A DNA stretch of 64,000 nt, taken from assembly GCA_965228015.1 (NCBI GenBank), contig OZ245787.1, positions 1,588,023 through 1,652,022 of the forward strand. The letters run 5' to 3'. Below the pieces are notes generated by a model, which saw only the letters and a program-made list of their open reading frames with translations, did no database searches and had not been told where the DNA came from. Shown here piece after piece: positions 1-64,000 of the stretch. This stretch comes from Peptococcia bacterium (GTDB lineage Bacteria > Bacillota > Peptococcia > Peptococcales > SKKY01). Each line of letters begins with the position of its first letter. Positions within the stretch are counted from its first letter, which is position 1. The translations under genes and the position numbers were made by a program.

Positions 1-354
1 GCGAAAAATTCATATTATCAAAAAAACAAACCTGAGCTGGATTGGGGTATGATGCTGGTTTTCGGAATAATTATCGGTGCATTTATAGCAGCCTTTTTAT
101 CCGGAGACTTTAATTTTCAAAAAGTACCAGTAATGCGGACAGAACGTTTTTCAGATAGCTTTCTTCTTCGATTTATTGTTGCATTTATTGGGGGAGCTTT
201 TCTTGGAGTTGGCTCAAGGTGGGCTGGTGGCTGTACAAGTGGGCACGGAATCAGCGGAACAAGTCAGCTTTCAGTACTTAGCTGGGCAGCAGCAGGTGCA
301 TTTTTTGCCGGTGGTATTGCCGTTGCCTTTATGATATTTGGATTGCCGGGGTGA
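1..354 (+). CDS. YeeE/YedE-family (sulfur-transport-like) membrane protein, 5' end probably outside the window
   Basis: Frame is open from base 1; hydrophobic helices and the family signature RWAGGCTSGHGISG; followed by a second YeeE/YedE-like ORF. Confidence 0.6.
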   Translation, partial: AKNSYYQKNKPELDWGMMLVFGIIIGAFIAAFLSGDFNFQKVPVMRTERFSDSFLLRFIVAFIGGAFLGVGSRWAGGCTSGHGISGTSQLSVLSWAAAGAFFAGGIAVAFMIFGLPG

Positions 355-358
355 TGAG

Positions 359-907
359 ATGAAGAAGAATTATGATAATAAAAATCTTCAGCTGTTTTAT
401 GGTTTAATGATTGGTATCGCTTTTGGCTTTCTTTTACAAAAAGGGGGAGTAACAAAATATGATGTAATTGTTGGTCAGTTAAGATTAATTGACTTTACAG
501 TGGTGCAAATAATTATTACGGCAATAATTGTAATAATGCTGGGAATTAGTTTCTTTTATCCCCGGGGAATTATTGAAGTAAAAACAAAAGCAGGATCAAT
601 AAAAAACTCTGTTATTGGAGGTTTAATTTTTGGTGCGGGTTTTGGACTTTTAGGCTACTGCCCTGGAATTATTGCAGGGGCAATTGGTAATGGATATTTA
701 GATGCTATGACTGGTGGACTTTTAGGCATTATTTTCGGCTCAGCCTTATTTGCTTTTATGTATCCGGAACTAAAAGAAAAGAAAATTCTCACTGAAGATA
801 AATTTAGCAAGGTTAGTTATTTTGACAAAGTAAAGGGCACTCCCTTTAAGATAACAATTCCTTTCTCCCTTATTCTTCTTGTGGTATTATTTCTTATAGA
901 AATGTAA
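359..907 (+). CDS. YeeE/YedE-family membrane protein (second member of the pair)
   Basis: ORF 338-907, likely start MKKNYDNK at 359; multi-pass membrane protein with GYCPG motif; overlaps the stop of the upstream paralogue. Confidence 0.6.
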   Translation: MKKNYDNKNLQLFYGLMIGIAFGFLLQKGGVTKYDVIVGQLRLIDFTVVQIIITAIIVIMLGISFFYPRGIIEVKTKAGSIKNSVIGGLIFGAGFGLLGYCPGIIAGAIGNGYLDAMTGGLLGIIFGSALFAFMYPELKEKKILTEDKFSKVSYFDKVKGTPFKITIPFSLILLVVLFLIEM

Positions 908-929
908 AAACGGGGGATACAAATCAGAG

Positions 930-1544
930 ATGCATATACTTGAAATTGTTGAAATACTTGGAACCATTGCTTTTGCAATGTCAGGGGCTTTTGTAGCCAT
1001 AGATAAAGAGCTGGATTATTACGGAATTGCAATATTTGCAATTGTAACCGCTACCGGAGGAGGAATAATCCGGGATATTTTGGTTAGCAAAAATGTCCCT
1101 ATATCTTTGGAAAATCCATTTTTTGCTCTTATAAGTATTGCTTCCGCAATAATTATAATCTTTTTCTACAATAAGGTCACTTCAACAAACACCAGAAAGA
1201 TAATACAATATCTTGATGCGGCAGGATTAGCTGCATTTACTGCAATTGGTGCAAGAGTGGCAATGTTTAATGGATTTGATCAGCCATATATAATTATTAC
1301 CTTTGCGGTTTTGACAGGAACAGGGGGAGGAATAATCCGGGATGTTTTTGCCCGGGAAATACCCTTTGTTTTTCGCAAAGAAGTATATGCAGTTGCTTCA
1401 ATTATAGGGGCAATAGTTTATATTCTTGCATTGGAATGGTTTGGGGCTCCAGCAGCTTTATACAGCTGTCTGGCAACCACCCTTTTTATTCGAATATATA
1501 GTATGGAAAAAGATCTGCACTTGGATTGTGTAAAAAAACATTAG
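930..1544 (+). CDS. TRIC/UPF0126-family membrane protein (YadS/YicG-like)
   Basis: 204 aa, two internal repeats each with the TGGGIIRD motif typical of UPF0126/glycine-transporter domains. Confidence 0.7.
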   Translation: MHILEIVEILGTIAFAMSGAFVAIDKELDYYGIAIFAIVTATGGGIIRDILVSKNVPISLENPFFALISIASAIIIIFFYNKVTSTNTRKIIQYLDAAGLAAFTAIGARVAMFNGFDQPYIIITFAVLTGTGGGIIRDVFAREIPFVFRKEVYAVASIIGAIVYILALEWFGAPAALYSCLATTLFIRIYSMEKDLHLDCVKKH

Positions 1545-1601
1545 AAAATCCGCCTCATATTATATGGGCGGATTTGTTTTTTTATGGTTTGCTTTTTCTT
1601 T

Positions 1602-2603
1602 TTACAAAATTTCGGGCGTTTTTAATTCCCCCAAATTCTGCAAACATACTTTCAATTTTCTTTTTTCAATTTCTTTGGAGTTCAGACCTTCATATCCTGC
1701 TTCTTTTTTCAGCTTAAGGTAGCTTTCCAGTCTTTCCTCAGAAATGGTGCTATCTTCAATACCTTTTCGAAGAGCACATCCAGGCTCACTTTTGTGAGAA
1801 CAATCTTTAAACCTGCATTCAGTGGCGAGGGCTTCAATATCTTCAAAGGATCTCGAAAGGTCAGCTTGATCAATTCCCAATTCTCTCATTCCCGGAGTAT
1901 CAATTACTACACCACCATTTGGAAGAATAAACAAATCTCTTCTTGTAGTTGTGTGGCGTCCTTTATCATCACTACGAATTTCACTGGTTTTAATTACATC
2001 TTTCCCCAGAACTTTATTAATTAAAGTAGATTTCCCAACTCCTGATGAATCAACAAAAGCTCCGGTTTTACCTTCTTTAATATATTTAAGAACCTGCAGA
2101 TGATCATCATCATTTTCCATTGAGGTTATAATAACATCAACTCCGGGAGCAACTTCCTCTACTTCCTGCAATTTTTCTGAAAGATTATCAGCAAGATCAG
2201 CTTTCGTTAAAACAATTAGGGGAACAGCCCCGCTATCCCAGGCAATAGCTAAATAGCGCTCTATTCTTCTCAAATTAAAATCATTGTTAAGAGACATGCA
2301 AATAAAAATGTAATCAATATTTGCAGCAATAATTTGAGTGATTTTTTCATTTCCCGCTGCTTTACGAGCTAACAAACTTTTTCGTGGAAGTAATTCGTGG
2401 ATTATGCCATTTTCTGCAGAATCACTTTCCCGGTCAACCATTACATAATCTCCAACAGCAGGAAAGGATGCAGGACTAGTAGCAGAAAACCGAAACTTAC
2501 CAGACGCTTCACCAGTGAGTTCCTCATTAGTCATAGCTATCTTATATAAATCTTTGTATTGGGAAATAATTCTTCCTTTAAAAAAATTTACTTCATTATT
2601 CAA
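1602..2603 (-). CDS. rsgA: Ribosome small-subunit-dependent GTPase A
   Basis: 333 aa; circularly permuted GTPase order (LTKADL before SGVGKSTLIN) and C-terminal zinc knuckle CRFKDCSHKSEPGCAL. Confidence 0.85.
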   Translation of the reverse strand: MNNEVNFFKGRIISQYKDLYKIAMTNEELTGEASGKFRFSATSPASFPAVGDYVMVDRESDSAENGIIHELLPRKSLLARKAAGNEKITQIIAANIDYIFICMSLNNDFNLRRIERYLAIAWDSGAVPLIVLTKADLADNLSEKLQEVEEVAPGVDVIITSMENDDDHLQVLKYIKEGKTGAFVDSSGVGKSTLINKVLGKDVIKTSEIRSDDKGRHTTTRRDLFILPNGGVVIDTPGMRELGIDQADLSRSFEDIEALATECRFKDCSHKSEPGCALRKGIEDSTISEERLESYLKLKKEAGYEGLNSKEIEKRKLKVCLQNLGELKTPEIL

Positions 2604-2716
2604 TTTTTTTACCTCCTGTATTTTTAAATATAATTAATTACAGTGGTAAATTACGCTCTCCAAAATACTTATATTTCTCAAAAAAATACCTCTTCTTTTA
2701 AATTTTCGATTTAATT

Positions 2717-3016
2717 TTACATCTCTTCAAGCTGATTTTCAAGGCGGTTTTCTTTGTTGCTAAATCTTAGCAATATGGCAAAAAAAGGAATTATATTAAG
2801 GAAAGGGGAAATACTCAGAAAATAAAATAAGAATTTACTTCCGCAGCTCATGTTCAAAACCTTGTTTGCATCATATATGAAAAAAATCAACATAGCTGTT
2901 GTTAAAACCCATGTATTGGGAAAGAAAAATGCAACAGCCAAAGTAAGTAGATATACAGTTATAAACTGTTTCTTTTCAGATTGAAGGTTTAGTAATTCTT
3001 CTTTAATTGAAGTCAT
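2717..3016 (-). CDS. Small hypothetical membrane protein
   Basis: 99-aa ORF with hydrophobic segments in a gap between annotated genes; no recognisable family. Confidence 0.3.
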   Translation of the reverse strand: MTSIKEELLNLQSEKKQFITVYLLTLAVAFFFPNTWVLTTAMLIFFIYDANKVLNMSCGSKFLFYFLSISPFLNIIPFFAILLRFSNKENRLENQLEEM

Positions 3017-3162
3017 TTTTATACACCTCCGGTTAATTAATATTTCTGTATTTAAAGTATAGTTCAGATATATTAGTCTGGGATTAATGAATAATTAGAA
3101 TCAGATTAGAGATTTACAACTGCTCTAAAGGGGTATTTATTAGACTAAAGGGGGAGATTACT

Positions 3163-3678
3163 TTGAAAAAAGCACTGCTTGTTATAGATATGCTAAATGA
3201 TTTTATAAATGAAAAGGGAAGTTTGTATATTGGGAAGGCTTCAAAGCTCATAGAGAATATATCTGGAAGGATTAAGGAATATCGGGATAAAGGTGATACT
3301 ATAATTTATGTAATGGATAAACATTTGGAAAATGATGAAGAATTTAATATGTTCCCATTCCATTGTATTGCTGGAGAGTGGGGATCAGAGGTAGTTCCGG
3401 AGCTTGCTCCTCAAAAGGGAGATTACCTTATTAGTAAAAGAAGATACAGTGCCTTCTTTGGGACAGATCTGGATCTTACTTTGAGGGAACTTGATATAAA
3501 AGAAATTGAACTCACTGGAGTTTGTACAAACATCTGCCTTCTTTATACTGCCGCGGATGCCAGAATGCTAAATTATGATGTTCTTTTGCATAAAGAATGT
3601 GCATCTTCCTTTGATATGGAAGCTCATAATTTTGCTTTAAAAGAAATGGATAAAACCTTGAGAGTGAAGGTGATATAA
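3163..3678 (+). CDS. pncA: Isochorismatase-family cysteine hydrolase, probable nicotinamidase
   Basis: 171 aa, TTG start after GGGGGAG RBS; VIDMLNDF and TGVCTNICLL (catalytic Cys) motifs; directly upstream of pncB remnant. Confidence 0.7.
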   Translation: MKKALLVIDMLNDFINEKGSLYIGKASKLIENISGRIKEYRDKGDTIIYVMDKHLENDEEFNMFPFHCIAGEWGSEVVPELAPQKGDYLISKRRYSAFFGTDLDLTLRELDIKEIELTGVCTNICLLYTAADARMLNYDVLLHKECASSFDMEAHNFALKEMDKTLRVKVI

Positions 3679-3682
3679 AAAA

Positions 3683-4872
3683 ATGGAAAATTACAATGCG
3701 CTGCATACAGATTATTATCAGCTAAATATGATGCAAACCTATTTTAATAAAGGACTTCATGAAAAGCGGGGAGTATTTGATATGTTTTTCCGCAAGCTTC
3801 CCTTTGGAAATGGTTTTGCGGTTTTTGCAGGATTAGAAGAAATATTAAATTATCTTGAAAACCTAAAATTTACAGAAAGTGACTTAGAATATCTAAAGGA
3901 AAAGGGCTTCGGAGAAGAGTTTTTAAATTTGCTTAGGGACTTTAAGTTTCAGGGGGATGTTTATGCTGTGAGAGAAGGTGAAATAGTTTTTCCTAATGAG
4001 CCTATTCTTACAATAGAAGGAACTATTTTTGAAGCTATGTTGGTGGATTTGACAGAACTTCCTTGGTCGAAGCTGGAAAGAGATTTGGAATTCCGGTAAT
4101 TGGAACAATGTCCCATGCTTTTGTGTAAAGCTTTGAAGATAGGAGTACCTAATGCAATAAAAGGCAGCAAAAATACTTTCAAAAAAAGGTATCAAAGTAG
4201 ACGGAATTCGTTTGGACAGCGGAGACTTGGCTTATTTGTCAAAGGAAGCAAGAAAAATGCTGGATGGAGAGAGACTTCAGGATGTAAAGATTGTAGCTTT
4301 CAGTGATTTAGATGAGAATATTATAGCTACTTTAGAGCTTCAGGGCGGGAAAATTGATACTTATACTGTGGGAACCAAAGTAATTACGGCCTACGACCAG
4401 CCTGCTTTAGGGGGAGTCTATAAGTTATCTGAGACAATAGAGGAAGGAATTAGGATTCCCAAAATTAAGGTTTCTGATAATGTAGAAAAAATTATAATCC
4501 CGGGAAGAAAAAAGCTATACAGAATTATTAACCAGGAAACAGGGAAGGCTGAAGGAGATTATATCGCAAGGTTTATTGAAGCACTCCCACCTGAAGGAGA
4601 CAATTTACTGCTATTTGATCCAATTCATACCTGGAAGAAAAAACTGTTGAAAAATATAAGGCAGTTGAGCTTCAGGAACAGGTGATGGATAAAGGAAAAA
4701 AATTAAGGAAGATCCTAATATTGAAGAGATAAAAGATTATAAAAAGAAGGCATTAAATCAATTTTGGGATGAATATAAGCGCCTGGTAAATCCTCAGGAA
4801 TACTATGTTGATTTATCTCAAGAACTTTGGGAGCTTAAAGATAAAATGATAAAAGAAAAAAGGAAAAATTAA
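3683..4872 (+). pseudogene. pncB: Nicotinate phosphoribosyltransferase, disrupted (frameshifts plus internal deletions)
   Basis: N-terminal 138 aa (HTDYYQLNMMQTYF), middle pieces AGKRFGIPVIGTMSHAFV and GVPNAIK in other frames, GIRLDSGDLAYLSKEAR block 4212-4685, C-terminal tail to 4872; total length about 80 aa shorter than typical NAPRTase. Confidence 0.75.
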
Positions 4873-5448
4873 TGGACATATTAAAAATGATTTCAGAACA
4901 ACTTAATAATGAGGAAAATTTAAAAAAATTGCAGAAAAAGCCGGAGCACAACCAAATCAGGTTAAACAGGCAGCACAACTTGGATTACCAGCAATTCTTC
5001 AGGCTCTTGGGAAAAATGCAGCAAATCCTCAAGGAGCAGCTTCTTTATCAAAGGCCCTGGAAGATCATCAAAGTGATAATGTTCTTGATGTGAGCAGTTT
5101 TTTTAGCAAAGTTGATACAAAAGATGGAGCAAAAATATTGCAGCATATTTTTTCAGAAAAATTCCCGGCAGTAGGCAGTAAGCTTGCAAATCAATCCGGC
5201 ATGGATACAGACCAGGCAATGGGTGTGTTATTTCAGCTGGCACCATTGGTTTTAGGAGCATTGGGACAGCAAAAGAAACAGGAAAATGTAGGAGTGTCAG
5301 ATCTTTCGTCAATGTTAATGGGACTGGCAAAAAACAAGCTGGTGGAAGTAATATGATGTCACAAATTACAAATCTTTTGGATGCAGATAATGACGGAAGT
5401 ATAGTTGATGATGTAACTGGATTATTAGGAAAATTTATGAAGAGATAG
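4872..5448 (+). pseudogene. DUF937-family protein with two homopolymer frame breaks
   Basis: MDILKMISEQL.. then AEKAGAQPNQVKQAAQLGLPAILQALGKN.. and ..LLDADNDGSIVDDVTGLLGKFMKR in shifted frames; breaks at the A7 run 4922-4928 and the A6 run 5329-5334. Confidence 0.6.
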
Positions 5449-5455
5449 ATTGCAG

Positions 5456-5510
5456 TTGACGTACAGTATTTTGTACAGTATAGCTTAAGTACAATAATCT
5501 GTACGAAAGG
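5456..5510 (+). promoter_or_regulatory. Putative yefM-yoeB promoter with TGTACA-type operator half-sites
   Basis: TTGACG (5456-5461), 17-nt spacer, TATAGC (5479-5484); GTACA/TGTACA motifs repeated four times across the region, including TGTACA at 5472-5477. Confidence 0.45.
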
Positions 5511-5519
5511 TGTGATTAG

Positions 5520-5786
5520 ATGAAAGCGATAAACTATACGACACTTAGAGAAAACATGAAAACTTACATGGATGAAATAACTAATGATTATGAGGTAATG
5601 GTAGTTACAAGAAAAGATAATAAGAATGTGGTTATGTTGTCAGAAGAGACATACAATAATCTTATGGAAAATATTTATGTAACAGGCAACAAAGAGAATT
5701 ATGGTTGGCTTATGAAATTCAAGAAACAGTTAGAGAAAGGTAAAGCTGAAATAAAATATCTTTATGAGGCAGATTCAGATGAATAA
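5520..5786 (+). CDS. yefM: Type II antitoxin, Phd/YefM family
   Basis: 88 aa; MKAINYTTLRENMKTYMDEITNDYEVMVVTRK..VVMLSEETYNNLMEN is a typical YefM; 8-nt overlap with the downstream YoeB reading frame. Confidence 0.85.
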   Translation: MKAINYTTLRENMKTYMDEITNDYEVMVVTRKDNKNVVMLSEETYNNLMENIYVTGNKENYGWLMKFKKQLEKGKAEIKYLYEADSDE

Positions 5787-6041
5787 TATTTTTACTGAGA
5801 ATGCCTGGGCAGACTATTTGTATTGGCAGACAGAAGATAAAAAACCTTAAAGAAAATTAATACCTTGCTTTTGGATATTTCCAGGAATGGAAATGAAGGA
5901 ATAGGTAAATTTGAACCATTGAGAGGTAATTTAGCTAGGTTTTGGAGTAGAAGGATAAATGATAAAGACAGATTAATATATAAAATTGATTCTGAAAATA
6001 TTTATATTTTAGCATGTCGATATCATTACAATGAAAGATAG
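5779..6041 (+). pseudogene. yoeB: Type II toxin YoeB/Txe family, frameshifted
   Basis: MNNIFTENAWADYLYWQTEDKK, then after a frame change at the A6 run 5839-5844: TLKKINTLLLDISRNGNEGIGKFEPLRGNLARFWSRRINDKDRLIYKIDSENIYILACRYHYNER. Confidence 0.8.
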
Positions 6042-6046
6042 TACAA

Positions 6047-6087
6047 TAAAAGTCCCACGGCCGGGGGAATAGCCGTGGGACTTTTAT
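6047..6087. terminator. Bidirectional stem-loop terminator between convergent genes
   Basis: AGTCCCACGGC (6051-6061) pairs with GCCGTGGGACT (6072-6082), with T/A runs on both sides. Confidence 0.6.
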
Positions 6088-6088
6088 G

Positions 6089-7468
6089 TTATTGTGGTGG
6101 AGATATTCTTTCCTGTGATTTATTAGGACGCTCACCAGGGGGATTTTGTTGGAATTTCTGATCATCAAAGTTTTCCGGTCTTTGGCCTCCTCTGTTGTCA
6201 GGTCCAAATCCTTGAGCCTTTGTAGTTACGCCATCTTCATTTAGATAAGTGACCATGTTTTCAATTGTAAATTCTACAACTTTATTATCTTCGGTAAAGA
6301 TAGAATATTTTTCACCACTTTTAAGCTCTGGATTGCTAAAGGCAGTAGAGTTAAAGGCTTTTGCTGACTGATGACTAATTATTACGCTTCCATCACTGTC
6401 CCGTAAAGAAATTATCGTACCTGCTTGCTGACTTGTGGAAAAGGTCATTAGCAATGAGGGTTGGGTAGAGCTTTCTCCTGCCGTCTGAGCCATTCCGGAG
6501 CTGCCAACTCCTACAATGCTTCCGCCAGAAAGGTTAAACTCTCTGCCATAATCAATAGCAGAATCACCGCCCCCGATTGGTCCGTCAACAATCACATTTC
6601 CTCCCGTCATTTCAATTGAACCATTTGAATTAAGGTCATCTCCATCAGCATTAACATAAATATCTCCGCCATGAATAGTCAGCAGGCCCCGCCTCATTTA
6701 TATTTATTCCATCATCATTTGAAACAATGTTTACAGCTCCGGCGTTTATTGTTATAAAAGGAGCTTCCAGGCCTTCTTTGGATTTTAATATATTTATATT
6801 TCCACTATTAATAGTTAAAATCCCCTTCCCTTCATCTGTTTCGTTAGTTGCACGAATTCCATCTTTCCCTGCAGATATTTCAATTGTAGCATTGGCTATT
6901 TCAACACTGTATTTTTCCGTAATAGCATCTTGAAGACTAATGATTTTTAGATCCCTCCCGTTATTTTCAAATCATCTCTGCCATTTATTCCATCATTAAA
7001 ATTAGCATTTATTTCCAAATAGCCAGGTCCAGTAATTTCCAGGCCGTCCTTACTGAAGATTGTGGACTTGGGTTCATCATCAGCATTAACTACAACGTTT
7101 TCTGTATCAGAAAGATAGTTTTTTGAGCCTTCCTGAAGATATATTGTTTTGTCTTTTGCGGCTTTAATATACACAGGAACACTGGTCTTACTGGTAATAT
7201 TTACTCCATTAAAAATTAATATGACTTGGCCATCATCAGAATCCTTGTCCACATCAACAATTATCCCTCCATCGGATATTATGCCAGATAATTCATAAGT
7301 TCCGGAAGAAGTTATTTTATGCAGATCTGTTGAGGTTAGATTAATAATTTGTTTTTCTGAGTCAATTTCAGGGTTTTTGGCCATAATGTCAGAAGTCGCT
7401 GTATTTGCACAGCCGGGCAATATTAGGATTAATATTAAAATTATCAATAAGCTGGTTAATTTTTTCAT
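6089..7468 (-). pseudogene. Carbohydrate-binding/beta-helix lipoprotein (DUF4353-like), split by two frameshifts
   Basis: N-terminal ORF 6947-7468 with lipobox LPGC and SGTYELSGII..VILIFNGVNITSKTSVPVYIK; middle segment 6700-6945 open in a third frame; C-terminal ORF 6089-6697 with GGD/GGN repeats. Confidence 0.55.
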
Positions 7469-7474
7469 ATAATA

Positions 7475-8161
7475 TTACTCTCCATTTGTATTATTTATTG
7501 TTAAGGAAATATTCAGATTCCCGTTTTTTGATCTTAATTCATCAATTAATTCCTTTTGGGAGTCAGAACTTTTTAAGACTATTGTATAAAAAAGCTCAAA
7601 AAGAGATCCGAAGTTTGAAGTTTTTACTTTATTTAACTTCCAATCGTGAAGATAACTAGTAAAGGTTTCATCAAAAAGATGGTTGTAATTCATATCCTCA
7701 GGGATAGTTATTTTAAGATTCATTTTGGGTGTAGATGACTGCCCGTAACGGGTTTTAGCAATTATTATCATAACAAGGCACAATATTAATGCGAAAATTA
7801 AAGCATAGAAAAGATAGCCCATTCCACAGACCAGTCCCACAGCAAGAGTAAAGAATACATAAGCAATATCTTTAGGATCTCCAGGGGCGCTTCTAAAGCG
7901 AATCAGGCGAAAGGCGCCGGCAAGACTAAAAGCCCGGGCAACATTATTTCCAACAAGTAATATGATTACTGCAATAATTACAGGGAGCATAATTAAAGTA
8001 ACTGGAAAGTTTTCAGCGTATCCTTCTTTTCTATGAGTTTTAATGTATACCTGGCTTATCATTAAACCAAGTGTTAAAGATGAAAGTACTACCATAAGTA
8101 TCCCCTGTAAGTTCAGATTCAGGGCTTCTGTTGAACCTAAGTTGAGGAAAGATTCAAGCAT
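7475..8161 (-). CDS. DUF4956-family membrane protein
   Basis: 228 aa, N-terminal TM helices plus soluble C-terminal domain; sits between VTC-domain and beta-helix genes, an arrangement I recall from other Firmicutes. Confidence 0.55.
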   Translation of the reverse strand: MLESFLNLGSTEALNLNLQGILMVVLSSLTLGLMISQVYIKTHRKEGYAENFPVTLIMLPVIIAVIILLVGNNVARAFSLAGAFRLIRFRSAPGDPKDIAYVFFTLAVGLVCGMGYLFYALIFALILCLVMIIIAKTRYGQSSTPKMNLKITIPEDMNYNHLFDETFTSYLHDWKLNKVKTSNFGSLFELFYTIVLKSSDSQKELIDELRSKNGNLNISLTINNTNGE

Positions 8162-8896
8162 ACTGTTTCACCTCCCGGCTGATACTGGATAAGGAAAAAT
8201 TTTGGAACTCCCTGCCGTATTTTGAGAAGGATTGAGGGAATATTTTTTCTTTAGATAACAGCTCTGCCAGCCAAAGGGGGTAAGCTCCTGAAGTTTTAAT
8301 TTTAAGTAAATACTCTTTATTCGAAATAAGAGGATTTCCAGATGCTCCATGTTTCAAATCTATATCAAATCTACGAGTGAAGATATTTTTGTCAAAGGTA
8401 AGGCGGAAATCTTTATCCTCCTTGCCGAACCAGGCAAAACGGTCATAGCTGATAAATACCTTTGGAGAAACAGGGTGCATATTTAGAAAATGACTGATTT
8501 CCTTTAGTACCTGATTATTTATGTACTCTGAAGATTCAGGCATCGTATTATTTTCAAGAAATTCTCTTGATTCTTTAAGAGATAATATAGCTCTTCTTTT
8601 GCATACAATACCTCCGATTTTCTTTTTAAGTTCTAAAAAACCTTTTCCTCATTATTTTTGATTTTTCCATAGCTTCTTAACCTAAGCTTTTCTTTATAAT
8701 ATGGCTTAGACAGGGAATGGCGTATAATCTGGTTGTCTGGAGTATCAAAATAAATATTATAAATTTTGTATGGATCTCCGCTTTCATTAAACTTATCTGA
8801 AACCATATATTTTTTAATGTGATTATTCAGAATTTGAAATTGATTTTCAGTAATCAGATATTTTTTCTCATATCTTTTAAAAGTTGTTAAAGCCAT
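8154..8896 (-). pseudogene. VTC-domain (polyphosphate-polymerase-like) protein, frameshifted
   Basis: MALTTFKRYEKKYLITENQF..YYKEKLRLRSYG, then LELKKKIGGIVCKRR.. continues in another frame; break at the homopolymer 8635-8640. Confidence 0.65.
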
Positions 8897-9004
8897 CTTA
8901 AAGCTCCTTTCTGTTTATCTTTACAAGTAAATAATAGAGCCTTAATCTGTATTTAATATGTTGGTTATGTGAAGAAATAAAAAAAGTAACCAGCATTTAG
9001 CCGA

Positions 9005-9723
9005 TTACTTTTTGAAAGTTACTATTCTTTTTTCAGATTCCTTAGTAAGAATCGCAAATAGGAGAGTGATGGATCCATAGGTTAAAACTATATCCGAAAA
9101 TTTTCCGGGATCTAAGGCTTCTTCTTCAAGACCGGCATTGAGGCCTCGGCGTAAACCCTTTCCTTCTTTTATATTGTCCTCAAAAGTAGTGGCAATCCAA
9201 TGGGAGAAATCTGAGTTAATTGTATTGCAAACTCCTGTGACAAGAAGAAATACTATTAAGGCAGCTCCTAATATTTTTCCAATTTTTGCAGGAAGTTTAA
9301 TCCTTTTGGTTATAAATCTTTTTAAATAGTTCCAGTGTAAGCCGATATGAATTCCAATTAATATTATTGCCAGGGCAGAGGCAAAATAATGAATACTTTT
9401 CCAAAGAATAATGTCTCCTTTAATATTAATAAAAACAGTTTTGGAAATCATAATACCACTGATTACGATCAGGATAAATGAAACAAACAAAAGGAAATTA
9501 ATCATCCAGCAAATTTCACTTCTAATTGGAAGCATTTTATCTGTAAGTCTAAGTGAAATATTTTTAATCCATGACCAGTTTATTATATTGTGAATAATAA
9601 AAAGACCGATTAAAAACAGCCCCAATCTCATGATACTCCATAGATACAGTTTTTTGTTATACATAGAGAAAAGCATAATGGCCATAATTATATCTAATAT
9701 TATTTTAAACCTGTTTTTTTCAT
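9005..9723 (-). CDS. Polytopic membrane protein (DUF4405-like, tentative)
   Basis: Four or more TM helices with conserved His. An ATG at 9723 after GGAG would give MKKNRFKIILDIIM only if the T7 run 9714-9720 were one base longer; otherwise the first in-frame Met is at 9685. Confidence 0.5.
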
Positions 9724-9794
9724 CCTTATCATCTCCAAAAAGGATACTTTTATTAATTTGATTATATTCCTTAATTGTGACAAAATGGTGAAGA

Positions 9795-9840
9795 AAAAAG
9801 AAAAAGGACTCAAGAATACAATTTTCTTGAGTCCTTTTTA
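9795..9840 (-). terminator. Rho-independent terminator of the GNAT-Gre gene
   Basis: AAAAAGGACTCAAGA (9801-9815) pairs with TCTTGAGTCCTTTTT (9825-9839); T-rich tail on the minus-strand transcript. Confidence 0.55.
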
Positions 9841-9854
9841 TTGGGAATAGTTTT

Positions 9855-10805
9855 TTATAAATGGAAATGCCCTGCAGCTTCTGGTTGATAAACAATTTCT
9901 TTAATGTAAATTTCTGTTTTTTCTCCAGTGGGAAGTTCCCATTCAACAGTATCTCCCTCTTTGTAACCAATCAATGCAGTTCCAATAGGTGAGAATATTG
10001 AAAGTTTGTTTTCTTCCCAGTCTGAGTCTTGGGGGAATACTAAAAAAATTTCCATTTCTTCTCCATCAAGACTAATCGGTGCTTTGGAATTCATGGTGAT
10101 TACGTTTTGAGGAAGCTCTTCTGGTGGCACAACGATGGCCTTATCCAGTTCCTTTTCCAGTTTTTTAAATAATTTTTCTTCCTTCGCTGATGTGAAAATC
10201 TCTTCATCAATAATTCTTTTAAGTCTTTCTTTGTCAAATTCTATAATATAAATTGCATCTGACACGGTGGTACCCTCCTTAATGGAAAGCAAATAATCTT
10301 CCATTGTAATTGAAAAGCTGTAAATATCGTTTTTCAAACCTTCTGACTTAAAACCTGCATTAATAAAAGCTTTAACAGATCGCAAATTTCTTTTGTCAAT
10401 TTCTGCAATAAGTCTTTCAGAACGTATTTCAAAAAAAGTAACCTTCATACTTTCTCTGATAGTACAGGGACCCAGCTTTTGTCCCCAATTATTTCGGTCA
10501 CCAATGGCAATTACAATCTCTGATTCATTTCCCTTTGTTGCCAGGCGGACAAATCCTACAGGTTCATTCTTTTTGTTATAAGCCATAAAAAAACGGCCGT
10601 TTTGGTTAAAAAAGTGAGTCAGAACTGGAAGCTGTACCCGGTTAATAACATTTTCTATATCCTCAGAGACATCTTGATCATCTGTCAGATATTTTGCAAC
10701 CTCTTCATCTTGCAGCCACTTTATTAATGTTAGCGCATTTTCCCTGGTTATTTCAGGGTATAAAAATATAGGTTCTACAATAAATGTTGGGGTGGTAAAA
10801 ACCAT
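9855..10805 (-). CDS. GNAT N-acetyltransferase fused to a GreA/GreB-C-terminal (Rnk-like) domain; the 5' end is supplied by the ISL3 terminus
   Basis: N-terminal GNAT fold (..VGFVRLATKGNESEIVIAIGDRNNWGQKLG..), C-terminal SIFSPIGTALIGYKEGDTVEWELPTGEKTEIYIKEI resembling the GreA C-domain. Codons upstream of 10771 lie inside the IS. Confidence 0.6.
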   Translation of the reverse strand: MVFTTPTFIVEPIFLYPEITRENALTLIKWLQDEEVAKYLTDDQDVSEDIENVINRVQLPVLTHFFNQNGRFFMAYNKKNEPVGFVRLATKGNESEIVIAIGDRNNWGQKLGPCTIRESMKVTFFEIRSERLIAEIDKRNLRSVKAFINAGFKSEGLKNDIYSFSITMEDYLLSIKEGTTVSDAIYIIEFDKERLKRIIDEEIFTSAKEEKLFKKLEKELDKAIVVPPEELPQNVITMNSKAPISLDGEEMEIFLVFPQDSDWEENKLSIFSPIGTALIGYKEGDTVEWELPTGEKTEIYIKEIVYQPEAAGHFHL

Positions 10806-12157
10806 TCTGACATTTATTTGCGAAAAAATACAGAGCATTGGGTAAATCCATATTAGAGAACACCCACTGTAATCTAAGGAGGAATTTACTTATGCTCTAT
10901 AATAACTATTATATTAAAAAATTAATTGGTTTTAAAGGGATAATTTTAGAACAATTAGAAACTTCTTCTGATTCAATGTCCTTTTCTTTTTCTCTGGAGA
11001 TTAAAACTCACAATTACCCCAAATGCCATCAACAAACCAATAAAGTTCATGATTACAGAATTCAAATGATAAAAGATATTTCCATCTCAGGGAAGAAAAC
11101 CTACCTTTACTATAAAAAAAGAAGGTACGTTTGTAATCACTGCAATAAAAAATTCTACGAAAAAAATGATTTTCTCCCCCGCTATCAAAGAATGACCAGC
11201 AGGCTGATAAAATACATAATTACTCGAATGAAAAATGTTTACTCTGTATCTGATATTGCCAAAGAGAATAATATTTCACCATCAACGGCTCTCAGGCTTT
11301 TTAGATTCATAAACTATTCCCTAACAAAATTGCCCGAAGTAATCTCTATTGATGAATTTAAAGGTAATGCCGGGGGCAAAAAGTACCAGTGCATATTAAC
11401 TGATCCCTAAAACAAGAAGGTACTTGATATTCTTCACGGAAGAGAACAACACATTTTATCGGACTATTTCAGGAAATTCAATGACAGGGATAAAGTAAAA
11501 TACTTCATTATGGATATGTGGCAACCTTACAAGGATATTGCTGAAACATATTTTAAAAATGCAACTATCATTATCGATAAATTCCATTTCATTAGGCAGG
11601 TCACTTGGGCATTTGAAAGAATTAGGAAAGATGAGCAAAAGAAATTTGCCAAGGAAAGGCGAAGATATTTCAAAAGAAGTCGCTCCCTTCTCTTAAAAAG
11701 AATGAAGTATTTAACTCCTGAAGAAATTGACCAGGTAAACGTTATGCTTGCTACTTCTGAGAAACTGCAAAAAGCTTATATGTTAAAAGAAAAATTTTAT
11801 AACTTTGTTGACAGCAGTGATTTAGAAAGTGCAAAAAAGAATTTGAAAGCCTGGTATATGTTTGTTATGTCCTGTGAGTTTGAAGAATTCGATAAATGCT
11901 CCAGAACCATTTTCAACTGGCAGAAATATATTCTTAATTCATTTACTTGTACTTATACTAACGGATATACAGAAGGAGTTAACAACAAAATTAAGGTTTT
12001 AAAAAGAAATGCTTATGGTGTAAGAAATTTTTGGAGATTCAAAAACAGAATAATGCACGTAATGAACTAAAAACAATTTAAAAAAGTACCGCATTTTTCA
12101 ATGCGGTACTCATGGAATCTAATCTAATTGGGTTGCTCCAACATTTGACAAAGAACC
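10771..12157 (+). mobile_element. ISL3-family insertion sequence, copy 1 (1387 bp)
   Basis: Terminal inverted repeats GGTTCTACAATAAATGTTGGGG / CCAACATTTGACAAAGAACC; near-identical inverted copy at 60260-61646. Confidence 0.85.
10838..12070 (+). pseudogene. ISL3 transposase with in-frame TAA
   Basis: ORFs 10838-11410 and 11510-12070 are in the same frame. The codon at 11408-11410 is TAA where copy 2 has CAA (..ILTDPQNKKVLDIL..). Confidence 0.8.
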
Positions 12158-12353
12158 AAAAAATAAAAGGCACCTTCATTCATACCACACATCCTTCTTG
12201 TCGTATTAAATAAAAGCCTTTCATAGAAAGTTAAAACTATGACAGTTCTTTATTAAACCCCATTATATTAATCTTTATTTAGAAATTCAAATTTAGTGGT
12301 AATAGTGTGCTATAATCAAAAAGTCGCAAGACATTAAAAATTTAGAATGAGGT

Positions 12354-13010
12354 ATGTTTATGGATAAAGAATTAAAAGCTGGAGATATTGTTCTTCTTAA
12401 AGTTGTTGATGTAAAAGAATTTGGGGCGTTTCTTGATGCGGGCCTGGAAGAGGATATTCTTTTGCCAAAAAAAGAAATGACAGGACAGGTTAAAAAGGGC
12501 GAAATATGTTTAGTTGCACTAAAAGAAAATTTAAGAACTAAAAATTTATTTGGCACTATGCATTTGTATGATTTTTTAGAAACAGAATCTCCCTACAAAA
12601 AAAATGACATGGTAAAGGGAACTGTATATAAGACAAACAAAAATATGGGTGTATTTATTGCGGTTGATGATAAGTTTCATGGTCTGATTTTGAACAAGGA
12701 ATTATATGGTAATTTTGAAATCGGTGATAATGTTGAAGTGAGGATTAAAAATGTAAGGGAAGGTGGGAAACTTGAATTGAGTACCCGTAAGCCAGCTTAT
12801 AGTGAAATAGAGGAAGATGCTAAAAAGATTGTGGACTATTTAAAAGAAAATGATGGAAAAGCAACTTTGAATGATAACAGTTCTCCAGAGGAAATTAAGG
12901 ATATTTTTAATATAAGTAAGAAAGCATTTAAACGTGCCGTTGGGCGTTTGTTAAAAGAAGGTGCCATTGAAATTACAGATAATGGAATAAAATCAAACTG
13001 GGTTGAATAA
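12354..13010 (+). CDS. S1-domain RNA-binding protein, CvfB/YitL family
   Basis: 218 aa; repeated S1-like segments (GDIVLLKVVDVKEFGAFLD, GTVYKTNKNMGVFIAVD) and C-terminal winged-helix-like ISKKAFKRAVGRLLKEGAI; TGcTATAAT extended -10 at 12308-12316. Confidence 0.7.
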   Translation: MFMDKELKAGDIVLLKVVDVKEFGAFLDAGLEEDILLPKKEMTGQVKKGEICLVALKENLRTKNLFGTMHLYDFLETESPYKKNDMVKGTVYKTNKNMGVFIAVDDKFHGLILNKELYGNFEIGDNVEVRIKNVREGGKLELSTRKPAYSEIEEDAKKIVDYLKENDGKATLNDNSSPEEIKDIFNISKKAFKRAVGRLLKEGAIEITDNGIKSNWVE

Positions 13011-13049
13011 AGAAAAAAATAGGAATATAATAAATTCCGTTAATGAGAT

Positions 13050-13137
13050 GCGGGAATGGCGGAATTGGCAGACGCGCTAGATTCAGGCTCTAGAGAGCTT
13101 TGTGCTTGTGCAGGTTCAAGTCCTGTTTCCCGCACCA
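13050..13137 (+). tRNA. tRNA-Leu (anticodon CAG), CCA encoded
   Basis: Acceptor GCGGGAA/TTCCCGC, anticodon stem CTAGA/TCTAG with loop TTCAGGC, long variable arm, T-arm GCAGGTTCAAGTCCTGT, 3' ACCA. Confidence 0.9.
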
Positions 13138-13296
13138 TTAATTAGGTATCTTTTTTGATTCCGAAAGGCTTCGAACAATTTGTCCATGTTACAGGGGAAG
13201 TCTTGTTGTATGATTATGAAGTCTTGGATATATATAAAATGCAAGTAAAAAATCTAAGCCTTGGGTGCCGAATTGGGGATTTTTTAGGAGAAAAAA

Positions 13297-14152
13297 ATGG
13301 CAAAATTAATTGTTTTTATCGACATTGAGGTTGGCGTTGATGATAAAAGAATTCATGATTTAGGTGCAGTACGTAGTGATCGAGCTACATTTCACAGCTC
13401 GTCTATACAAGAATTTTGTGCATTTATTTCCGGGTCAGAATACTTATGCGGGCATAATATCGTTCACCATGATATGAAATATATCAAGCCTCATATCACT
13501 AGTAGTTTTTTATAAATACATTGATACCCTATACCTTTCTCCATTACTTTTTCCCAAAAGACCTTATCATGCTTTGCTGAAAGATGATAAACTCCAATCA
13601 GATGAGCTTAACAATCCCCTTAATGATGCTCAAAAGTCAGAAAAGCTCTTTTATGATGAGGTAAATGCTTTTCACGCACTGTCATTTCAAATAAAGCAAA
13701 TATACGGCTGTCTTTTGTATAAATTTGAAGAATTTAAAGGTTTTTTCGAATATGTAAAATTTGTGCCGTATAATTCTAATGTAGAAAAACTCATTGCCAC
13801 CGAATTTAACGGAAAAATATGCTCTAATGCAGATATTTCACTATTAATTAGGTACTATCCCATCGAATTGGCATATGCACTTGCGCTTATAGGAAGTGAT
13901 GACTATCATCCCATTACACCGCGGTGGCTCCTTAAAAACTACCCCAAAATAGAAAATGCTATTAAATTTCTCTGTAACACTCCATGTAATAATGGATGTA
14001 GTTACTGCTCTGATGCGCTTAACATTCACAAGGAGCTTAAGAAAATATTCGGATATGATAGTTTCCGTACCTATAACGGGGAACATTTGCAGGAAAAAGC
14101 AGCTCAGGCGGCTGTTGATGGTAAATCACTGCTTGTAATGGTCAAGCATCTT
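13297..14152 (+). pseudogene. DEDD-type exonuclease / RecQ-like helicase fusion, N-terminal part (frameshifted, truncated by IS)
   Basis: MAKLIVFIDIEV..GHNIVHHDMKYI exonuclease motif; frame break at the T6 run 13506-13511; reads up to ..EKAAQAAVDGKSLLV just before the expected Walker A, then the IS3 terminus at 14153. Confidence 0.6.
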
Positions 14153-14173
14153 TGTAACACTAAGTACGGAAAA

Positions 14174-15031
14174 TCAGTTTATATTTCGTGCTTCAAATGG
14201 AGTCAGCCCTCCATTGTATGAATGAGGTCGAATGTGGTTGTACCACACATAAACATATTTATTGATAGTTTCATCTAATTGTAGGTCGGTTTCAAATTTT
14301 TGGTAGTAAATAAGCTCTGACTTAAGTGATTTATAAAATCTCTCCATTGGAGCGTTATCATATGGGCAACCTGTTTTACTCATGCTTTGCCTTATTCCTT
14401 GGCTTTTGCAGTACTCTACGAAAGCCCATGAGGTGAACTGTACCCCCTGATCTGAATGTAAGACTAACCCTTCATCTGGACTCTCTCTTTCGAGAGCTTT
14501 AGACAAGGCTTCTATTGCCAGATCTGAGTTGATTCATTTTGAGTTAACCGTTGCTATTGCTTCCCTTTTTGCTAAATCTATAATAGTACAATTATAACGC
14601 ATTTTACCGTTTGTTAATCTTATATAGGTGAAATCAGTACACCATACTTTATTTCTTTCTGTGACAGAGAAATTTTGATTAAGAATATTGGGAAATACTT
14701 TGTTCTTTTCACCTTTTACATACTTGGGCCTTTTTCTTACAGTGATTGCATGCAGGTTTAATTCCTTGTTCATATACTTATGTGTTGTTGTCTTACTAAT
14801 AAATATATTTTGCCTTGCAAGAAAAGCGACCATCCACCTATGGCCGATAATGCGTCCATTATTGTAATAAATACTTTTTATGTTTTCTTGAACTTTAGCC
14901 TTTCCTTCACGATACGTGGATTTTCTGTTCTTTAAGTAATTGTAGTACACATTCGGAGAGAGGTTGAACTTGCGGCATAACCAGCGCAATCCAAACTCAA
15001 GTTTATAGGCATCAATGAACCGATATACCAC
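14174..15031 (-). pseudogene. IS3-family transposase OrfB (DDE/rve), in-frame TGA and extra frame defect
   Basis: ..TDFTYIRL.., HSDQGVQFTS, CPYDNAPMERFYKSLK motifs; in-frame TGA between 14506 and 14534 (..VNSK*INSDLAIEAL..); the -1 frame after the slippery site closes after ..AAAFFAKEID. Confidence 0.75.
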
Positions 15032-15314
15032 TAATCGATTTCCTTTGCGAAGAATGCCGCTGCTTTTTTAGGAAGTCATTTTCCTTTTGAAGTTCCATAA
15101 GCTTCTTGTTAAGCGCTCTATATTCCTCTGGTGATATTGCGTTTTCTTTATTTTGTGGTTTTGTGTAATGACATTCTTCGCTGTATTTTTTTATCCATCC
15201 GGACATTGTTGATTTTGATACACCGTAGGTTGCAAAAAGATCACCAAGGCTTTTGCCTTTTAGATATTCACGTACAACCTCCTTCTTGAATTCTAAATCG
15301 TAATGTTTGCTCAT
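15012..15314 (-). CDS. IS3-family transposase OrfA (HTH)
   Basis: 100 aa; MSKHYDLEFKKEVVREYLKGKSLGDLFATYGVSKSTMSGWIKKY; A6G slippery motif near its 3' end. Confidence 0.75.
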   Translation of the reverse strand: MSKHYDLEFKKEVVREYLKGKSLGDLFATYGVSKSTMSGWIKKYSEECHYTKPQNKENAISPEEYRALNKKLMELQKENDFLKKQRHSSQRKSISGISVH

Positions 15315-15368
15315 TTTGTAATCCTCCTAGTTCGGGTTTATTATATATTATCCGTACTAGGTGTTACA

Positions 15369-15981
15369 ACAAGACTATACCATTACAATCAAACTATGAA
15401 GACTTTTATACAGATGAGATTGGTGCTGTATATTTTTCTACGATCCATAAATCTAAGGGCAGAGAGTTTGATAAAGTATATTTACTGTTGAGAAATATAT
15501 CTGTCACTAATAATGAAGAGAAACGAAAGTTATATATAGCAATGACCAGAGCCAAAGAATCTTTGTACATTCACTATAACACTAATATTTTCAATAAATA
15601 TTCTGTTGATAATATCATTAAAAATGAAGATACAACAGAATATGACGAACCTTCGGAAATATCTTTACAACTGACCCATAAAGATGTTATCCTTAATTTT
15701 TTAAGGATAAGAAGGAGATAATCCTAAAGCTTCGTAGTGGTGATAAACTTTTGGTATTGGGAAATTTTCTTGCTACTGAAGTAAATGGGAGAAAGGTTAG
15801 TGTGGTAAAATTCTCAAAGGCTTTTTCAGAGAAACCGGTGAATCTCAAAAACAAGGGATATGAGCCGGTCAGTGCTAATATAGCATATGTAGTTGCCTGG
15901 CAAAGAGAAGAAGATAGGGAAGAATCCGCTATTATTTTGCCGATTCTGCTTCTTGAGTATAAAGATAGCGTCAATAATTAA
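15369..15981 (+). pseudogene. C-terminal remnant of the exonuclease/helicase gene (UvrD-like C-terminal motif)
   Basis: ..GAVYFSTIHKSKGREFDKVYLL..RKLYIAMTRAKESLYIHY; frame break at the T6 run 15697-15702. The whole helicase core between Walker A and motif VI is missing. Confidence 0.6.
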
Positions 15982-16057
15982 AAATGATTTCTATGTAAAT
16001 TATATGAGTCAACTTCTACCTTTCAAATAAAAAAATAATATACTGAGAATAATAACC

Positions 16058-16095
16058 AAAGGTCTCATGATTTCTCATGAGACCTTTTTTCTTTT
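16058..16095. terminator. Stem-loop terminator between convergent genes
   Basis: AAAGGTCTCATGA (16058-16070), loop TTTC, TCATGAGACCTTT (16075-16087), followed by a T-run. Confidence 0.6.
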
Positions 16096-16100
16096 CCTTA

Positions 16101-16387
16101 TTAAACTTCTTCTACATTTACATATCCGGTATCAAAGGCAATATAGCCGGTAATTTCTTTTGCTGCTTCTTTGGGCCCTGGATAATACCAGGCAGCATTT
16201 TCACTTAACTCGGCTCCCTGAATATGATAGTAGTAAGCCAGGCTTTTCCAGGGACAGGTGGTGTGATGATCGCTTTCTTTTAAAAAGGATTTCTCTACTG
16301 CAGCTTTCGGGAAATGTGGTTACCCTCAAGAAAAATTGTATTATCTGATTTGGCAATCTCTTTCCCTTCATAGGTAGCTCTGATCAT
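16101..16387 (-). pseudogene. DUF427-family protein, single frameshift
   Basis: MIRATYEGKEIAKSDNTIFLEGNH, then after a 1-nt shift ..FPKAAVEKSFLKESDHHTTCPWKSLAYYYHIQGAELSENAAWYYPGPKEAAKEITGYIAF. Confidence 0.6.
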
Positions 16388-16404
16388 TTTAAATCACCCT
16401 ATTT

Positions 16405-18147
16405 CTATATCCTTTTTCTTGGCACATAGTGGGTGTGAAGAAGGCTATGTGCCTTTTCTCCTCCAGGTTCACCAAGATACTCTTCATATAATTTTTTGAT
16501 ATAGGGGTTTTCGTGAGATTTACGAATCTTCTTATTTTGGTCTGACTGATAAATAGCCATCTGTCTTTTTTTGATAATTTCCATATCTCCATGATGGTAA
16601 GGCTGACCACCGCCACCAATACATCCTCCTGGACATGCCATGATTTCAATAGCATCGAAGTGGGAAATCCCTTTTTGGATATCCTCAAGAAGTTTTCTGG
16701 CATTGCCAAGACCGTGGGCGATACCGATTCTTAAATTTCTCTCGCCTATTTTAACTGTTGTAGAACGAATTCCTTCCATTCCTCTAAGTTGCTTAAAATT
16801 AACTTCCTCTAGAGTTTCCTTGGTCATCCATTCATAAGCAGTACGAATTGCAGCTTCTATAACTCCTCCGGTTGTTCCGAAGATAACTGCCGCTCCAGTA
16901 CTTTCTCCCAGAATAGAATCAAAATTACTGTCTTGAAGTCTGGTGAAACTTACCCCGGCTTCAATAAGCATATGTCCCAGCTCTCTGGTGGTAATTACTA
17001 TATCTACATTATCATTATCATCCTTGGTAAGTTCTGAACGCTTAGCTTCAGCCTTTTTAGCCAGACAGGGCATTACTGAGACCATTACGATATCTTTAGG
17101 GTCGATGCCAATTTTTTCAGCGTAATAGCTTTTGGTAATTGCTCCAAGCATAATCATTGGAGATTTACAGGTTGAGGGAATGTCCAAAAGATCTGGAAAC
17201 TGGTGCTCAAAGAATTTAACCCAGGCAGGGCAGCAGCTTGTTAGCATTGGCAGAGTTCCACCATTTTCAATCCTGTTAATAAGCTCTGTAGCTTCTTCCA
17301 TAATGGTTAAATCTGCTCCAAAATTTGTATCAAAAACCGCATCGAAGTGAAGAGTCTTCAGGGCACTTACAAGTTTTCCCGTGCTTATTGTTCCAGGCTC
17401 CATTCCGAATATTTCACCAATGGCAACCCGTACTGCAGGTGCTGCCTGAACAACAACGTGTTTTTTAGGATTATTCAATGCCTGCCATACTTTAGTAGTG
17501 TTATCAATTTCAGTAAGAGCAGCCGTTGGGCATACAGCAACACACTGTCCGCAAAAAGTACAGGAAGTATCTGCCATGTCCAGATGAAAAGCGGGACCAA
17601 CAATAACGTTGAAACCTCTGTCTACTGCAGATAAAATTCCGCAGGTTTGCAGTTCGTTACAAACAGTTTCGCAACGGCGACACATTATACATTTATTAGG
17701 ATCTTTTATTAATACAAAGGAGGAGCTATCCTTTTCGTAGTGCATTTTCTCTCCAGTATAGTGAATTTCTCTGACGTTTAGATCCTGAGCCAGTTTTTGT
17801 AAATCGCAATTCAGGTTTTTGGTACAAACCAGGCAGTCGGAGGGGTGATTGGAAAGTAAAAGCTCTACAGCCATTCTTCTGGCAGAAATTGCTCTGATAG
17901 TATCTGTACGGATTACCATACCATCGGTACAAACCTCTGCGCAGGAAGGTACAAGGTTCCGTCTTCCTTCAACCTCTATTACACAAACTCGGCAGGATGC
18001 ATTTTGATTTTTTATACCAAATTCTTTCAGGTCAAGATGACACAGAGTTGGAATTTTTAGATTAACCTGGCGGGAAGCTTCCAAAATGGTTGTTCCCTCA
18101 GGGACTTGTATATGCATATCATTTATTACAATACTTAACATTTTCAT
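16405..18147 (-). CDS. hydA: [FeFe]-hydrogenase catalytic subunit (HydA/HndD type)
   Basis: 580 aa; N-terminal 2Fe-2S and 4Fe-4S Cys clusters; H-cluster motifs TSCCPAW, MPCLAKKAE, EIMACPGGCIGGGGQP. Confidence 0.9.
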   Translation of the reverse strand: MKMLSIVINDMHIQVPEGTTILEASRQVNLKIPTLCHLDLKEFGIKNQNASCRVCVIEVEGRRNLVPSCAEVCTDGMVIRTDTIRAISARRMAVELLLSNHPSDCLVCTKNLNCDLQKLAQDLNVREIHYTGEKMHYEKDSSSFVLIKDPNKCIMCRRCETVCNELQTCGILSAVDRGFNVIVGPAFHLDMADTSCTFCGQCVAVCPTAALTEIDNTTKVWQALNNPKKHVVVQAAPAVRVAIGEIFGMEPGTISTGKLVSALKTLHFDAVFDTNFGADLTIMEEATELINRIENGGTLPMLTSCCPAWVKFFEHQFPDLLDIPSTCKSPMIMLGAITKSYYAEKIGIDPKDIVMVSVMPCLAKKAEAKRSELTKDDNDNVDIVITTRELGHMLIEAGVSFTRLQDSNFDSILGESTGAAVIFGTTGGVIEAAIRTAYEWMTKETLEEVNFKQLRGMEGIRSTTVKIGERNLRIGIAHGLGNARKLLEDIQKGISHFDAIEIMACPGGCIGGGGQPYHHGDMEIIKKRQMAIYQSDQNKKIRKSHENPYIKKLYEEYLGEPGGEKAHSLLHTHYVPRKRI

Positions 18148-18159
18148 GGGGAAACCTCC

Positions 18160-20049
18160 TTATGGTTTGATAATTGCATTAAAACGGCAGGCATCATAGC
18201 AGGCACCACAGCCAATACAAAGTTCGGGATCAATAACATGTTTTTCCTTAGGTTTTCCTGAAATTGCGTCAACAGGGCAAACCCTGGCACAGGCAGTACA
18301 GCCGATACATTTTTCTTCGATTATTGAATATTTTAATAGTGCCTTACATCTTCCTGCAGGGCAGGTTTTATCAACAATATGAGTAACATACTCGTCGTAA
18401 AAATACTCCAAGGTGCTGAGAACTGGATTTGGAGCCGATTGCCCCAGCCCGCAAAGGGAGCTGTCTTTAATCATTCTGCCAAGAGTCCGAAGGCTTTCAA
18501 TATCCTCCATTTTCCCTTCCCCTTCAGAAATTCTAACAAGGATTTCGTGCATTCGTTTTGTTCCCAGACGGCAGGGTGTACATTTGCCGCAGGATTCATC
18601 TTGAGTAAATTCAAGATAAAATTTGGCAATGTCTACCATACAGTCATCTTCTTCCAGGACAATCATTCCCCCAGAGCCCATCATTGACCCAATGGCGAGA
18701 AGGCTTTCGTAGTCGATGGGGGTATCCAGATCCCGGGCAGTGATAACACCTCCGGAAGGTCCACCAGTTTGCACGGCTTTGAATTCCTTATCGTTAGCAA
18801 TGCCGCCGCCGATCTCGTAAATAATTTCCCGGAGAGTTGTGCCCATAGGAACTTCAATTAAGCCGATATTATTAATTTTTCCTGCAAGGGAGAAAACTTT
18901 CGTTCCTTTGGATTTTTCTGTACCCATTGAGCAAAACCACTGAGGTCCGTTAAGAATTATTGGTGGTATATTGGCAAAGGTTTCTACGTTGTTAACAGAA
19001 GTAGGTTTTTTCTTATACCCTTCAATGGAGGGGAAAGGAGGTTTTTTAGTTGATTCTCCCCGTTTTCCTTCCACAGAGTGGATAAGGGCAGTTTCCTCAC
19101 CGCAAACGAAGGCTCCCGCACCAAGCTTTATTTTAATGTCAAAGTTGAATCTGCTGTCAAAAATATCTTTTCCCAAAAAGCCCAGGTCGTAGGCTTCTTT
19201 GATAGCGATTTCTAGACGCTGGATTGCTAGTGGATACTCAGCACGGATATAAATAATTCCCTGAGATGCTCCGGTAGCGTAGCCGGCAATGGCCATGGCT
19301 TCCAGAACTGTGTGAGGATCTCCTTCGAGAATCGAGCGATCCATAAAAGCTCCTGGATCTCCCTCATCTGCATTACAGAAAATATATTTTTCATCAGAAA
19401 CCGGCTTTCTTGTTGCCTCCCACTTTAAACCAACAGGGAATCCACCGCCTCCACGACCTCGAAGGCCGCTGGCTTTCATAATTTCAATAACATCTTCAGG
19501 AATCATCGTTGTAAGAACTCTTCCCAGAGCCTCGTAACCCCTGTAGGCGATATACTCGAGAATGTTTTCCGGGTCAATATTTCCGCAATTTCGCAAGGCA
19601 ATCCGGTGCTGCTTTTTATAGAAGCTGATATCATGCTGTTTAGGCAGATGCTCATGAGTTTTTGGATCTTCGTAGAGAAGGCGCTTAACAATTTTATTAT
19701 TGACGATGTGTTCCTCGATCAGTTCTTCAATATCTTCCATTTTAACTTTTACATAGAAAACATCTTCAGGGTGAATTTTTATAATAGGGCCCTGGCTGCA
19801 AAAGCCGAAGCAACCTGTTTGAGAAACTAGAATTTCTTTATCCAGACCTCTTTTTTTGATTCCTTCACGGCAGGCTTCAATCATTTTTAAACTTTCAGCA
19901 GAAACACAGCCTGTGCCGCCGCAGAAAAGAATGTGACGTTTAAATTCATCCGTGGATTCGGGCACATCTTCCTCACGAAGCTTAATTTTTATAAACTCTT
20001 TGCTCTTTAATTCCCAGATCTCTTCAAGATTTTGAATTTTATTTTTCAT
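18160..20049 (-). CDS. hydB: NuoF-like flavoprotein subunit of bifurcating hydrogenase (HydB/HndC type)
   Basis: 629 aa; GLRGRGGGGFPVGLKW FMN/NADH motif, SCGKCTPCR N3 cluster, C-terminal 2x CxxCxxCxxxCP ferredoxin domain. Confidence 0.9.
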   Translation of the reverse strand: MKNKIQNLEEIWELKSKEFIKIKLREEDVPESTDEFKRHILFCGGTGCVSAESLKMIEACREGIKKRGLDKEILVSQTGCFGFCSQGPIIKIHPEDVFYVKVKMEDIEELIEEHIVNNKIVKRLLYEDPKTHEHLPKQHDISFYKKQHRIALRNCGNIDPENILEYIAYRGYEALGRVLTTMIPEDVIEIMKASGLRGRGGGGFPVGLKWEATRKPVSDEKYIFCNADEGDPGAFMDRSILEGDPHTVLEAMAIAGYATGASQGIIYIRAEYPLAIQRLEIAIKEAYDLGFLGKDIFDSRFNFDIKIKLGAGAFVCGEETALIHSVEGKRGESTKKPPFPSIEGYKKKPTSVNNVETFANIPPIILNGPQWFCSMGTEKSKGTKVFSLAGKINNIGLIEVPMGTTLREIIYEIGGGIANDKEFKAVQTGGPSGGVITARDLDTPIDYESLLAIGSMMGSGGMIVLEEDDCMVDIAKFYLEFTQDESCGKCTPCRLGTKRMHEILVRISEGEGKMEDIESLRTLGRMIKDSSLCGLGQSAPNPVLSTLEYFYDEYVTHIVDKTCPAGRCKALLKYSIIEEKCIGCTACARVCPVDAISGKPKEKHVIDPELCIGCGACYDACRFNAIIKP

Positions 20050-20052
20050 AGA

Positions 20053-20559
20053 TTAAGCTTTCTCCTTTTCCCGGTTTTTGTAGCTTTCAATAATGCCAGG
20101 AACATCTTCAGCATGAATGTGGCCGAAGGCTTTATCGTTGACCATAACTACAGGAGCCAGGCCGCAGGCCCCAATACAGCGGACGTTAGTTAGGGTGAAA
20201 AGATTGTCAGGGGTAGTTTCCCCGGTTTTGATGCCCAGAATCCGGTGAAACTCATTCATAACTTTGTCTGCCCCTTTTACGAAGCAGGCAGTACCCATGC
20301 AGATATTTATTGTATATTTCCCCCGTTTTTCTTCATTAAAGTAGGAGTAGAAGGTAACAACTCCGTAAATGTGAGCCGCAGGAAGATCCAGTTTCCGGGC
20401 TATGTAAAGCTGCAGTTCGCTGGGGAGGTAGCCAAAAAGATCCTGAGCCTTATGAAGGACCGCAATAACCTCATCCTTTTTATTCGGTAACGAATCAATA
20501 AAAGCATCAAGAACAGGGAGAAGCTCCTCCGCATTTTCCAATTTATAAACATCTTCCAT
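20053..20559 (-). CDS. hydC: NuoE-like 2Fe-2S subunit (HydC/HndA type)
   Basis: ORF 20053-20604, probable start MEDVYKLENAEE at 20559; CMGTAC..CIGACGLAPV thioredoxin-like 2Fe-2S motif. Confidence 0.85.
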   Translation of the reverse strand: MEDVYKLENAEELLPVLDAFIDSLPNKKDEVIAVLHKAQDLFGYLPSELQLYIARKLDLPAAHIYGVVTFYSYFNEEKRGKYTINICMGTACFVKGADKVMNEFHRILGIKTGETTPDNLFTLTNVRCIGACGLAPVVMVNDKAFGHIHAEDVPGIIESYKNREKEKA

Positions 20560-20677
20560 AAAATACCATCCTTCCCTTTTCAGAATAAAATATAAATTAA
20601 CCACATTCCTTAAAGTTTACCCCAAAAGGTGGTAAAATAAAAAGAAAATAACCCGCTGATTTGGGGACGTTTTGGTG

Positions 20678-21973
20678 TGATCCCCTAAAAGGGTACAGAT
20701 TAGGGACAGTAGATTTCAATAAATTAATTACATGAAAAAATCTTTTTATAGAATCTTGGAGGGACACCTCCAAGATTCTATTGTGTCCTATCATTTATAT
20801 AATGATTCATGTACTCCTCAGTTATTTCTTTTATTTCTTCAATACTTTTGAGTCTTTTTTTTGTGAAGATTAATACTTTCTGTTTTGTAATGGCTAAAAA
20901 AACTTTCCGCTTTAGCATTGTTCCAACAGTTTCCCCTTCTAGACATGCTTTGAATAGCTCCTAGGGTATTTAAATATCCTGAATATTCTTTGCTAGTGTA
21001 CTGGACTCCCTGGTCACTGTGAATAATAGTATCATTAAGGTCAAACTTTTTTGATAACTTTTCAATCGTTTTCACCGTTAGAGTAGTGTCTGGATTTTTG
21101 CTATACTCCCAGCTAACTGGTTCATTATTAAAAAGATCTAATGCGACACACAAGTATAATTTTGAATTGCGATAAGGGATGCAAGCAATATCTGTAGCAA
21201 TCTTTTTTCCAGGTTTGTCTGTTTTAAAATCTCTTCTCAGGATATTCTCTTTAATCTGCTTATCATCATGTATTTTATTCTTCTTCCTTCTGATAATTGA
21301 TCCTAGGCTGTTCTCTCTCATGATTCTTTGTATCTTTTTATGATTTACAATAGTTTTAAAAACAAATCGAAGTTCATTTTGAATCTGTCTGTATCCATAA
21401 ACTTTTTTGATTTATTATATATCTGAATAATTATTTTCTTAATTGGGACTTCTTTTTTTATTGGTTTGTTTCTGAAGTTGTAATAGGACTTTCTTTTTAC
21501 TTCAGCAATTTCACAAAGAAGTTTTACTGAATATTTAAATTCCAATACAAAGATAGCTTTATATTTTAATTCTCTGGCTTTTATTTTTTAGGTATAAAGG
21601 GTTGTAAATGTTCTAATTATTCATAATATTCAATTCTGGCTCTTAATCTCTCATTTTCTTTTTCATATTCGATTTCTCTAGCTGTTCTTGGTTGATGTTC
21701 TATTTTATCTGGCTGGCTAGTTATTTTATCAGGATCTTTTTTAGAATCTTTAGAAATAAGTCCCTTTTCTTTTAATTGTTTTTCCCAATTAAGTATATAG
21801 TTTTTTGAAGATAAATTGTACTTTGCAGTAATCTTTCTTACCCCTAGGTTGCTTTCGTAATAGTCTTTAATTACAGAGAGTTTAAATTCATTAGAATAGT
21901 TCTTTTTTATTAAAATCAGCCCCCAAAATTAGTATATCTTACTGTCCCTAATTTGTGTAACTTTTGAGGGTCA
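20678..21973 (-). mobile_element. Degenerate relative of the dominant IS3-family element (copy F)
   Basis: Ends TGATCCCCTAAAAGGGTACA.. and ..TGAGGGTCA align with the IRs of the 1.3-kb IS. The transposase frame is broken many times (fragments 20839-21321, 21345-21545) and the start codon is lost. Confidence 0.75.
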
Positions 21974-22038
21974 GACTATTTCTAAAATCAGCGCGTTATC
22001 CACAGGCAGAGAAATTTTAAGGATATGAGGATATAGAA

Positions 22039-22421
22039 ATGAGAAAAACCTATTTATATGTAATGGCGGGAGGAGCTGTAGGAGCCGCCCTTCGTTTTGG
22101 AATTGGGCAAAAAGAAATTCATATAATCGCCGACAACTTCCCTTCAGGAACGTTTATTGTGAATATTTTAAGAACCTTTATATTAGCATTTTTCTTAAGG
22201 TGGGCTTTCGATTCTGAAGTTTTCAGCAGAGACCTTCACGCCGGTGTCTCCCCGGGATTATTGGGGCATTTACAACATTTTTAACTTTATGTAAAGAATC
22301 ACCCCAATTATTACTACAGGGGGAAATCTTTTTAGTCTTTATCTATCTTATTTTGTTAGTGGTAGTGGGCTTAAGCTTCGCATGGTTAGGATTCGCTCTC
22401 TCAGGTTGGAGGCAAAAGTAA
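22039..22421 (+). pseudogene. crcB: Fluoride ion channel CrcB (first of pair), frameshifted
   Basis: MRKTYLYVMAGGAVGAALRFG..FPSGTFIVNIL, then GIIGAFTTFLT.. continues in another frame near 22250. Confidence 0.65.
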
Positions 22422-22795
22422 TGAAGATTATTTTAGTTGCCCTTGGCGGGAGTTTGGGTAGTTTAACCCGATTCAGGTTAGGGAAATTTTTTCTGGAAGA
22501 GGTTGGAATTCAATACCGATAGGAACCTTTTTTGTAAATATAACAGGAGCTTTTTTCTTGGCTTATTATCAGGTTTAGGTACAATAGGTACAGGTACAAG
22601 CGGGGACATATATATTTATAGATTTTTAGGAGATGGCTTTTTTGGAGCCTATACAACGTTTTCTACATTTATGTATGAAGGGTTCAATTTCTTTCAGGGA
22701 AAAAACAGTTAAACGCACTTGCTTACATAGGTTCAAGTATTATTTTAGAGATAATTGGTTTCACACTAGGTTTTTGGATTTCACCCTGTGGATAA
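22421..22795 (+). pseudogene. crcB: Fluoride ion channel CrcB (second of pair), frameshifted; its 3' end runs into the palindromic repeat
   Basis: MKIILVALGGSLGSLTRFRLG.., later ..GAYTTFSTFMYEG in other frames; the stop codon lies within the TGTGGATAA box at 22787-22795. Confidence 0.6.
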
Positions 22796-22817
22796 ATTGC
22801 ACTAAATAGAACTGGTC
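22784..22817. repeat. Half copy (right arm) of the DnaA-box palindromic repeat
   Basis: CCCTGTGGATAAATTGCACTAAATAGAAC, identical to the right arm of the copy at 26571-26600; the left arm is absent. Confidence 0.6.
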
Positions 22818-24115
22818 TGACCCCCAAAAATTACACAAAATTGGGACAGTAAGATATACTAATTTTGGGGGCTGATTTTAATGACAAAGAACTATTCTAA
22901 TGAATTTAAACTCTCTGTAATTAAGGAATATTACGAAAGCAATCTTGGGGCAAGAAAGATTACTGCAAAGTACAATTTATCTTCAAAAAATCTTGTTCTT
23001 AATTGGGAAAAACAATTAAAAGAAAAAGGACTTCTTCCAACAGAAGCTAAGAAAGATCCGGATAAGATAAAAATCAGATCAGATAAAATAGATTTTCCTG
23101 AGAAAACACAAAGAGAAATTGAATACGAAAAAGAAATAGAACATCTTTATGCTAAAATTGAATACTACGAACAATTAGAGCATTTACAGCCCTTTATTTC
23201 TAAAAAAACAAAAGTCAGGGAGCTAAAGTACAGAGCTATATTTGCTTTGGAATTTAAATATACAGTAAAATTTCTTTGCGAAATTGCTGGAGTAAAAAGA
23301 AAAGCCTATTGCAATTTCAGAGACAAACCAATAAAAAAAGAAGATTCCATTGAGAAAATAATTATTCAAATATATAACAAATCAAAAGGAATTTTTGGTT
23401 ACAGAAGAATAGGAAATGAGCTAAGAAATGCGTTTAAAATAGTTGTTAATCATAAAAAGATTCAAAGAATAATGCAGGAAAACAATCTCAGATCCAGAAT
23501 CAGAAGAAAAAAGAATAGGATTCAAGATGATAAACAATTCAAAGCCAATATATTAAACAGGGATTTTAAGGCAAGTCGCCCAGGAGAAAAAATAGCCACA
23601 GATATTACCTGTATTCCTTACAGAAACTCTAAGCTATATCTGTGTGTTGCCCTAGATCTGTTTAACAATGAGCCAGTAAGCTGGGAATACAGTAAGAATC
23701 CTGACAGCAAGCTGACTGTAAAAACTATTGAAAAACTTTCAAAAAAGATAGGTATTAAGAATACTGTTATCCATAGTGATCAAAGTGTTCAATACACAAG
23801 CAAAGAATATTCCAGCTATTTAAAGTCTTTAGGAGCAGTTCAAAGTATGTCCAGAAGAGGAAATTGCTGGGATAATGCGAAGATTGAAAGTTTCTTTAGC
23901 CATTACAAAACAGAAAGTATTAATCTCTACAAGAAAAGAATCAAAAGTTTTAAAGATATAAAAGAAATTACTGAAGATTACATTAAATTTTATATAAATG
24001 ACAGGACGCATAGAAACCTTGGAGGCGTCCCTCCAAGGTTTCTATAAACAGATTTTTTCATTTAATTAATTTGGTGAAATTTACTGTCCCAGAAGTGTAC
24101 CCTTTTTGGGGGTCA
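22818..24115 (+). mobile_element. IS3-family insertion sequence, dominant type, copy A
   Basis: IRs TGACCCCCAAAAATTACAC..TGGGACAGTAA / ..TTACTGTCCCAGAAGTGTACCCTTTTTGGGGGTCA (may extend 4-5 bp as TGGTC/CACCA); one of five near-identical copies. Confidence 0.85.
22881..24047 (+). CDS. IS3-family transposase, uninterrupted single ORF (388 aa)
   Basis: N-terminal HTH (NYSNEFKLSVIKEYYESNLGARKI), rve core ..ATDITCIPY.., HSDQSVQYTS, RRGNCWDNAKIESFF. Confidence 0.85.
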   Translation: MTKNYSNEFKLSVIKEYYESNLGARKITAKYNLSSKNLVLNWEKQLKEKGLLPTEAKKDPDKIKIRSDKIDFPEKTQREIEYEKEIEHLYAKIEYYEQLEHLQPFISKKTKVRELKYRAIFALEFKYTVKFLCEIAGVKRKAYCNFRDKPIKKEDSIEKIIIQIYNKSKGIFGYRRIGNELRNAFKIVVNHKKIQRIMQENNLRSRIRRKKNRIQDDKQFKANILNRDFKASRPGEKIATDITCIPYRNSKLYLCVALDLFNNEPVSWEYSKNPDSKLTVKTIEKLSKKIGIKNTVIHSDQSVQYTSKEYSSYLKSLGAVQSMSRRGNCWDNAKIESFFSHYKTESINLYKKRIKSFKDIKEITEDYIKFYINDRTHRNLGGVPPRFL

Positions 24116-24200
24116 CACCAAAGCGTCCCCTGCGGAGCTGATTTGCCTCTTTGTTTTTAATTTGTTTTATGTTATTATTTTTTAGATTGAAGGTGATATT

Positions 24201-25556
24201 ATGAGAAAAGCTGTTGTTCTTGCTGCCGGGAAAGGTACAAGAATGAAATCAAAATTGCCCAAGGTTCTTCACAAAGCCGGAGGCAGAGAAATGATTAATC
24301 AGGTTTTTGATATATTGAAAAAAATAAAGATTGATGAAATTGTTGCTGTCCTTGGTCATGGTGCAGAGCTGGTTGAAGCCAAGCTTGCGTATCCGGCCAA
24401 GGTAGTTTTGCAAAAAGAGCAGCTTGGCACCGGCCACGCAGTAATGCAGGCGGCAGATCACATTGCCCCAGGTGATGAAATTCTGGTAATCTGTGGGGAC
24501 ACTCCACTTTTCACGGAGAATACTCTCAAAGAAGCTCTGGAAATGCACCAAAACTCACAAGCATCAGTAACTATCCTTACAAGTATTTTAGAAAATCCAA
24601 AAGGATACGGAAGAATTCTTCGCAGTGAAGATGGGAAAAATGTTCTTGGAATTGTTGAAGAAAAAGATGCCACTAATGAGCAAAAAAAAATCTGCGAGAT
24701 TAATACAGGAACCCATGTCTTCGACGGAAAATTTTTAAAAGAAAATTTATTTAAAATAGACAATAAAAATTCCCAAGGGGAATATTACCTTACAGATCTT
24801 CTAAAACTGGCCAATGATTCGGGGCAAAAAACCGCCGGCTATATTTTGTCAGATTCAGGAGAAGCCCTTGGCATCAACGATAGAGAACAATTAGCAGAAG
24901 CATCTGCAATACTCCGGAAAAGAAAAATTCGTCAACTAATGCTTGATGGAGTAACTTTCATTCATCCGGAAACTGCATATATTGGCTCTCAGGTAAAAAT
25001 ATCTCAGGATGTAATTATTTATCCTAATGTTATAATAGAAGGTGAAACAGAGATTGGTGAAGATAATATCATCGGCCCCGATACTCTGATTATCGATTCA
25101 AAAATTGGTTCTGGTAACCAAATCGAGAAATCAAAAATTCTTAAAAGCACAGTAGGGTCAGAATGTAACATCGGTCCCTACGCATATCTACGTCCTGGAG
25201 CAGATATCCGGGACAAGGTAAAAATTGGAGATTTTGTTGAAATCAAAAAATCCATAATCGGTGAAGGAAGCAAAGTACCTCATCTGACCTACGTGGGAGA
25301 TGCAGATGTAGGAACCAAGGTTAATATTGGCTGCGGAACCATTACCTGTAACTACGATGGGAAAAATAAGCATAAAACAACCATGAAAGACAACTCTTTT
25401 ATAGGAAGTAACACAAATCTTGTTGCCCCAGTAACCATAGGGGAAAGAGGCTACATCGGCGCCGGTTCTACAATTACGATAGATGTGCCTGACAATCACC
25501 TGGCAATAGCCAGAGGCAGGCAAAAAAATATAAATCTAAAAAATAAAAGTAAGTAA
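24201..25556 (+). CDS. glmU: Bifunctional UDP-GlcNAc pyrophosphorylase / GlcN-1-P acetyltransferase
   Basis: 451 aa; [19 protein letters not shown]-terminal left-handed beta-helix hexapeptide repeats. Confidence 0.9.
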
Positions 25557-25579
25557 AAAATCTGGGGGGAAAAGAAGAA

Positions 25580-26527
25580 ATGGAAAAAAGGTTTAAAAAC
25601 CTGAAAATCATTACCGGAAATTCCAATCCTGAATTAGCAAAAGAAATTTGTGACTACATTGGAATCGATCTTGGTAAAAGTGAAGTAAAAACTTTCAGCG
25701 ATGGCGAGATCTCACTTTCTTTAACAGAAAGCGTAAGAGGTGCAGATATTTTTATTATCCAGCCAACAAGCAGTCCTGTAAACGACAACCTGATGGAGCT
25801 TTTGATTATGATAGATGCGGCAAGAAGAGCATCTGCAAGAAGAATCACAGCAGTACTTCCATATTACGGATACGCACGCCAGGACCGCAAAATTAAGGCC
25901 AGAGAGCCAATTACAGCAAAGCTTGTAGCCAACCTGGTTGTACAGGCAGGAGCAAGAAGAGTTCTTGGAATGGATCTACACGCTTCACAGATTCAGGGTT
26001 TTTTCGACGTTCCCTTTGATCACCTTTTAGCCGCACCAATACTTGCAGATTACTTTAAAAACATGGATTTAGAAAACACAGTAGTTGTATCTCCAGACAT
26101 GGGTGGAGTAACAAGAGCAAGAGGCCTGGCAGAAAGATTAGAGGTTCCCCTGGCAATTATTGATAAAAGAAGACCAATGCCAAATGTTTGCGAAATTATG
26201 AACCTTATTGGTGATGTTAAAGATAAGAGCGTTATCATGATTGACGATATTATCGATACAGCAGGAACAATTGTAGGAGCCGCTGAGGCTTTAAAAGAAA
26301 GAGGAGCTAAAGATATGTACATTTGCTGCACACATCCAGTTCTATCCGGACCAGCAATTGAAAGAATTCAAAACTCTTGCATTAAAGAAATGATAACAAC
26401 AAACACAATAAAGCTTCCAGCAGAAAAACATATTGATAAAATCAAAGTTTTATCCGTAGCTCCACTTATCGGTGAAGCTATTATGAGAATTCACGAAGAT
26501 TTATCAGTAAGTAAACTATTTGACTAA
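25580..26527 (+). CDS. prs: Ribose-phosphate pyrophosphokinase
   Basis: 315 aa; [12 protein letters not shown] and [25 protein letters not shown] motifs. Confidence 0.9.
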
Positions 26528-26531
26528 AATA

Positions 26532-26600
26532 GGGGAAGCTTCCATTTGGTGCAATTTATCCACAGCCTCAACCCTGTGGATAAATTGCACTAAATAGAAC
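26532..26600. repeat. DnaA-box palindromic repeat (full copy) abutting IS copy B
   Basis: GGGGAAGCTTCCATTTGGTGCAATTTATCCACAG cctcaac CCTGTGGATAAATTGCACTAAAT; perfect TTATCCACA at 26556-26564 and TGTGGATAA at 26575-26583. Confidence 0.7.
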
Positions 26601-26605
26601 TGGTC

Positions 26606-27902
26606 TGACCCCCAAAAATTACACAAAATTGGGACAGTAAGATATACTAATTTTGGGGGCTGATTTTAATGACAAAGAACTATTCTAATGAATTTAAACT
26701 CTCTGTAATTAAGGAATATTACGAAAGCAATCTTGGGGCAAGAAAGATTACTGCAAAGTACAATTTATCTTCAAAAAATCTTGTTCTTAATTGGGAAAAA
26801 CAATTAAAAGAAAAAGGACTTCTTCCAACAGAAGCTAAGAAAGATCCGGATAAGATAAAAATCAGATCAGATAAAATAGATTTTCCTGAGAAAACACAAA
26901 GAGAAATTGAATACGAAAAAGAAATAGAACATCTTTATGCTAAAATTGAATACTACGAACAATTAGAGCATTTACAGCCCTTTATTTCTAAAAAAACAAA
27001 AGTCAGGGAGCTAAAGTACAGAGCTATATTTGCTTTGGAATTTAAATATACAGTAAAATTTTTTTGCGAAATTGCTGGAGTAAAAAGAAAAGCCTATTGC
27101 AATTTCAGAGACAAACCAATAAAAAAAGAAGATCCCATTGAGAAAATAATTATTCAAATATATAACAAATCAAAAGGAATTTTTGGTTACAGAAGAATAG
27201 GAAATGAGCTAAGAAATGCATTTAAAATAGTTGTTAATCATAAAAAGATTCAAAGAATAATGCAGGAAAACAATCTCAGATCCAGAATCAGAAGAAAAAA
27301 GAATAGGATTCAAGATGATAAACAATTCAAAGCCAATATATTAAACAGGGATTTTAAGGCAAGTCGCCCAGGAGAAAAAATAGCCACAGATATTACCTGT
27401 ATTCCTTACAGAAACTCTAAGCTATATCTGTGTGTTGCCCTAGATCTGTTTAACAATAAACCGGTAAGCTGGGAATACAGTAAGAATCCTGACAGCAAGC
27501 TGACTGTAAAAACTATTGAAAAACTTTCAAAAAGATAGATATTAAGAATACTGTTATCCATAGCGATCAAGATGTTCAATACACAAGCAAAGAATATTCC
27601 AGCTATTTAAAGTCTTTAGGAGCAGTTCAAAGTATGTCCAGAAGAGGAAATTGCTGGGATAATGCGAAGATTGAAAGTTTCTTTAGCCATTACAAAACAG
27701 AAAGTATTAATCTCTACAAAAAAAGAATCAAAAGTTTTAAAGATATAAAAGAAATTACTGAAGATTACATTAAATTTTATATTAATGACAGGACGCAAAG
27801 AAGCCTTGGAGGTGTCCCTCCAAGGCTTCTATAAACAGATTTTTTCATTTAATTAATTTGGTGAAATTTACTGTCCCAGAAGTGTACCCTTTTTGGGGGT
27901 CA
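26606..27902 (+). mobile_element. IS3-family insertion sequence, dominant type, copy B
   Basis: Same IRs as copy A; splits prs from pth. Confidence 0.85.
26669..27834 (+). pseudogene. IS3-family transposase, frameshifted
   Basis: ORFs 26669-27538 and 27634-27834; the A run at 27529-27533 has 5 A where other copies have 6 (..KLSKKIDIK..). Confidence 0.8.
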
Positions 27903-27939
27903 CACCAAAGCGTCCCCTAAAAAATGAAAGGATCTTTTT

Positions 27940-28560
27940 ATGTATGTGATTGTTGGCCTGGGGAATCCCGGGAAAAAATATGAGAATACGAAGCATAATG
28001 TTGGCTTTTGGGTTATTGATGCCTTGGCTGAAAAAATGGGAATTTCCCTGGACAAGAAAAACTGTAGCGCAATTTCAGGCACAGGAATTTACCAAGGGAA
28101 AAAAGTTCTTCTTGCCAAGCCTCAAACCTATATGAACCTTAGCGGTGAGGCGGTAATTCAACTTTTGAATTACTACGACAACCTGAATGAACTTCTGATT
28201 ATCCATGACGACCTTGATCTTGCTGAAGGGGTAATCCACTTTAAGGAAGGCGGGGGACTTGCGGGACACAATGGTCTAAAATCCATTGCCCATCATCTTC
28301 ATTCCAATGATTTTGACCGCCTCCGGGTAGGAATCGGCCGTCCAGAATTTCAAAAAGTTGTAAATTATGTACTGGAGTCTTTTTCAAAAGAAAAACAAGA
28401 GTTTTTAGATGAAGCAGTAAAAGCCACCATTCCTGGCGTTGAAACCTGGCTGGAACAGGGAATCCAGAAAGCCATGAATCAATTCAACCAGAAAAAAGAA
28501 AAAGAAAAAAATAAAGAAGAAACTAAAGAAAATAAAAAAGAGACTGAAGCTAATGAATGA
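27940..28560 (+). CDS. pth: Peptidyl-tRNA hydrolase with Lys/Glu-rich C-terminal tail
   Basis: MYVIVGLGNPGKKYENTKHNVGF.., GHNGLKSI; about 25 extra residues QKKEKEKNKEETKENKKETEANE. Confidence 0.9.
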   Translation: MYVIVGLGNPGKKYENTKHNVGFWVIDALAEKMGISLDKKNCSAISGTGIYQGKKVLLAKPQTYMNLSGEAVIQLLNYYDNLNELLIIHDDLDLAEGVIHFKEGGGLAGHNGLKSIAHHLHSNDFDRLRVGIGRPEFQKVVNYVLESFSKEKQEFLDEAVKATIPGVETWLEQGIQKAMNQFNQKKEKEKNKEETKENKKETEANE

Positions 28561-31500
28561 GATGAGTACCCAAGTGGATTTCCGCCAATTCTTAAGCCTG
28601 GAAAAACTGGATCAGCGACTTCTTAATCTGCCAAAACACACCTTGATTTATGGTTTAGATGACCATAAAAAAGCAATTTTGGCAGCTTTGTTATGGTCAA
28701 AATCAGGAATATTTATATTCAAAAATGAAAAGAAAACAAAATATTTTCTGGAAAAGTTCCAGGAAACCGGCGTGGGAAGCTGCTACTACTACCCAGCGGA
28801 AGAGCGAATTCCCTTTGAAGTATTCGCCAAAAGTAAGGATATCGAAAGCCAGAGAGCGGAAGTTCTAACCCGCCTGGCAAACGACGAAAAAATTATTGTC
28901 TTCGCCAGCATTCAGGCTATCCGTCGCAAACTCAACCCCCTGGCAGACTACAAAAAACATTATACAACTAAAAACCGGAGACACCCTGGATCTGAAGGAT
29001 TTCACATCCCACCTTATTCAGGCCGGCTTTGAGCGGAAAGAAATGGTAATAAAGCCAGGAGATTTCAGCATCCGCGGGGGAATCATCGACATTTTCCCTG
29101 TAATTTCTAACAATCCCCTAAGAATCGAACTTTTTGATGACGAAATAGATTCCATCAGAACCTTTGATCTGAACCCTCAAAAATCCTTTGAGAAAACAAA
29201 CCAGATTCTTGTTGGACCCACCAGGGAGTTTATTTGTCCCACCCTCACGGAAGTTCCCCAGGCTCTGGAGAAAGATTACCGGGAACAGCTAGCCCGCTAT
29301 GAGGAATCAGAAAGAAAAAATGACACCCTGAATTTCAAAAATGCAGCTTTGAATTTCAAAAACTTCTACGGGCAAATTAAAGAAAAAATACAAAATAACC
29401 TGTGCGTTAATGAAGAAGAGTATCTTTATCACTACCTCTTCTCCCAGGATACGACGATTCTGGACTATTTCCCAAACAATGCCCGAATCTACATTGATGA
29501 ACCAAAAAGAGTTATCTCCGCCCTGGAGCTTTTGGAAAAAGAAGAAGGAAAAATTTACACAGACCTCCTGAAAAAAGGTCGGGTTTTAAAATATCAGCAA
29601 AAAATTTACAGCACAATAGAAGAACTTGCCCCAATTTTTAAAGAAAAAGAAACTGTTTTCATGGCACTCCTTCCAACATCAGGAGCCTTTGAAATACCTT
29701 TTTCCCAGCGAATTAACGGAGATTTTCTTGGAGACGCAATTCCCTTCTTCAACAAGACAGACCATCTTTTTCGCTTTATGGAAGACAAAACAAAAAAGGC
29801 TACCGCACAATTCTGGCCATCCACAGCAAAGGAAACCGGGAAGCTCTAATTAAGGAAACTCATCACTATAAAACAACAATATCCGATTTTAAAAACCAGC
29901 AGGAATCGGGAATATATTTTGCTCACCTGAACCTGGAAAAAGGTTTTGAAGATAAAAAAGGCAAGACCCTCTTTATTACGGAACTGGATATTTTCAACAA
30001 GAAAAAGAAAAAACCCGCCAGATTTATAACAAAGATGCAGAGCGTATCGGCTCCGTTTTCGAGCTGGAAATTGGGGATTTTGTGGTTCACTCATCCCACG
30101 GTATTGGCCAGTATTTCGGCATCAACACCCTAGAAGTGGAGGGAATAAAAAAAGATTACCTTCTTATTAAATATAAAGGGGAGGACAAACTTTACGTCCC
30201 GGTTGAGCAGGTTCACAATCTTCAAAAATTTATAGGCAGTGAGGAAAAACGCCCTAAGCTAAACAAACTTGGAGGCAGCGAATGGCAGCGTACTAAAGCA
30301 AAAGTTCAAAAATCTATTGAAGATATGTCTGAAGAGCTTCTTGAACTTTATGCCCAGCGTACAATGAACCAGGGATTTGCCTTTTCTCCAGATGATTTTA
30401 TGCAGCAGGAGTTTGAAGATAACTTCCCCTACGAAGAAACTCAAGATCAGCTTCGTGCCATTATGGAAATCAAAAAAGATATGGAAAATCCAACTCCAAT
30501 GGATCGTCTCCTTTGCGGCGACGTAGGATACGGAAAAACTGAAGTTGCAATGAGAGCAGCCTTTAAAGCAGTGCGGGACAGCAAGCAAGTGGCAGTCTTG
30601 GTGCCTACAACAATTCTGGCAGAGCAACACTTTCAGTCTTTCAGCAAACGATTTGAAGGATTTCCTGTAAAAGTTGAAGTACTAAGCCGATTTAAATCAC
30701 CGAAGGAAGAAGTGGAGATTAAGGAAGACGCAGCCAAAGGTAAGGTGGACATCCTTATCGGCACCCACAAGCTCCTCTCCAACACCTTGAAATTTAAGGA
30801 TTTAGGACTTCTAATCGTAGATGAAGAGCAACGCTTTGGGGTAAAAGATAAAGAAAAAATTAAGCAAATAAAAGCATTTGTGGACGTTCTCACACTATCA
30901 GCAACCCCAATACCCAGAACACTGCAAATGTTTCTGGCAGGACTTAGGGATATGAGCTTAATTGAAACACCACCAAAAAACCGTTATTCAATTCAAACCT
31001 TCGTAGTAGAAAAAACGATGAACTTTTAAGAGAAGTCATTCTTCGTGAGCTTGGAAGAGAGGGACAGATTTTCTACGTTCAAAACCGGGTTCACGACATC
31101 TATTTAGAAGCAGGGAAGCTGATGGAAACGGTTCCAGAAGCCTCCTTCGCCGTTGCCCACGGTCAGCTTAAGGAACATGAACTGGAAAAAACAATGATCG
31201 AATTTATGGAAAAAGAAAAAGACTGTCTTGTCTGCGCCACTATCATCGAAACCGGTCTGGACATTCCCAACGTTAACACTCTGATAGTGGACGAAGCTGA
31301 TAAATATGGTCTCTCCCAGCTTTATCAGCTTCGAGGCAGGGTAGGCCGCAGTGAAAGGGTTTTATCTGCCTCACATACAAGGCAGATAAAACCCTTTCAG
31401 AAAACGCTGAAAAGCGTCTGAAAGCTATCAAAGATTTCGCCGAACTGGGATCCGGCTTTAAAATTGCCATTCGTGACTTGGAAATCCGGGGTGCGGGAAA

Positions 31501-32094
31501 TCTTCTGGGCAAGGAACAGCACGGACACCTTGATGCCATCGGCTTCGCCCTTTACACTCAGATGCTTCAGGAAACTATTCAGGATCTGAAAATTAAAAAG
31601 AAAAAAGAAGCAGGAGAGTTTACTCAGGAAGATGCAATCAAGAGTAGAGACAGGGAGCAGGAAATATCTCTGCCCATCAGCGCCCTTATCCCGGAAGAAT
31701 ATATTCGGAACCACGGCCTGAAACTGGAGTTCTATCAGAAAATTAAAATGCCCCAACAGAGGATGTTCTTATAGATGTCACCGACGAGCTTATTGACCGT
31801 TTTGGAGATTTCCCCGAAGAAGTTGCCAACCTCATTTCTCTTGGTGAGATCCGCATTAAAATGGAAAAGCTGGGAATTTCATCTCTGAAATTGAAAAATA
31901 ACACTCTGGAGTTTCTAATTTCAATAGATGCCTCCCTGGATCCTAAAACAATTTTAAAACTTTCTGAAAACTTTAAGAATCAAGTGTCATTTAAGGATGA
32001 CAATGGTTTTATGATAAGATATAGTATAAAATACACCAATAAAGAAGAACTTCTGAGATACATAGAAGATTTTCTAAAACATTTAGGAGGCTAA
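28553..32094 (+). pseudogene. mfd: Transcription-repair coupling factor, full length but broken by six frame changes
   Basis: Pieces 28553-, 28896-, 29798-, 30082-, 31122-, 31478-, 31861-32094 together cover about 1170 aa ([58 protein letters not shown]). Breaks at A runs 28952-57, 29792-97, 30008-13, 31010-15, 31354-56, 31745-48. Confidence 0.85.
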
Positions 32095-32098
32095 TTTA

Positions 32099-33061
32099 AT
32101 GATTAGACAGGTACAAAAAATTCAAAAAAAATCTTCCCTGCTATTTCTTGCAGGGGCGTTGATTCTTATCCTTACACTTTCAGGATGCTCCGGCTCAGCT
32201 GGCAGCGACAAAATTTTAGCAAATGTTAACGAAACTGATATTACAGAAAGTCAGTTTAATCAAAGATTCAACATAATTGCAGGTCAGTACGACTTCGACC
32301 CGAATAATGCAGAGCACATGGCTTACCAGGAAGAATTAAAAACACAAATTTTAAACAGCATTATTGATGAAGCTGTTCTTCTTGAAGAAGCAGCAAAAAA
32401 AGGCTTAACAGTGGAGGCTCAGGAAATTGAAGACGAAATTGCAATGTATAAGTCAAGTTTCAGTTCTCAAGATGAGTTTAAAAAATATTTAAGTGATTAT
32501 TTAAAGCTAACGGAAGATGAATTTAGAAATATTCTTCAAAATGACCTTCTTGTTTCCAAGCTTTATGAAGAAGTGGCCGGAGAAATTAATTCAACAACAT
32601 CTTCACTAAGAGAATATTTTGATAATAACAAAGATCTTTTTGTAAAAGGTGAGGAAGTATCTGCGACTCATATTTTAGTGGAAACAGAGGAAGAAGCAAA
32701 AAAAATTATTGAAGAAATTAATGGCGGTGCAGATATGAACCAGCTGGCTGCAGATAAATCTACAGATCCAACAGCTAAGGATAACAAAGGGGAGCTAGGT
32801 TATTTTGGTAAAGGCAGAATGGTTCCTGAGTTTGAAAATGTAGCTTTTGCCATGGAGCCTGGGGAGTTTTATCCTGAACCAGTAAAAAGTCAGTTTGGAT
32901 ACCATGTAATCCGCTTAAATGACAAAATTGAGGGAGAAGATATTTCCTTCGCAGATGTGGAAGAGGAAATTAAATTTTATCTGATAGAGGAAGAAAGAAA
33001 CAAAGCTTTTTCTGACTATATTGATGAACTAAGAAGCGCAGCAACAATAGAAATAAAGTAA
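32099..33061 (+). CDS. Parvulin-type peptidyl-prolyl isomerase lipoprotein (PrsA/SurA-like)
   Basis: 320 aa; lipobox LTLSGCSG; rotamase motif SATHILV..GELGYFGKGRMVPEFE..FGYHVIRL. Confidence 0.8.
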   Translation: MIRQVQKIQKKSSLLFLAGALILILTLSGCSGSAGSDKILANVNETDITESQFNQRFNIIAGQYDFDPNNAEHMAYQEELKTQILNSIIDEAVLLEEAAKKGLTVEAQEIEDEIAMYKSSFSSQDEFKKYLSDYLKLTEDEFRNILQNDLLVSKLYEEVAGEINSTTSSLREYFDNNKDLFVKGEEVSATHILVETEEEAKKIIEEINGGADMNQLAADKSTDPTAKDNKGELGYFGKGRMVPEFENVAFAMEPGEFYPEPVKSQFGYHVIRLNDKIEGEDISFADVEEEIKFYLIEEERNKAFSDYIDELRSAATIEIK

Positions 33062-33095
33062 TTATTTTTGAATTGAAGTAACAGGGGAGATCACC

Positions 33096-34673
33096 TTGCA
33101 AAAAAAATCATTTATAAAAGGTGCTTTAATCTTAAGCGCCGCGGGGATCCTGAGCAAAACACTGGGAGCAGTATACAGGATTCCCTTTGCTCGTATAATA
33201 GAGGGAGAGGGATTAGGCATTTACCAGATGGCCTATCCCTTTTATACGTTAATACTGGCGGTGTCCACTGCGGGAATTCCTTTGGCCGTGTCCAAACTTA
33301 TTTCCGAAAGGGAATGTCAAGGAGATTATGATGGGGTTCGAAAAGTTTTCCGCCTTTCTCTAATTGCTCTCACCGCCTTCGGTATTTTGGCATCGGGACT
33401 CCTTTTCCTTTCCGCAGACTGGATTTCCATCAACATTTTAAAAGAGCCGAGGGCAGCCCTAAGCTTAAAAGCAATAGCTCCAGCAATTCTTTTTACCTCA
33501 GTAATAGCAAACTTCCGGGGTTTTTTCCAGGGACATCAGCGCATGACACCAACGGCAGTTTCTCAGGTGCTTGAGCAATTTGTCAGAGTAGATACAGTCT
33601 TCATCGCTACCTGGTTTCTTCTGGATAAAGGCCTGGAGCTTACTGCAGCAGGGGCAAGTTTTGGAGCCAGTACAGGATCCTTCGCAGCCTTAGTGGTAAT
33701 AATTTTAATTTATATGTTCTCCAGGGAAAGAAAAGAAACATCCCAGACTTGTAATGAAGAAAAAAGCGGGGACTTATTTAAAAAAATTGTCCAGTTGGCA
33801 ATACCCATCACAATCGGAGCCTTGGTTCTTCCTTTAATGCAGATTATGGATACTTTTCTAGTTCCTGGAACTTTACAAAAAGCGGGTGTTGAAGCCGCCC
33901 GGGCAACAGATTTATTCGGTCGGCTTTCCGGAATGGCAGGATCAATCATCAACCTGCCCTTTATGGTAACAACAAGTTTAGCGGCATCTCTGGTTCCATC
34001 GATAAGTGAGAAAATTAAGCTTGGATTGGAAAAGGAAGTGCAAACCCTATTAAGCAGCGGATTCAAATTAGCTGCGGTTATCGTACTTCCCGCAACAGCT
34101 GGGCTGATGGTTTTATCGGAGCCAATAATGACCATGCTTTTTAAAGAGCCGGAGGCGGGATCAGCACTTCTGTGGATGGCGCCAACAGTTCTGGCAATCG
34201 GAGCATATCAGGTTGCCTCTGGGACACTTCAAGGCTACGGAAAGGTAATGGTTCCAGTTGTCAGTTTAGTTTCCGGAGCTACAATAAAGGCGGTTCTTAC
34301 CTATTTCCTTATAATCAAAGGAATGGGAATCGAAGGGGCAGCCTTGGCAACAGTAATCGGCTACCTGGCGGCAGCAGGAATAAATATTCATATAATGAAC
34401 AAATTTACCGGAAAAAGCTGGTTTTCATTCCAGGAACACTTAACTAAGCCCTTTAGCGCAGTTTTGATGATGTCAGTGGCGGCAATTTTTTTCCACCGCA
34501 TTTTTATCTTTGCAGGAAATTCTATGGCAACCCTGGCAGCAATATCCTTAGCCGGAGTAGTCTACCTTTTGGTTTTGGTTAAAATCAAAGGAATCAAGGA
34601 AGAAGAAATCCAGCAAATGCCAAAATTCGGGGAAAAACTGGTAAAGATTGGTAAAAAGGTGAAATTATTATGA
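33096..34673 (+). CDS. MOP-superfamily polysaccharide/lipid-II flippase-like protein (SpoVB/YabM/MurJ-like)
   Basis: 525 aa, about 14 TM helices, TTG start; position between mfd and mazG matches Bacillus yabM. Confidence 0.7.
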   Translation: MQKKSFIKGALILSAAGILSKTLGAVYRIPFARIIEGEGLGIYQMAYPFYTLILAVSTAGIPLAVSKLISERECQGDYDGVRKVFRLSLIALTAFGILASGLLFLSADWISINILKEPRAALSLKAIAPAILFTSVIANFRGFFQGHQRMTPTAVSQVLEQFVRVDTVFIATWFLLDKGLELTAAGASFGASTGSFAALVVIILIYMFSRERKETSQTCNEEKSGDLFKKIVQLAIPITIGALVLPLMQIMDTFLVPGTLQKAGVEAARATDLFGRLSGMAGSIINLPFMVTTSLAASLVPSISEKIKLGLEKEVQTLLSSGFKLAAVIVLPATAGLMVLSEPIMTMLFKEPEAGSALLWMAPTVLAIGAYQVASGTLQGYGKVMVPVVSLVSGATIKAVLTYFLIIKGMGIEGAALATVIGYLAAAGINIHIMNKFTGKSWFSFQEHLTKPFSAVLMMSVAAIFFHRIFIFAGNSMATLAAISLAGVVYLLVLVKIKGIKEEEIQQMPKFGEKLVKIGKKVKLL

Positions 34674-35496
34674 GTGAAATTAATTCAATAACAGGTAAAC
34701 TTTCAGAAACTGGCAAAAAGATCAGTTTTGAAGATCTGGGGAAAATTATAGATCAACTCCTTGGGGAAGATGGTTGTCCCTGGGATAAAGAGCAAACCCA
34801 TGAATCCCTTAAACGTTATTTAATAGAAGAATCTTACGAAGTTCTGGAAGCAATTGACGACAATGATCCGGAAGGATTAAAGGAAGAACTGGGAGATGTG
34901 CTCCTGCAAATCTTTTTCCATGGCAAGCTTGCTGAAAAAGCAGGAACCTTCACAATGGAAGATATCACCGACACAATCTCCAAAAAACTAACCCGTCGTC
35001 ATCCCCATGTATTCGCAACAACTGAAGTTGAAGATGCAGAAGAAGTTACCAGGAACTGGGATGAAATAAAGAATCAGGAAAAGTTTGAAAAAATATCAGC
35101 TACGAAAGCATGCTGGATAAAGTTCCGAAAAATCTTCCATCCTTACTTGAGTCCTTGAAAATTCAGGAAAAAGTTGGCAAGGTTGGTTTCGACTGGGACA
35201 CCATAGAGGAAGTTGCAGAAAAAGTCCGGGAAGAGGAAGAAGAACTTAAAGAGGCAATTCAAATTGGAGATCAACAGAAGATCGAAGAGGAATTTGGGGA
35301 TCTTTTATTTACTCTTGTAAGCATCGGACGTTTCCTCAATTTAGACCCAGAGGAGTCTCTTTTTAAAGCAAATAACAAATTTCGAAGAAGATTTCGCTAT
35401 ATTGAGGAAAATTTTCGGGATAAAAGTCTAGAAATAGCCAAAAAAAACAGAAAAAGTATGGAAAAACTATGGAAAGAATCAAAAAAAAATGTATAA
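34670..35496 (+). pseudogene. mazG: MazG nucleoside-triphosphate pyrophosphohydrolase, single homopolymer frame break
   Basis: Two MazG domains (GCPWDKEQTHESLKRYLIEESYEVLEAI; EELKEAI..EEFGDLLFTLV); ORFs 34670-35158 and 35110-35496 join if the A6 run 35088-35093 gains one base. Confidence 0.8.
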
Positions 35497-35606
35497 TAAG
35501 ACAAGAACAAGAGATACATATTTTTTGGGATATGATGTAACTACATATTAAATTGTGGTTAGTCAAAAAAGCCTTTGAAATTAAGGTGAATATAGGAGGG
35601 TTTATT

Positions 35607-35882
35607 TTGAACAAAGCGGAATTATTACAAAGTGTTGTTGAAAAGACAGATCTTAAGAAAAAAGATGTAGAGAAGGTTGTTGCAGCGTTATTTAAAACTA
35701 TCGAAGAAGAAATGGTTAAAGGCGAGAAAGTTCAGTTAGTTGGATTCGGTACTTTCGAAGTTAGAGAGCGCGCTGGAAGAACTGGACGTAACCCAAGAAC
35801 TGGGGAAGAAATTACAATTGAAGCGGCAAAAGTACCAGCTTTCAAAGCAGGTAAAGCTTTGAAAGACGCAGTAAACAAATAA
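35607..35882 (+). CDS. hup: DNA-binding protein HU
   Basis: TTG start after AGGAGGG; [48 protein letters not shown]. Confidence 0.9.
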
Positions 35883-35886
35883 GCAA

Positions 35887-35917
35887 AAGAGCCTCTCATC
35901 TGGGAGGCTCTTTTTTT
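35887..35917 (+). terminator. Rho-independent terminator after hup
   Basis: AAGAGCCTC, loop, GAGGCTCTT, followed by a T7 run. Confidence 0.7.
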
Positions 35918-35926
35918 AAAGGCGGA

Positions 35927-36000
35927 GGGGATGTTTCTATTTTGATCGCGTTTTCCACAGGATAGCCCCTGTGGAAAACGCGATCAAAATAGAACTGGTC
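35927..36000. repeat. DnaA-box palindromic repeat (full copy) abutting IS copy C
   Basis: GGGGATGTTTCTATTTTGATCGCGTTTTCCACAG gatagcc CCTGTGGAAAACGCGATCAAAATAGAAC; boxes TTTTCCACA at 35951-35959 and TGTGGAAAA at 35970-35978. Confidence 0.7.
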
Positions 36001-37297
36001 TGACCCCCAAAAATTACACAAAATTGGGACAGTAAGATATACTAATCTTGGGGGCTGATTTTAATGACAAAGAACTATTCCGATGAATTTAAACTCTCTG
36101 TAATTAAGGAATATTACGAAAGCAATCTTGGGGTAAGAAAGATTACTGCAAAGTACAATTTATCTTCAAAAAATCTTGTTCTTAATTGGGAAAAACAATT
36201 AAAAGAAAAAGGACTTCTTCCAACAGAAGCTAAGAAAGATCCGGATAAGATAAAAATCAGATCAAATAAAATAGATTTTCCTGAGAAAACACAAAGAGAA
36301 ATTGAATACGAAAAAGAAATAGAACATCTTTATGCTAAAATTGAATACTACGAACAATTAGAGCATTTACAGCCCTTTATTTCTAAAAAAACAAAAGTCA
36401 GGGAGCTAAAGTACAGAGCTATATTTGCTTTGGAATTTAAATATACAGTAAAATTTCTTTGCGAAATTGCTGGAGTAAAAAGAAAAGCCTATTGCAATTT
36501 CAGAGACAAACCAATAAAAAAAGAAGATTCCATTGAGAAAATAATTATTCAAATATATAACAAATCAAAAGGAATTTTTGGTTACAGAAGAATAGGAAAT
36601 GAGCTAAGAAATGCGTTTAAAATAGTTGTTAATCATAAAAAGATTCAAAGAATAATGCAGGAAAACAATCTCAGATCCAGAATCAGAAGAAAAAAGAATA
36701 GGATTCAAGATGATAAACAATTCAAAGCCAATATATTAAACAGGGATTTTAAGGCAAGTCGCCCAGGAGAAAAAATAGCCACAGATATTACCTGTATTCC
36801 TTACAGAAGCTCTAAGCTATATCTGTGTGTTGCCCTAGATCTGTTTAACAATGAGCCAGTAAGCTGGGAATACAGTAAGAATCCTGACAGCAAGCTGACT
36901 GTAAAAACTATTGAAAAACTTTCAAAAAAGATAGATATTAAGAATACTGTTATCCATAGCGATCAAGGTGTTCAATACACAAGCAAAGAATATTCCAGCT
37001 ATTTAAAGTCTTTAGGAGCAGTTCAAAGTATGTCCAGAAGAGGAAATTGCTGGAATAATGCGAAGATTGAAAGTTTCTTTAGCCATTACAAAACAGAAAG
37101 TATTAATCTCTACAAGAAAAGAATCAAAAGTTTTAAAGATATAAAAGAAATTACTGAAGATTACATTAAATTTTATATAAATGACAGGACGCAAAGAAAC
37201 CTTGGAGGTGTCCCTCCAAGGTTCTATAAACAGATTTTTTCATTTAATTAATTTGGTGAAATTTACTGTCCCAGAAGTGTACCCTTTTTGGGGGTCA
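36001..37297 (+). mobile_element. IS3-family insertion sequence, dominant type, copy C
   Basis: Same IRs; lies between hup and the S4-domain gene. Confidence 0.85.
36064..37251 (+). CDS. IS3-family transposase, uninterrupted ORF (395 aa)
   Basis: Full-length with HSDQGVQYTS and RRGNCWNNAKIESFF. A 1-nt difference near the 3' end lengthens the tail relative to copy A. Confidence 0.85.
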   Translation: MTKNYSDEFKLSVIKEYYESNLGVRKITAKYNLSSKNLVLNWEKQLKEKGLLPTEAKKDPDKIKIRSNKIDFPEKTQREIEYEKEIEHLYAKIEYYEQLEHLQPFISKKTKVRELKYRAIFALEFKYTVKFLCEIAGVKRKAYCNFRDKPIKKEDSIEKIIIQIYNKSKGIFGYRRIGNELRNAFKIVVNHKKIQRIMQENNLRSRIRRKKNRIQDDKQFKANILNRDFKASRPGEKIATDITCIPYRSSKLYLCVALDLFNNEPVSWEYSKNPDSKLTVKTIEKLSKKIDIKNTVIHSDQGVQYTSKEYSSYLKSLGAVQSMSRRGNCWNNAKIESFFSHYKTESINLYKKRIKSFKDIKEITEDYIKFYINDRTQRNLGGVPPRFYKQIFSFN

Positions 37298-37329
37298 CAC
37301 CAAAGCGTCCCCTGAAGGAGGTGGGCGGC

Positions 37330-37572
37330 TTGCGCCTTGACAAGTTCTTGAAAGTCTCCTGGATCATTAAACGTAGAACTGTTGCTAAGGAAGTCTGTGA
37401 CAATGACCGGGTAAAAATAAATGACAGACCGGCGAAAGCTGGCTCAGAAGTAGCCCCTGGGGATATCGTTGAAATTCGCTTCGGGGATAAAATTGTAAAA
37501 TTTCGGGTACTTATAGTAAAAGACCACGTTTCTCAAAGTGAAGCTCCCGAGCTTTACGAATCTTTGCAATAA
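37330..37572 (+). CDS. S4-domain RNA-binding protein (YabO/Hsp15-like)
   Basis: TTG start 8 nt after GAAGGAGG; LRLDKFLKVSWIIKRRTVAKEVCDNDRVKINDRPAK. The upstream part of ORF 37288-37572 lies in the IS flank and is probably not translated. Confidence 0.75.
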   Translation: MRLDKFLKVSWIIKRRTVAKEVCDNDRVKINDRPAKAGSEVAPGDIVEIRFGDKIVKFRVLIVKDHVSQSEAPELYESLQ

Positions 37573-37591
37573 AATTTAGGAGGTAGTTTTT

Positions 37592-37915
37592 ATGGCCAGC
37601 CAGGATAGAAAAAATCTTCAGGTTATTCAGGGACAAAAAAACAGAATAACACTAAAAAAATCCATTATCATCATCTGTATCCTTCTCCTGGTATTTTTCT
37701 CTGGGCAGCGCTTTATAAAAATCTATCAGCAAAAACAGGTTATCGACGAGCTGAAAATGCAACTGGAAAATGAACGAATCCGCAACACCCAGCTGGAAAA
37801 AGAAATCGAAAAAATTCAAAGTCCAGAGGGAATTGAACGCATCGCCAGGGAGCAGCTTGGCCTGGTAAAGGAAAACGAAATTTTAATTAAACCAATAACA
37901 GTGGAGGAAAAATAA
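37592..37915 (+). CDS. Septum formation initiator (FtsB/DivIC family)
   Basis: 107 aa, single TM plus coiled coil (..ELKMQLENERIRNTQLEKEIEKIQSPEGIERIAREQLGLV). Confidence 0.75.
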   Translation: MASQDRKNLQVIQGQKNRITLKKSIIIICILLLVFFSGQRFIKIYQQKQVIDELKMQLENERIRNTQLEKEIEKIQSPEGIERIAREQLGLVKENEILIKPITVEEK

Positions 37916-38820
37916 TGAAGGCAGCTATGGATATCGGCACCAACAGCACCCGCCTTTTGATAGCCACTCCCGAAAAAATAATTCACCAGGAAACCACCAT
38001 AACCCGCATTGGGGAAGGGCTAAAGGAGCATCAGCGTATTCAGGATGAGCCTTTAGCCAGAACGATTGTGGTTTTAAAAAAGTATAAACAAATTCTTACT
38101 GATTATGCCTTAGATGAACCAGGCAGCCATTTTCTTGTTGCCACCAGTGCTATGCGGGATGCCCTAAATAAGGATGAAGTTGTTGCCAAAATAAAAACGG
38201 AAACAGGATTTCGGGTTGAAATTATCAGCGGAAAACGTGAAGCGGAACTTAGCTATCTGGGAGCCACGGGAGATTTTCTTGGCAGAAATGTCGTTATAGA
38301 TATTGGGGGAGGCAGCACTGAAGTGATTTTTCAGGAAGAAAATTTTGATGAAAACTTTCAGGAGCCTAACTTTCAATCTGGCAGAACTGTTTTCACCAGC
38401 ACAAATTTAGGTGGAGTTCGCCTTAAGGAAGACCCGGAGCTTTGCAAAAAAGAAAAAATCGCTAAGCTTTTTGCAGAGAAAATCCCTTCTAATAAAAATT
38501 TTCAAGACAGCAGTCTAATTGGAGTGGGTGGAACAATAACAACCATCGCCACAGTTAAACTTGCCCTTGATGAGTACCAGTGGGAAAAAATCCACGGGCT
38601 AAAGATGACCCTGGATAAGATAAAAAGTATCCATGAAAAATTAAAAGCCCTTCCCCTGGAAGAACGGAAAAAAGTTCCTGGACTCCAGCCTGAAAGGGCA
38701 GATATTATTATATATGGAACAAAAATTTTGATTACATTTATGGAAAAGTACGAATTTAGGGAAATCACAGCTTCAGATAAAGATTTGCTTTTCGCCCTTA
38801 TCTCAATTTCTGAAAATTAA
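37915..38820 (+). CDS. Ppx/GppA-family phosphatase
   Basis: 301 aa; MDIGTNSTRLL.., DIGGGSTE, GVGGTITT actin-fold ATPase motifs. Confidence 0.8.
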   Translation: MKAAMDIGTNSTRLLIATPEKIIHQETTITRIGEGLKEHQRIQDEPLARTIVVLKKYKQILTDYALDEPGSHFLVATSAMRDALNKDEVVAKIKTETGFRVEIISGKREAELSYLGATGDFLGRNVVIDIGGGSTEVIFQEENFDENFQEPNFQSGRTVFTSTNLGGVRLKEDPELCKKEKIAKLFAEKIPSNKNFQDSSLIGVGGTITTIATVKLALDEYQWEKIHGLKMTLDKIKSIHEKLKALPLEERKKVPGLQPERADIIIYGTKILITFMEKYEFREITASDKDLLFALISISEN

Positions 38821-40633
38821 TCAGCCAATAACACAAACACTTCCTTCTTGCTCCTTGCAGAGGGATTTTATTTTCCCCGCCGCCTCGCTAAGTTCAAAAA
38901 CACTGCGATACTGCCCGGACTTCCCGTAAACCAGGGCGATAGATAATGAGGTCAAATTAAAACGCTGTTTTTTCCCTTGCCGGTTTTTCTCATAAAAATA
39001 TCCAAGTTTAATATCATCTTCAGGGAAGAAAACTCTTTTCTCCTTCTCAAAATTTTTAATAATATTTTCCGCCAAGGCCTTCCTCTCCGGAATGCTTCCA
39101 GGTAAAGTTATTACAAAATCATCCCCGCCGATATGCCCGATAAAAGCAGAGTTTCCTTTCAAATTGCAAATATTATCCAGCTGATTTTTGGCAATCTGCC
39201 CCGTGAGGGAAATTAATAAATCCCCACGCTCAAATCCATACTTGTCGTTAAAAGGCTTAAAATTGTCCAGATCTAGATACAAAACGCAGTAATCTAAGAC
39301 ATTCCTGAAGATTTTTTTCGATCATAATGTTTCCCGGAAGCCCTGTCAGAGGGTTAGAATGCCGGGCGATACTCAGTTCGATCTGACTGGTTTTTTCCAG
39401 CAAATCTTTAATTGTCACCACACCGAAGTAGGATCCATCCCGAATAATAATTATGTGATCATAAATACTCTCATTATCCCGGTTCATACTTGTGCGGGAA
39501 ACATCCCGGATAGGCATATTGTAATCCAAAATCATGGGAGCAGAATCCATCAGTCCGGCAACATTTTTCTTCAGAAAAAGTTCCAATCCATATTGGCGGC
39601 CAATCAGGAAATAAAACTTGTTACGCATAACCAATCCCATAGGACGGCCATCTTCTAAAACAGGTATTCCTAATATTTCTGGATGAGAGCGGAAGATTTT
39701 ATCTAAATCATGACCTTGAGCGTTAGTACCTACTGTAATTTCAGCTTTTACTATACTTCCAACATTTATATCCAGTAGAAAACACTGGGATGAACTCTGA
39801 CAATTTAGATCAGCCAAAAGTTTGATTTGATTTTGGGAGTCTTTGTTTAAGATAAAATCTGTCTGAGAAGGCCGTTTAAGAAAATACCCCTGGCCGTAAT
39901 CTACTCCAATGCGAATTAAAGTTTCCAGTTCGTCAAGAGTTTCGATACCCTCGGCAATCATTTTTATCCCGCTGGACTGGCAGAAACTTTTAAAAGTTTT
40001 CAAAAGAGACTGTTTTGTAAGATCCTTGTCGATGTCCCGAACCAGAGCCATATCAATTTTCAAAAACTCTGGGCGGGTTGCCACCAGCATACTTAAATTA
40101 GAGTAGCCAGTGCCTACATCATCAATAGCAATCTGATAGCCCTGCTCCCGGTAATTTTTCAATGCAGTAGCGTAAAGATCTTGATAAGCCACAGAATTGT
40201 GCTCTGTAATTTCAAAAACAACATTTTTTGCAGAAATGCCATATTCCTCCAAAGATTTTTTGGTTAGGCCGGATTGATATTTAGAGTCGTTAAAAATATC
40301 TGCATCTACATTAATAAAAAGAAGTTGCCCCTCCTGCAAAAAGCTCCGGGAGTTTTCCAACGCCTGCTGACGGCAAAGATACTCAATATCCCAAAGAAAA
40401 TCATTTTCTTTAGCGTAAGCCAGAAGAGCAAGAGGAGACTCAAAATCAGAACCCTCAGGTCCCCGGCTTAAAGCCTCGTAACCTAAAATCTCACCATTTT
40501 TTAAAGAAACAATAGGTTGGAAAAGAGATTTAATATTTTTTTGATTAAGAATTCTTAAAAATTCGTAATAACGTTTATATATTGTTGTATAATTTATCAT
40601 ATGAGACAATTTTCTCATCATCCTGCAAATCAC
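38821..40633 (-). pseudogene. EAL - CBS - GGDEF signalling protein, split by a frameshift before the GGDEF domain
   Basis: ORF 39257-40633: EALSRGP.., ..DDVGTGYSNL.., CBS pair, ..NPLTGLPGN. ORF 38821-39282: YLDLDNFKPFNDKYGFERGD..GHIGGDDFVI (GGDDF variant). The junction near 39285 is not at a homopolymer. Confidence 0.75.
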
Positions 40634-40707
40634 CCTGAATTTATTCTAGAGAAAGCAGAATGAATTAAAGTTAAATTATTGTTATTTTTATGTTAAGGGG
40701 AATTAAG

Positions 40708-42417
40708 ATGTACAAAGCAGTAGAAAAAATTATCCGCAGAAAATGGGACACGTCCCTTGGAATGAAAAGGGGAAACGGTTGCGAACACGGAAACATCCCC
40801 AGCGCAAGTGATGCAAGCGGGGACACTTCTAGAGATGTGAAAATTTCCAGAGTTGAGGGAAGTTCCCCCCCACCCGTTATCATTTTAGGCCTTTCAGGTG
40901 GTCCCGATTCCATGGCCCTTTTCCATATATTAAATAAATTAAGGGAAAAATATTCCTTTAAACTTGTTGCGGCTCACGTGAACCACATGTTCCGGGGAGA
41001 AGAGGCGGATGAGGAAGAAGCCTATCTGCAAAAAATGGTTAAAGAACTTGTCTCTCAGTCAGATGCCGGCTTGACCATTGAAACTCTTCGAGTGGATGTA
41101 AAGAAAATCGCTCAGGAAAGAAAACTTTCTAATCAGGATGCCGGACATCAGGTGCGGAAAGAATTTTTTCAGATGCTTAGTAAAAAATATGATGCAGATT
41201 ATGTTTTTCTCGCTCATCATCAAGATGACCGGGTTGAGAGTTTTTTTCTTCATCTTCTTCATGGCGCCGGAGTTCAGGGCTTAACGGCTCTTTCGAAAGT
41301 GGAGAATTACGGTGAAGATGGAAGCGGGTTGAAAGTAATCAGGCCATTAATAGGATTTTCCAAGGATGAGATTCTTAAATTTTGCCAGGAGCAGGGGATT
41401 TTCTATTTCAAAGATCCCAGCAATGAAAAGGCTTTGTACAATAGGAATAAAATTCGCTTGGAACTGATACCCCAGCTGGAGCAAGAATATAATCCGAAGA
41501 TTAAGGATGTAATTCTTCGCAGTGTGGAGATTCTTGAAGACGAAGATGCTTTTTTGAATGATGTAGTTCAGGAAAAGTACCAAGAGCTTGTTCGGGAGAA
41601 TTTTTCAGAGGAAGTGGCGCTGCTACTTTTAGATAAGAAAGAATTCCAAAAATTTCATAAAGGAATCCAACAGCGCCTTGTGATAAAGATTTTAAATAAA
41701 TTAGCTCCAGGAGAAGTCGGATATAACTTTGAAAAGATTGAAAAAATCCTGGAGCTTTTAAATGAAGAAAAAGGGCAGCGAAGGTACAAACTTTCCCACA
41801 ACTCCTGGCTGGAAGTGGGCTACGAGGAAGGAAAGTTTGTGCTGTATCCTCAACGGGAATCAGCTGAAAATGTCGAGGATGCAGGAAGCCATTTCGATTT
41901 TGACGTGGACATCGAAATGGACATCCACGTCGATGTCCATTTCGATAAAATCGAAATGGAAGGCCCCCTCACCTTTCAGGCCGGGGGCCAAAGCTTCACC
42001 TTCGCTGCTGTCGCAGCTGGGACGCTTCCATTCTCAGCGGGTTTTTCACATCCCCAACCTTGTGGAAAACCCGCGGAAAAAAGAAGCGTCCCAGCTTCCG
42101 CGCTGATTTTTGCTCCGGGGAAGCTTACCCTCCGCACCCGTCGGGATGGGGATGTCATTAAACCCGCCGGGGGGAAGACTAAAAAGCTGAAGAAATTTTT
42201 TATGGAGAAAAAAATTCTTCAAAATGAGCGGGACAAGATCATCCTCCTGGCCTCCGGCAAGGAAATCATCTGGATCCCCAACATGGTCATCTCCCAAAAC
42301 TATCTTCCGGAAAATCCTGCAGATTGTGTCTCTAATAAAAACAATCTTGAACAGAGTGGAAAAAAAATGTTAAAAGTCTTCTGGAGGGGGAAAGAGAGTT
42401 TGAAAAATAGCCCCTGA
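40708..42417 (+). CDS. tilS: tRNA(Ile)-lysidine synthetase with repeat-derived insertions
   Basis: PP-loop LSGGPDSMAL, HHQDDRVESF, C-terminal RTRRDGDVIKPAGG..KKLKKFF; about 100 aa longer than usual because of inserts at about 40745-40875 and 41880-42140. Confidence 0.85.
   Translation: MYKAVEKIIRRKWDTSLGMKRGNGCEHGNIPSASDASGDTSRDVKISRVEGSSPPPVIILGLSGGPDSMALFHILNKLREKYSFKLVAAHVNHMFRGEEADEEEAYLQKMVKELVSQSDAGLTIETLRVDVKKIAQERKLSNQDAGHQVRKEFFQMLSKKYDADYVFLAHHQDDRVESFFLHLLHGAGVQGLTALSKVENYGEDGSGLKVIRPLIGFSKDEILKFCQEQGIFYFKDPSNEKALYNRNKIRLELIPQLEQEYNPKIKDVILRSVEILEDEDAFLNDVVQEKYQELVRENFSEEVALLLLDKKEFQKFHKGIQQRLVIKILNKLAPGEVGYNFEKIEKILELLNEEKGQRRYKLSHNSWLEVGYEEGKFVLYPQRESAENVEDAGSHFDFDVDIEMDIHVDVHFDKIEMEGPLTFQAGGQSFTFAAVAAGTLPFSAGFSHPQPCGKPAEKRSVPASALIFAPGKLTLRTRRDGDVIKPAGGKTKKLKKFFMEKKILQNERDKIILLASGKEIIWIPNMVISQNYLPENPADCVSNKNNLEQSGKKMLKVFWRGKESLKNSP
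42019..42092. repeat. IS-free copy of the DnaA-box palindromic repeat, inside the tilS ORF
   Basis: GGGACGCTTCC attctca GCGGGTTTTTCACA tccccaac CTTGTGGAAAACCCGC ggaaaaaa GAAGCGTCCC; outer 10-bp and inner stems pair. Confidence 0.7.
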
Positions 42418-42503
42418 TGTGATAAAGTCTATTAGTATCTTTATAAATAGTTAAAAAAGTAATAAATAGCAAAAAACGATTTCAACTTGGAAGGAGAGCG
42501 TTC

Positions 42504-44429
42504 GTGAACAGAGTTTTTAAGAATCTGGCAATTTACTTATTAATAGTTTTAATTGCTGTAACTGCTTTACGGCTGACTACAACTCCTGAGGTTCAGGCTG
42601 CCCCTTTTGGCGCTTTCTCTGAATTTATGGATGCTGCTGAGGCAGGTCAGATCAAGCAGGTTAAAATAGTCACCGAGGATAATTACCAGAAAATAGATGG
42701 AGTAACAACCGACGACAGAAGTTTTTCTATAGAAGCCCCCAAGGGTTATAACGGCCTAATCGATGTAATGCGTGAAAATAAAGTTATTATCGACCAAGAG
42801 CCAACACCAGTACCACCACTGTGGTTGAGCATTATCACCAGTCTTCTGCCAATCTTGCTGATTGTAGGAATATTTTTCTTCGTTATGCAGCAAGGTCAGG
42901 GTGGCGGCGGCCGTGTTATGCAATTCGGCAAAAACAGAGCCAAACTTCAATCTGAAGATAAAGTCAAAGTTACATTTAAAGATGTTGCCGGTGCAGATGA
43001 GGTAAAAGAGGAACTGGAGGAAATTGTTGAGTTTCTTAAAACACCCAAAAAGTTCGTCGCCCTGGGAGCAAAAATCCCCAAAGGTGTCCTTCTTTTCGGA
43101 CCTCCGGGAACAGGTAAAACCTTACTTGCCAGAGCTGTAGCAGGAGAAGCAGGGGTTCCTTTCTATACAATAAGTGGTTCCGATTTCGTGGAAATGTTTG
43201 TTGGTGTAGGGGCATCCCGTGTTAGAGATTTATTCGAACAGGCTAAAAAAACATCACCTTGTATAGTATTTATAGATGAAATCGACGCCGTTGGTCGTCA
43301 AAGAGGCGCAGGTCTTGGGGGTGGTCACGATGAGAGAGAACAGACTTTGAACCAGTTATTGGTAGAGATGGATGGTTTCGATGCTAATCAAAGCGTTATC
43401 GTAATCGCAGCAACAAACAGACCTGACATCCTGGATCCAGCCCTACTAAGACCGGGAAGATTTGACAGACAGGTTACTGTAGATCGCCCTGATGTTGTTG
43501 GCAGGGAAACAATTTTGAAAGTTCACATGAGAAACAAGCCAATTGCTGAAGATGTTGACACAAGGATTCTTGCTAAAGGAACGCCAGGCTTCACAGGGGC
43601 AGATCTTGCCAACTTGGTAAACGAAGGTGCCTTGCTTGCAGCGAGAAAAGGATTGAAAAAAATCCATATGAAGGAACTTCAGCAGTCAATTGAAAGAGTA
43701 ATCGCCGGACCAGAGAAAAAATCCCGGGTTATCAGCGAATATGAAAAAAATATCGTAGCTTATCACGAAACAGGCCACGCCCTGGTTGCAGCAAAGCTGG
43801 AGCACGCAGATCAGCTGCACAAAGTTACTATTATTCCAAGGGGAAGAGCTGGTGGATATACACTATTCCTGCCTAAGGAAGATGCAAATTACGTAACCAG
43901 AAGCCAGCTTATTGATAAAGTAACCACTCTTCTTGGAGGGCGGGTTGCAGAGCAGGTAGTTCTTAAGGAAATCAGCACAGGAGCATCAAATGACCTGGAA
44001 AGAGCCACAGAAACTATTCGCAGAATGATCACTGAGTGGGGTATGTCCAAAGAACTTGGTCCAATGACCTTTGGTAACAAAAAGGATCAGGTATTCCTGG
44101 GCAGAGATATCGCCAGAGACAGAAATTACTCCGAAGCCGTTGCTTTTTCTATAGATAAAGAAGCCAGAGCGATGATCGAAGAGTGTTATCAGAAGGCAGA
44201 GAAGATTCTTACAGAGAATATGGACGCCCTGGTTCTTATCGCCGAAACTCTTAAAGAAAGAGAAACCATTGACGCCAAAGAATTCTTTGCGCTGATGGAA
44301 GGCAAGGACGACGTTTTTGAAGAAGTAGACAGAATCGAAAAAGAAAGATATCAACAAACACCAGCAGAGGAAAAACTTCCTGGGGATGAAGTTGTCCCGG
44401 AAGATCCTATAGAGAAAAAAGAAGAGTAA
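42504..44429 (+). CDS. ftsH: ATP-dependent zinc metalloprotease FtsH
   Basis: 641 aa, GTG start after GGAAGGAG; [16 protein letters not shown], zinc site HETGHAL. Confidence 0.95.
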
Positions 44430-44498
44430 GAAAAAAGTAAAAAAATAAAAAGTAAAGAAATTTATTTTTAAACAAAAATTTTGGAGGTCGAAGATAAG

Positions 44499-44948
44499 AT
44501 GGAAAAAACTTTTCTAATGATTAAGCCAGACGGGGTACAAAGAGGTCTGGTTGGAGAAATCGTTAAAAGATTCGAAGCAAAAGGATTCAAAATGTTAGGA
44601 ATGAAATTAATTCAGGTTTCAGAAGAGCTTGCTGGAAAACACTATGCAGAGCATGTTGGCAAACCATTCTACCCAGGATTGATTGAATACATTACATCAG
44701 GGCCAGTTTTTGCAATGTGTTTCGCTGGAAAAAATGTAGTAGCTGAAGCAAGAAAAATGATGGGAAGCACTAACCCAGCAGATGCAGCACCAGGAACAAT
44801 CAGAGGAGACTTCGGCCAAGATATCGGCAGAAACATCATCCACGGATCAGACAGCGTAGAGAGCGCAGAAAAAGAATTAGCAGTATACTTCGATCCATCA
44901 GAAATTTTAGACTACGACTACCTGCCAGAAAAATGGTTGTTCGAGTAA
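44499..44948 (+). CDS. ndk: Nucleoside diphosphate kinase
   Basis: [21 protein letters not shown].., NIIHGSDS active-site His. Confidence 0.9.
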
Positions 44949-44979
44949 AAAAGACCGCTGATTAGGGGACAGTTTGGTG

Positions 44980-46277
44980 TGACCCCCAAAAAGGGTACAC
45001 TTCTGGGACAGTAAATTTCACCAAATTAATTAAATGAAAAAATCTGTTTATAGAAGCCTTGGAGGGACACCTCCAAGGCTTCTTTGCGTCCTGTCATTAA
45101 TATAAAATTTAATGTAATCTTCAGTAATTTCTTTTATATCTTTAAAACTTTTGATTCTTTTCTTGTAGAGATTAATACTTTCTGTTTTGTAATGGCTAAA
45201 GAAACTTTCAATCTTCGCATTATCCCAGCAATTTCCTCTTCTGGACATACTTTAAACTGCTCCTAAAGACTTTAAATAGCTGGAATATTCTTTGCTTGTG
45301 TATTGAACACCTTGATCACTATGGATAACAGTATTCTTAATATCTATCTTTTTTGAAAGTTTTTCAATAGTTTTTACAGTCAGCTTGCTGTCAGGATTCT
45401 TACTGTATTCCCAGCTTACCGGTTTATTGTTAAACAGATCTAGGGCAACACACAGATATAGCTTAGAGTTTCTGTAAGGAATACAGGTAATATCTGTGGC
45501 TATTTTTTCTCCTGGGCGACTTGCCTTAAAATCCCTGTTTAATATATTGGCTTTGAATTGTTTATCATCTTGAATCCTATTCTTTTTTCTTCTGATTCTG
45601 GATCTGAGATTGTTTTCCTGCATTATTCTTTGAATCTTTTTATGATTAACAACTATTTTAAACGCATTTCTTAGCTCATTTCCTATTCTTCTGTAACCAA
45701 AAATTCCTTTTGATTTGTTATATATTTGAATAATTATTTTCTCAATGGAATCTTCTTTTTTTATTGGTTTGTCTCTGAAATTGCAATAGGCTTTTCTTTT
45801 TACTCCAGCAATTTCGCAAAGAAATTTTACTGTATATTTAAATTCCAAAGCAAATATAGCTCTGTACTTTAGCTCCCTGACTTTTGTTTTTTTAGAAATA
45901 AAGGGCTGTAAATGCTCTAATTGTTCGTAGTATTCAATTTTAGCATAAAGATGTTCTATTTCTTTTTCGTATTCAATTTCTCTTTGTGTTTTCTCAGGAA
46001 AATCTATTTTATCTGATCTGATTTTTATCTTATCCGGATCTTTCTTAGCTTCTGTTGGAAGAAGTCCTTTTTCTTTTAATTGTTTTTCCCAATTAAGAAC
46101 AAGATTTTTTGAAGATAAATTGTACTTTGCAGCAATCTTTCTTACCCCAAGATTGCTTTCGTAATATTCCTTAATTACAGAGAGTTTAAATTCATCGGAA
46201 TAGTTCTTTGTCATTAAAATCAGCCCCCAAGATTAGTATATCTTACTGTCCCAATTTTGTGTAATTTTTGGGGGTCA
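44980..46277 (-). mobile_element. IS3-family insertion sequence, dominant type, copy D (inverted)
   Basis: Same IRs; same transposase lesions as copy E (shared nonsense codon and NKPVSW variant); palindromic repeat on its left-end (inner) side. Confidence 0.85.
45048..46214 (-). pseudogene. IS3-family transposase with nonsense codon
   Basis: ..SLGAV*SMSRRGNCWDNA: TAA replaces the CAA of other copies; ORFs 45252-46214 and 45048-45248. Confidence 0.8.
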
Positions 46278-46349
46278 GACCAGTTCTATTTAGTGCGGGC
46301 TATCCACAAGAGTTACCCTGTGGATAGCCCGCTGATTTTGGAAGCGTCC
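46278..46349. repeat. DnaA-box palindromic repeat (mirror image of 53461-53531), with a 9-bp duplication at its outer end
   Basis: GTGCGGGCTATCCACAAGAGTTACCCTGTGGATAGCCCGCTGATTTTGGAAGCGTCC; boxes at 46300-46308 and 46319-46327. GAAGCGTCC (46341-46349) is repeated at 49551-49559. Confidence 0.7.
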
Positions 46350-46511
46350 GTTAGTGTAAAATAATTATGGGTAAAAAAACAAAAAAATATTAGAGCAACT
46401 CCTTATGTTACAATTAAATCGCTAAACCAAATCGCAAAAAAGGAGAAACTCTAATGAATAATAGGGGGGTGCGGACAAAAACCTGGACTAAAAATACAGG
46501 AGGATGTCCAT

Positions 46512-47288
46512 ATGTATTCCTACGAAGAAAAAATTAAAGCTGTAAAATTATTAATTAAATATGACAAATGTTATGCACAAGTAATGCGGGAGTTAGGATA
46601 CCTAGATAGAAAATCCCTAACGGCGTGGTACAAACAATATTTAAGTAATGGTGACTTAATTAAAGAATGTGAAAGAAAAGCAAAATTTTCTGAAGAAGAA
46701 AAATACAGAGCTGTTAATCATTATTTAGAACACGGAAAATGTGTACGACGCACTACAAGAATTCTTGGATATCCAAGCAGACCTACTCTTGATAAATGGA
46801 TACTAGAATTGGTGCCTGAACAAAAGAAATATTGTCGCTCAGGTAACGCATTGATAAAATATACTCGTGAACAAAAAGAAGCAGCAGTTATAGCTTTATG
46901 CTCACGGGAAAAATCGGCCAGAGAAGTAGCGAATGAAATTGGCATTACCTGTGAGAGGCTTTATAGTTGGAAAAATCAGCTTCTAAAAAAAGGGTGGAAT
47001 AGGACAATGCCAAAAAAAGATAAAGTATCCCCAAAAGTGAAAACTAATATTAGTGATGATCAAGCAAAATTATTATTAAAAGAAAAAGATGTTCTTTTAA
47101 AACAAGTGGAAGAATTAAAAAAGGATATATATCATCTTCAGTTAAAAAGAGATATTTTGGAAAAAGCAGCAGAAATAATAAAAAAAGATAAGGGCATTAG
47201 CATAAAAACACTTTCTAATAGTGAAAAAGCCATGGCGATTAATGCCCTAAGAGAGAATTTTTTTAAAAGATTTATTGATAATTCTTAA
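46512..47288 (+). CDS. IS3-family transposase, N-terminal part (HTH and leucine zipper)
   Basis: 258 aa; two HTH-like segments, coiled coil ..LLKQVEELKKDIYHLQLKRDILEKAAEIIKK. Confidence 0.75.
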   Translation: MYSYEEKIKAVKLLIKYDKCYAQVMRELGYLDRKSLTAWYKQYLSNGDLIKECERKAKFSEEEKYRAVNHYLEHGKCVRRTTRILGYPSRPTLDKWILELVPEQKKYCRSGNALIKYTREQKEAAVIALCSREKSAREVANEIGITCERLYSWKNQLLKKGWNRTMPKKDKVSPKVKTNISDDQAKLLLKEKDVLLKQVEELKKDIYHLQLKRDILEKAAEIIKKDKGISIKTLSNSEKAMAINALRENFFKRFIDNS

Positions 47289-48084
47289 CATGGCAAAAAG
47301 TAGCTATTTTTATCAGGATTTTGTATTAAGTAAAGAAGATAAATATTCCAGTTTACGTAATAAAATTAAAGAAGTTTTTATTGAATCTTCAAAACGTTAT
47401 GGTTATCGAAGAATTCATTCAGTTATAAAGAAAACCGGTATAATTATTTCAGAAAAAATTGTTAGAAGAATTATGAAAGAAGAGAAACTTTCAATACCAG
47501 GCATTAAGAAAAAGAAATACAACTCATATAAAGGTGAGATAAGCCCTGTAATGCCAAATTTGTTGAAACACAATTTTCATGCTGATAAACCAAACCAGAA
47601 GTGGCTAACAGATCTAACCGAGTTCCATATTCCTGCCGGGAAAATATATCTTTCTCCAATTATTGACTGCTTTGATGGGCTGCCAGTCAGTTGGAGTATT
47701 GGAACCTCTCCTGATGCCACATTGGTAAATACAATGTTAGACAAAGCCATCAGCACTTTAAATAAAAATGAAAGACCTATAGTACATACAGATCGTGGAG
47801 CACACTATCGTTGGCCTGGCTGGATTGAGAGAATGAAAAAAGCTCATCTTGTTCGTTCTATGTCAAAGAAAGGTTATTCTCCAGATAATTCTGCATGCGA
47901 GGGTTTCTTTGGCAGAGTAAAAAACGAAATGTTTTATGGATATTCATGGAAAGAAGTCACAATAAAACAATTTATTGAAATATTAGATGAATATTTAAGG
48001 TGGTATGCAGAAAAAAGAATTAAAATTTCCTTTGGGGGAATGAGTCCATTGACTTATAGAAAAAGCTTAGGTTTAATTGCTTAG
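47275..48084 (+). CDS. IS3-family transposase, catalytic part (rve/DDE)
   Basis: ..WLTDLTEF.., HTDRGAHY, YSPDNSACEGFFGRVKNE. It lies in the +1 frame relative to the upstream part and would fuse if the T7 run 47258-47264 were T6. Confidence 0.75.
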   Translation: MIILNMAKSSYFYQDFVLSKEDKYSSLRNKIKEVFIESSKRYGYRRIHSVIKKTGIIISEKIVRRIMKEEKLSIPGIKKKKYNSYKGEISPVMPNLLKHNFHADKPNQKWLTDLTEFHIPAGKIYLSPIIDCFDGLPVSWSIGTSPDATLVNTMLDKAISTLNKNERPIVHTDRGAHYRWPGWIERMKKAHLVRSMSKKGYSPDNSACEGFFGRVKNEMFYGYSWKEVTIKQFIEILDEYLRWYAEKRIKISFGGMSPLTYRKSLGLIA

Positions 48085-48108
48085 GTCCAAAAAAACGTCC
48101 ACACCCCC

Positions 48109-49489
48109 ATATTATACATGAAATTGCAACTAAAATCAGTAAAGAAATAGCAGAAAATATGGAAACAACTTTAATTGAGGGAAATAATATATCTGAATTC
48201 ATTTTAAAAACCAAAAAAATGCTGGATGAAGTTGGGGTTGCAATTACAGAAAAAGTACTTGAAACTGTAGATATTTTAGTTAAAAAAGATTGTGCAAGAA
48301 AAAGAGACTGGAAAATAAAGGAAACAAAGTCGAAGAAAAGTTTGGCGACGATATTTGGTGAAGTAACCTATAAAAGAACGTATTATGTTTATAAAATTAC
48401 CGGTGAATATAAATACTTATCTGATGAAGCTGTTGGTATTGAAGCAAATGACAGAATGGATATATTGCTAGAATCAATGTTAATAGAAGAAGCAATAGAG
48501 ATACCATACAGAAAAAGTAGCGAAAAAATATCGAAGAATGTATATCTTACTAGTCAAACAGTAATGAATTCTATTAGAAAGCTTAAAGATATTTCTAATC
48601 ATGCAGCACCAGTGAAAAAAACTGATTCTCAAGCTAAGATTTTGTACATCGAAGCTGATGAAGATCATGTTTCACTTCAAAGAGGAACATGTGCCGAACC
48701 TAGATTAATTTATGTTCACGAAGGTAAGTGAAAGGTAAGTAAAGATAGATATGAATTAATAAATCCCAGATACTTTAGTGGTCTCTACCAAGATAGTGCT
48801 GATTTATGGCTTGAAGTAGCTGATTATATTGATAGCAACTATGAAGAAGAAACTATCGAAAAGATATATTTATCAGGAGATGGAGCCAACTGGATAAAAC
48901 AAGGCAAAGAATGGATTAAAGATAGTATCTATGTTTTAGATAGATACTATTTGTCGAAATATATAAAGAAGGCAACTGCTCATATGAAAGGCACACACCA
49001 AATGATGTGGTATTACATAAATACGAAAAGGAAAGATTTCGTAAAAGATTTATTCAAAGCAATAATTGAAGAAACAGAATCAGAAACAAAAAATAGAAGC
49101 AATAAAAGATGCTAGAAGTTATGTGTTAAATAATTGGGAAGGTATAATGAATCAATATGACCCGGATTATATAGGCTGTAGCACAGTAGGCCATATTAGT
49201 CATATATTATCTGCAAGATTAAGTTCAAGGCCTCTAAGCTGGTGCAGAGAAGGTGTTGATCAAATGTCACGTCTGAGGGCTTTTAAGGCTAATTCAGGTA
49301 ATGTATATGATTTAGTAAAAGAAAGAAGCAAGAAAAACAGAAACAAGAATCATAAAATTAGAAAGCCGTGTTATAAAAAAAGCTACGAACCTAATATCAG
49401 ATGAGAAATTCGGTAATGTGCCAGTAGTTTTAATTGGCAAGAGAACTTGGAAAAGAGAATTATTTAAAAGGATAGCGAGTGCGATTTAG
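48109..49489 (+). pseudogene. ISLre2-family transposase, main part (first three codons at 46454-46463); nonsense plus frameshifts
   Basis: ..RKRDWKIKETKSKKSLATIFGEVTYKRTYY..; in-frame TGA at 48730 (..VHEGK*KVSKDRYELINPRYF); frame changes near 49090 and at the A7 run 49375-49381. Confidence 0.7.
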
Positions 49490-49566
49490 CACGTAATACA
49501 TACAAGGAGTTTTTTTATTCTTTTAAAACCCATAATTAATTGACACGATCGAAGCGTCCCCTCCGC

Positions 49567-49594
49567 TTGATTACCTGAAAAAAAATGGTATAAT
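49567..49594 (+). promoter_or_regulatory. Putative sigma-A promoter of prfA-prmC
   Basis: TTGATT (49567-49572), 16-nt spacer, TGgTATAAT extended -10 (49589-49594 hexamer). The -10 sits in the loop of hairpin ACCTGAAAAAA/TTTTTTCAGGT. Confidence 0.5.
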
Positions 49595-49644
49595 TTTTTC
49601 AGGTAAATTTAATATATTTTAATTATTAAGGTGGAATTTATAAA

Positions 49645-50721
49645 ATGTTTGACAGACTGGAAGCAATTGAAAAGAAATATGATGAACTGAATGAGTTGAT
49701 GAGCGACATAAACGTCATTAACAACCACAGCGAGCTGCAAAAATATGCCAGGGCCCAATCCGCCCTGTCCGATACAGTAAACGCTTACCGCGCATATAAA
49801 AAAGTAATCGAAAGCCTTCAAGAATCTAAAGAAATGCTTAAAGACAAACTGGATCCTGACATGAAGGAAATGGTGGAGATGGAAATCGAAGAGCTTGCCG
49901 AGAAGAAAAAAGTTCTCGAGGAAGAGTTGAAGATCCTTCTTCTCCCCAAAGATCCTAACGACGAGAAGAACGTTGTTATGGAAATCCGCGCCGGCGCCGG
50001 CGGCGACGAGGCTAGCCTCTTCGCCGCCCATGTTTTCCGCATGTACTCCCGTTACGCGGAAAACATGGGCTGGAAAGTTGAGATCCTGAACACCAGCTGG
50101 ACCGGCGTGGACGGAATCAAGGAAGTCAGCTTCCTCATCTCCGGCAACAAAGTTTACAGCTTCTTAAAATATGAAAGCGGCGTGCACAGAGTTCAACGTG
50201 TTCCCGACACAGAATCCCAGGGACGTATCCACACCTCCACAGCAACAGTTGCAGTTTTACCAGAAGCTGAAGATGTTGAAGTGAAAATCGAAGCCAACGA
50301 CATCCGCGTGGATGTGTTCTGCTCCAGCGGCCCGGGTGGACAATCTGTAAACACAACCCAGTCCGCAGTCCGCATCACCCACATTCCCACAGGCATCAGC
50401 GTATCCTGTCAGGATGAAAAATCTCAGCACAAAAACAAAGACAAAGCTATGAAAGTTCTTCGCGCCCGCCTTTTTGAAAAAGCTCAGGAAGAAGCCGCTG
50501 GAGAAATGGCCTCAGCCCGCAAGAGCCAGGTAGGCACAGGAGACCGCAGCGAGCGCATCCGCACCTATAACTATCCTCAAGGTAGAATGACGGATCACAG
50601 AATCGGCCTCACCCTCCACAAGCTGGACAACATCCTCCTTGGAGATCTTGATGAAGTAGTCAACGCCCTGATCACCTACGATCAGGCTGAAAAATTAAAG
50701 GACGCAGGTAAAAATGACTGA
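49645..50721 (+). CDS. prfA: Peptide chain release factor 1
   Basis: 358 aa; PEAEDVEV.., [14 protein letters not shown] motif. Confidence 0.95.
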
Positions 50722-51715
50722 TAAAAAGGTTTCATCCATCCTCCGGGAAATTGGTGGCGACAACCAAGGCCTCACTCAGGATGAGATTAACGACCTCCGC
50801 TACATTCTGGCCCACATTTTGGACACAGAAAAAGCCCGACTTATACTTTACACGGACCGGGAGCTCACAGATAGTCAGTTTCAGCAATGGCAGGACGCCC
50901 GCATTAAGCTGATTCAGCAAAAAATCCCCGTTCACTACATTATAAATACAAAAAACTTTATGGGATTAGACTTTTTCGTCGACGAGAGGGTGTTGATCCC
51001 TCGTTTTGATACAGAAATTTTGGTGGAACAAGCCATGTTGGAGATAAAAAAGCTAAGGGATCTCGAAGAATTTTCTGAAGATTCCCTAGTCAGGGATATA
51101 GATAGGAAGATCAGAGTTCTAGAGCTTTGCACTGGAAGCGGTGCTATTCCAATAAGTTTGATTCATTACCTTGCAAATGATTCTGCCGACAAACCTATGC
51201 CGGGTATCCAAATTATGCCTTTAGAAATTACGGCTATAGACATCAGTCAAGATGCCCTTGATGTTGCAGATGTTAATAAGAAGAAACTTTTGTCTCCCGG
51301 GGAGCAAAAGCAGCTAAAGTTCATCCACAGCGATCTTTTTGAAAACGTCCCCCGACGGAACTCTCATCCGGAATCTCAATCGAGTCCGGATGAGAGTTTT
51401 TCTTCCGGCACTGGCTATCATCTAATTATCGCCAATCCCCCTTACGTGATTCACCAGGAGTACGAGGCTCTGGATGAAAAAGTAAAAAAAGAACCCTTCG
51501 GCGCTCTTGTCGCCGAAGAGGATGGACTTTTTTTCTACGAAAAAATCCTCTCCCAGGCCCGGGACTATCTACATCCGGACCAGGGTGTAATCCTATTCGA
51601 AATAGGAAGCCTGCAAGGCCCCGCCCTGCAGGCAATGACTGCCGCCAATGGCTACCAGGAGTGCACCATCATTCCCGACTACGCAGGGCACCCCCGGGTA
51701 GCCATAATACGCTGA
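50714..51715 (+). CDS. prmC: Release-factor glutamine N5-methyltransferase with an extra palindrome-encoded segment
   Basis: 333 aa; [13 protein letters not shown] motif, IIANPPYV catalytic motif; about 20 extra residues [20 protein letters not shown] just before NPPY. Confidence 0.85.
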
Positions 51716-51729
51716 TTCTGGGACGTTTC

Positions 51730-53460
51730 GAGACCAGTGAAAAAGTCTTTCTTTAAAAGAAGATTCTTCCCTTTTCAGCAAAATAAGACTATTTTTTTAA
51801 ATTCCAAATTTGATTTAAAAAATTGCACTCTAAAGAGGATAGTATTGATGCTATCCTCTTTATGTTTACCGCAATTGCTGCCAGCTTCGATTGAACAGAC
51901 ACACTTAAGAGACCATATCCTCTTGCACGACATAGTCCGTGAAATCTTTTTAGCTCGGCATTCTTGCCTTCAATGCTTGCTCTCTTCTTGTACTTTTCTT
52001 TAAACTCTTCCGTTTTTTGTTCTTAAGATATTTCATAATATTCTCCAGTATTTAAACCAGTTGTGAAAATTTCTCGTGCTTTTTTACCAGCACATTGATC
52101 ATGCTTTGGGCAATTTTTACACTGCTTTGCTTCAAAATAATAATTGTAATATCCATAGCCTAAAGAATAAAATGTTTCTTTCCTTTTAAAATATCTCTTT
52201 TTTACACTTATGTTTCCTTGGCTACATTCCCATTCGTCCGAATCTTTGTTGTATGAAAATCCATTTTCATCAATTCTGTAAGCTGACCCACTTGCTGGAA
52301 TAAAGGCTTTTGCTTTTAATTCCTTTATTGAATCTAAAATGTTTTTTCTGAAATAAGCTTTGTCTCCATATACTTCTTTTACAGAAACTCCTGCTTTTAT
52401 GGTCTCTTCAAGCATTTCCTCTGTTAAATCTCCATCAGTATATACCCCATCTCCGGTTCTAACGCAGGTAATTAATCTTTCTTCTGTAGTCATAATAAAT
52501 TCTGTTTTATAGCCAAAAAAGTCTTGGCTTTTACTTTTTCTGCCAACACGAGCATCTTCATCTATTAATGAACGTACTCCTTTTTGATTTATGAACTTGG
52601 GATCATTTAATATATTTTTAGCTTTTTCAATAATAGAATTGGTTTTGAGTAGCTCTGTATTTTTTCTGCTTCATAGATTACTTTTTCTAAGTAATCTATC
52701 ATTACTGCTTTTGCTTCTTTATGGTCTTCAATCTCCTTGTACTCTGGAACATCAGGAAGACCGGGTAGTTTTTCTTCTGTTTCTTCTTCATATGTATTTA
52801 TAATTTTTTAGCAAGATGTTTCGTTAATCTTTCCGGGGTTTTTATTGTATTGGCTTCTATATGTGTAGCACCAATACTTACACTATTTCCTTCAATAATT
52901 TTTTGTTCAACACATTGGCGAATAATTTCTGTAATAATTTCATCTAATGTGGAGTTTTGAAGTCTTTGGGTTCTGAATTTTGAGAGGAGACTTTTATCTG
53001 GGAGGGATTCTTCGGGATTGATTCCTAAAAAATACATATATGCTAAATTAAGTTCTGCTTCCTGTATAACCTTTTCGTCAGAAAGGTTATACAGGAAGCT
53101 GCAGGAAAAGAAGTTTACACATTAATTCTGGTTCTTTGGCTGGTCTGCCAAAAGTTTTGCAGTAGCTGTTTTTCCAATAATTTATTAATAAAGCTGAAAT
53201 TTACTACAGATTCTATTCTTTTTAATATATGATTTTCAGGTATTTTATTATATAATTGTAAATATAAAGAAATTTGCTTTGATTTTAATCTAAGCATAAA
53301 AAGCCCACCATTTTGGTTTATTTTGTTTTGGTAGATAAATTATACCATAAAAAGGTGGGCTTTTTTCTGTTTTCTTAGATATATCAACGCTTTCAGCTTT
53401 TTTAGTATAAAAATTTGTCCTTCACCTTTAACTTAAAGAAAGGCTTTTTCACTGGTCTCG
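51730..53460 (-). mobile_element. IS1182/IS5-like element, heavily degenerate
   Basis: IRs CGAGACCAGTGAAAAAGTCTTTCTTTAA / TTAAAGAAAGGCTTTTTCACTGGTCTCG. Flanks are inverted copies of a CGCTGATT..GGACG motif, so the true IRs may be longer. Confidence 0.65.
52023..53297 (-). pseudogene. IS1182-family (DUF772 N-terminal, DDE) transposase fragments
   Basis: Fragments 53115-53297 (..LYNKIPENHILKRIESVVNFSFI), 52798-53037, 52023-52493 (..YGDKAYF.., Cys-rich ..KQCKNCPKHDQC); the C-terminal part downstream is also broken. Confidence 0.65.
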
Positions 53461-53531
53461 GACGCTTCCAAAATCAGCGGGCTATCCACAGGGTAACTCT
53501 TGTGGATAGCCCGCACTAAATAGAACTGGTC
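53461..53531. repeat. DnaA-box palindromic repeat abutting IS copy E
   Basis: GACGCTTCCAAAATCAGCGGGCTATCCACAG ggtaactc TTGTGGATAGCCCGCACTAAATAGAAC; boxes at 53482-53490 and 53501-53509. Confidence 0.7.
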
Positions 53532-54829
53532 TGACCCCCAAAAATTACACAAAATTGGGACAGTAAGATATACTAATCTTGGGGGCTGATTTTAATGACA
53601 AAGAACTATTCCGATGAATTTAAACTCTCTGTAATTAAGGAATATTACGAAAGCAATCTTGGGGTAAGAAAGATTGCTGCAAAGTACAATTTATCTTCAA
53701 AAAATCTTGTTCTTAATTGGGAAAAACAATTAAAAGAAAAAGGACTTCTTCCAACAGAAGCTAAGAAAGATCCGGATAAGATAAAAATCAGATCAGATAA
53801 AATAGATTTTCCTGAGAAAACACAAAGAGAAATTGAATACGAAAAAGAAATAGAACATCTTTATGCTAAAATTGAATACTACGAACAATTAGAGCATTTA
53901 CAGCCCTTTATTTCTAAAAAAACAAAAGTCAGGGAGCTAAAGTACAGAGCTATATTTGCTTTGGAATTTAAATATACAGTAAAATTTCTTTGCGAAATTG
54001 CTGGAGTAAAAAGAAAAGCCTATTGCAATTTCAGAGACAAACCAATAAAAAAAGAAGATTCCATTGAGAAAATAATTATTCAAATATATAACAAATCAAA
54101 AGGAATTTTTGGTTACAGAAGAATAGGAAATGAGCTAAGAAATGCGTTTAAAATAGTTGTTAATCATAAAAAGATTCAAAGAATAATGCAGGAAAACAAT
54201 CTCAGATCCAGAATCAGAAGAAAAAAGAATAGGATTCAAGATGATAAACAATTCAAAGCCAATATATTAAACAGGGATTTTAAGGCAAGTCGCCCAGGAG
54301 AAAAAATAGCCACAGATATTACCTGTATTCCTTACAGAAACTCTAAGCTATATCTGTGTGTTGCCCTAGATCTGTTTAACAATAAACCGGTAAGCTGGGA
54401 ATACAGTAAGAATCCTGACAGCAAGCTGACTGTAAAAACTATTGAAAAACTTTCAAAAAAGATAGATATTAAGAATACTGTTATCCATAGTGATCAAGGT
54501 GTTCAATACACAAGCAAAGAATATTCCAGCTATTTAAAGTCTTTAGGAGCAGTTTAAAGTATGTCCAGAAGAGGAAATTGCTGGGATAATGCGAAGATTG
54601 AAAGTTTCTTTAGCCATTACAAAACAGAAAGTATTAATCTCTACAAGAAAAGAATCAAAAGTTTTAAAGATATAAAAGAAATTACTGAAGATTACATTAA
54701 ATTTTATATTAATGACAGGACGCAAAGAAGCCTTGGAGGTGTCCCTCCAAGGCTTCTATAAACAGATTTTTTCATTTAATTAATTTGGTGAAATTTACTG
54801 TCCCAGAAGTGTACCCTTTTTGGGGGTCA
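53532..54829 (+). mobile_element. IS3-family insertion sequence, dominant type, copy E
   Basis: Same IRs; identical ORF translations and the same nonsense codon as copy D. Confidence 0.85.
53595..54761 (+). pseudogene. IS3-family transposase with nonsense codon
   Basis: TAA at 54555-54557 in place of CAA; ORFs 53595-54557 and 54561-54761. Confidence 0.8.
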
Positions 54830-54922
54830 CACCAAAGCGTCCCCTCCGCTTTGCAAAAAATTTACATTAATTAATTTGCCTTGTATAGTCTTAATTGATA
54901 AAATATCCGAGTAAATTTAATT

Positions 54923-55879
54923 ATGAAAGAAGAGAAAAATTTGAACTTTAAAAACATTAAAAAAAGATATATTGTTCTTGCTTCAATTTTGTTCATCGCC
55001 CTGGTTATCAACTTCACACTCCTGGGCACATCTCAGCTTAGCGACAAAAAAATGAACAAGGATCAAACTGATCCAGCCCTCTCCCCTGAGGAGCAGGCGG
55101 TGAAAGAATTTGCCAACGCCGGGGTATTTGGAGAGTACGACGTTCTCCTTCTTGGAATCGACTCCCGCACAGAGCGTGGCCTGGAAGCAGAGATAACAGC
55201 AAAAAGTTACCGTACCGACACTATGATTCTGGCAACCTTGGACATTAAAAACAAAAAAGCAAAATTAATTTCCATTCCCAGGGACACGAAAGTTAAAGTA
55301 AAAGGAAACTACAACAAAATTAACGCTGCCTTCGTTTATGGGGGAATTGAGTTAGCAAAAGAAACAGTTGAAAATTTCGCCGGAGTCCGCATTGACCGCA
55401 CCATGGTCGTTGACTTCCAAAGCTTAGTAAAATTTGTCGACCTTCTTGGTGGCATTGAAATAGATGTTCCAGTTCGTATGTACCGCCCAACAGAAGAAAT
55501 TGACCTTCAGTCTGGCCTTCAGGTTCTAAACGGCCACGACGTCCTTGCCTATTCCCGTTATCGGGGAACCCCGGGTGGAGATATCGACCGTGCTGGCCGC
55601 CAGCAGGAGGTTATTCAGGCATTAATGAAGGAAATCATTTCAGTTAAAGGAGTATCCATGATCCCCAGTCTTTACAAGACAATGAAGGAAAACATGGTTA
55701 CAGATATTCCTTTAAAAGAGTTAATGACCCTGGGCAAGCTTGCCCCTCAGATTTTAAACAACGGTCTTGAAACAATGGTAGTTCCCGGCCGCAACGCCCT
55801 AATCGAAGGAATATGGTTCTGGGAAGCGGATAAAAAAGCTTTTTTAGAAATGCTCCAGGGTACAAATGAACCCCAGTAA
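54923..55879 (+). CDS. LytR-CpsA-Psr (LCP) family cell-wall polymer transferase
   Basis: 318 aa; N-terminal TM, GIDSR..RTDTMILATL..ISIPRDT..INAAFVYGG. Confidence 0.85.
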   Translation: MKEEKNLNFKNIKKRYIVLASILFIALVINFTLLGTSQLSDKKMNKDQTDPALSPEEQAVKEFANAGVFGEYDVLLLGIDSRTERGLEAEITAKSYRTDTMILATLDIKNKKAKLISIPRDTKVKVKGNYNKINAAFVYGGIELAKETVENFAGVRIDRTMVVDFQSLVKFVDLLGGIEIDVPVRMYRPTEEIDLQSGLQVLNGHDVLAYSRYRGTPGGDIDRAGRQQEVIQALMKEIISVKGVSMIPSLYKTMKENMVTDIPLKELMTLGKLAPQILNNGLETMVVPGRNALIEGIWFWEADKKAFLEMLQGTNEPQ

Positions 55880-55898
55880 ATAGAAAGCAGGTGCTGTT

Positions 55899-56981
55899 TT
55901 GTCTGATTTAAGCAGAATGGATCGCAGAAAAAAACCTCAAAAATCAACTGAGGAAAGAAACGCCATAATTGAAGAACTTGTCAGAGACAGAGAACCAGGG
56001 GCGCCACAAGCTCCTAAGCGGAAGCCTAAGCCAAAAAAATCCACAGTGGCTCGTAACGTAATTTTGTCCATCCTAGCTGTGTTAATCCTCTTCACAGCAT
56101 TTAAAGTATATAACTTCGTAAAATCACCACTAAACGAAGCTGAACCACCAGAAACCAAGCTGGAAGAACCAACAGAGCCAACAGCTCTAGCAGAGGATGA
56201 CGAGTTCGCCAAAAAGAGAGTCAATATTCTTGTTCTTGGCATAGATGAAAGAGAAGGAGAACCAGCTCGGGCGGATACAATTATTTTAGCCAGCCTTTTC
56301 CCTGAGGAAAGACAAGTTAAATTATTGTCCATACCCAGAGACACCCGACTCCTTATTCCAGGACACGGTAATGACAAAATTAATCACGCCCATGTTTACG
56401 GAGGCATCAAACTGGTTAAAAGCTCAGTGGAAGAATTTACAGGCATTCCTATAGACTATTGCGTAGAAACAAACTTCCAGGGCTTTATTAATATGATAGA
56501 TATGCTTGGAGGGGTTTCCCTTAACGTTGAGAAAAAAATGTATAAGCCATTAGAAAACATTGATCTGGAGCCAGGACTTCAAACCCTTAACGGTTACGAT
56601 TCCCTAGCTTATGTTCGTTACAGAGATGACGGTATGGGAGATATTGGCCGTATTGGCAGACAGCAAAACTTCATTAAAGTTCTTGCAGAAAACACAATCA
56701 GAACCAGTAATGTAACCAAGATTCCTGAGTTAGTGGATGAAATGAAAAAATATGTAAAAACTGATTTAAGTATTATGGATATGATTACCTATGCAACAAG
56801 ATTCGCAAAAATAGATCCCACAGATCTTGAAGGATATCAGGTACCTGGTTTCAGTGGTATGCAGAATGAAGTAAGCTACTGGATTCCAGACCTTAATGCT
56901 ACTAAAAAGATAGTGGACAAAATGAAAAGACCTACAGTAAAGGAAGTTGCTGATGGAGAAGGTACAAATACTGGGAATTAA
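55899..56981 (+). CDS. LCP family protein (second paralogue)
   Basis: 360 aa; basic N-terminus, TM, GIDEREGEPARADTIILASL..LSIPRDT..INHAHVYGG; start codon uncertain (TTG at 55899 or ATG at 55917). Confidence 0.8.
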   Translation: MSDLSRMDRRKKPQKSTEERNAIIEELVRDREPGAPQAPKRKPKPKKSTVARNVILSILAVLILFTAFKVYNFVKSPLNEAEPPETKLEEPTEPTALAEDDEFAKKRVNILVLGIDEREGEPARADTIILASLFPEERQVKLLSIPRDTRLLIPGHGNDKINHAHVYGGIKLVKSSVEEFTGIPIDYCVETNFQGFINMIDMLGGVSLNVEKKMYKPLENIDLEPGLQTLNGYDSLAYVRYRDDGMGDIGRIGRQQNFIKVLAENTIRTSNVTKIPELVDEMKKYVKTDLSIMDMITYATRFAKIDPTDLEGYQVPGFSGMQNEVSYWIPDLNATKKIVDKMKRPTVKEVADGEGTNTGN

Positions 56982-57696
56982 TATTGCCAAAGTTTCCTTT
57001 GATGAAGCAGTGGAAAATATTGCCCATTATATAGAAGAAAAAAATCCAGTGCAGATTGTTACCGCCAACGCAGAGATAGTTTATGCAGCCAGCCGGGAAC
57101 AAAAGCTAAAAGAAATCGTCAATAATAGTGTAATGGTCACTGCCGATGGTATCGGTGTTGTCCATGCAGCAAAAATAAAAGGGGAACCAGTCCCCTGCAA
57201 ACTTGCAGGAGTAGAGCTTACAGAGAAGCTTGTAGCCCTCTCCGGCCAAAGGAACTGGAGTATCTATTTTCTTGGAGGTGCTCCCGGAGTTCCGGAAAAC
57301 GCAAAGGAGAATCTTTTACAAAAGCATCCTGATGCAAACATCACAGGAACCTGTAACGGGTATTTCACCCAGGAAGATGAAGATGAGATTCTTCAGGACA
57401 TCATATTAAAGAAGCCGGACATTCTATTCGTTGCTCTGGGTTTTCCTAAACAGGAACAATGGATAGCAAAGCACAAAGACAATTTGAAAGTACCTGTTTC
57501 CATTGGAGTAGGGGGCAGCCTGGATATTTTTTCCGGGAATAAAAAAAGAGCACCCATCCTGGTGCAAAAACTAGGCATAGAATTTCTCTACAGATTCCTT
57601 CAGGAACCCAGTAGGTTCAAGAGATATCTCGCACTGCCAAAGTTTATTTTTGCATTTTTTTACATGATGTTTTTAAATTTCCTCCAAAGAGGGTAA
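56953..57696 (+). CDS. tagA: WecB/TagA/CpsF-family glycosyltransferase
   Basis: MEKVQILGINIAKVSFDEA..; YFLGGAPGV.., FVALGFPKQEQW; overlaps the LCP stop. Confidence 0.8.
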   Translation: MEKVQILGINIAKVSFDEAVENIAHYIEEKNPVQIVTANAEIVYAASREQKLKEIVNNSVMVTADGIGVVHAAKIKGEPVPCKLAGVELTEKLVALSGQRNWSIYFLGGAPGVPENAKENLLQKHPDANITGTCNGYFTQEDEDEILQDIILKKPDILFVALGFPKQEQWIAKHKDNLKVPVSIGVGGSLDIFSGNKKRAPILVQKLGIEFLYRFLQEPSRFKRYLALPKFIFAFFYMMFLNFLQRG

Positions 57697-57834
57697 ATTA
57701 AAAGCATAATACTCTTGATTTTTACTGAAATAATAGTAAAATTTATGTTTGAAGGATATTAAAGGGGCCACGCCCTTGGTATAAAAGCACCAAAGTTGGC
57801 ATAGCTATTCTTTTTACAGTAATTCCCTGAATTA

Positions 57835-57862
57835 TTGACAAAATGAGTATCTGTGCTAAAAT
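57835..57862 (+). promoter_or_regulatory. Putative strong promoter for the S-layer-like gene (about 280-nt leader)
   Basis: TTGACA (57835-57840), 16-nt spacer, TGcTAAAAT (hexamer 57857-57862). The leader contains hairpins AGCCC..GGGCT and TTGGCC..GGCCAA just before the AAGGAGGG RBS. Confidence 0.5.
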
Positions 57863-58145
57863 AGGTCAAGAACAAAATATCTCATCCTGACGTTTTTGAC
57901 CAGCCTCACTTATGATAGAAAATATTCGTCATGTTATATACTAACTGTTAATGGCGGGTAAGCGATTTACATTGATATATTGTGAATTTTCTTTTTCTTG
58001 AGAGGAGGGGATAGGCCACTACCAAGTGTAGCCTGGGGTTATCTACATAAGGCTGAGACAAAAGAAACCCGTAGTAAAGCACATTAAAAAAAGCCCACAA
58101 AGGGCTTGGCCAAAACGGCCAAATAATTTAAGGAGGGAATTTATT

Positions 58146-60242
58146 TTGAATAAGAAACTTATAGCGATTCTTACATTGGTTATGTTTGCATTAACATTAC
58201 TACCAATGGGCGCATTCGCAGCAACAAAAAATACAGTTATCGGTGGAGTTCCAAATATTTCAAGTACAACTGCACCATTAACTACTGTTAGTTTATCTAC
58301 TATTAGAATTGATGAAGATGTAGTTGGCAACATGAAAGCTGGAGATACTCTAGTGTTGACATTACCAAGTGGCGTAGAGTGGGGTAACCTTATTGCAGGA
58401 CCAGCTCCAGATGCAGTTATAGCTTTTGATGTTGATGGAGATACTTTTGCTATTGCTTCACAAACTATTCCATCTGCTAGAGTAATGAACGTTGTATTAG
58501 GCGCTAGAGCTGCAGGTGCTGGCCCAGCTGTTATGACAATTACTACACCAGTATTTATTAAGTCAGTTGGAACTGGTGACATTGTTGTAAATATTGAATC
58601 TCCAGGAACAGGTATTACTGAAGGTGATATGGTTATTGGTAGATTTGTAAGTGGAGCAGCTAGTGTAAGAATGCTTTCTACTCCAACTAAAAGTGAAGGA
58701 TCACAAAATTTTGGTTTAATCAGAATTACTGAAAACTCAATTGGCCAATTAAATGGTAAAACAATTAGAATGAAACTTCCATCAGGTTTTAAGTGGACGG
58801 CTTCTCCAGCGATTAGTTTTTCTAACATTGGAACAACAACAATTGCTGACGGCGGAGCAGTTTATCCTACAAATGATATTACTTTAACTTTCACAGTGCC
58901 AGCAGGACCACAAGCGATTATTGACTTAACTGCTCCAATCACTGTTGAGTCTGGCGCAAGAGTTGGTGACATTGAAGTTTTATTTAGTGGAACTGCAGAT
59001 GTATCTGGTTCAATCGTAGTTGGTAAATATGGTGAGTTTGGCGTTAATGTAACAGTTGCTGCCGCTGAAGAAGTAATTTCTGGTAAAGATTCACAAGAAA
59101 TTGCTGATTTAAAAATTAAGGATCAAATTGCTGGTAGCTTGATTAACGGTAGAACTTTTAGAATGACATTACCTGAAAACACTAGATGGTCTGCTGTTCC
59201 TACTGTTACAGGTATTAGTGGTAATTTAGTGGCTGGAGCGTTATCAAATGATAACAGAACAGTTACTTATACTGTTGCAGCAGCTGGCACTACTGAATTT
59301 GATATTAAGAATGCTAATATTGATGTAGCAGCTAATTACTCAGGAGATATTAATGTTGAAATTACAGGAACTGCAGGAGCTTCTGGGAAATTCTTAGTTG
59401 CTAAAGCTGTTAAGCAAGTAAGTGCTCAAACAAGCCCTGTTGATCTTAAAATTGGCCGTCAAGAACAAGTTATTGGAGATATTTATGTAGTTGAAGGGGC
59501 TAAAGAAGCTTTAAGAGCATCAAGTAGTCTTGCTGCAATTGATAGAACATTAACATTAAGATTACCTGCTGGTTTTTCTTGGTCAGCAGCAACTGTAGAA
59601 GTTGTAGAAGGTAATGTTGGTGTTGATTCATGGATTCATGACTTTAGAAGGCTTGATATCGTTCTTTCTGGTGAAAGTACTACTCCTTCAAAAATTAAAG
59701 TAACTGGAGCAAAAGTTTCAGCTGATAGAACTGTTCCAGAAGGCGATGTAAATGTTGCTGTTCAGGGTGGAGCGGTAATGCAAAATGCTGTCGCGTTTAC
59801 AAATGTTACTAATATGGGAACTTACTCTGTTGCTACAGTTGTAACTCCAGCTGCAGATGGTACAGTTAAGCCAGTTGTTATGACAGTTGGTTCTACAGTT
59901 TACACTATTTCAGGTGTTGAAATGACTATGGATGTTGCTCCATACATTAAAGATACTAGAACTTACTTCCCAGTTCGTTATGTTGCTCAAGCTTTAGGAA
60001 TTACAGCTGACAATGTAGTTTGGGATGGCGCTCAAAGAACAGTTACAATTTTTAGAGCTAACAGAATTGTTCAAGTTACAATCGGATCTACTACAATGTT
60101 AGTAAACGGCGTTCCTTTAACAATGGATGCAGCTCCAGAAATTACAGCTGAAAGAACAATGCTTCCAATCAGATTCGTTGCTCAAGGTTTAGGAGTAAAC
60201 GTAAACTGGGATGCAGCTACACAAACTGTAACTTTAAACTAG
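58146..60242 (+). CDS. Secreted S-layer-like surface protein: four about 131-138-aa modules plus two copper-amine-oxidase-N1-like (stalk) domains
   Basis: TTG start after AAGGAGGG; signal peptide ..LLPMGAFA/AT; recurring ..LP.G..W motif at residues 73, 211, 342, 473; C-terminal repeats ..MDVAPYIKDTRTYFPVRYVAQALG.. and ..MDAAPEITAERTMLPIRFVAQGLG.. Confidence 0.75.
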   Translation: MNKKLIAILTLVMFALTLLPMGAFAATKNTVIGGVPNISSTTAPLTTVSLSTIRIDEDVVGNMKAGDTLVLTLPSGVEWGNLIAGPAPDAVIAFDVDGDTFAIASQTIPSARVMNVVLGARAAGAGPAVMTITTPVFIKSVGTGDIVVNIESPGTGITEGDMVIGRFVSGAASVRMLSTPTKSEGSQNFGLIRITENSIGQLNGKTIRMKLPSGFKWTASPAISFSNIGTTTIADGGAVYPTNDITLTFTVPAGPQAIIDLTAPITVESGARVGDIEVLFSGTADVSGSIVVGKYGEFGVNVTVAAAEEVISGKDSQEIADLKIKDQIAGSLINGRTFRMTLPENTRWSAVPTVTGISGNLVAGALSNDNRTVTYTVAAAGTTEFDIKNANIDVAANYSGDINVEITGTAGASGKFLVAKAVKQVSAQTSPVDLKIGRQEQVIGDIYVVEGAKEALRASSSLAAIDRTLTLRLPAGFSWSAATVEVVEGNVGVDSWIHDFRRLDIVLSGESTTPSKIKVTGAKVSADRTVPEGDVNVAVQGGAVMQNAVAFTNVTNMGTYSVATVVTPAADGTVKPVVMTVGSTVYTISGVEMTMDVAPYIKDTRTYFPVRYVAQALGITADNVVWDGAQRTVTIFRANRIVQVTIGSTTMLVNGVPLTMDAAPEITAERTMLPIRFVAQGLGVNVNWDAATQTVTLN

Positions 60243-60259
60243 TCTAACTAGTCCAAAAA

Positions 60260-61646
60260 GGTTCTTTGTCAAATGTTGGGGTAACCCAATTAGATTAGAT
60301 TCCATAAGTACCGCATTGAAAAATGCGGTACTTTTTTAAATTGTTTTTAGTTCATTACGTGCATTATTCTGTTTTTGAATCTCCAAAAATTTCTTACACC
60401 ATAAGCATTTCTTTTTAAAACCTTAATTTTGTTGTTAATTCCTTCTGTATATCCGTTAGTATAAGTACAAGTAAATGAATTAAGAATATATTTCTGCCAG
60501 TTGAAAATGGTTCTGGAGCATTTATCGAATTCTTCAAGCTCACAGGACATAACAAACATATACCAGGCTTTCAAATTCTTTTTTGCACTTTCTAAATCAC
60601 TGCTGTCAACAAAGTTATAAAATTTTTCTTTTAACATATAAGCTTTTTGCAGTTTCTCAGAAGTAGCAAGCATAACATTTACCTGGTCAATTTCTTCAGG
60701 AGTTAAATACTTCATTCTTTTTAAGAGAAGGGAGCGACTTCTTTTGAAATATCTTCGCCTTTCCTTGGCAAATTTCTTTTGCTCATCTTTCCTAATTCTT
60801 TCAAATGCCTAAGTGACCTGCCTAATGAAATGGAATTTATCGATAATGATAGTTGCATTTTTAAAATATGTTTCAGCAATATCCTTGTAAGGTTGCCACA
60901 TATCCATAATGAAGTATTTTACTTTATCCCTGTCATTGAATTTCCTGAAATAGTCCGATAAAATGTGTTGTTCTCTTCCGTGAAGAATATCAAGCACCTT
61001 CTTGTTTTGGGGATCAGTTAATATGCACTGGTACTTTTTTACCCCCGGCATTACCTTTAAATTCATCAATAGAGATTACTTCGGGCAATTTTGTTAGGGA
61101 ATAGTTTATGAATCTAAAAAGCCTGAGAGCCGTTGATGGTGAAATATTATTCTCTTTGGCAATATCAGATACAGAGTAAACATTTTTCATTCGAGTAATT
61201 ATGTATTTTATCAGCCTGCTGGTCATTCTTTGATAGCGGGGGAGAAAATCATTTTTTTCGTAGAATTTTTTATTGCAGTGATTACAAACGTACCTTCTTT
61301 TTTTGTAGTAAAGGTAGGTTTTCTTCCCTGAGATGGAAATATCTTTTATCATTTGAATTCTGTAATCATGAACTTTACTGGTTTGTTGATGGCATTTGGG
61401 GTAATTGTGAGTTTTAATCTCCAGAGAAAAAGAAAAGGACGTTGAATCAGAAGAAGTTTCTAATTGTTCTAAAATTATCCCTTTAAAACCAATTAATTTT
61501 TTAATATAATAGTTATTACAGAGCATAAGTAAATTCCTCCTTAGATTACAATGGGTGTTCTCTAATATGGATTTACCAATGCTCTGTATTTTTTCGCAAA
61601 TAAATGTCAGAATGGTTTTTACCACCCCAACATTTATTGTAGAACC
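60260..61646 (-). mobile_element. ISL3-family insertion sequence, copy 2 (inverted relative to copy 1)
   Basis: Same IRs and length (1387 bp) as 10771-12157. Confidence 0.85.
60347..61625 (-). pseudogene. ISL3 transposase with one frameshift and one nonsense codon
   Basis: The T run 61035-61040 corresponds to A6 where copy 1 has A5; TGG to TAG at about 60809 (..FIRQVT*). Both differ from the copy 1 lesion. Confidence 0.8.
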
Positions 61647-61695
61647 GTTTTTGTGCTATAATTAAAATATATATATTTATATTGGAGGTCCTAAA

Positions 61696-62123
61696 ATGAA
61701 ACATCTTGATGTTCTTGAAATAAAAAAATACTTCCCCATCGATATCCGTTTTTGCTTATAGATAAAATAATAGATTTTGAAGAAGATAAATCGATTATCG
61801 GGACTAAAAATGTTACTGTTAATGAAGAATTCTTTAATGGTCATTTTCCTGATCATCCAGTTATGCCGGGAGTATTAATAATTGAAGCTTTAGCTCAGAC
61901 CGGGGCTGTATTAGTACTAATGAAACCGGAGAATAAAGGTAAAATTGCATTTTTTGCTGGAATTGATAATGTGAGATTTAAAAGACAGGTTGTTCCAGGG
62001 GATCAATTAAAATTAGAAGTAGAAGTTATTAAGCTTAAGTCATCAGTTGGCAAATGTAATGCCAAAGCAACAGTAGATGGAGAAGTTGTTTGCCAGGGAG
62101 AACTAATGTTCATGATTAATTAA
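61696..62123 (+). CDS. fabZ: 3-hydroxyacyl-ACP dehydratase FabZ (5' end out of frame at a homopolymer)
   Basis: ATG after GGAGG gives [11 protein letters not shown]. The canonical [19 protein letters not shown] follows only if the A7 run 61722-61728 is A8. The rest is typical ([19 protein letters not shown]). Confidence 0.75.
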
Positions 62124-62212
62124 TTTGTTCACATTTAAAGATTGAATTTATTATTATAATAATATATAATTAGCAATTGATTGAGAGAGTTTTTTACTGG
62201 GAAGGGATAATA

Positions 62213-63268
62213 ATGGATTTTAGATATTTTGAAGGAATTATAATTGCTTATTTACTTGTTATTTTAATAGTTCCTTTTGTAATAAGATTTGCTTATAGAA
62301 TTGGTGCTGTTGATAAACCCTGTGAACGGAAGGTTCATTGTGTCCCCGTACCTAGAATAGGTGGATTGGCTATATATTTAGGGTATATTATTTCAGTATT
62401 CTTCTATTTCCCTGACAGTGAAATTAAAACAGGGATTATTGTAGCTAATACGATAATTGTTATTTTAGGTATTTTAGACGATTTATATAATATTTCACCT
62501 AAACAAAAGCTTGCTGGACAAATTTTTGCAGCTATTTTATTAACAATGTACGGCGTAAAGATTGGTTTCTTAACTAATCCTTTTGGAGGAACAATATTTC
62601 TAGGTTACCTGGCTGTTCCATTAACGGTTTTCTGGATTGTAGGAGTTACTAATGCAGTAAATCTTATTGATGGTCTTGATGGCCTTGCTGCAGGGACATC
62701 TGCAATATCAGCATTAGTACTAGCACTTGTTGCTTTTTCCCAGAGCTTAAGTAGCATAGGTTTATTAGCCTTATTATTAGCTGCTTCAAGCAGTGCATTT
62801 TTGTTATACAATTTTAATCCGGCCAAAATATTTATGGGAGACACAGGCTCAATGTTATTAGGTATGAACCTGGCTGTAATTTCAGTTATGGGTGTAACAA
62901 AGAGCATTGCTGTTCTTTCTATATTTGTTCCGATAATAATATTAGGAGTACCACTTTTTGATACACTTTTTGCAATTATTAGAAGGTTCCAGAACAATCA
63001 GCCAATTTTTAAAGCAGATAAAGAGCATTTACATCATTGTTTGTTGAACAAAGGATTGTCCCATAAAAAAACAGTTCTTTTAATATACTGTATCAACATT
63101 ATTCTTGGTATTTCGGCAATACTTCTTTCTAACTTAACCAAGAACCAAGGTATGGTTTTGGTAACTGTGCTTTCTGTAGTTATTTATTTAGGAGCCCAGA
63201 GTCTTGGAGTGCTAAAGCAAATTGAAGTGCAGAATATATTTTACAGGTTCTTAAAAGTAAAAAAATAG
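62213..63268 (+). CDS. MraY-family UDP-HexNAc:undecaprenyl-phosphate HexNAc-1-P transferase (WecA/TagO-like)
   Basis: Probable start MDFRYFEG; 10-11 TM; NAVNLIDGLDGLA and FMGDTGS motifs. Confidence 0.8.
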   Translation: MDFRYFEGIIIAYLLVILIVPFVIRFAYRIGAVDKPCERKVHCVPVPRIGGLAIYLGYIISVFFYFPDSEIKTGIIVANTIIVILGILDDLYNISPKQKLAGQIFAAILLTMYGVKIGFLTNPFGGTIFLGYLAVPLTVFWIVGVTNAVNLIDGLDGLAAGTSAISALVLALVAFSQSLSSIGLLALLLAASSSAFLLYNFNPAKIFMGDTGSMLLGMNLAVISVMGVTKSIAVLSIFVPIIILGVPLFDTLFAIIRRFQNNQPIFKADKEHLHHCLLNKGLSHKKTVLLIYCINIILGISAILLSNLTKNQGMVLVTVLSVVIYLGAQSLGVLKQIEVQNIFYRFLKVKK

Positions 63269-63278
63269 ATTTGAGTTC

Positions 63279-63308
63279 AAAGCCTTGCTTAAATGCAGGG
63301 CTTTTTTG
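63279..63308 (+). terminator. Rho-independent terminator
   Basis: AAAGCCTTGC, loop, GCAGGGCTTT, followed by a T-run. Confidence 0.6.
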
Positions 63309-63428
63309 ATTCATAAATTAATTAATTGGGTAAAAAAAGTTAACTTATTGTAACAAGGATTGACATGTATTGACTAGCGGGTCATAATTGTTTTTAGTTA
63401 TTACATACATAAAAGGGGAGCAAAATAA

Positions 63429-64000
63429 TGAAGAAAAAGCAACTGTATAAAAGTATAGTAATATTATTAATATTTAAGTTTATTAGTTCCGGTTTTAGGA
63501 TTAGCAGAAGAAACAGAAGCAAAAAAATATACTCTTGATAAATTAGTTCAATTAGGTTTAAAAAACAATCCTTCAGTAAAAAGTGCGGAATATAAAATTG
63601 AAAGTGTTGATATAACTAGGGAGAGAGCAAATATAAACTTAAATTTTATTCCAGCTGCTCAGTTCTTCACACCACCGGCACCTTTGGTTCAATATCAACA
63701 AGTTGTAGCATATGAGACAGCCTACAGTAATGCAAAAGATAATTTGCAAATTGAGATAGATTCAACAAAACGTGATGTGATAAAAAAATACCAGGCTGTG
63801 TTGAATATTAAAGAAAACTACAATGTTTTATTGAAAGATTTAGAGTACAAAAGATCTCTTATGAATATTTTTATTTTGAAAAAGAATATGGGAATGATAA
63901 ATGATATTGAAAATAATGCTTCAATCCAAACATATAATATTGCAAAAAATGCTCTTGATCTTAAAAAGAATGAGCTGAATAAAGCTTATGCAAATTTAAA
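63429..64000 (+). pseudogene. TolC-like outer-membrane-efflux-family protein, 3' partial, frame break in the signal peptide region
   Basis: MKKKQLYKSIVILLIFK.., then in the next frame ..VLGLAEETEAKKYTLDKLVQLGLKNNPSVKSAEYKIESVDITRERANI.. open to the window end. Confidence 0.5.

Follow-up and report, generated by a model that had tools for sequence, protein, structure and literature searches.

The IS3-family element of 1.3 kb that recurs in the window (the whole 64-kb stretch of DNA analyzed here) resides in a REP-like palindrome that is not part of it. All six copies were found at one fixed position and in one orientation inside one arm of a palindrome of ~76 nt, between ...TAGAA and (A/G)CGTCCCC, and this pattern is far beyond chance. 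The palindrome is an old, vertically inherited, hairpin-forming repeat family of an uncultured low-GC Clostridia lineage. Its role as the REP-like target of a site-specific IS, the first of three readings offered in the original prediction, is strongly supported. Taken together, the findings are very probably explained by an old TIRYT-type palindrome family that is targeted by a site-specific IS3 subgroup and in which the DnaA boxes at the apex form the inner block. The relevant features are located as follows.

20663–20672, minus strand: outer block adjoining IS copy A (AAACGTCCCC)
20673–21978, minus strand: IS copy A, older or of a different lineage, degenerate, with 79% identity to the other copies and an AAA/AAA duplication at the flanks
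21979–22010, minus strand: right arm only, copy A (CCTGTGGATAACGCGCTGATTTTAGAAA)
22783–22812, plus strand: right arm only, copy B, left arm missing; perfect TGTGGATAA at 22787–22795
22813–24120, plus strand: IS copy B; transposase ORF of 388 aa at 22881–24047
24121–24130, plus strand: outer block adjoining IS copy B (AAGCGTCCCC)
26532–26600, plus strand: palindrome of copy C (left arm, loop, right arm to the IS junction); perfect TTATCCACA at 26556–26564 and TGTGGATAA at 26575–26583
26601–27907, plus strand: IS copy C, IS3 family; transposase ORF broken (289 aa plus remainder)
27908–27917, plus strand: outer block of the split right arm, copy C (AAGCGTCCCC)
35927–35995, plus strand: palindrome of copy D; arms complementary at 27 of 27 positions, both boxes TTTTCCACA
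35996–37302, plus strand: IS copy D; intact single-ORF transposase of 395 aa at 36064–37251 (NF033516, 294 bits, cut-off 160)
37303–37312, plus strand: outer block of the split right arm, copy D (AAGCGTCCCC)
42015–42096, plus strand: complete IS-free palindrome, in frame in tilS between the PP-loop and TilS_C domains; folding z-score −10
44965–44974, minus strand: outer block adjoining IS copy E (AACTGTCCCC)
44975–46282, minus strand: IS copy E, sharing 100% identity with copy F; perfect AAC/AAC duplication at the flanks
46283–46349, minus strand: palindrome of copy E, identical to that of copy F; boxes CTATCCACA and TGTGGATAG
53460–53526, plus strand: palindrome of copy F
53527–54834, plus strand: IS copy F
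54835–54844, plus strand: outer block adjoining IS copy F (AAGCGTCCCC)

Left arm, loop, and right arm are complete beside IS copies C, D, E, and F, and the right arm alone is present beside A and B. The sequence to the left of each IS copy reads ...CTGTGGAnnnn...(T/A)AAATAGAA(C/A), and that to the right reads AA(G/A/C)(C/T)GTCCCC. The pattern CCACAG-N4-12-YTGTGG matched six times in the window (0.03 expected), AAGCGTCCCC with at most one mismatch matched 12 times (1.5 expected), and the hairpins of the window gave folding z-scores of −7 to −15. The original prediction that a palindrome adjoins every IS copy was borne out for six of six copies, with coordinates and sequences in agreement. It had also seated the IS inside the right arm, and this is correct: the junctions split the arm, and the outer block lies on the far side of the IS. 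The 3' flank of the IS had been described as near-constant with substitutions beside copies D and F. Constancy was confirmed for B, C, D, and F, which all carry AAGCGTCCCC, but the deviants adjoin A (AAACGTCCCC) and E (AACTGTCCCC). The IS-free palindrome at 42015–42096 had been overlooked. An apparent half-copy in prmC (51321–51352) proved to be ordinary PrmC coding sequence and is most likely a chance match.

The IS transposase matches the curated IS3 model NF033516 (294 bits versus a cut-off of 160) and contains the Pfam domains HTH_Tnp_1, HTH_21, rve, and rve_3. The terminal inverted repeats are of the 5'-TG...CA-3' form (TGGTCTGACCCCCAAAAA/TTTTTGGGGGTCACACCA, 17 of 18 positions complementary). 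A programmed −1 frameshift joining orfA and orfB is typical of the IS3 family but not universal; here, copies B and D as well as relatives of 53% identity have one continuous ORF of 388–396 aa instead. The subgroup is characterized by this single-ORF transposase and by ends of the form T(G/A)GTCTGACCCCC...GGGGGTCAC. IS3-family elements duplicate 3 bp (3–4 bp) of their target. The duplications were clean for copy A (AAA) and copy E (AAC), and copies B, C, D, and F have AAC on the left and AAG on the right.

A related IS from a 31%-GC host, with a transposase of 53% identity, was inserted at exactly the same position. Its junctions were ...GAAC|TAGTCTGACCCCC...GGGGGTCACTTCA|AACCGTCCCC in 10 of 10 contigs examined, which represent few distinct insertion sites (two kinds of left flank and three kinds of right flank from several samples). 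An uninterrupted target, GGTGCAAAAAGAACCGTCCCCGCTGCAC, was present in contig L157, which shows that this IS generated a clean 3-bp duplication of AAC. Its left end matches that of IS copy A (TAGTCTGACCC). Five of the ten contigs have a left flank in common. It is where a Y1_Tnp gene ends on its 3' side (the gene was called in L156, L158, and L160), so that the insertion sits in the 3' end-repeat of that gene. Two diverged IS lineages in the window and a third IS in another host therefore share one position, which speaks for the reading as a site-specific target. The targets of the related IS are without a DnaA box, and the boxes in the window belong to the target and not to the IS; the suggestion of a DnaA-dependent transposition signal like that of IS50 was accordingly left without support. 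The IS subgroup inserts in a single orientation into the outer block, with GAA(N)^CGTCCCC as the insertion point and probably a 3-bp duplication. Position, orientation, and the pre-existing target are direct observations, whereas the mechanism of recognition is a deduction from them.

Each arm of the repeat comprises ~35 nt, namely GGGGACG(C/T)TTCC, ~13 variable bases, and then TTATCCACAGG. Arms were found solo or head-to-head as a palindrome (65–80 nt, ~76 nt). In three MAGs that lack the IS, 14 full IS-free copies were identified, and four further ones were present in metagenome contigs; 20 kb of another relative (L150) contained one full copy as well as six arms on their own. In related genomes, the tally of IS-free copies or solo arms is at least 20. 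Several sites could be compared directly between genomes. The prs|pth site is IS-occupied in the window (copy C) and holds an intact IS-free palindrome in L008 (5684–5760), and the HU|S4 spacer is IS-occupied in the window (copy D) and holds intact IS-free palindromes in L003 (1364–1442) and L005 (5660–5737). The in-frame palindrome of tilS represents the same insertion in L005 (1097–1174) and is IS-free in both genomes, the TilS proteins of which are only 58% identical. A further orthologous site, hisZ|DUF192, was shared by L013 and L011. A comparison of empty sites in relatives had been called for in the original prediction, and the prs|pth and HU|S4 palindromes are the sites at which it succeeded.

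These IS-free copies in the window and in relatives, together with the orthologous empty sites, supported the reading as a site-specific target and the claim that the hairpin behaves as a repeat family independent of the IS. A REP-targeting IS behaves in just this manner: all its copies share one position and orientation within a dispersed palindrome, of which empty copies exist as well. The hairpin might instead have been a subterminal structure that always travels with the IS, a contingency raised at the outset. It does adjoin all six copies, the palindromes of E and F are identical, and so are the right arms of B and C. The IS-free copies and the empty sites already refute this co-linearity, and the IS inverted repeats stop at TGGTC.../...CACACCA, inside the arm, which leaves the idea with next to no credibility. 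Other classifications were also rejected. Classical GTAG and CGTC REPs (Di Nocera families), defined here as a 20–40-nt unit with a stem of 8–9 bp and an unpaired GTAG or CGTC tag, differ in size and structure: the arms are ~35 nt long, the palindrome has 76 nt, GTAG is absent, and CGTC lies inside the paired outer block. The repeats do not have the form of a MITE, as IS-free copies are without a flanking direct repeat and their symmetry often runs on outward. A search of viral contigs for arms yielded none, and a Trueperaceae match from the first scan (L004) is not a member of this repeat family.

IS copies E and F are identical across 1308 nt plus the palindrome, the right arms of copies B and C are identical, and the variable sites among copies B–F form a mosaic. 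Because of the E/F identity and the arm shared by B and C, the six copies represent fewer than six independent insertion events. On the preferred explanation, the IS has struck at least four different pre-existing palindromes in the window, after which gene conversion homogenized the IS copies. The imperfect AAC/AAG duplications of B, C, D, and F may then be due to conversion that extended into the left flank, where the copies are homologous. A rival account has a single original insertion, after which the IS and the flanking arm spread as a unit from one palindrome to the next, through homologous recombination or gene conversion and not through site-specific transposition. In keeping with such spreading are the mosaic haplotypes, the left flank ...TAAATAGAAC common to B, C, E, and F, and the pair E and F, which match throughout the IS and the palindrome but not in the right flank. 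We regard it as unlikely, given that the right flanks are homologous over only ~10 nt and that copy A (79%) and the 53%-identical IS of another host occupy precisely this position, each with a clean duplication of 3 bp.

The palindrome has its outer block, GGGGACG(C/T)TTC, in common with the terminal repeats that belong to TIRYT genes of other Clostridia. In L023/L135 and L145, the Y1_Tnp genes have (G)GGGACGTTTC(C/T)... repeats on both sides; in L147 the repeat is at the 3' end only, and in L156–L160 it is at the 3' end. The L135 repeat is identical to the arm of this lineage at 18 of 24 positions. The terminal motif of the palindrome is thus shared with inverted repeats flanking Y1 (PF01797) genes, as is the case for TIRYT elements. 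The Y1 proteins match E. coli TnpA-REP (4er8, E = 0.0017), and their best NCBIfam match is REP_Tyr_transpos, under the curated cut-off. In gut Clostridia, the gene order is GH15, Y1, radA, disA, with Y1 in single copy at a conserved locus. A pattern restricted to the outer block retrieved more than 117 distinct elements from metagenomes of 27–78% GC, 55 of which are long hairpins; the block recurs in more than 100 metagenomic palindromes that are unrelated. The published TIRYT consensus GGGGWSAS agrees with the arms (GGGGACGC/T) at seven of eight positions, and true GGGGACAC/T units accompany the outer-block motif in many metagenome clusters. TIRYT or TIRtron repeat families are known to occur as singles, dimers, and groups (PMC3733652; PMC6006769).

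Since the outer block is the TIRYT end motif, the repeats are best read as REPIN/MITE-like non-autonomous derivatives, which would have arisen from a RAYT-like Y1 (TIRYT, "TIRtron") element. This presumed link to a transposase draws on an end motif shared with other organisms. In the lineage itself, tblastn and HMM searches of six-frame translations detected no Y1/TIRYT gene in the window or in ~150 kb of same-lineage loci. None was located beside radA in the ctsR-clpC-radA region of a relative or inside two longer pairs of arms that enclose ~200 nt (L013, 178–470; L150, 4048–4321). Exact protein matches sought to extend the window led to short fold-back contigs from the same sample or to no record.

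Each palindrome apex is formed by two inverted DnaA-box 9-mers, which constitute the top of the stem. Among 41 complete arms of the sub-family, TTATCCACA was perfect in 35, and all 41 matched TTWTNCACA. In the window, TTATCCACA with at most one mismatch occurred 34 times versus 17.5 expected; the consensus box is above chance frequency. The positions previously given for perfect 9-mers were right, and every perfect box of the window (4 of 4) and of L150 (7) falls in an arm. The box has been kept across relatives with fully diverged mid-stems. To judge from sequence, no inner block of the family is better conserved than the candidate DnaA box, which is specific to this sub-family: in other sub-families of the outer-block superfamily, where the inner block is different, only 4 of 117 elements have it. 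The copies of the window itself have the most degenerate boxes (TTTTCCACA, CTATCCACA).

What the apex may do is a matter of rival explanations, one of which is compatible with the TIRYT origin of the repeats. The paired consensus boxes could be functional, although we consider this rather doubtful: either host DnaA binds dispersed, largely origin-proximal hairpins, as a sink or regulator or through stem-borne boxes on extruded single strands, or the boxes are the DNA target of a DnaA-IV-like domain of a Y1 protein. The former alternative, that is, a candidate host DnaA site consisting of dispersed high-affinity box pairs (for titration or regulation) or of stem-borne boxes in extruded hairpins, is conceivable though doubtful, and is the one that accords with the origin proposed above. 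It is favored by the near-invariance of the box despite mid-stem divergence and by the confinement of perfect boxes to arms. Many copies, judged by the synteny of neighboring genes only, also fall in gene blocks found close to the origin in model Firmicutes (prs-pth, tilS-ftsH, the HU-S4 spacer, ctsR-clpC-radA, and rplL-rpoB); oriC itself is not in the 64-kb window. Against it stand the small number of boxes, just two in each element, which sets the repeat apart from datA and from the box clusters of B. subtilis, the degenerate boxes of the window copies, and the rarity of the box in a superfamily whose other conserved block belongs to Y1 transposases (TIRYT). The box might alternatively be a candidate recognition site for the C-terminal domain of the cognate Y1 transposase, the catalytic domain using the terminus and an HTH using the inner block, which we consider improbable. 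Subclass 2.1, equivalent to TIRYT, has Bac_DnaA_C-like or HTH_23/28 C-terminal domains, so that some of its TnpA-REP/TIRYT proteins contain a domain resembling DnaA domain IV; its known end-repeats are unlike DnaA boxes, and the role of the domain is open (PMC6006769). The bipartite arms, in which a terminus common to the superfamily is followed at a fixed distance by an inner block peculiar to the sub-family, would suit such a division of labor. A cognate gene was not found in the window or the ~150 kb of lineage loci, and the clostridial TIRYTs examined carry a generic HTH_23-like domain only. No similarity of the TIRYT C terminus to DnaA domain IV, that of E. coli included, was detected by PDB profile search, by Pfam at E values up to 10, or by hhalign (15 and 257 sequences versus the 1J1V chain).

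Finally, the palindrome could be an RNA element, i.e. a terminator, an mRNA stabilizer, or a processing site, in which the box is incidental. Most copies do follow directly on a stop codon or occupy an operon spacer, the stability of the hairpins is very high, and arm transitions in one relative allow one strand but not the other to pair via G-T/G-U. However, the better-pairing strand was the non-coding one in four of four co-directional cases. Moreover, copies are situated between divergent, convergent, and co-directional genes and even inside tilS, the stem is not followed by a T-run, both arms are symmetrically conserved in sequence, and an Rfam search of the window and seven related loci found no family matching the palindrome. 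An RNA function is thus quite unlikely, and we retain the TIRYT-type palindrome targeted by a site-specific IS as the preferred explanation.

The target of IS1397 and ISKpn1 is the loop of the 35-nt GTAG REP. The window IS resembles these two by behavior and by family, as both are IS3-family elements and leave empty repeats in abundance. It differs in its Clostridia host, in targeting the outer block of a TIRYT-type palindrome of ~76 nt, in its single transposase ORF of 388–396 aa, and in belonging to a subgroup that also hits the end-repeat of a Y1 transposase gene. DnaA-box clusters are known from E. coli datA and from oriC-proximal regions of B. subtilis, and the hairpin "A site" of R6K and pBR322 serves ABC-primosome assembly. 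The palindrome is similar to these in having the consensus TTATCCACA outside oriC, at the A site likewise in a hairpin stem; it differs from them in that its candidate boxes number only two per element and sit within a repeat of transposon type. The window IS shares with IS1397 and ISKpn1 (enterobacterial REP/BIME) and with ISPpu9 and ISPpu10 of Pseudomonas putida the trait that every copy takes up the same place and orientation within a dispersed palindromic repeat (PMC1525189, PMC12288879).

With TIRtron/TIRYT families (Di Nocera et al. 2013, PMC3733652; subclass 2.1, Quentin et al. 2018, PMC6006769), the arms share the G-rich terminal motif (GGGGWSAS-like), the occurrence as singles, head-to-head dimers, and clusters, and the lack of a target duplication, and Y1 flanks in other Clostridia start with GGGACGYTTC. 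They differ from these families in having G and not A at position 7 of the arm motif, in an inner block that is a consensus DnaA box, stated to be absent from known TIRYT repeats (PMC6006769), and in that a cognate Y1 gene was not found in the examined loci of this lineage. As in the REPIN-RAYT system (Bertels & Rainey 2011, PMC3116915), two inverted units make a long hairpin that is inherited vertically and persists at orthologous sites, and a single-copy transposase gene occupies a conserved locus (GH15, Y1, radA, disA in gut Clostridia); in contrast to it, the GTAG tag is missing, the arms are not small palindromes, and copy numbers are modest. Rickettsia palindromic elements (RPE), as cited in PMC3733652, are likewise in-frame insertions that a housekeeping gene has retained, as the palindrome is in tilS of two genomes. 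Their sequence family and host differ, and no more than one or two copies within genes were observed here.

IS elements homing to REP-like repeats are already known, and the palindrome and IS described here provide a clear example from Clostridia. The results show a whole IS3 subgroup that, by deduction, recognizes the TIRYT end motif across very different hosts. With an insertion in the Y1 end-repeat of one host, this subgroup amounts to a parasite on a second system that is itself mobile, or domesticated. Palindromic repeats with the motif GGGGACGYTTC make up a superfamily that is very large, has been described only poorly, and extends over hosts of 27–78% GC. As the repeats are kept at orthologous sites, even in frame in tilS, they are useful for studying the survival of such elements. 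If the paired boxes do function, a repeat family of mobile-element origin would be tied to the replication-initiation machinery. The sub-family with perfect boxes at a fixed place offers a concrete substrate for asking why some Y1 transposases carry a DnaA-like domain and whether host DnaA has been recruited.

The window (36.7% GC) holds six copies, A to F, of the 1.3-kb IS3-family element, and each palindrome is named here after the IS copy that it adjoins.

IS copies in the window
20673-21978, minus strand: copy A (79% identity to the other copies)
22813-24120: copy B
26601-27907: copy C
35996-37302: copy D
44975-46282, minus strand: copy E
53527-54834: copy F

The element has the termini TGGTCTGACCCCCAAAAA...TTTTTGGGGGTCACACCA, and its transposase ORF (at most 395 amino acids; domains HTH_Tnp_1, HTH_21, and rve) scored 294 bits with the NCBIfam IS3 model (cut-off 160). 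Copies B to F differ at 0-19 positions. Copy A is of a different, older IS lineage, yet it occupies the same insertion position. Alignment of the ends gave, at every copy, the left flank ...CTGTGGA(t/a)A-N8-11-(T/A)AAATAGAA(C/A) and the right flank AA(G/A/C)(C/T)GTCCCC. The loop and the full left arm, GGGGA(A/T/C)G(C/T)TTC..., were present beside C, D, E, and F, and copies A and B had the right arm only. The palindrome coordinates and 9-mer positions of the original prediction were correct, and the motifs occurred far above shuffle expectation; the variant 3' flanks that it placed beside D and F actually lie beside A and E. The region abounds in IS elements, with a second IS3-family element unrelated to the first (orfA plus orfB, ~30% identical), a DDE_Tnp_1 fragment, and a further fragment of rve type at 46512-48084, 52023-52493, and 14198-15037.

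The hairpin had been proposed to be a repeat family independent of the IS, and it is not a component of the element. A complete IS-free palindrome is located at 42015-42096 (36-nt arms, 86% complementary; DNA folding z-score of -10), and a fixed-spacing pattern derived from the arms retrieved 14 complete IS-free palindromes from three MAGs, i.e. 'Clostridia bacterium INTA.AUR.031', 'uncultured Eubacteriales SRP274231_co1_216', and a 'Sphingobacteriia INTA.AUR.034' contig that is probably mis-binned. The IS was absent from all loci of these MAGs carrying the palindromes. The consensus reads GGGGACGCTTCCATTTGGCTCACTTTATCCACAGG, 6-10 bases, then CCTGTGGATAAAGTGAGCCAAATGGAAGCGTCCCC, and no direct repeats flank the IS-free palindromes. 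A further relative (L150, 41% GC, ctsR-clpC-radA region) contains, within 20 kb, six solo arms and a single full palindrome; therefore, the arm is the unit and the palindrome a head-to-head dimer. Two solo arms bracket metK in L150, and in the segment 19677-20095 of this locus a full palindrome falls within a regulated 5' UTR, with a T-box leader (Rfam, 105 bits) on one side and the downstream gene start on the other.

Comparison of occupied with empty sites placed the insertion point between ...(A/G)GAA and (A/G)CGTCCCC of one arm, which bears out the proposal that the IS sits inside an arm. Locus L005 of the Eubacteriales MAG is syntenic with window 35.9-42.4 kb. In the spacer separating the HU gene from the S4-domain gene, where the window has palindrome D plus the IS, the palindrome is intact in L005 (5660-5737) and in the related locus L003 (1364-1442), and the right flank is unchanged. 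Likewise, the prs-pth spacer, which in the window carries palindrome C and the IS, has an intact palindrome in L008. Flanking duplications were seen for copies A (AAA/AAA) and E (AAC/AAC); B, C, D, and F have AAC left of the IS and AAG right of it. Copies E and F, inverted and 7 kb apart (44962-46349; 53460-54845), are 100% identical, palindromes included, with differing right flanks, and the variable sites of B to F form mosaic haplotypes, pointing to gene conversion among the IS copies. Conversion tracts would reach into the homologous left flank and would have replaced the left-hand duplicate in B, C, D, and F.

The transposase has close relatives only in short reads-derived contigs and in a single contig of 1,898,514 bp (a 27-member sequence cluster). 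Contigs L001 and L142-L144 (ENA ERZ25074352), from the sample holding the window organism, are fold-back chimeras with the same genes twice in mirror order, probably a long-read assembly artefact. The next relatives share 53% identity. For one of them, P0394 (host ~31% GC), 10 contigs from several samples were inspected, representing few distinct insertion sites (two kinds of left flank, three of right flank), and all 10 had the junctions ...AAAAAGAAC|TAGTCTGACCCCC...GGGGGTCACTTCA|AACCGTCCCC.... Relative to these, the uninterrupted target GGTGCAAAAAGAACCGTCCCCGCTGCAC in L157 shows that 3 bp (AAC) were cleanly duplicated. A common left flank, the 3' end of a Y1_Tnp gene (a RAYT-like tyrosine transposase), was seen in five of the contigs (L156-L160); in these, the IS sits in the end-repeat of that gene. 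Since the same junctions recur in the window copies, including the older copy A, and in the P0394 relative, this IS3 subgroup targets GAAN^CGTCCCC. Together with the IS-free copies and orthologous empty sites, the common insertion position strongly supports and extends the reading of the palindrome as a REP-like target of a site-specific IS.

The palindrome within tilS (40708-42417) lies in frame at the identical location in the window and in L005 (1097-1174), with proteins only 58% identical, and is translated between the PP-loop and TilS_C domains (...GTLPFSAGFSHPQPCGKPAEKRSVP...). A further palindrome, between hisZ and DUF192, is common to L013 and L011. Occurrence at orthologous sites implies that the repeats are old and vertically inherited. 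The outer and apex blocks are near-invariant between genomes and the intervening 10-13 bases are genome-specific, which looks like concerted evolution.

Several other features were noted around these repeats. The tilS palindrome is surrounded by a ~165-nt GC-rich patch (41960-42125) with further arm-like pieces (GCGCTGATTTTT, GGGGAAGCTT). In its 5' part, tilS has an extra stretch of ~40 codons (40740-40870) that the relative's TilS lacks. Degenerate motif copies (GGGACACGTCCC, GGAAACATCCCC, GGGGACACTTCT, GGGAAGTTCCCCC) fill this stretch, which resembles a second in-frame element in a decayed state. In prmC (50714-51715), an in-frame hairpin of different sequence with 17-bp arms (51359-51398; AACTCTCATCCGGAATC / GAGTCCGGATGAGAGTT) directly precedes the NPPY motif, adding ~20 residues. 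A 40-nt imperfect palindrome (AATAAATGTTGGGGTGGT.../...ACCACCCCAACATTTATT) occurs at 10779-10818 and 61599-61638, 50 kb apart in opposite orientations; the pair may be the ends of another element. In the flanks of copies A and E (20645-20662; 44945-44964) and in L060 (3689-3750), the outer block is followed by AATCAGCGG(G), a complement of the mid-stem of the arm itself, and the motif can thus alternatively occupy the loop of a small local hairpin. Such an arrangement is common across the metagenome superfamily, e.g. aaaaat-GGGGACGTTTCT-attttt. In the Eubacteriales MAG (L005, L006, L008, L013), each palindrome combines two arm types with transition differences (ATTTGGCTCAC vs ATCTGACCCAC), hence G-T wobble pairing on one strand and C-A mismatches on the other; the well-pairing strand was the non-coding strand in four of four co-directional gene contexts.

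A metagenome search with the two outer blocks alone returned at least 117 distinct elements, at loci of 27-78% GC. Among the matches listed, at least 55 extend into long hairpins, half show symmetry beyond the motif, and only four carry the TTATCCACA apex, all on low-GC contigs of the window's own repeat family. One locus, L023, encodes a 263-residue Y1_Tnp protein with a C-terminal HTH, bracketed by inverted motif copies; its homologues match E. coli TnpA-REP (4er8) and include one named 'REP element-mobilizing transposase RayT' in its source. These homologues occupy a conserved locus with the order GH15, Y1, radA, disA. The motif accompanies Y1 genes in three clades, lying on either side of the gene in L135 (GGGACGTTTCCTTTTGGTTAATCTGTCCC) and L145 (GGGACGTTTCTTTTTTCACA) and at the 3' end only in L147; the L135 repeat and the lineage arm agree at 18 of 24 positions. 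All this fits the TIRtrons/TIRYTs of Di Nocera et al., whose end motif is GGGGWSAS and whose repeats are found singly, as dimers, or in groups (PMC3733652); TIRYTs are the equivalent of subclass 2.1 in Quentin et al. (PMC6006769). No Y1 gene was found in the window or the lineage loci, and the link to the transposase is therefore drawn from the common terminus. In the gut Clostridia (L135-L141, L023, L145), the TIRYT gene is single-copy and keeps its place directly upstream of radA-disA; in L135 the 3' end-repeat codes for the final residues of the protein (...QKETS...).

When arms in lineage DNA were chosen by the outer block alone, 35 of 41 complete arms had a perfect TTATCCACA at a fixed distance and all 41 fitted TTWTNCACA; every perfect box of the window and of L150 falls within an arm. 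Thus, the DnaA box is real and conserved, more strongly so in the relatives than in the window, and is specific to the window's sub-family, other sub-families having TGTCCC or other blocks there. Box changes are usually paired across both arms, as in copies D (TTTTCCACA / TGTGGAAAA) and E and F (CTATCCACA / TGTGGATAG). In tilS, where TGTGGATAA would create a TAA stop codon, TGTGGAAAA is used in both genomes.

A transposition signal of the IS50 type, as once suggested, fails to account for the boxes because they are part of the target and because targets lacking a box are used by the related IS. A role of the palindrome as an RNA element is not favoured, given copies in every spacer type and inside a gene, a stem with no following T-run, symmetric conservation of both arms, and no Rfam match. 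From its sequence, the box is a candidate binding site for host DnaA; it might instead be recognised by the HTH domain of a cognate Y1 transposase, or have no function. A Bac_DnaA_C-like domain is found in some subclass 2.1 proteins, and known repeats are without DnaA boxes (PMC6006769), so the window's family would be the missing case for recognition by the transposase. Against this, the examined clostridial TIRYTs have a generic HTH only, in which similarity to DnaA domain IV was not detectable.

Homing of an IS to a REP-like repeat is a phenomenon already known in kind. New are the target family itself, the clade-wide specificity of an IS for the end motif of a Y1 transposase, and the presence of consensus DnaA boxes within such a repeat.

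Follow-up and report, generated by a model that had tools for sequence, protein, structure and literature searches.

A perfect 20-bp palindrome inside the mfd pseudogene of a Peptococcia bacterium is very probably the mutational scar of a template switch and not a functional element, as judged by comparison of the window (the whole 64,000-nucleotide stretch of contig OZ245787.1 that was analysed) with its relatives. That comparison strongly supports the core of the template-switch idea: sister lineages preserve the imperfect ancestor of the palindrome, and one simulated switch converts it into the sequence found in the window.

The mfd pseudogene

Mfd proteins have the domain order UvrB_inter, CarD_TRCF_RID, DEAD/ResIII, Helicase_C and TRCF, and their genes lie in the order pth, mfd, prsA-like gene. 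The mfd fragments in the window align along the full length of intact orthologues, have pth upstream, and match DEAD/ResIII and Helicase_C and, faintly, CarD_TRCF_RID and TRCF in the expected order (UvrB_inter was recorded for the intact orthologues only). The orthologues of L004, L005, L006, L017 and L018 are intact (1180-1223 aa) and the partial L003 copy is open throughout, while the window gene does not form the corresponding single ORF of ~1180 aa. It is a genuine pseudogene, since it carries six frame-breaking indels relative to L017:

28553-32094, + strand: mfd (transcription-repair coupling factor) pseudogene, seven frame segments, six indels relative to L017
28952-28957, + strand: frame break 1, A8>A6 (-2) relative to L017
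29792-29797, + strand: frame break 2, A7>A6 (-1)
30008-30013, + strand: frame break 3, G lost within AAAAAGA (-1)
31010-31015, + strand: frame break 4, A7>A6 (-1)
31352-31399, + strand: frame break 5, the palindrome site, net -4
31745-31748, + strand: frame break 6, A5>A4 (-1)

General homopolymer sequencing error was considered as the source of these breaks and rejected: 110 A/T runs of at least 6 nt are unbroken in 22 intact ORFs of the window, and six of the seven breaks between pth and mazG are in mfd. Polarised changes in mfd number 24N:37S on the window branch versus 2N:24S, and those in the neighbouring pth, prsA-like and MurJ-like genes 18N:22S on the window branch versus 3N:19S. A raised dN/dS is thus not specific to mfd and was discarded as proof of its particular decay; elevation in the gene and its neighbours alike indicates lineage-wide relaxed selection in this IS-laden lineage.

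A perfect palindrome at the fifth frame break

The fifth break differs from the other five in lying within a palindrome, the parts of which are as follows (the substituted span is from alignments with the sister loci described below):

31352-31371, + strand: palindrome left arm TGAAAGGGTTTTATCTGCCT, 20 nt, the rewritten arm; its ancestral form TGAGAGGGTGGCCTACGCCTACCT (24 nt) encodes (S)ERVAYAY(L)
31372-31379, + strand: palindrome loop CACATACA, 8 nt, the same as in the ancestor, contributing to the LTY codons, which are read in the downstream frame
31380-31399, + strand: palindrome right arm AGGCAGATAAAACCCTTTCA, the donor or template arm, ancestral coding sequence for K-A-D-K-T-L-S
31355-31367, + strand: substituted span, G>A at 31355 and GGCCTAC>TTTATCT at 31361-31367
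31292-31333, + strand: neighbouring natural quasi-palindrome in mfd, 16/18 complementary, the same in the window and the sister clade, an internal control

A repeat search of the window showed the two arms to be 20 nt each, 100% complementary and 8 nt apart. An earlier sequence-only reading of this region had reported a 17-bp perfect inverted repeat, which is real and has its arms nested in these longer ones; its observation as a whole is partly confirmed, and its statement that such a repeat is far beyond chance holds, as 100 simulations of the window under a first-order Markov model gave perfect inverted repeats (loop 3-20 nt) no longer than 9-14 nt, which excludes a chance origin of the 20-bp palindrome. 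Folded as single-stranded DNA, the site reaches -21.7 kcal/mol (z = -10.7 versus shuffles), against only -6.4 kcal/mol for the ancestral sequence. A search of the window with the arm found no further copy of it. Because long inverted repeats occur elsewhere in the window too (as repeat-like hairpins between genes and as terminators), length alone does not set the mfd palindrome apart; its placement in coding sequence does.

Ancestral state in sister lineages

At the same site, six sister-lineage loci have the imperfect quasi-palindrome TGAGAGGGTGGCCTACGCCTACCT-CACATACA-AGGCAGATAAAACCCTTTCA and an intact mfd frame. These loci are independent assemblies from the two closest sister clades, one (L017, L018, L019 and L020) with 96.4-96.7% and the other (L003 and L016) with 93% nucleotide identity to the window. 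The ancestral site, which includes GGCCTACGCCTACCT, has an outer stem of 9 bp with one G.T mismatch (TGAGAGGGT / ACCCTTTCA); farther in come an internal loop, symmetric at 7x7, and the inner stem of 3-4 bp that closes it (GCCT or CCT / AGG(C)). The orthologous protein reads GRVGRS-ERV-AYAY-LTYKADK here, and the YKADKxL(S/T)E motif of the right-arm region is conserved among Mfd homologues. The loop and right arm (31372-31399) are identical in L003 and L016, and the ~30 nt upstream of the left arm are also identical to L003. The perfect hairpin was found in none of the relatives; the sequence-only reading had named relatives sharing it in an intact frame as the finding that would speak against a template switch, and all six sister loci are imperfect instead. 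The reverse polarity, in which a perfect palindrome was ancestral and then degraded in the sister clades, is very unlikely because the sister version encodes the conserved AYAY in frame. L001 (P0097) was also tried as the ancestral reference and set aside as too diverged, having falsely implied change in both arms, an impression that the closer relatives corrected.

These alignments demonstrate both the ancestral and the derived state and a change in the left arm only. All seven substitutions, together with a 4-nt deletion (ACCT/CCTA, between two CCT repeats) that lies directly 3' of the substituted span, within or after GCCT at 31368-31371, are confined to the 24-nt ancestral left arm, and 7/7 of the substitutions as well as the length change match the complement of the partner arm, bringing complementarity to 20/20. 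Thirteen ancestral nucleotides encoding AYAY are swapped for nine, and four conserved codons are destroyed. The net change is -4, so the effect on the frame equals that of -1: S-E-R-V (31350-31361) keeps the upstream frame, and L-T-Y-K-A-D-K restarts at 31370 in the next frame. The substitution at 31355 is synonymous. At the window-branch substitution rate in mfd of ~2% (61 polarised changes), ~0.5 changes are expected in the 24-nt left arm, and by our own Poisson estimate the probability of seven changes there, all complementary, is of the order of 1e-9.

The sequence-only reading had attributed the break to one A lost from an AAAA at the first arm, which these data contradict: the change is a templated replacement of a complex kind, and ERV continues to be read in the upstream frame. 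The frame does change inside the left arm as it had said, but farther along, SERV still being in the old frame, and one extra A at the AAA of 31354-31356 does reopen the frame but yields SEKGFICLTY and not the ancestral protein. It had predicted AAAA and an imperfect palindrome in relatives; the imperfect palindrome is present, but they read GAGAGG, and AAAA occurs in no relative. Its central proposal, that template switching made an imperfect palindrome perfect with a frameshift as the price, agrees with the six sister loci and with the exact outcome of the simulated switch (below).

One template switch reproduces the derived sequence

One simulated intramolecular switch of the nascent minus strand, beginning from L003-type sequence, gives the exact window sequence; templating of every change by the right arm and reproducibility by one switch are both demonstrated. 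There are 16 equivalent solutions because 3-nt microhomologies are present at both junctions, and in them a self-templated tract of 14-20 nt replaces 18-24 template nt. The junction microhomologies are AGG/CCT, and TCA plus ACCCT; that of the first jump is only 3 nt. Four features by which a quasi-palindrome-associated template-switch mutation (QPM) is recognised are found here, namely a pre-existing imperfect repeat, a gain of complementarity, an unchanged donor arm and spacer, and the sufficiency of one out-and-back switch. A QPM is further expected to arise in one event tied to replication, at a rate that 3' exonucleases and fork stalling modulate.

We propose that the substrate would have been a chance quasi-palindrome in the ancestral mfd, just after helicase motif VI. 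During DNA synthesis the nascent strand would have left its template, copied the complementary arm for 14-20 nt and returned, so that the left arm was overwritten with the exact reverse complement of the right arm. The switch would have used the loop-nearest CCT and not the CCT 4 nt upstream, and this choice would account for the 4 nt lost. It would thereby have created the perfect 20-bp hairpin, removed the conserved AYAY strand from Mfd and shifted the frame. We infer one single event, which end states cannot prove, and it probably took place at a replication fork. Taking the + strand as the leading strand (GC skew), a fold-back would have involved the lagging nascent strand, and a cross-fork switch the leading nascent strand copying the lagging-strand template; intramolecular and cross-fork switches would give the same product and so look alike in sequence.

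The derived allele was found in one lineage only, in the 1.9-Mb NCBI contig and as two copies in one ENA contig, possibly from the same sample. The ENA contig (ctg19795) was considered as independent confirmation and accepted as only partial, being a zig-zag fold-back contig of uncertain origin. A JGI metagenome scan for the derived allele returned solely an ancestral-type contig, and in a search for the allele in other samples the 99-aa ORF that spans the frameshift was a singleton cluster.

Alternative explanations

A two-step origin, in which a 4-nt slippage deletion between the CCT repeats (GCCTACCTC > GCCTC) and a separate length-neutral switch fixing the 7x7 loop occurred in either order, would still make the palindrome a product of template switching and its coincidence with the frame break fortuitous. 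The ancestral fold allows this, as the internal loop is symmetric and closed by GCCT/AGGC, so fixing it needs no length change; the 4 deleted nucleotides lie between direct repeats and could have been lost by independent slippage, five other slippage-type deletions are present in mfd, and, as L005 also has GAA there, the synonymous change at 31355 (G>A) could have arisen by ordinary substitution. Nevertheless, we consider it unlikely, because two rare events would have had to strike the same 24 nt independently along a short branch when a single switch at the loop-proximal CCT already gives the exact product, and A-runs account for the other five deletions but not for the palindrome deletion. 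An assembly or sequencing artefact hiding a true sequence that is ancestral or has AAAA is highly improbable. In its favour, the window apparently comes from a long-read assembly, the remaining breaks in mfd are losses of 1-2 nt at or beside A-runs (a classic type of long-read error), and the allele recurs in just one other assembly, as a fold-back contig that is probably chimeric; base-calling and polishing errors, however, do not turn 13 nt into the exact reverse complement of adjacent sequence. The unbroken A/T runs (above), the intact neighbours (pth, the prsA-like gene and the MurJ-like gene), the occurrence of the same 48-nt sequence three times in two assemblies, and the location of other templated clusters in intact genes with the frame kept all argue against it as well.

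Equally small is the likelihood that selection built the hairpin, be it to terminate transcription or stabilise RNA ahead of the prsA-like gene or to bind a protein or transposase. The hairpin is indeed highly stable, and functional-looking hairpins abound in the window, among them repeat-like elements targeted by an IS3-family element. A role as a terminator or structured RNA was rejected, however, on finding no T-tract on either strand, no place for the palindrome among the seven listed terminator-like sites, and no Rfam match at it (the only Rfam match is a tRNA elsewhere). Membership in the repeat-like (REP-like) intergenic hairpin family was likewise rejected: the palindrome is derived from coding sequence, has no sequence relation to that family, and has none of its hallmarks (outer stem GGGGACGC/GCGTCCCC, inner TTATCCACAG/CTGTGG, intergenic location). 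No relation to IS ends was found either. The palindrome is also a single copy in the window, absent from the relatives, and located deep inside a pseudogene, with ~700 nt separating it from the next start codon, and change in one arm with the donor arm untouched is a mutational pattern and not a selective one. Least credible of all is insertion or conversion of the left arm from another locus, by a small palindromic mobile element or by ectopic gene conversion. Mobile DNA is indeed abundant (six IS3-family and two ISL3 copies in 64 kb), but orthologous mfd coding sequence accounts for the entire right arm and for the outermost 9 nt of the left one, and the new sequence, found at no other site in the window, is the reverse complement of sequence 8 nt away.

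Other palindrome-perfecting clusters

In the ~30 kb compared with the sister, the mfd palindrome is by far the largest reverse-complement-templated cluster in coding sequence. On the window branch, as polarised by an outgroup, three clustered substitutions in prfA produced a 15-bp perfect inverted repeat and changed NL to HV at a conserved site of this intact, essential gene, and four clustered palindrome-perfecting substitutions occurred in prmC, which is also intact. With mfd, at least three polarised clusters of this kind are on the window branch within ~30 kb, and none was confirmed on the sister branch there. Two candidates were rejected, a palindrome at 55831 in a LytR-like gene (not a window-branch event) and a 10-bp inverted repeat at ~29474 in mfd (present in relatives and lost in the window, hence not a perfecting event).

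It is possible, though rather doubtful, that the mfd scar is one of a series and that this lineage, which is expanding its IS elements and lacks Mfd, has unusually active template-switch mutagenesis. If so, gene death and protein change in a degrading genome would owe a measurable share to template switching, which might be tied to the loss of Mfd or of a hairpin-suppressing nuclease; the mfd event could then be the founding knock-out. Known suppressors of QPM or hairpins are xseAB, recJ, ExoI-like 3' exonucleases, sbcCD and mutSL, and a raised rate would be explained if one of them were missing. Recurrence on one branch makes lineage-specific template-switch rates testable by whole-genome comparison.

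Apart from these, a repeat-like intergenic hairpin also differs from the sister in a palindrome-perfecting way (this case is not polarised), and a palindromic segment of tilS may be another case.

Relation to known template-switch systems

The type of mutation, a quasi-palindrome template switch, is already known, and mfd is an unusually clean natural example of it. The E. coli QPM work, by Viswanathan et al. in 2000 and Seier et al. in 2011, reportedly used a thyA hotspot and the lacZ QP5/QP6 reporters. Experiments have firmly established the mechanism (PMC7202029; PMC5941160), and in lacZ reporters a template switch removes a frameshift of 4 bp that lies in a quasi-palindrome of 18 bp (PMC7202029). 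The mfd event resembles these cases (thyA, lacZ QP5/QP6; PMC7202029) in that an imperfect repeat was perfected from its other arm by a multi-nucleotide change, with a length change of 4 bp in lacZ. It differs in being a natural, fixed event in an uncultured Clostridia-like lineage, in destroying the frame and not restoring it, and in turning 13 nt into 9 nt plus a distal mismatch.

The quasi-palindrome model of Ripley (1982), as it is cited in PMC7202029 and PMC5941160, concerned complex frameshifts in phage T4 rIIB. As in that account, the complementary arm of an imperfect palindrome close by predicts exactly the new sequence of a complex frameshift; our case is in a bacterial chromosome and not a phage, and comes from comparative genomics and not from selected mutants. 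Rosche, Trinh and Sinden (1997), as cited in PMC7202029, reportedly described an intermolecular (cross-fork) strand switch that corrects a quasi-palindrome on the leading strand. Such a switch would give the same product and fits the rewriting of the upstream arm if the + strand is leading; it and the intramolecular lagging-strand version cannot be separated by sequence alone.

The mechanism is mostly known from engineered reporters, and the mfd case is a natural, fully resolved one, its ancestor recovered from six independent metagenomic assemblies and its donor arm and switch points identified. Its consequence is clear, the conserved AYAY segment and the frame of a normally highly conserved repair factor having been lost. 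Templated events mimic dense substitutions plus an indel and, if counted as independent, would inflate divergence or dN/dS; prfA and prmC show the same hazard in live genes.

Short-range template-switch mutation clusters were reportedly recognised by comparative genomics by Loytynoja and Goldman in 2017. Comparative-genomic studies of such clusters are also available (PMC7954356; PMC9435742), including yeast coding genes (PMC8604942) and proteobacterial inverted repeats (PMC5941160). As in those studies, a cluster of substitutions and an indel is explained here as one inverted local copy, with the ancestor recovered from sister genomes. Whereas they are genome-wide statistics, mostly of eukaryotes or of non-coding E. 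coli inverted repeats, mfd offers one case, resolved in full, from a bacterial pseudogene, and it has companions in essential genes.

A perfect inverted repeat in a decayed mfd gene

The transcription-repair coupling factor gene mfd lies in its usual Firmicutes context, in the order prs, pth, mfd, prsA-like, MurJ/SpoVB-like, mazG, the HU gene and others to tilS and ftsH. Translated in three frames and compared by tblastn to intact orthologues, mfd falls into seven frame segments, with six frame-breaking indels relative to the nearest intact orthologue (L017, from the nearest sister lineage, 1180 aa):

28553-32094, + strand: mfd
28951: break 1, A8 to A6
29791: break 2, A7 to A6
30012: break 3, G lost in AAAAAGA
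31009: break 4, A7 to A6
31360: break 5, complex -4 change at the palindrome
31744: break 6, A5 to A4

Generic long-read errors as the source of these breaks are ruled out by 110 A/T runs of at least 6 nt that stay unbroken across 22 intact window ORFs and by the intact genes neighbouring mfd, so mfd is a real pseudogene. An inverted-repeat search at break 5 gave the following arms:

31352-31371: left arm, TGAAAGGGTTTTATCTGCCT
31380-31399: right arm, AGGCAGATAAAACCCTTTCA

The 17-bp inverted repeat claimed in the sequence-only reading is thus present and longer than claimed, with 20-nt arms that are 100% complementary around an 8-nt loop, CACATACA. When the window was simulated 100 times with a first-order Markov model, the longest perfect inverted repeats (loop 3-20 nt) ranged from 9 to 14 nt, and the site folds as ssDNA at -21.7 kcal/mol (0 of 200 shuffles were equally good). 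Further long inverted repeats are present in the window as intergenic hairpins and terminators; the unusual aspect of this one is a perfect 20-mer within coding sequence.

Ancestral state of the palindrome site

Six comparison loci were drawn from independent samples: L017 (JGI 3300034524), L018 (SRR11566844), L019 (SRR22287497) and L020 (SRR21539855), 96.4-96.7% identical to the window in nucleotide sequence, and L003 (RZYY01000211) and L016 (JGI Ga0265293) of a second sister lineage, ~93% identical. All six share the sequence ...AG(C/T)GAGAGGGTGGCCTACGCCTACCT-CACATACA-AGGCAGATAAAAC(C/T)CTTTCAGAAAAC and are in frame, encoding S-E-R-V-A-Y-A-Y-L-T-Y-K-A-D-K-T-L-S-E, in which the AYAY that follows GRVGRS is kept in distant Mfd proteins. 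The window reads AGTGAAAGGGT----TTTATCTGCCT-CACATACA-AGGCAGATAAAACCCTTTCAGAAAAC. Its loop, right arm and flanks are identical to those of L003 and L016. The left arm departs from theirs through G>A at 31355, GGCCTAC>TTTATCT at 31361-31367 and the loss of 4 nt, and each of these differences brings it to an exact reverse-complement match with the right arm. The ancestral sequence forms a weak fold (-6.4 kcal/mol), in which a 9-bp outer stem containing one G.T is followed by a 7x7 internal loop and then by a GCCT/AGGC stem of 4 bp; this quasi-palindrome was a product of chance. Comparison with the more distant L001 (~78-86% identity) had made both arms appear changed; this is misleading, as the closer relatives show change in the left arm only.

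The template switch proposed earlier is therefore supported by the sister loci, but with a different lesion: only the left arm was rewritten, with the right arm as template. The frame does not change at the start of the left arm as had been proposed, since SERV is still in the old frame and LTY resumes at 31370, 9 nt having replaced 13 nt, and the AAAA expected in relatives is absent from all those compared.

Mechanism and alternatives

We simulated a nascent minus strand copying L003-type sequence. Such a strand would copy the right arm, the loop and then the CCT adjoining the loop, fold back to use its own right-arm complement as template for 14-20 nt, and then rejoin the original template. 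This reproduces the window sequence exactly, with 16 equivalent solutions because there are 3-nt microhomologies at both junctions. A mirror-image cross-fork switch gives the identical product, and sequence alone cannot separate the two. Cumulative GC skew climbs along the window and housekeeping genes are nearly all + strand, which makes + the probable leading strand; on that basis, an intramolecular event would have occurred on the lagging nascent strand, while in a cross-fork event the leading nascent strand would have copied the lagging-strand template, as in the work of Rosche et al. 1997 as cited in PMC7202029. The mfd substitution rate on the window branch is ~2%, which predicts ~0.5 changes per 24 nt, and by our own estimate the probability of seven substitutions, all complementary, plus an indel is of the order of 1e-9.

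A two-step history, with 4-nt slippage between CCT repeats and a separate in-frame loop correction, has a small but real chance of being correct; the palindrome is template-derived under either history. That it is an artefact is unlikely, as the left arm was rewritten in a complex, templated way, general indel noise is absent, and the identical 48-mer occurs three times in two assemblies (although the ENA contig is perhaps from the same sample). A functional hairpin is very improbable: there is no T-tract, the palindrome itself has no terminator call or Rfam match, it does not resemble the repeat-like hairpin family (below), and it is missing from relatives. The palindrome has no present function. 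Origin of the left arm from an ectopic donor is scarcely credible, since none lies within the 64-kb window, where the arm sequence has no second copy.

Other palindrome-perfecting clusters

We searched ~30 kb of aligned window and sister sequence for 9-mers that are specific to the window and have a reverse complement at most 150 nt away. Among the coding-sequence matches the mfd site far exceeds all others in size, and two smaller cases are polarised to the window branch:

50026-50040 / 50056-50070: 15-nt perfect inverted repeat, GCCCATGTTTTCCGC / GCGGAAAACATGGGC, in prfA (49645-50721)
51359-51398: 16/17 inverted repeat, AACTCTCATCCGGAATC / GAGTCCGGATGAGAGTT, in prmC (50714-51715)

Three clustered substitutions make the prfA left arm the reverse complement of the unaltered right arm and change the conserved AANLFRMY to AAHVFRMY; AANLFRMY is kept in sister L021, outgroup L022 and 13 cluster members, so the change is derived on the window branch, and it looks like a template-switch event in an intact essential gene. 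Relative to sister and outgroup, four clustered substitutions in the prmC right arm (GTAGAT>GAGAGT) reproduce the left arm in reverse complement. The left arm itself has one reciprocal change, G>T, complementary to the right arm, and the encoded protein is altered by Q>H and VD>ES. An intergenic repeat-like hairpin (35935-35994), not polarised, is perfect over 27 nt in the window and imperfect in the sister; at the centre of its right arm CCGCGG has been replaced by GCGATC, which reverse-complements the left arm. Relative to the sister, a palindromic low-complexity segment of tilS (41889-41965; DVDVDL...) carries two 12-nt deletions that keep the frame, and its two arms have matching changes, the new arm sequences copying flanking ATCGAAATGG / CCATTTCGAT; this case, not polarised, is perhaps a further product of template switching. 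In the ~30-kb alignment the sister branch yielded no confirmed perfecting cluster, but the counts per branch are too small for significance, given that the window branch also has about double the length.

Lineage decay, hairpins and insertion sequences

The whole lineage looks degraded. For substitutions in 27940-35496, window-branch N/S is several-fold above that of the sister branch in mfd (24N:37S versus 2N:24S) and its intact neighbours (18N:22S versus 3N:19S) alike. Together with the pseudogenes and the IS load (six 1.39-kb IS3-family and two ISL3 copies within 64 kb), this suggests a bottlenecked or host-/culture-restricted lineage with a genome of ~1.9 Mb. The mazG-like gene (34670-35496), 275 aa with two MazG domains in sister genomes, is frameshifted in an A-run at ~35088 and is probably a second pseudogene. 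The EAL-CBS-GGDEF gene (38821-40633, - strand), 596-603 aa in L017, L018 and L021, is broken by an 11-nt deletion at ~39295 into ORFs of 458 aa and 153 aa. In L001 (Illumina contig, 3.9x coverage) mfd is also disrupted (1-125, ~518-536), with unrelated sequence in place of its 5' part and one frameshift in the linker region, which may be independent decay or a low-coverage artefact.

Window-lineage DNA is also present in ENA ERZ25074352 contig ctg19795_26x_l as a zig-zag fold-back, in which 30156-34421, reverse-complemented, runs at a 7-nt microhomology, CCTTCTT, into sequence from 29539 onwards; one copy has extra deletions of 23 nt (29812-29834) and 5 nt (30311-30315), and a second fold-back lies close to the MurJ-like gene. 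The structure is due either to chimerism in long reads or to an inverted duplication that really exists in a subpopulation. Contig ctg19998_59x_l has prfA-prmC in a different IS-flanked arrangement.

The repeat-like intergenic hairpins have the plan GGGGACGC-TTCCATTT..TTATCCACAG-loop-CTGTGGATAA..AAATRGAA-GCGTCCCC, with a DnaA-box-like TTATCCACA in each arm:

26531-26599, 35926-35994, 42015-42096, 46290-46350, 53457-53525: repeat-like hairpins, window
L017 740-810; L018 ~7965-8040: repeat-like hairpins, relatives
22743-24131, 26531-27920, 35926-37312, 53457-54845, + strand: IS3-family element, 1.39 kb
44962-46350, 20663-22006, - strand: IS3-family element
10841-12157, 60260-61577: ISL3-family element, two inverted copies, 99% identical

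The IS3-family element has ends TGGTCTGACCCCC...GGGGGTCACACCA and a fused 388-aa transposase (HTH_Tnp_1, HTH_21, rve), and the ISL3-family transposase is split in two ORFs (zinc ribbon + HTH; DDE_Tnp_ISL3). At least four IS3-family copies (26531, 35926, 53457, 44962) sit inside repeat-like hairpins, each at the identical position in the 3' arm; the elements are missing at orthologous sites of sister genomes, which carry the hairpins empty of IS.

Comparison with known systems

This insertion pattern resembles the hairpin-targeted insertion of IS1397 and ISKpn1. The mechanism at mfd is the classical quasi-palindrome template switch as outlined in Ripley 1982, for which there are Lovett-laboratory reporters (PMC7202029) and comparative evidence in proteobacteria (PMC5941160). 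The finding would gain interest if a genome-wide comparison showed an elevated template-switch rate in this lineage; the mfd palindrome is a new and very clean natural case of this known mutational mechanism.

Follow-up and report, generated by a model that had tools for sequence, protein, structure and literature searches.

The stretch of DNA analyzed here (the window, 64,000 nucleotides) carries on its forward strand, at 40708-42417, a tilS coding sequence of 569 amino acids from a conserved MYKAVEKII start, with its PP-loop and TilS_C domains intact. The initial annotation judged the protein to be about 100 residues over-long, and this agrees with the 569 aa counted from the ATG at 40708 versus about 455-475 aa in typical homologues. 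These ~100 extra residues are four separate additions, namely the remnant of an insert near the N terminus, an acidic palindromic repeat, a palindromic element, and an extension at the C terminus that runs into a conserved block upstream of ftsH.

The palindromic repeat inside tilS is real. The annotation's reading of 42019-42092 is exact to the letter, and the nested palindrome extends four bases further on each side (AGCT/AGCT), giving a complete forward-strand element of 82 bp at 42015-42096 that is free of insertion sequences (IS) and in frame, as established by folding, a covariance model, AlphaFold2 and covariation among orthologues. Its outer stem pairs 42015-42028 with 42083-42096 (AGCTGGGACGCTTC / GAAGCGTCCCAGCT), and its inner stem pairs 42037-42050 with 42061-42074 around a loop at 42051-42060. 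Because AGCT/AGCT is self-complementary and is replaced by GCGGAG/CTCCGC in a related contig (L003; other relatives are numbered likewise), these bases are a stem extension rather than a direct repeat left by target-site duplication. Folded as RNA, 42015-42096 forms one long hairpin (-55.2 kcal/mol, z = -8.1), and the opposite strand folded as DNA gives z = -7.1, with none of 200 shuffles as stable in either case. The segment is GC-rich, as had been observed (0.56-0.59 over 41950-42150 versus roughly 0.31-0.50 in most of the remaining gene), and three further frames are indeed open across it, at 41762-42106 on the forward strand and at 41976-42158 and 42046-42297 on the reverse strand. Additional family motifs had been proposed at 42093-42135. 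The element extends into this stretch only as the AGCT at 42093-42096; the remainder, 42097-42135, is native tilS sequence, which encodes confidently folded strands (aa 470-482) leading into the Pfam TilS_C match (from aa 479) and whose DNA motifs are not conserved in L001-L003.

The element encodes aa 444-468 (GTLPFSAGFSHPQPCGKPAEKRSVP) of the ORF at 40690-42417, which stays open ahead of the C-terminal domain, just as the annotation described. Typical Firmicute TilS proteins lack ~20-25 residues at this position. An AlphaFold2 model, which served as the check on whether the insert forms a surface loop, has pLDDT values below 50 at aa 444-466 and confident beta-strands on both sides. The element is thus read as a loop of 25 residues, predicted to be disordered and to lie between two beta-strands immediately ahead of the C-terminal domain, so that TilS would tolerate it.

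A family of long hairpins and its insertion sequence

Intergenic members of the family conform to the consensus AGGGGACGCTTCC-N13-TTATCCACA-N10 loop-TGTGGATAA-N13-GGAAGCGTCCCCT, a long hairpin of ~80-90 bp. The initial annotation had assigned the tilS copy to the same family, and formal alignment to the intergenic repeats bears this out: a covariance model (A5/R1) trained on 26 intergenic copies only, all from other genomes, finds its best match in the window at 42011-42100 (77 bits, E ~5e-17), and a repeat finder groups the tilS copy (families D14/D15) with those at 26531, 35926, 46284 and 53457. The IS-interrupted copies of the window score 35-57 bits with the same model. No other copy within the window is both complete and free of an IS.

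Five copies in the window retain a recognizable inner hairpin, one complete and four split by an IS, and there are several fragments. An intergenic copy at 26533-26600 on the forward strand comprises the left arm together with the inner hairpin and some of the right arm, and is separated by an IS3-family element (~26601-27908) from its right outer stem (~27909-27918). The same IS splits a forward-strand copy in the spacer between the HU and S4 genes (35927-35995; IS at ~35996-37303; right outer stem at ~37304-37313), where relatives L001, L002 and L005 have an IS-free copy and the copy of L006 is truncated at the contig end. It also splits a forward-strand copy at 53459-53526 (IS at 53527-54834; right outer stem at 54835-54844), whose inverted duplicate, IS included, lies on the reverse strand at 46283-46350 (IS at ~44975-46282; right outer stem at ~44965-44974). 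This duplicated element-plus-IS unit (I1) measures 1387 nt and is 100% complementary after rounding, with two differences seen in the right outer stem. Finally, a solo right end, GAAGCGTCCCCTCCGC, lies on the forward strand at 49551-49566 directly upstream of prfA, at the far edge of the slot between ndk and prfA that in relatives is the place of a transposase gene (see below).

Every copy that we found outside tilS is intergenic. Long ORFs over copies in L008, L018, L049 and L063 were considered as other in-frame hosts, and their translations reveal either upstream read-through before the real start or spurious ORFs. The same DNA family occurs at dozens of non-coding sites, most copies lie at syntenic positions conserved among relatives, and one metagenome-assembled genome (MAG), CAZNNQ01, holds at least nine exact-pattern copies. 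In pattern scans the family appears only in MAGs or contigs of uncultured Clostridia ("Clostridia bacterium", "uncultured Eubacteriales bacterium"), one contig being binned as "Sphingobacteriia bacterium". Its sequence differs by genome, and the L025 consensus has diverged. These features suggest a family of lineage-specific long-hairpin repeats. In L004, two copies that are 94% identical lie on either side of a toxin-antitoxin insert.

The IS of the window is a member of the IS3 family (HTH and rve domains), and all six of its copies adjoin element sequence at one fixed relative position, namely the base of the right outer stem (..ATAGAAC, IS, AAGCGTCCCC), with flanking triplets AAC/AAG that are not a clean direct repeat. 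Elements of the IS1397/ISKpn1 type, which also belong to the IS3 family, target REP palindromes. The IS described here resembles them in occupying a single spot inside a palindromic element in 6/6 copies, but its point of insertion is the base of the right outer stem and not the loop, and its target specificity is deduced from six copies. From these six copies, the element is probably a preferred landing site of the IS. The tilS copy presumably is the sole complete copy in the window to be IS-free because an IS insertion there would destroy an essential gene, and it would represent a built-in liability, a preferred IS target within such a gene. We also considered that the repeat might be a MITE derived from the resident IS, but the element ends (GGGACGCTTC) are unlike the IS inverted repeats (TGGTCTGACCCCC.. 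or GAGACCAGTG..).

A second in-frame insertion occurred near the N terminus of TilS. The window retains only a remnant, CCGCAGAAAATGGGACACGTCCC, at 40734-40756 on the forward strand, which was recognized by comparison with L004-L007, where the full copy is present (in L004 at 2948-3038, 68 bits). A deletion has removed 60 nt of this copy from the window, and its endpoints are at CCGCGGA direct repeats. This insertion is the younger one, is present in close relatives and has been mostly deleted in the window. Among all copies found, tilS is the only gene hit in frame, and it has been hit at two sites.

Constraint on the DNA palindrome in tilS orthologues

A palindrome lies at the same tilS codons in seven orthologues with 55-86% TilS identity, and an orthologue with 42% identity has a diverged, shortened relative at the same site. 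In every orthologue examined at the DNA level, homologous residues at the site are accompanied by the repeat family elsewhere on the same contig (L001, L002, L004-L007 and L025) or by a split copy of it (L003), an outcome that favors the annotation's view of the segment as a repeat. In the tilS gene of L024, neither the repeat finder, the covariance model nor pairwise alignment detects a relic of the palindrome, which fits an element either decayed or never present, and its contig has the family only as weak matches.

The constraint on the element is exerted on the DNA palindrome and not on the peptide. Double changes have occurred at 10 of 36 stem pairs, and 84.9% of alignment cells are paired versus 36-48% in slid controls, a value that 0/500 shuffles reach. 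For example, GGGACGCTTC/GAAGCGTCCC is replaced by GGGACGTTTC/GAAACGTCCC in tilS of L002, a compensatory exchange, and the inner stems of the L001 copy are different yet paired. The fraction of identical codons at conserved residues is 0.83 in the element versus 0.51 elsewhere in tilS, other 25-codon windows with comparable values occurring solely in the 3′ tail of the gene, while amino-acid identity is 0.57 in the element versus 0.60 in the rest of tilS. A stop codon is also avoided, with compensation by the opposite arm. Intergenic copies have TTATCCACA/TGTGGATAA, and TGT GGA TAA would end translation in the frame of tilS. Every tilS copy instead has TGTGGAAAA, which seven of the eight pair with TTTTCCACA and the window copy with TTTTTCACA.

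It is therefore extremely improbable that selection acts on the protein, with the peptide serving as a functional module of TilS and the DNA symmetry being incidental. The pattern GTLP..FPQP.PCGK..KRSVP does recur in TilS cluster representatives (P0001-P0008). However, amino-acid identity here does not exceed that of the rest of the gene, in contrast to the far higher codon identity, disorder is predicted for the segment, and the conserved residues are precisely those encoded by invariant stem bases. Moreover, the same DNA is present at non-coding sites, and loss of the N-terminal copy in the window left the ORF intact.

The insertion is ancient, having occurred in the ancestor of the clade and been kept at the DNA level, and is not recent. 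The junction codons (G-T-L ... R-S/N-V-P) are common to all lineages, as are the flanks (FTF ... LR(T/N)R). Some tilS copies are closer to copies in their own genome than to their orthologues: the L001 copy is 0.82-0.90 identical to same-genome copies versus 0.69-0.78 to other tilS copies, and the corresponding values for L002 are 0.85 versus 0.72-0.78. In the group of the window, L004 and L005, no such preference is clear, the tilS copy being 0.72-0.81 identical to same-genome copies and 0.69-0.78 to the tilS copies of other lineages. An alternative is that there was no single ancient insertion and that the site is instead a hot spot, which the current version of each genome's element has struck or overwritten separately in the different lineages. 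In keeping with this scenario, the L001 tilS copy, besides reaching 0.90 identity to same-genome copies, has its loop flipped relative to other tilS copies, the L025 gene has a short palindrome of the L025 type at the same site beside an older left-arm relic, and tilS received a second hit near its N terminus in the window's own lineage. We nevertheless regard it as rather unlikely, given that all lineages share the junction codons and flanks and that no empty site within the clade was found among the orthologues of a 5.8-billion-protein search. Loop flips could also arise by recombination between the arms of the palindrome.

The hairpin might instead act in the tilS mRNA, affecting stability, processing, or translational pausing between the TilS domains or ahead of ftsH. 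Its very stable RNA fold and its conserved position upstream of the C-terminal domain, ~400 nt before ftsH, would suit such a role. This is very unlikely, however, because the element occurs in both orientations and mainly between genes, and the loop is inverted in L001 tilS. An asymmetry in G-T-compatible mismatches, expected if a sense RNA or a single DNA strand were the functional form, is not consistently on the sense strand but mixed across copies, even when these are oriented by the conserved loop. An Rfam scan of the whole window matched only tRNA and yielded no family for the element, while promoter and terminator matches over 41800-42560 are no commoner than in shuffles, the single terminator-like pattern being weak, antisense and overlapping the right arm of the element.

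A RAYT-like transposase and related repeat systems

In L001, L003 and L024 the interval between ndk and prfA contains a Y1_Tnp gene, and a partial one is present at the contig end of L004. It was not found within the 64-kb window, where IS copies occupy the ndk-prfA slot. The encoded RAYT-like protein has the HUH and Tyr motifs and scores 73.5 bits against the NCBIfam model REP_Tyr_transpos, just below the cut-off of 80. Among solved structures its closest fold is that of the REP-associated transposase of E. coli, PDB 4ER8 (Foldseek, E = 4e-8, in a ranking dominated by the N-terminal Y1 domain), and its Bacillota homologues carry the NCBI name REP-associated tyrosine transposase. An element copy or half-copy adjoins the 3′ end of the gene in L001, L003 and L004, and on the 5′ side of the slot there are remnants only (window 49551; L024 15280-15373, E = 0.08).

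The explanation that we favor, with a probability of about 0.62, is that a REPIN/RAYT-type repeat is tolerated in a surface loop of TilS and kept by homogenization at the level of the family. The family would behave as a REP/REPIN population whose enzyme is a RAYT-like HUH tyrosine transposase encoded by a single-copy, syntenic gene, and one copy entered tilS in frame in an ancestor of the clade. The palindrome would since have been kept by homogenization, either through gene conversion between copies or through the RAYT cutting hairpins of single-stranded DNA and joining them again, and not because of a role in TilS. Counting against this reading are the fixed syntenic positions of most copies, the absence of the RAYT-like gene from the window, its sub-cut-off score, the lack of a GTAG head or short REP doublets, and the group of the window, L004 and L005, in which the tilS copy shows no clear preference for same-genome copies.

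Like E. coli REP/BIME sequences with TnpA_REP and Pseudomonas REPINs, this is an imperfect palindrome family that is almost wholly extragenic, genome-specific in sequence and vertically persistent over long periods at syntenic sites, with a putative RAYT counterpart in the single-copy, syntenic HUH-Y1 gene that has an adjoining copy and 4ER8 as its best solved fold. RAYT group 1 has been reported in Clostridia, where the flanking repeat has about a dozen occurrences (PMC5581495). In contrast to those systems, the repeat described here is one nested ~80-90 bp hairpin with a GGGGACGC head, a twin DnaA-box apex and a conserved loop. It has neither a GTAG (or CGTC) head nor an inverted doublet of short REPs, its arms are not short palindromes, and its copy number is low (at least nine exact-pattern copies in one MAG). 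The transposase has an extra C-terminal HTH domain, mobility is putative, and there are copies within an essential gene. CGTC-tagged REPs share a CGTC near the end of the element (GAAGCGTCCCC), and some members of that superfamily lie inside ORFs (Di Nocera et al. 2013, PMC3733652). However, they have 8-9-bp stems and 4-5-nt loops, have not been reported in Firmicutes and have no transposase link (PMC3733652), and this mismatch in anatomy speaks against membership.

The initial annotation likened the element to Rickettsia palindromic elements (RPEs). The analogy holds for its in-frame behavior: in both cases a housekeeping gene is entered in frame, the reading frame stays open and a surface loop is predicted for the insert. 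As a family, however, the repeat is better compared with REP/REPIN-RAYT systems. Its hosts are uncultured Clostridia and not Rickettsiales, and, judging from the pattern scans and the absence of an Rfam match, its sequence is probably unrelated. RPEs decorate many genes, whereas this family is found in tilS only, at two sites, has an associated RAYT-like gene, and has a maintained palindrome that in two genomes is closer to same-genome than to orthologous copies. REPs within coding regions have also been reported (PMC3733652).

What distinguishes the tilS copy is that it resides in an essential gene and is held at the same codons down to ~55% TilS identity, with a diverged relative in the 42% orthologue. 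By definition REPs and REPINs are extragenic, and it is debated if their persistence reflects usefulness or difficulty of loss. The tilS copy can be viewed as a natural experiment in which local function is separable from maintenance at the DNA level, whether by homogenization or by a factor acting in trans. A non-rickettsial case of proteins gaining loops from palindromic repeats is provided as well.

Paired DnaA boxes at the apex

The consensus DnaA box TTATCCACA is exact in most intergenic copies, and within the window exact boxes are found exclusively inside these elements. It is possible that the repeat is a host cis-element under selection, in which paired DnaA boxes, as a hairpin or as an inverted duplex pair, recruit DnaA for titration or for helicase loading and restart, or bind the HTH of the RAYT-like protein. 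On this view the copies in tilS would have persisted on account of the importance of the site as such. We consider this unlikely, although several observations from sequence comparison point in its direction. Across lineages, intergenic copies show little or no variation in TTATCCACA and TGTGGATAA, which have fixed 16-nt and 10-nt spacings, the copies hold conserved syntenic positions, and the palindrome is maintained far beyond what saturation of synonymous sites allows. A hairpin with a DnaA box is, furthermore, an established helicase-loading signal in E. coli: the A-site of the ABC-primosome is a single-stranded DNA hairpin that carries such a box (PMC6127211). The likeness, a consensus DnaA box in the stem of a hairpin-forming sequence, is purely one of sequence, and the tilS copies differ from the A-site in that their boxes are degraded, to TTTTCCACA (with TGTGGAAAA opposite) in 7/8 and further to TTTTTCACA in the window. 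Also against a host cis-element, the L025 family lacks such a box and is still present in tilS, and the HTH of the associated protein matches generic HTH families only in Pfam. DnaA domain IV was considered for this C terminus and rejected, since Bac_DnaA_C is found in just 1/41 homologues.

More specifically, the elements could be more than selfish repeats, namely a set of hairpins with paired DnaA boxes, dispersed over the chromosome, that a domesticated RAYT-HTH protein curates for DnaA-dependent control or restart of replication, a proposal that we find quite improbable. If it were true, the function would have to be strong enough to preserve copies, with compensatory evolution, inside an essential reading frame. 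Nonetheless, both consensus DnaA boxes and the loop GGGTYRAGGY are strictly conserved, which hints at a function beyond the reach of the REPIN/RAYT explanation.

The tilS palindrome and its orthologues

Re-reading the sequence confirmed bases 42019-42092 as the initial annotation gave them, and the palindrome extends to 42015-42096 once the flanking AGCT/AGCT is counted. The segment is indeed GC-richer (GC 0.56-0.59 versus roughly 0.31-0.50 over most other tilS sequence). The host ORF, 40690-42417, has 575 codons, and a real start at 40708, placed by the conserved N-terminus MYKAVEKII, gives TilS the predicted length of 569 aa. Pfam assigns aa 64-257 to the PP-loop domain and aa 479-545 to TilS_C, and the closest solved structure is Geobacillus TilS (3A2K). 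An AlphaFold2 model (116 sequences, mean pLDDT 82) bears out the suggestion of a loop between structured parts, with pLDDT <50 at aa 444-466 (42019-42087) and confident strands on either side (aa 434-441 and 470-474). An excess over Firmicute TilS had been anticipated, and the typical Firmicute protein is shorter by about 20-25 residues at this position. Palindromic repeats also occur in frame within genes of Rickettsia, a feature that the tilS element shares.

An inverted 10-mer array (CCATTTCGAT / ATCGAAATGG) lies elsewhere in the gene, at 41889-41959, and includes a perfect 15-bp inverted repeat (41911-41925 / 41932-41946). It encodes an acidic stretch, DFDVDIEMDIHVDVHFDKIEM, which has pLDDT <50 and differs in length among close relatives.

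A search at the protein level gave 13 further TilS cluster representatives (P0002-P0014, 39-86% identity), and orthologue DNA was retrieved for nine of them. The palindrome occupies identical codons (G-T-L ... R-S/N-V-P) in seven loci, L001-L007 (55-86% identity), among which the changes are compensatory: the outer stem of L002 is GGGACGTTTC/GAAACGTCCC, the inner stems of L001 and L002 are CACTTTTT/AAAAAGTG and CTCG/CGAG, and L003 extends the stem by GCGGAG/CTCCGC, the window by AGCT/AGCT. In an alignment of eight tilS sequences, 84.9% of cells are paired versus 36-48% with the partner slid, and double changes affect 10 of 36 stem pairs, matched by none of 500 shuffles. The tilS of L024 (47% identity) has no palindrome, with weak family matches elsewhere only; decay and original absence are indistinguishable there.

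L004-L007 carry a further full copy in frame, between VEKIIR and the PP-loop strand (2948-3038 in L004, 68 bits). This N-terminal copy is absent from L001-L003, and is therefore younger than the first. In the window 60 nt of this copy are deleted, with endpoints at CCGCGGA direct repeats, and a remnant persists at 40734-40756; such inserts are thus dispensable for the ORF.

Constraint on nucleic acid and on protein

Comparisons among L001, L002, L003 and the window give an amino-acid identity of 0.57 for the element and 0.60 for the remaining tilS, whereas conserved residues use the identical codon in 0.83 of comparisons within the element versus 0.51 elsewhere, a level equaled only by the tilS 3' tail. 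Together with the low-pLDDT loop, this contrast places the constraint on the nucleic acid, the peptide being a tolerated loop, and a functional peptide is very improbable. Intergenic copies have TTATCCACA/TGTGGATAA, in which TGT GGA TAA would place a stop in the tilS frame. All tilS copies instead have TGTGGAAAA, with TTTTCCACA on the opposite arm in seven of eight and TTTTTCACA in the window; such stop-codon avoidance with compensation is new.

As RNA, 42015-42096 folds into a single nested hairpin (-55.2 kcal/mol, z = -8.1). For the opposite strand, folded as DNA, z is -7.1, and neither fold is equaled by any shuffle. All non-tilS copies are intergenic, and we consider action in the mRNA improbable.

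The 3' end of the gene falls in a near-invariant nucleotide block (~42335-42510, from the window through L024, at 47% TilS identity) comprising the last ~25 tilS codons (NKNNLEQSGKKMLKV..KESLKNSP) and the spacer ahead of ftsH. It contains a scan-called promoter-like site (TTGAAA-17-TAAAGT, TG upstream) and another chosen by eye (TTGAAC-17-TGTTAAAAGT). The C-terminal tail of TilS seems to be read-through of the ftsH control region.

The repeat family and its insertion sequence

A covariance model, R1, trained on 26 intergenic copies exclusively from other genomes, with no tilS copy, gave its highest score within the window to 42011-42100 (77 bits, E ~5e-17). The kinship with the intergenic repeats noticed by eye is thus significant, and the tilS copy is a formal family member. 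It is the only complete, uninterrupted copy within 64 kb; IS-split copies score 35-57 bits, and inner stems vary from copy to copy with pairing retained. The 1308-bp IS3-family IS (HTH + rve) is present six times, spanning with element sequence 20635-22006(-), 22743-24134, 26531-27921, 35926-37316, 44962-46350(-) and 53457-54848. All six adjoin element sequence at one relative position, after the inner hairpin (...ATAGAAC[IS]AAGCGTCCCC), and the flanking triplets AAC/AAG are no clean duplication. This suggests an IS that is target-specific for the palindromic family, as IS1397 is for REPs. That only the tilS copy is IS-free would fit lethality of insertion there.

Two of these copies form an inverted duplicate (44964-46350 versus 53459-54845, 1387 nt) reported as 100% complementary after rounding, although the right outer stem shows two differences. 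Both ends of the duplicate fall on outer stems of the element, and element and IS were therefore copied as one unit; the element could be able to carry cargo, or the rearrangement could be IS-mediated. The 53459 element has an unrelated second IS (51720-53468; DDE_Tnp_1 fragment 52023-52493, inverted repeats GAGACCAGTGAAAAAG..) in its left outer stem, where 9-10 bp appear duplicated, GGGACGTTTC / CGGACGCTTC.

An exact-pattern scan of 185,579 species genomes and the JGI metagenome set found true palindromic matches in two MAGs only, labelled Clostridia bacterium and uncultured Eubacteriales bacterium, plus contigs: one binned as Sphingobacteriia, possibly mis-binned, and a handful from metagenomes. 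Intergenic copies often occupy conserved syntenic sites (HU/S4 spacer, after ndk, after prmC).

A probable RAYT-like partner and the origin of the tilS copies

A Y1_Tnp protein of 256-273 aa with HUH and Tyr motifs and a C-terminal HTH domain is encoded between ndk and prfA in L001, L003 and L024; the gene is partial at the L004 contig end and a remnant in L025. Its top NCBIfam match is REP_Tyr_transpos (73.5 bits, below the cut-off of 80), the solved structure that fits its fold best is the REP-associated transposase of E. coli with bound REP hairpin (4ER8, E = 4e-8), and homologues from Bacillota bear the name REP-associated tyrosine transposase. In L001, L003 and L004 the 3' end of the gene adjoins an element copy or half-copy. 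The window contains no RAYT: its ndk-prfA slot (44962-49560) houses an IS3 copy, another element of the IS3 family (46512-48084) and UPF0236 transposase fragments (48159-49404), and retains only a solo element end at 49551.

The post-ndk copy is split at its apex in L001 (14033-14210) and L003 (4003-4417), its left half lying next to ndk and its right half next to the RAYT 3' end; the inserted DNA holds a terminator-like hairpin in both and, in L003, an additional 63-aa ORF. In L004, two copies between ndk and the RAYT-like gene (8755-8844 and 9193-9282) are 94% identical, the best hint of recent element duplication. A PhdYeFM antitoxin-family gene (8871-9200) lies between them, adjoined by a HicB-like antitoxin gene.

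We favor, at a probability of about 0.6, a family of REP/REPIN type that has a RAYT-like partner and was fixed twice in frame in tilS. One copy would have been fixed long ago in a TilS loop and the second later; processes acting on the whole family, which the IS3-family element would target, would maintain the DNA symmetry. REPs inside ORFs are on record (PMC3733652), as are clostridial RAYTs of group 1, whose flanking repeats are low in copy number (PMC5581495). New here are the anatomy of the element, the HTH-bearing RAYT-like partner and, for a copy inside an essential gene, its deep conservation and its resemblance to same-genome copies.

The tilS copies stay linked to the other family members. 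That of L001 is closer to copies of its own genome (0.82-0.90 identity) than to other tilS copies (0.69-0.78), as is that of L002 (0.85 versus 0.72-0.78); the resemblance is weak in the window's own group. In L025 (42% identity), where the family has diverged (GGGGACGCAACATTCTGT...), the tilS copy has the altered sequence too, at the same site (R1 E = 5e-5) and beside an older left-arm relic.

Alternatively, tilS might be a hot spot that is hit repeatedly, which we regard as unlikely. Slightly less unlikely is a DnaA-box function under selection: fixation of a REP-type family leaves two features unaccounted for, the pair of DnaA boxes of consensus sequence and the loop GGGTYRAGGY, which is conserved family-wide and flipped in the L001 tilS copy.

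Elsewhere in the window, mfd (28553-32091) is spread over at least five ORFs between intact neighbouring genes, and tblastn with L024 Mfd gave seven segments in differing reading frames, implying ~6 frame changes. In this IS-rich genome the gene has probably become a pseudogene, although the breakage may be an assembly error. Where two of these segments overlap, a hairpin at 31349-31402 (GAAAGGGTTTTATCTGCCT..AGGCAGATAAAACCCTTTC) that resembles L025-type repeats matches the family model weakly (22.6 bits, E = 0.002).

Follow-up and report, generated by a model that had tools for sequence, protein, structure and literature searches.

Several insertion sequences of the IS3 family, among them IS1397, ISKpn1 and ISPsy8, insert specifically into REP sequences (palindromic units), and families known to insert in REPs include IS3, IS110, IS4, IS256 and IS5 (Tobes & Pareja 2006, PMC1525189). 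The element described here resembles these three in its IS3-family DDE transposase with an HTH_Tnp_1 N-terminus, in the placement of nearly all copies at one position and in one orientation of a repeated extragenic palindrome, and in that the palindrome is rebuilt by deleting the element together with one copy of a short duplication. It differs in its host, a low-GC Clostridia-class bacterium and not a proteobacterium, in its single fused transposase ORF in place of frameshifted orfA and orfB, and in a target specificity deduced from the sequences of 11 copies only. IS1397 inserts in the loop, whereas the target here is the outer core of a 76–80-nt double palindrome. As in the published REPs, other IS families have targeted the same repeats, here as ISLre2-like and IS1182-like relics in the same REP core (PMC1525189).

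The palindromes themselves share many features with REP/REPIN sequences: they are short, GC-rich and set in an AT-rich genome, occur in many variants with compensatory stem changes, form doublets and singlets and mostly lie just after genes (PMC2817692, PMC3333891, PMC3116915). As in REP/RAYT systems, palindromes with this core flank a RAYT-like gene, here in a relative, but the match of that gene falls below the NCBIfam cut-off (70.3 against 80 bits) and no RAYT was detectable within the window. Contrary to REP/REPIN sequences, several family members also lie in frame inside coding genes.

The third related system is the pair of inverted 1.2-kb tuf genes of Salmonella, tufA and tufB, which undergo conversion once per 1e5–1e6 generations; in the tuf model, tracts average ~500 nt, heterology blocks them and they break off where homology ends (PMC5485169). 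The locus studied here likewise has inverted repeats of ~1.2–1.4 kb in one chromosome, whose identity may stem from RecA-type conversion as the near-identity of the tuf genes does, and in both cases the same substrate can give inversions. In contrast to tufA/tufB, the repeats are selfish, dead, 7.1 kb apart and known from sequence alone, and their identity reaches the edge of homology, which is rarely reached in the tuf model.

Results

The window, a 64,000-nt stretch of contig OZ245787.1, contains two inverted copies of the element (IS-D and IS-E, hereafter D and E), each inserted in a palindrome:

44975..46282, minus strand: IS-D, 1,308-bp IS3-family insertion sequence
45252..46214, minus strand: truncated transposase ORF of IS-D, 320 aa, ending in TAA
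45048..45248, minus strand: C-terminal remnant of IS-D, 66 aa (rve_3), severed by the stop codon
53527..54834, plus strand: IS-E, IS3 family, 1,308 bp, same sequence as IS-D
53595-54557 and 54561-54761, plus strand: IS-E ORFs of 320 aa (TAA stop) and 66 aa
46283..46349, minus strand: REP/REPIN-like palindrome at D
53460..53526, plus strand: REP/REPIN-like palindrome at E, exact reverse complement of 46283-46349
44964..44974, minus strand: remnant of the REP core beyond IS-D, minus-strand sequence AACTGTCCCCT
54835..54852, plus strand: REP core remnant outside IS-E, AAGCGTCCCCTCCGCTT
42016..42095, plus strand: IS-free member of the REP family with intact target, ...GGAAAAAAGAAGCGTCCCA

The terminal repeats of the element are TGGTCTGACCCCCAAAAA and TGGTGTGACCCCCAAAAA; in D the right repeat forms the outer end, toward ndk, and the left repeat the inner end, toward the palindrome. 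A first-pass annotation had delimited the two elements at 44980-46277 and 53532-54829; both exist, but each end was 5 nt short. The TAA stops that it reported at 45252-45254 (reverse strand) and 54555-54557 are indeed present. The transposase, specified in this element by one fused orfAB, is of the DD(35)E type, and the 320-aa product of D contains HTH_Tnp_1, HTH_21 and rve domains. Because the stop follows codon 320 (IS position 1029) and so precedes the catalytic glutamate E336, D and E are both catalytically dead and could move only in trans.

A repeat finder returned inverted arms at 44964-46350 and 53459-54845. Compared base by base, 44973-46350 and 54836-53459 form an exact run of 1,378 nt as reverse complements, beyond which two mismatches (44971-44972) are followed by 7 further matching nt. 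The claimed identity of the two copies thus holds in full, with 0 differences between D and E against 12–19 per 1,308 sites in other copy pairs. Given those distances, and since independent REP flanks are 67–84% identical, chance cannot account for the absence of differences over 1,378 nt, and D and E are evidently each other's closest relatives. The NKPVSW variant noted in both is real but not exclusive to the pair, as the copy at 26601 also has it.

The inner flank that had been described as identical and palindromic is so (46283-46350 against 53459-53526, with a 14-bp perfect stem), and it is a REP/REPIN-like palindrome with the core GGGGACGCTT...AAGCGTCCCC. At D, a linker leads into the 14-bp stem GCGGGCTATCCACA, which a loop separates from the return stem, and another linker connects the return stem to the core GGAAGCGTCC. 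Since this flank is the palindrome that the element targets, its identity loses its value as a sign of segmental duplication. That the outer flanks differ, as had been stated, is only partly right: the first 11 nt outside each copy are a common REP-core remnant with 2 differences (AACTGTCCCCT at D, AAGCGTCCCCT at E). The target duplication of D is perfect, AAC, the first 3 nt of the outer remnant, being repeated across the element; E is without a clean duplication, with AAG adjoining its outer side and AAC on the other.

Further copies of the element occur in the window:

22813..24120, plus strand: sister copy with full-length 388-aa transposase, beside a half REP
26601..27907, plus strand: sister copy, frameshifted (ORF of 289 aa), within the full REP at 26532-26600
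35996..37302, plus strand: sister copy, ORF of 395 aa, within the full REP at 35927-35995
20673..21978, minus strand: older degenerate relative, ~80% identical

The ORFs annotated as intact, 22881-24047 (388 aa) and 36064-37251 (395 aa), are full length. The stem of the REP at 26532-26600 is unlike that of D and E, and the REP at 35927-35995 has yet another stem sequence; the relative at 20673 has a half REP at 21979-22006 on one side and a REP core at 20663-20672 on the other. Four more copies (F, G, H and I) were read from other parts of the same genome: a full REP surrounds F, H occupies a half REP, G has a REP core on its right and I is outside any REP. Altogether, 10 of the 11 copies examined lie in or beside a REP, left end toward the hairpin and right end against the core, an arrangement found in all six copies of the window while the stems vary by site. 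An independent metagenome copy (92% transposase identity) occupies the identical position in another REP. Perfect 3-bp duplications flank D (AAC), the 20673 copy (AAA), and F and H (AAG each). From the 11 copies we infer that the element inserts at a fixed point of the REP, at the AAG of the outer core (...GAAG/CGTCCCC, the slash marking the point), with a 3-bp duplication. A consensus fold of five REP members contains 25 pairs, 8 of them with compensatory changes.

The stop codon is shared far more widely than by D and E. In this genome it ends no fewer than six different 320-aa products, set in differing sequence backgrounds, and copies therefore exchange sequence; two of these stop-321 products equal full-length glutamine-321 copies at every compared site. 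The copies at 22813 and 26601 are 100% identical from the REP loop as far as IS position 461, with all 17 differences beyond it (P ~4e-4). At IS positions 52 and 858, each of the four possible combinations of alleles is found, a pattern that no tree free of recombination can yield. D and E are closest kin, but TAA-321 is family-wide and no private marker, and the argument that the shared stop makes one copy a derivative of the other needs revision.

Between D and E lie the following features:

46350..49550, plus strand: IS-X, degenerate ISLre2-family (UPF0236) element, in the core of D's REP
46455..48118, plus strand: IS-Y, second IS3-family element, unrelated to D/E, nested inside IS-X
49551..49568, plus strand: rest of D's REP core past IS-X, GAAGCGTCCCCTCCGCTT, immediately upstream of the prfA promoter
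49567..49594, plus strand: prfA promoter-like site, TTGATT, 16-nt spacer, TG-extended TATAAT
49645..50721, plus strand: prfA, peptide chain release factor 1 (PCRF, RF-1 domains)
50714..51715, plus strand: prmC (HemK)
51710..51729, plus strand: outer part of E's REP, split off by IS-Z
51730..53459, minus strand: IS-Z, degenerate IS1182-family element with 27-bp terminal repeats GAGACCAGTGAAAAAGYCTTTCTTTAA

The segment contains prfA-prmC and its promoter, as annotated, together with three insertion sequences (IS-X, IS-Y and IS-Z) where two dead ones had been counted; IS-Y carries orfA (46512-47288) and orfB (47275-48084). The 9-bp target duplication of IS-X, GAAGCGTCC, is perfect (46341-46349, 49551-49559). 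On the other side of the operon, the prmC stop codon falls within the first bases of the downstream REP (CGCTGATT...), and the 9-mer of the REP core that IS-Z entered is the one that IS-X also used. The far copy of its 9-bp duplication is GGACGTTTC (51721-51729); the near copy, GGACGCTTC, forms the first 9 nt of 53460..53526 and is 1 nt off the far copy.

The 1.4-kb perfect inverted repeat of D and E could be a substrate for RecA-mediated inversion of prfA-prmC with its promoter. The architecture bears out the earlier prediction that recombination between the two could invert the segment relative to the likely direction of replication; GC skew is positive on the plus strand.

Discussion

How did D and E become identical? 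Our preferred reading, to which, direction included, we give about an even chance, is that D was copied onto E by recombination or gene conversion. Homologous recombination between two inverted units would have produced the perfect 1,378-bp identity of element and 67–68 nt of palindrome, D's unit acting as donor and E's site as recipient through gene conversion or templated copying; neither movement of a 7-kb block nor the shared stop codon would be needed to explain it. Four target-duplication checks, each a single nucleotide, suggest that D is the native site of the shared tract and that at E the tract is foreign: the duplications of D itself and of IS-X are both perfect, those of E (AAC/AAG) and IS-Z (GGACGTTTC/GGACGCTTC) are both broken, and each broken base at E lies inside the shared tract and reads as in D. 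However, the AAC/AAG pattern of E recurs at the copies at 22813, 26601 and 35996, so that this base may reflect a wider process and not D specifically. The identity of D and E stops where REP homology stops. By comparison with tuf, it would be unusual for a single tract to take in at least 880 nt of element and 60 nt of palindrome and to stop no more than 5 nt short of the homology edge, and conversion from D to E would require two palindromes that were very similar beforehand.

Alternatively, and with a smaller though still appreciable probability, the dead stop-bearing copy may have been copied and pasted by the transposase of a full-length copy (e.g. 22813, 35996) into a neighbouring palindrome of the same sequence; identity of the elements would then reflect recency, and identity of the flanks two sister REPINs that were alike. 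Strong REP specificity makes a second insertion in the nearest REP of the same type expected, two full-length ORFs lie within 22 kb, and the perfect AAC duplication of D is as for a fresh insertion. Copy F, a stop-bearing copy with 3 nt of difference from D/E and a perfect AAG duplication in a different REP, suggests that stop-bearing copies probably transposed recently, which keeps this alternative alive. Identical sister palindromes are conceivable, because the palindrome type recurs and the left arm of F's REP nearly matches that of D/E (2 differences over the shared arm). Nevertheless, identity of the palindromes at 67/67 positions needs luck or a master-copy population, independent REPs in the window being 67–70% identical over this stretch, and the D and E REPs differ at 2/11 nt just outside the element against 0/67 on its other side. 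Moreover, E, if new, should have a clean duplication and has AAC/AAG, while D, if new, cannot be the source of the D-type base beside four other copies. IS3-family transposases also act preferentially in cis. Mobilisation in trans from the intact copies, as first suggested, is thus possible given F, but the duplication footprints fit copying from D to E better.

A separate proposal, compatible with either origin of the identity, is that one or more crossovers within the repeat have already inverted the D–E segment, which would have swapped the halves of the original palindromes. The outer flank of E, AAGCGTCCCCTCCGCTT, is the exact complement of the inner flank that D had before IS-X (49552-49568), and the outer flank of D pairs with the inner flank that E had before IS-Z (CGCTGATT...GGGAC). 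Reconstructed palindromes fold at -40.7/-29.8 kcal/mol with halves swapped against -27.3/-23.3 unswapped, and the complementarity of other REPs reaches merely 1–4 nt past the core. We nonetheless consider such an inversion unlikely: both flank motifs are modules that recur across the repeat family (CGCTGATTnnGGGAC is found four times and GCGGAGGGGA three times), and in the IS-free stretch 42101-42135 a single strand carries a module of each type, exactly as D and E are arranged at present. Furthermore, ndk and prfA are co-oriented in the closest relative as in the window, and the operon runs in the same direction as its neighbours and the GC skew.

Transfer of palindrome and inserted element as one REPIN- or MITE-like unit, by a REP-associated tyrosine transposase or a surrogate IS end, would explain why identity spans both and ends at the natural end of the palindrome, and a RAYT-like gene exists in a relative. 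This is very improbable, as the far core differs at two adjacent bases despite 1,378 identical nt, flanking duplications are lacking and a RAYT is not detectable in the window; known REPINs are also far smaller than a 1.3-kb cargo. Multi-mapped reads can homogenise repeats during polishing, but that two merely similar copies were made identical in this way is hardly credible: other copies were left 12–19 nt apart, the identity takes in a 67-nt flank found only at D and E, and contigs of a separate public assembly, probably of the same strain (ENA ERZ25074352), match the window 100% across ndk-D-IS-X and IS-Z-E-lytR.

The D/E pair has no cellular function and is ordinary mobile-DNA biology, not a composite transposon. 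As in transposons of the Tn5/Tn10 type, a segment with genes, here of 7.1 kb, lies between two inverted copies of a single insertion sequence, here identical, but this architecture, which the first-pass annotation had pointed out, is formal only, and arrival of prfA-prmC as a unit with D and E, the least probable of all readings, is effectively refuted: both transposase genes are truncated before E336, GTT and AAG outside the outer ends leave no direct repeat around the unit, each copy has its own insertion site with REP remnants on both sides, and the cargo is an essential housekeeping operon, native to the locus, with relics of other insertion sequences. Synteny argues likewise: a relative whose PrfA is 85% identical has ndk next to prfA, with their orientation unchanged.

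Two identical, defective IS3-family copies in inverted orientation

Base-by-base comparison of the two sides of prfA-prmC gave an exact inverted match of 1,378 nt (44973–46350 against 54836–53459), and 7,108 nt separate the two arms, which are 100% identical. A repeat finder returned arms of 44964–46350 and 53459–54845: beyond the exact run, mismatches at 44971–44972 are followed by 7 matching nt. Each arm contains one copy of an insertion sequence:

44975–46282, minus strand: IS-D (copy D), 1,308 bp
53527–54834, plus strand: IS-E (copy E), 1,308 bp

The element ends are TGGTCTGACC...GGTCACACCA (5'-TG / CA-3' type), and the termini are imperfect inverted repeats that start with TGGTCTGACCCCCAAAAA and TGGTGTGACCCCCAAAAA and match each other at 78% over 40 nt. 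In the copy alignment, D and E show 0 differences over the element. D and E each consist of a 320-codon ORF closed by TAA (stop-321), then a 66-codon remnant. The 388-aa product of full-length copies scores 293.7 bits against the IS3-family NCBIfam model NF033516 (cut-off 160) and contains the Pfam domains HTH_Tnp_1, HTH_21 and rve. The DD(35)E triad of this transposase is formed by D241, D300 and E336; the D/E product stops after residue 320 and thus lacks E336. The first-pass annotation had described two identical inverted defective copies, as borne out by the 1,378-nt exact match and by both ORFs ending at residue 320; its copy positions were roughly right, but its boundaries fell 5 nt short.

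Further copies of the element lie in the window and elsewhere in the genome; copies F, G, H and I were retrieved by exact-protein look-ups.

Copies of the element other than D and E
20673–21978, minus strand: older relative, ~80% identical
22813–24120, plus strand: close copy with a full-length 388-aa ORF
26601–27907: close copy
35996–37302: close copy
Copy F, elsewhere in the genome: within a full palindrome
Copy G, elsewhere in the genome: core on the right side, left end rearranged
Copy H, elsewhere in the genome: within a half palindrome, inside a copA-like gene
Copy I, elsewhere in the genome: in cheW, only AAGCGTC on the right side

IS3-family elements usually carry overlapping orfA and orfB genes joined by a programmed -1 frameshift. 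This arrangement is absent in the full-length copies here, where a single continuous ORF of 388–395 aa crosses an in-frame A7 run at the position where IS3 elements normally frameshift (23193–23214, and the matching site in every close copy). Since the older copy at 20673–21978 has six A where the close copies have seven, and since relatives from other organisms have two separate proteins, of 115 and 273 aa, the fused ORF is a derived variant. If the transposase is constitutively fused, this might account for the local burst of copies, together with the many knock-out alleles (stop-321, stop-304 and frameshifts). The widespread 320-aa product keeps the DNA-binding domains and lacks the catalytic glutamate; a speculative and improbable idea is that it persists as a dominant-negative inhibitor of a hyperactive fused transposase.

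The element is targeted to a REP-like palindrome

What is the sequence shared by the inner flanks of D and E (46283–46349 and 53460–53526)? The first-pass annotation had noted that it contains a palindrome; copy alignments identify it as a REP/REPIN-like repeat, a short palindrome that the element targets. In the six window copies aligned, the left-end side is a palindrome with constant boxes (GGGGAnGCTTCC ... CCACAGG loop CCTGTGG ...) and variable stems, and the right-end side is AAGCGTCCCC or a near variant, the complement of the palindrome's outer box. The consensus fold of five members is a 25-pair hairpin with double compensatory changes in 8 of the 25 pairs, and single-strand DNA folds of the palindromes gave z-scores of -6.9 to -10.1. 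A covariance-model scan found six members in the window and others in related loci; a further match in prfA (50009–50078) was rejected as conserved RF1 coding sequence and no repeat. Some members fall within ORFs in the 64-kb window and the few other loci read, and one, at 42016–42095, is free of any IS.

The REP core (the outer box) is present at the right end in 10 of 11 copies and a hairpin half at the left end in 9 of 11, the cheW copy being the only one without the core. Element bodies differ by ~1%, whereas flanks differ by 16–33% with compensatory stem changes. This divergence, together with the existence of IS-free members, indicates that the palindrome is target DNA and lies outside the element. 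Perfect 3-bp duplications flank D (AAC), F (AAG), H (AAG) and the 20673 copy (AAA), placing the insertion at the AAG of ...GAAG|CGTCCCC; of the other copies, five have the duplication with a one-base mismatch and one has none. Two other accounts of the ends were dropped, (i) a 2-bp duplication plus an extra 5' base and (ii) a 12-nt flank travelling with the element, because F and H have a clean AAG and the flank of the 35996 copy is native to its own palindrome.

The element is therefore a REP-targeting member of the IS3 family. REP-targeting insertion is known for IS1397, ISKpn1 and ISPsy8, and reports of it extend to five IS families (PMC1525189). As in these three elements, insertion here appears, from the copies read, to use one position and one orientation in a repeated palindrome. 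Consistent with this, a metagenome contig carries a copy with 92% transposase identity at the same position of another palindrome; it was the one useful relative of the element that the metagenome scan yielded. Species-representative genomes, scanned for the exact IS end, and a plasmid collection gave no match, and neither PrfA nor the 388-aa transposase returned a hit in look-ups. We found no REP-associated tyrosine transposase (RAYT) within the 64-kb window. At the corresponding locus of the closest relative found (L001), a RAYT-like ORF (2457–3296) lies between two palindromes (1478–1544 and 4423–4462) with the core GGGGACGTTTCC, its match to the RAYT model falling below the cut-off (70.3 bits against 80).

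A native housekeeping locus with five IS copies in two palindromes

Read along the plus strand, the region from ndk to the lytR-like genes is ordered as follows.

Plus-strand order from ndk to the lytR-like genes
ndk
REP core remnant
44975–46282: IS-D
46283–46349: palindrome
46350–49550: IS-X, degenerate ISLre2-family, perfect 9-bp duplication GAAGCGTCC
46455–48118: IS-Y, IS3-family, nested in IS-X
REP core remainder
49567–49594: strong promoter-like site for prfA
prfA
prmC
outer REP part
51730–53459: IS-Z, degenerate IS1182-family, 9-bp duplication GGACGTTTC/GGACGCTTC
53460–53526: palindrome
53527–54834: IS-E
core remnant
lytR-like genes

Once the insertion sequences are taken out, one flank reads ndk, palindrome, prfA promoter and the other prmC, palindrome, lytR. 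The 9-bp duplications of IS-X and IS-Z are of one identical REP-core 9-mer, GGACGCTTC (46341–46349 and 49551–49559 in the D palindrome; 51721–51729 and 53460–53468 in the E palindrome). As IS-X and IS-Z are unrelated, the REP core appears to be an insertion hot spot used by several IS families. At 49573–49603, the prfA -10 box lies within an 11-bp inverted repeat (ACCTGAAAAAA ... TTTTTTCAGGT), which may act as an operator or an attenuator-like element.

In the closest relative available, a Clostridia MAG from soda-lake sediment with 85% PrfA identity, ndk and prfA are also neighbours in the same orientation. In this relative, the ndk-prfA interval is 6.3 kb long and holds ECF sigma factor, SIMPL, helicase and RAYT-like genes; in the window genome it contains REP and IS material and nothing else.

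The suggestion that D and E form a composite transposon finds no backing: (i) active transposase is missing, both ORFs ending at 320 without E336; (ii) no duplication flanks the unit, the outer triplets on the plus strand being GTT and AAG; and (iii) the cargo is native, as ndk and prfA are neighbouring and co-oriented in the relative. D and E each have a split REP of their own. The composite architecture is formal only, and the ndk-to-lytR region is a native housekeeping locus with five IS copies lodged in two REP-like palindromes. It should be annotated as neither an island nor a transposon. It offers a clean, small case of REP elements serving as landing pads for several IS families together, in a Clostridia-class host, a group where REP repeats are little described.

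Copies of the element exchange sequence

The shared stop codon had been read as a marker of descent from one defective copy. This reading fails, as stop-321 is found on several backgrounds: protein search and cluster listing gave at least six distinct 320-aa products on one 1.9-Mb contig (P0001, P0018, which is the D/E product, P0019, P0027, P0028 and P0029). Within the 289 residues compared, P0028 equals the full-length 22813 copy at each variable site and P0029 equals the read-through product P0024. In nucleotide sequence, four positions distinguish copy G from the 22813 copy, the stop being one of them, and three distinguish copy F from D/E. Two 303-aa products (P0022 and P0025) carry a second nonsense allele on the same contig. 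One stop-bearing copy interrupts the copA-like gene and another interrupts cheW.

The two direct copies at 22813 and 26601 have a tract of 100% identity (22786–23273 and 26574–27061) that opens within the REP hairpin loop and stops near IS position 461; their 17 differences all lie beyond it (P about 4e-4), which makes it a clear tract of recombination or conversion with flank included. All four allele combinations are present at IS positions 52 and 858, which excludes a tree without recombination. Copies of the element in this genome thus clearly exchange sequence, at times with the flanking REP included. Identical IS defects can be passed on by recombination and are not necessarily a sign of descent. 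Of interest are this spread of a defect and its flank among copies, the REP family in this lineage and the palindromes that lie in frame.

Origin of the D/E identity

How did D and E become identical? Recombination between copies is the most likely answer. One route would be recombinational copying or gene conversion between the inverted units, to which we give an about even chance. Both duplications at D are intact (its own, AAC/AAC; that of IS-X, 9/9) and both at E are broken (its own, AAC/AAG; that of IS-Z, 8/9), and at E each odd base falls within the shared tract and matches D. This pattern suggests that sequence passed from D, the donor, to E, although each footprint is a single nucleotide and the AAC/AAG pattern of E also occurs in three other copies. 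The D/E identity stops at the edge of REP homology. Gene conversion is well established for inverted repeats of 1.2 kb, but conversion tracts in tuf genes are ~500 nt long, are blocked by heterology and are aborted at the ends of homology (PMC5485169), so that the tuf findings run counter to this route on tract length, heterology and homology ends.

Alternatively, one copy may have been mobilised in trans by an intact transposase into the sister palindrome. We consider this a less probable origin than conversion, though a serious one: judging by copy F, recent movement of copies with the stop is probable, and palindrome arms of the D/E type are found more than once. Against it, independent palindromes in the window are only 67–70% identical, and D and E differ at 2 of 11 nt on the core side but at 0 of 67 on the hairpin side; moreover, neither direction of transposition fits the two duplication patterns unless a further conversion step is added.

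Recombination could also act without any transposase. Because REPIN palindromes are near-symmetrical, an occupied one may pair with an unoccupied one whatever their relative orientation, and gene conversion or template switching on the occupied template would then insert the palindrome centre plus the IS into the unoccupied one. That a dead IS was copied to a second site in this way is improbable in our estimation. If it were true, REP families would act as a homology highway, with inactive elements and alleles of the stop-321 type spreading by recombination alone.

Inversion of the prfA-prmC segment

The D/E pair forms a 1.4-kb perfect inverted repeat around the essential prfA-prmC operon, which makes it a specific site at which long reads could be screened for inversion heterogeneity. 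A past inversion of the segment between D and E is possible, if rather unlikely. The outer flank of E is an exact 17-nt complement of the inner flank of D as it was before IS-X, and the outer flank of D pairs with the inner flank of E as before IS-Z. Palindromes rebuilt with swapped halves are ~20 kcal/mol more stable in total; we did not rely on this energy test, as the flank motifs are recurrent modules of the family. In an IS-free example, the two module types occur once each on one strand, as they now do at D and E. The operon is co-directional with its neighbours and with positive GC skew, and the relative has ndk and prfA co-oriented as here.

All small public contigs of the strain retain the parental junctions. 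They were given no weight either way because they contain fold-back or chimeric joins at non-repeat positions and some of their ends are noisy. These contigs belong to the ENA assembly ERZ25074352 (loci L081–L090 and L093–L098), which has thousands of small contigs with names giving 2x–102x depth; they are piecewise 100% identical to the strain and joined as fold-backs or arbitrarily, as is typical of chimeric long reads, and could mislead searches for structural variants.

Two other inverted pairs lie in the window. At 20663–24130, the layout of D/E recurs at a 0.8-kb scale: two crcB-like ORFs lie between the 20673–21978 (minus) and 22813–24120 (plus) copies, whose half palindromes point inwards, and the second of these ORFs terminates within the half palindrome. 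An ISL3-family pair (10771–12157 and 60260–61646), 99% identical and with both ORFs broken, spans 48 kb and encloses all features discussed here; its flanks, checked for the swapped duplications of a 48-kb inversion, gave no clear sign.

Palindromes in frame within genes

The ORF of the essential gene tilS (40690–42417) contains an intact REP-family member (42016–42135) and a second palindrome of 71 nt (41889–41959), whose DNA fold reaches -26.7 kcal/mol with a z-score of -8.0. Their translations, SHFDFDVDIEMDIHVDVHFDKIEME and AAGTLPFSAGFSHPQPCGKPAEKRSVPA, fall in the stretch that connects the PP-loop domain to the C-terminal domain. In prmC, likewise essential, a core-like GAAAACGTCCCC and a 14-bp perfect stem (51336–51412) lie directly upstream of the NPPY motif, and over that stretch the protein is ~50 residues longer than solved HemK. 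The in-frame palindromes of tilS and prmC are reminiscent of Rickettsia palindromic elements.
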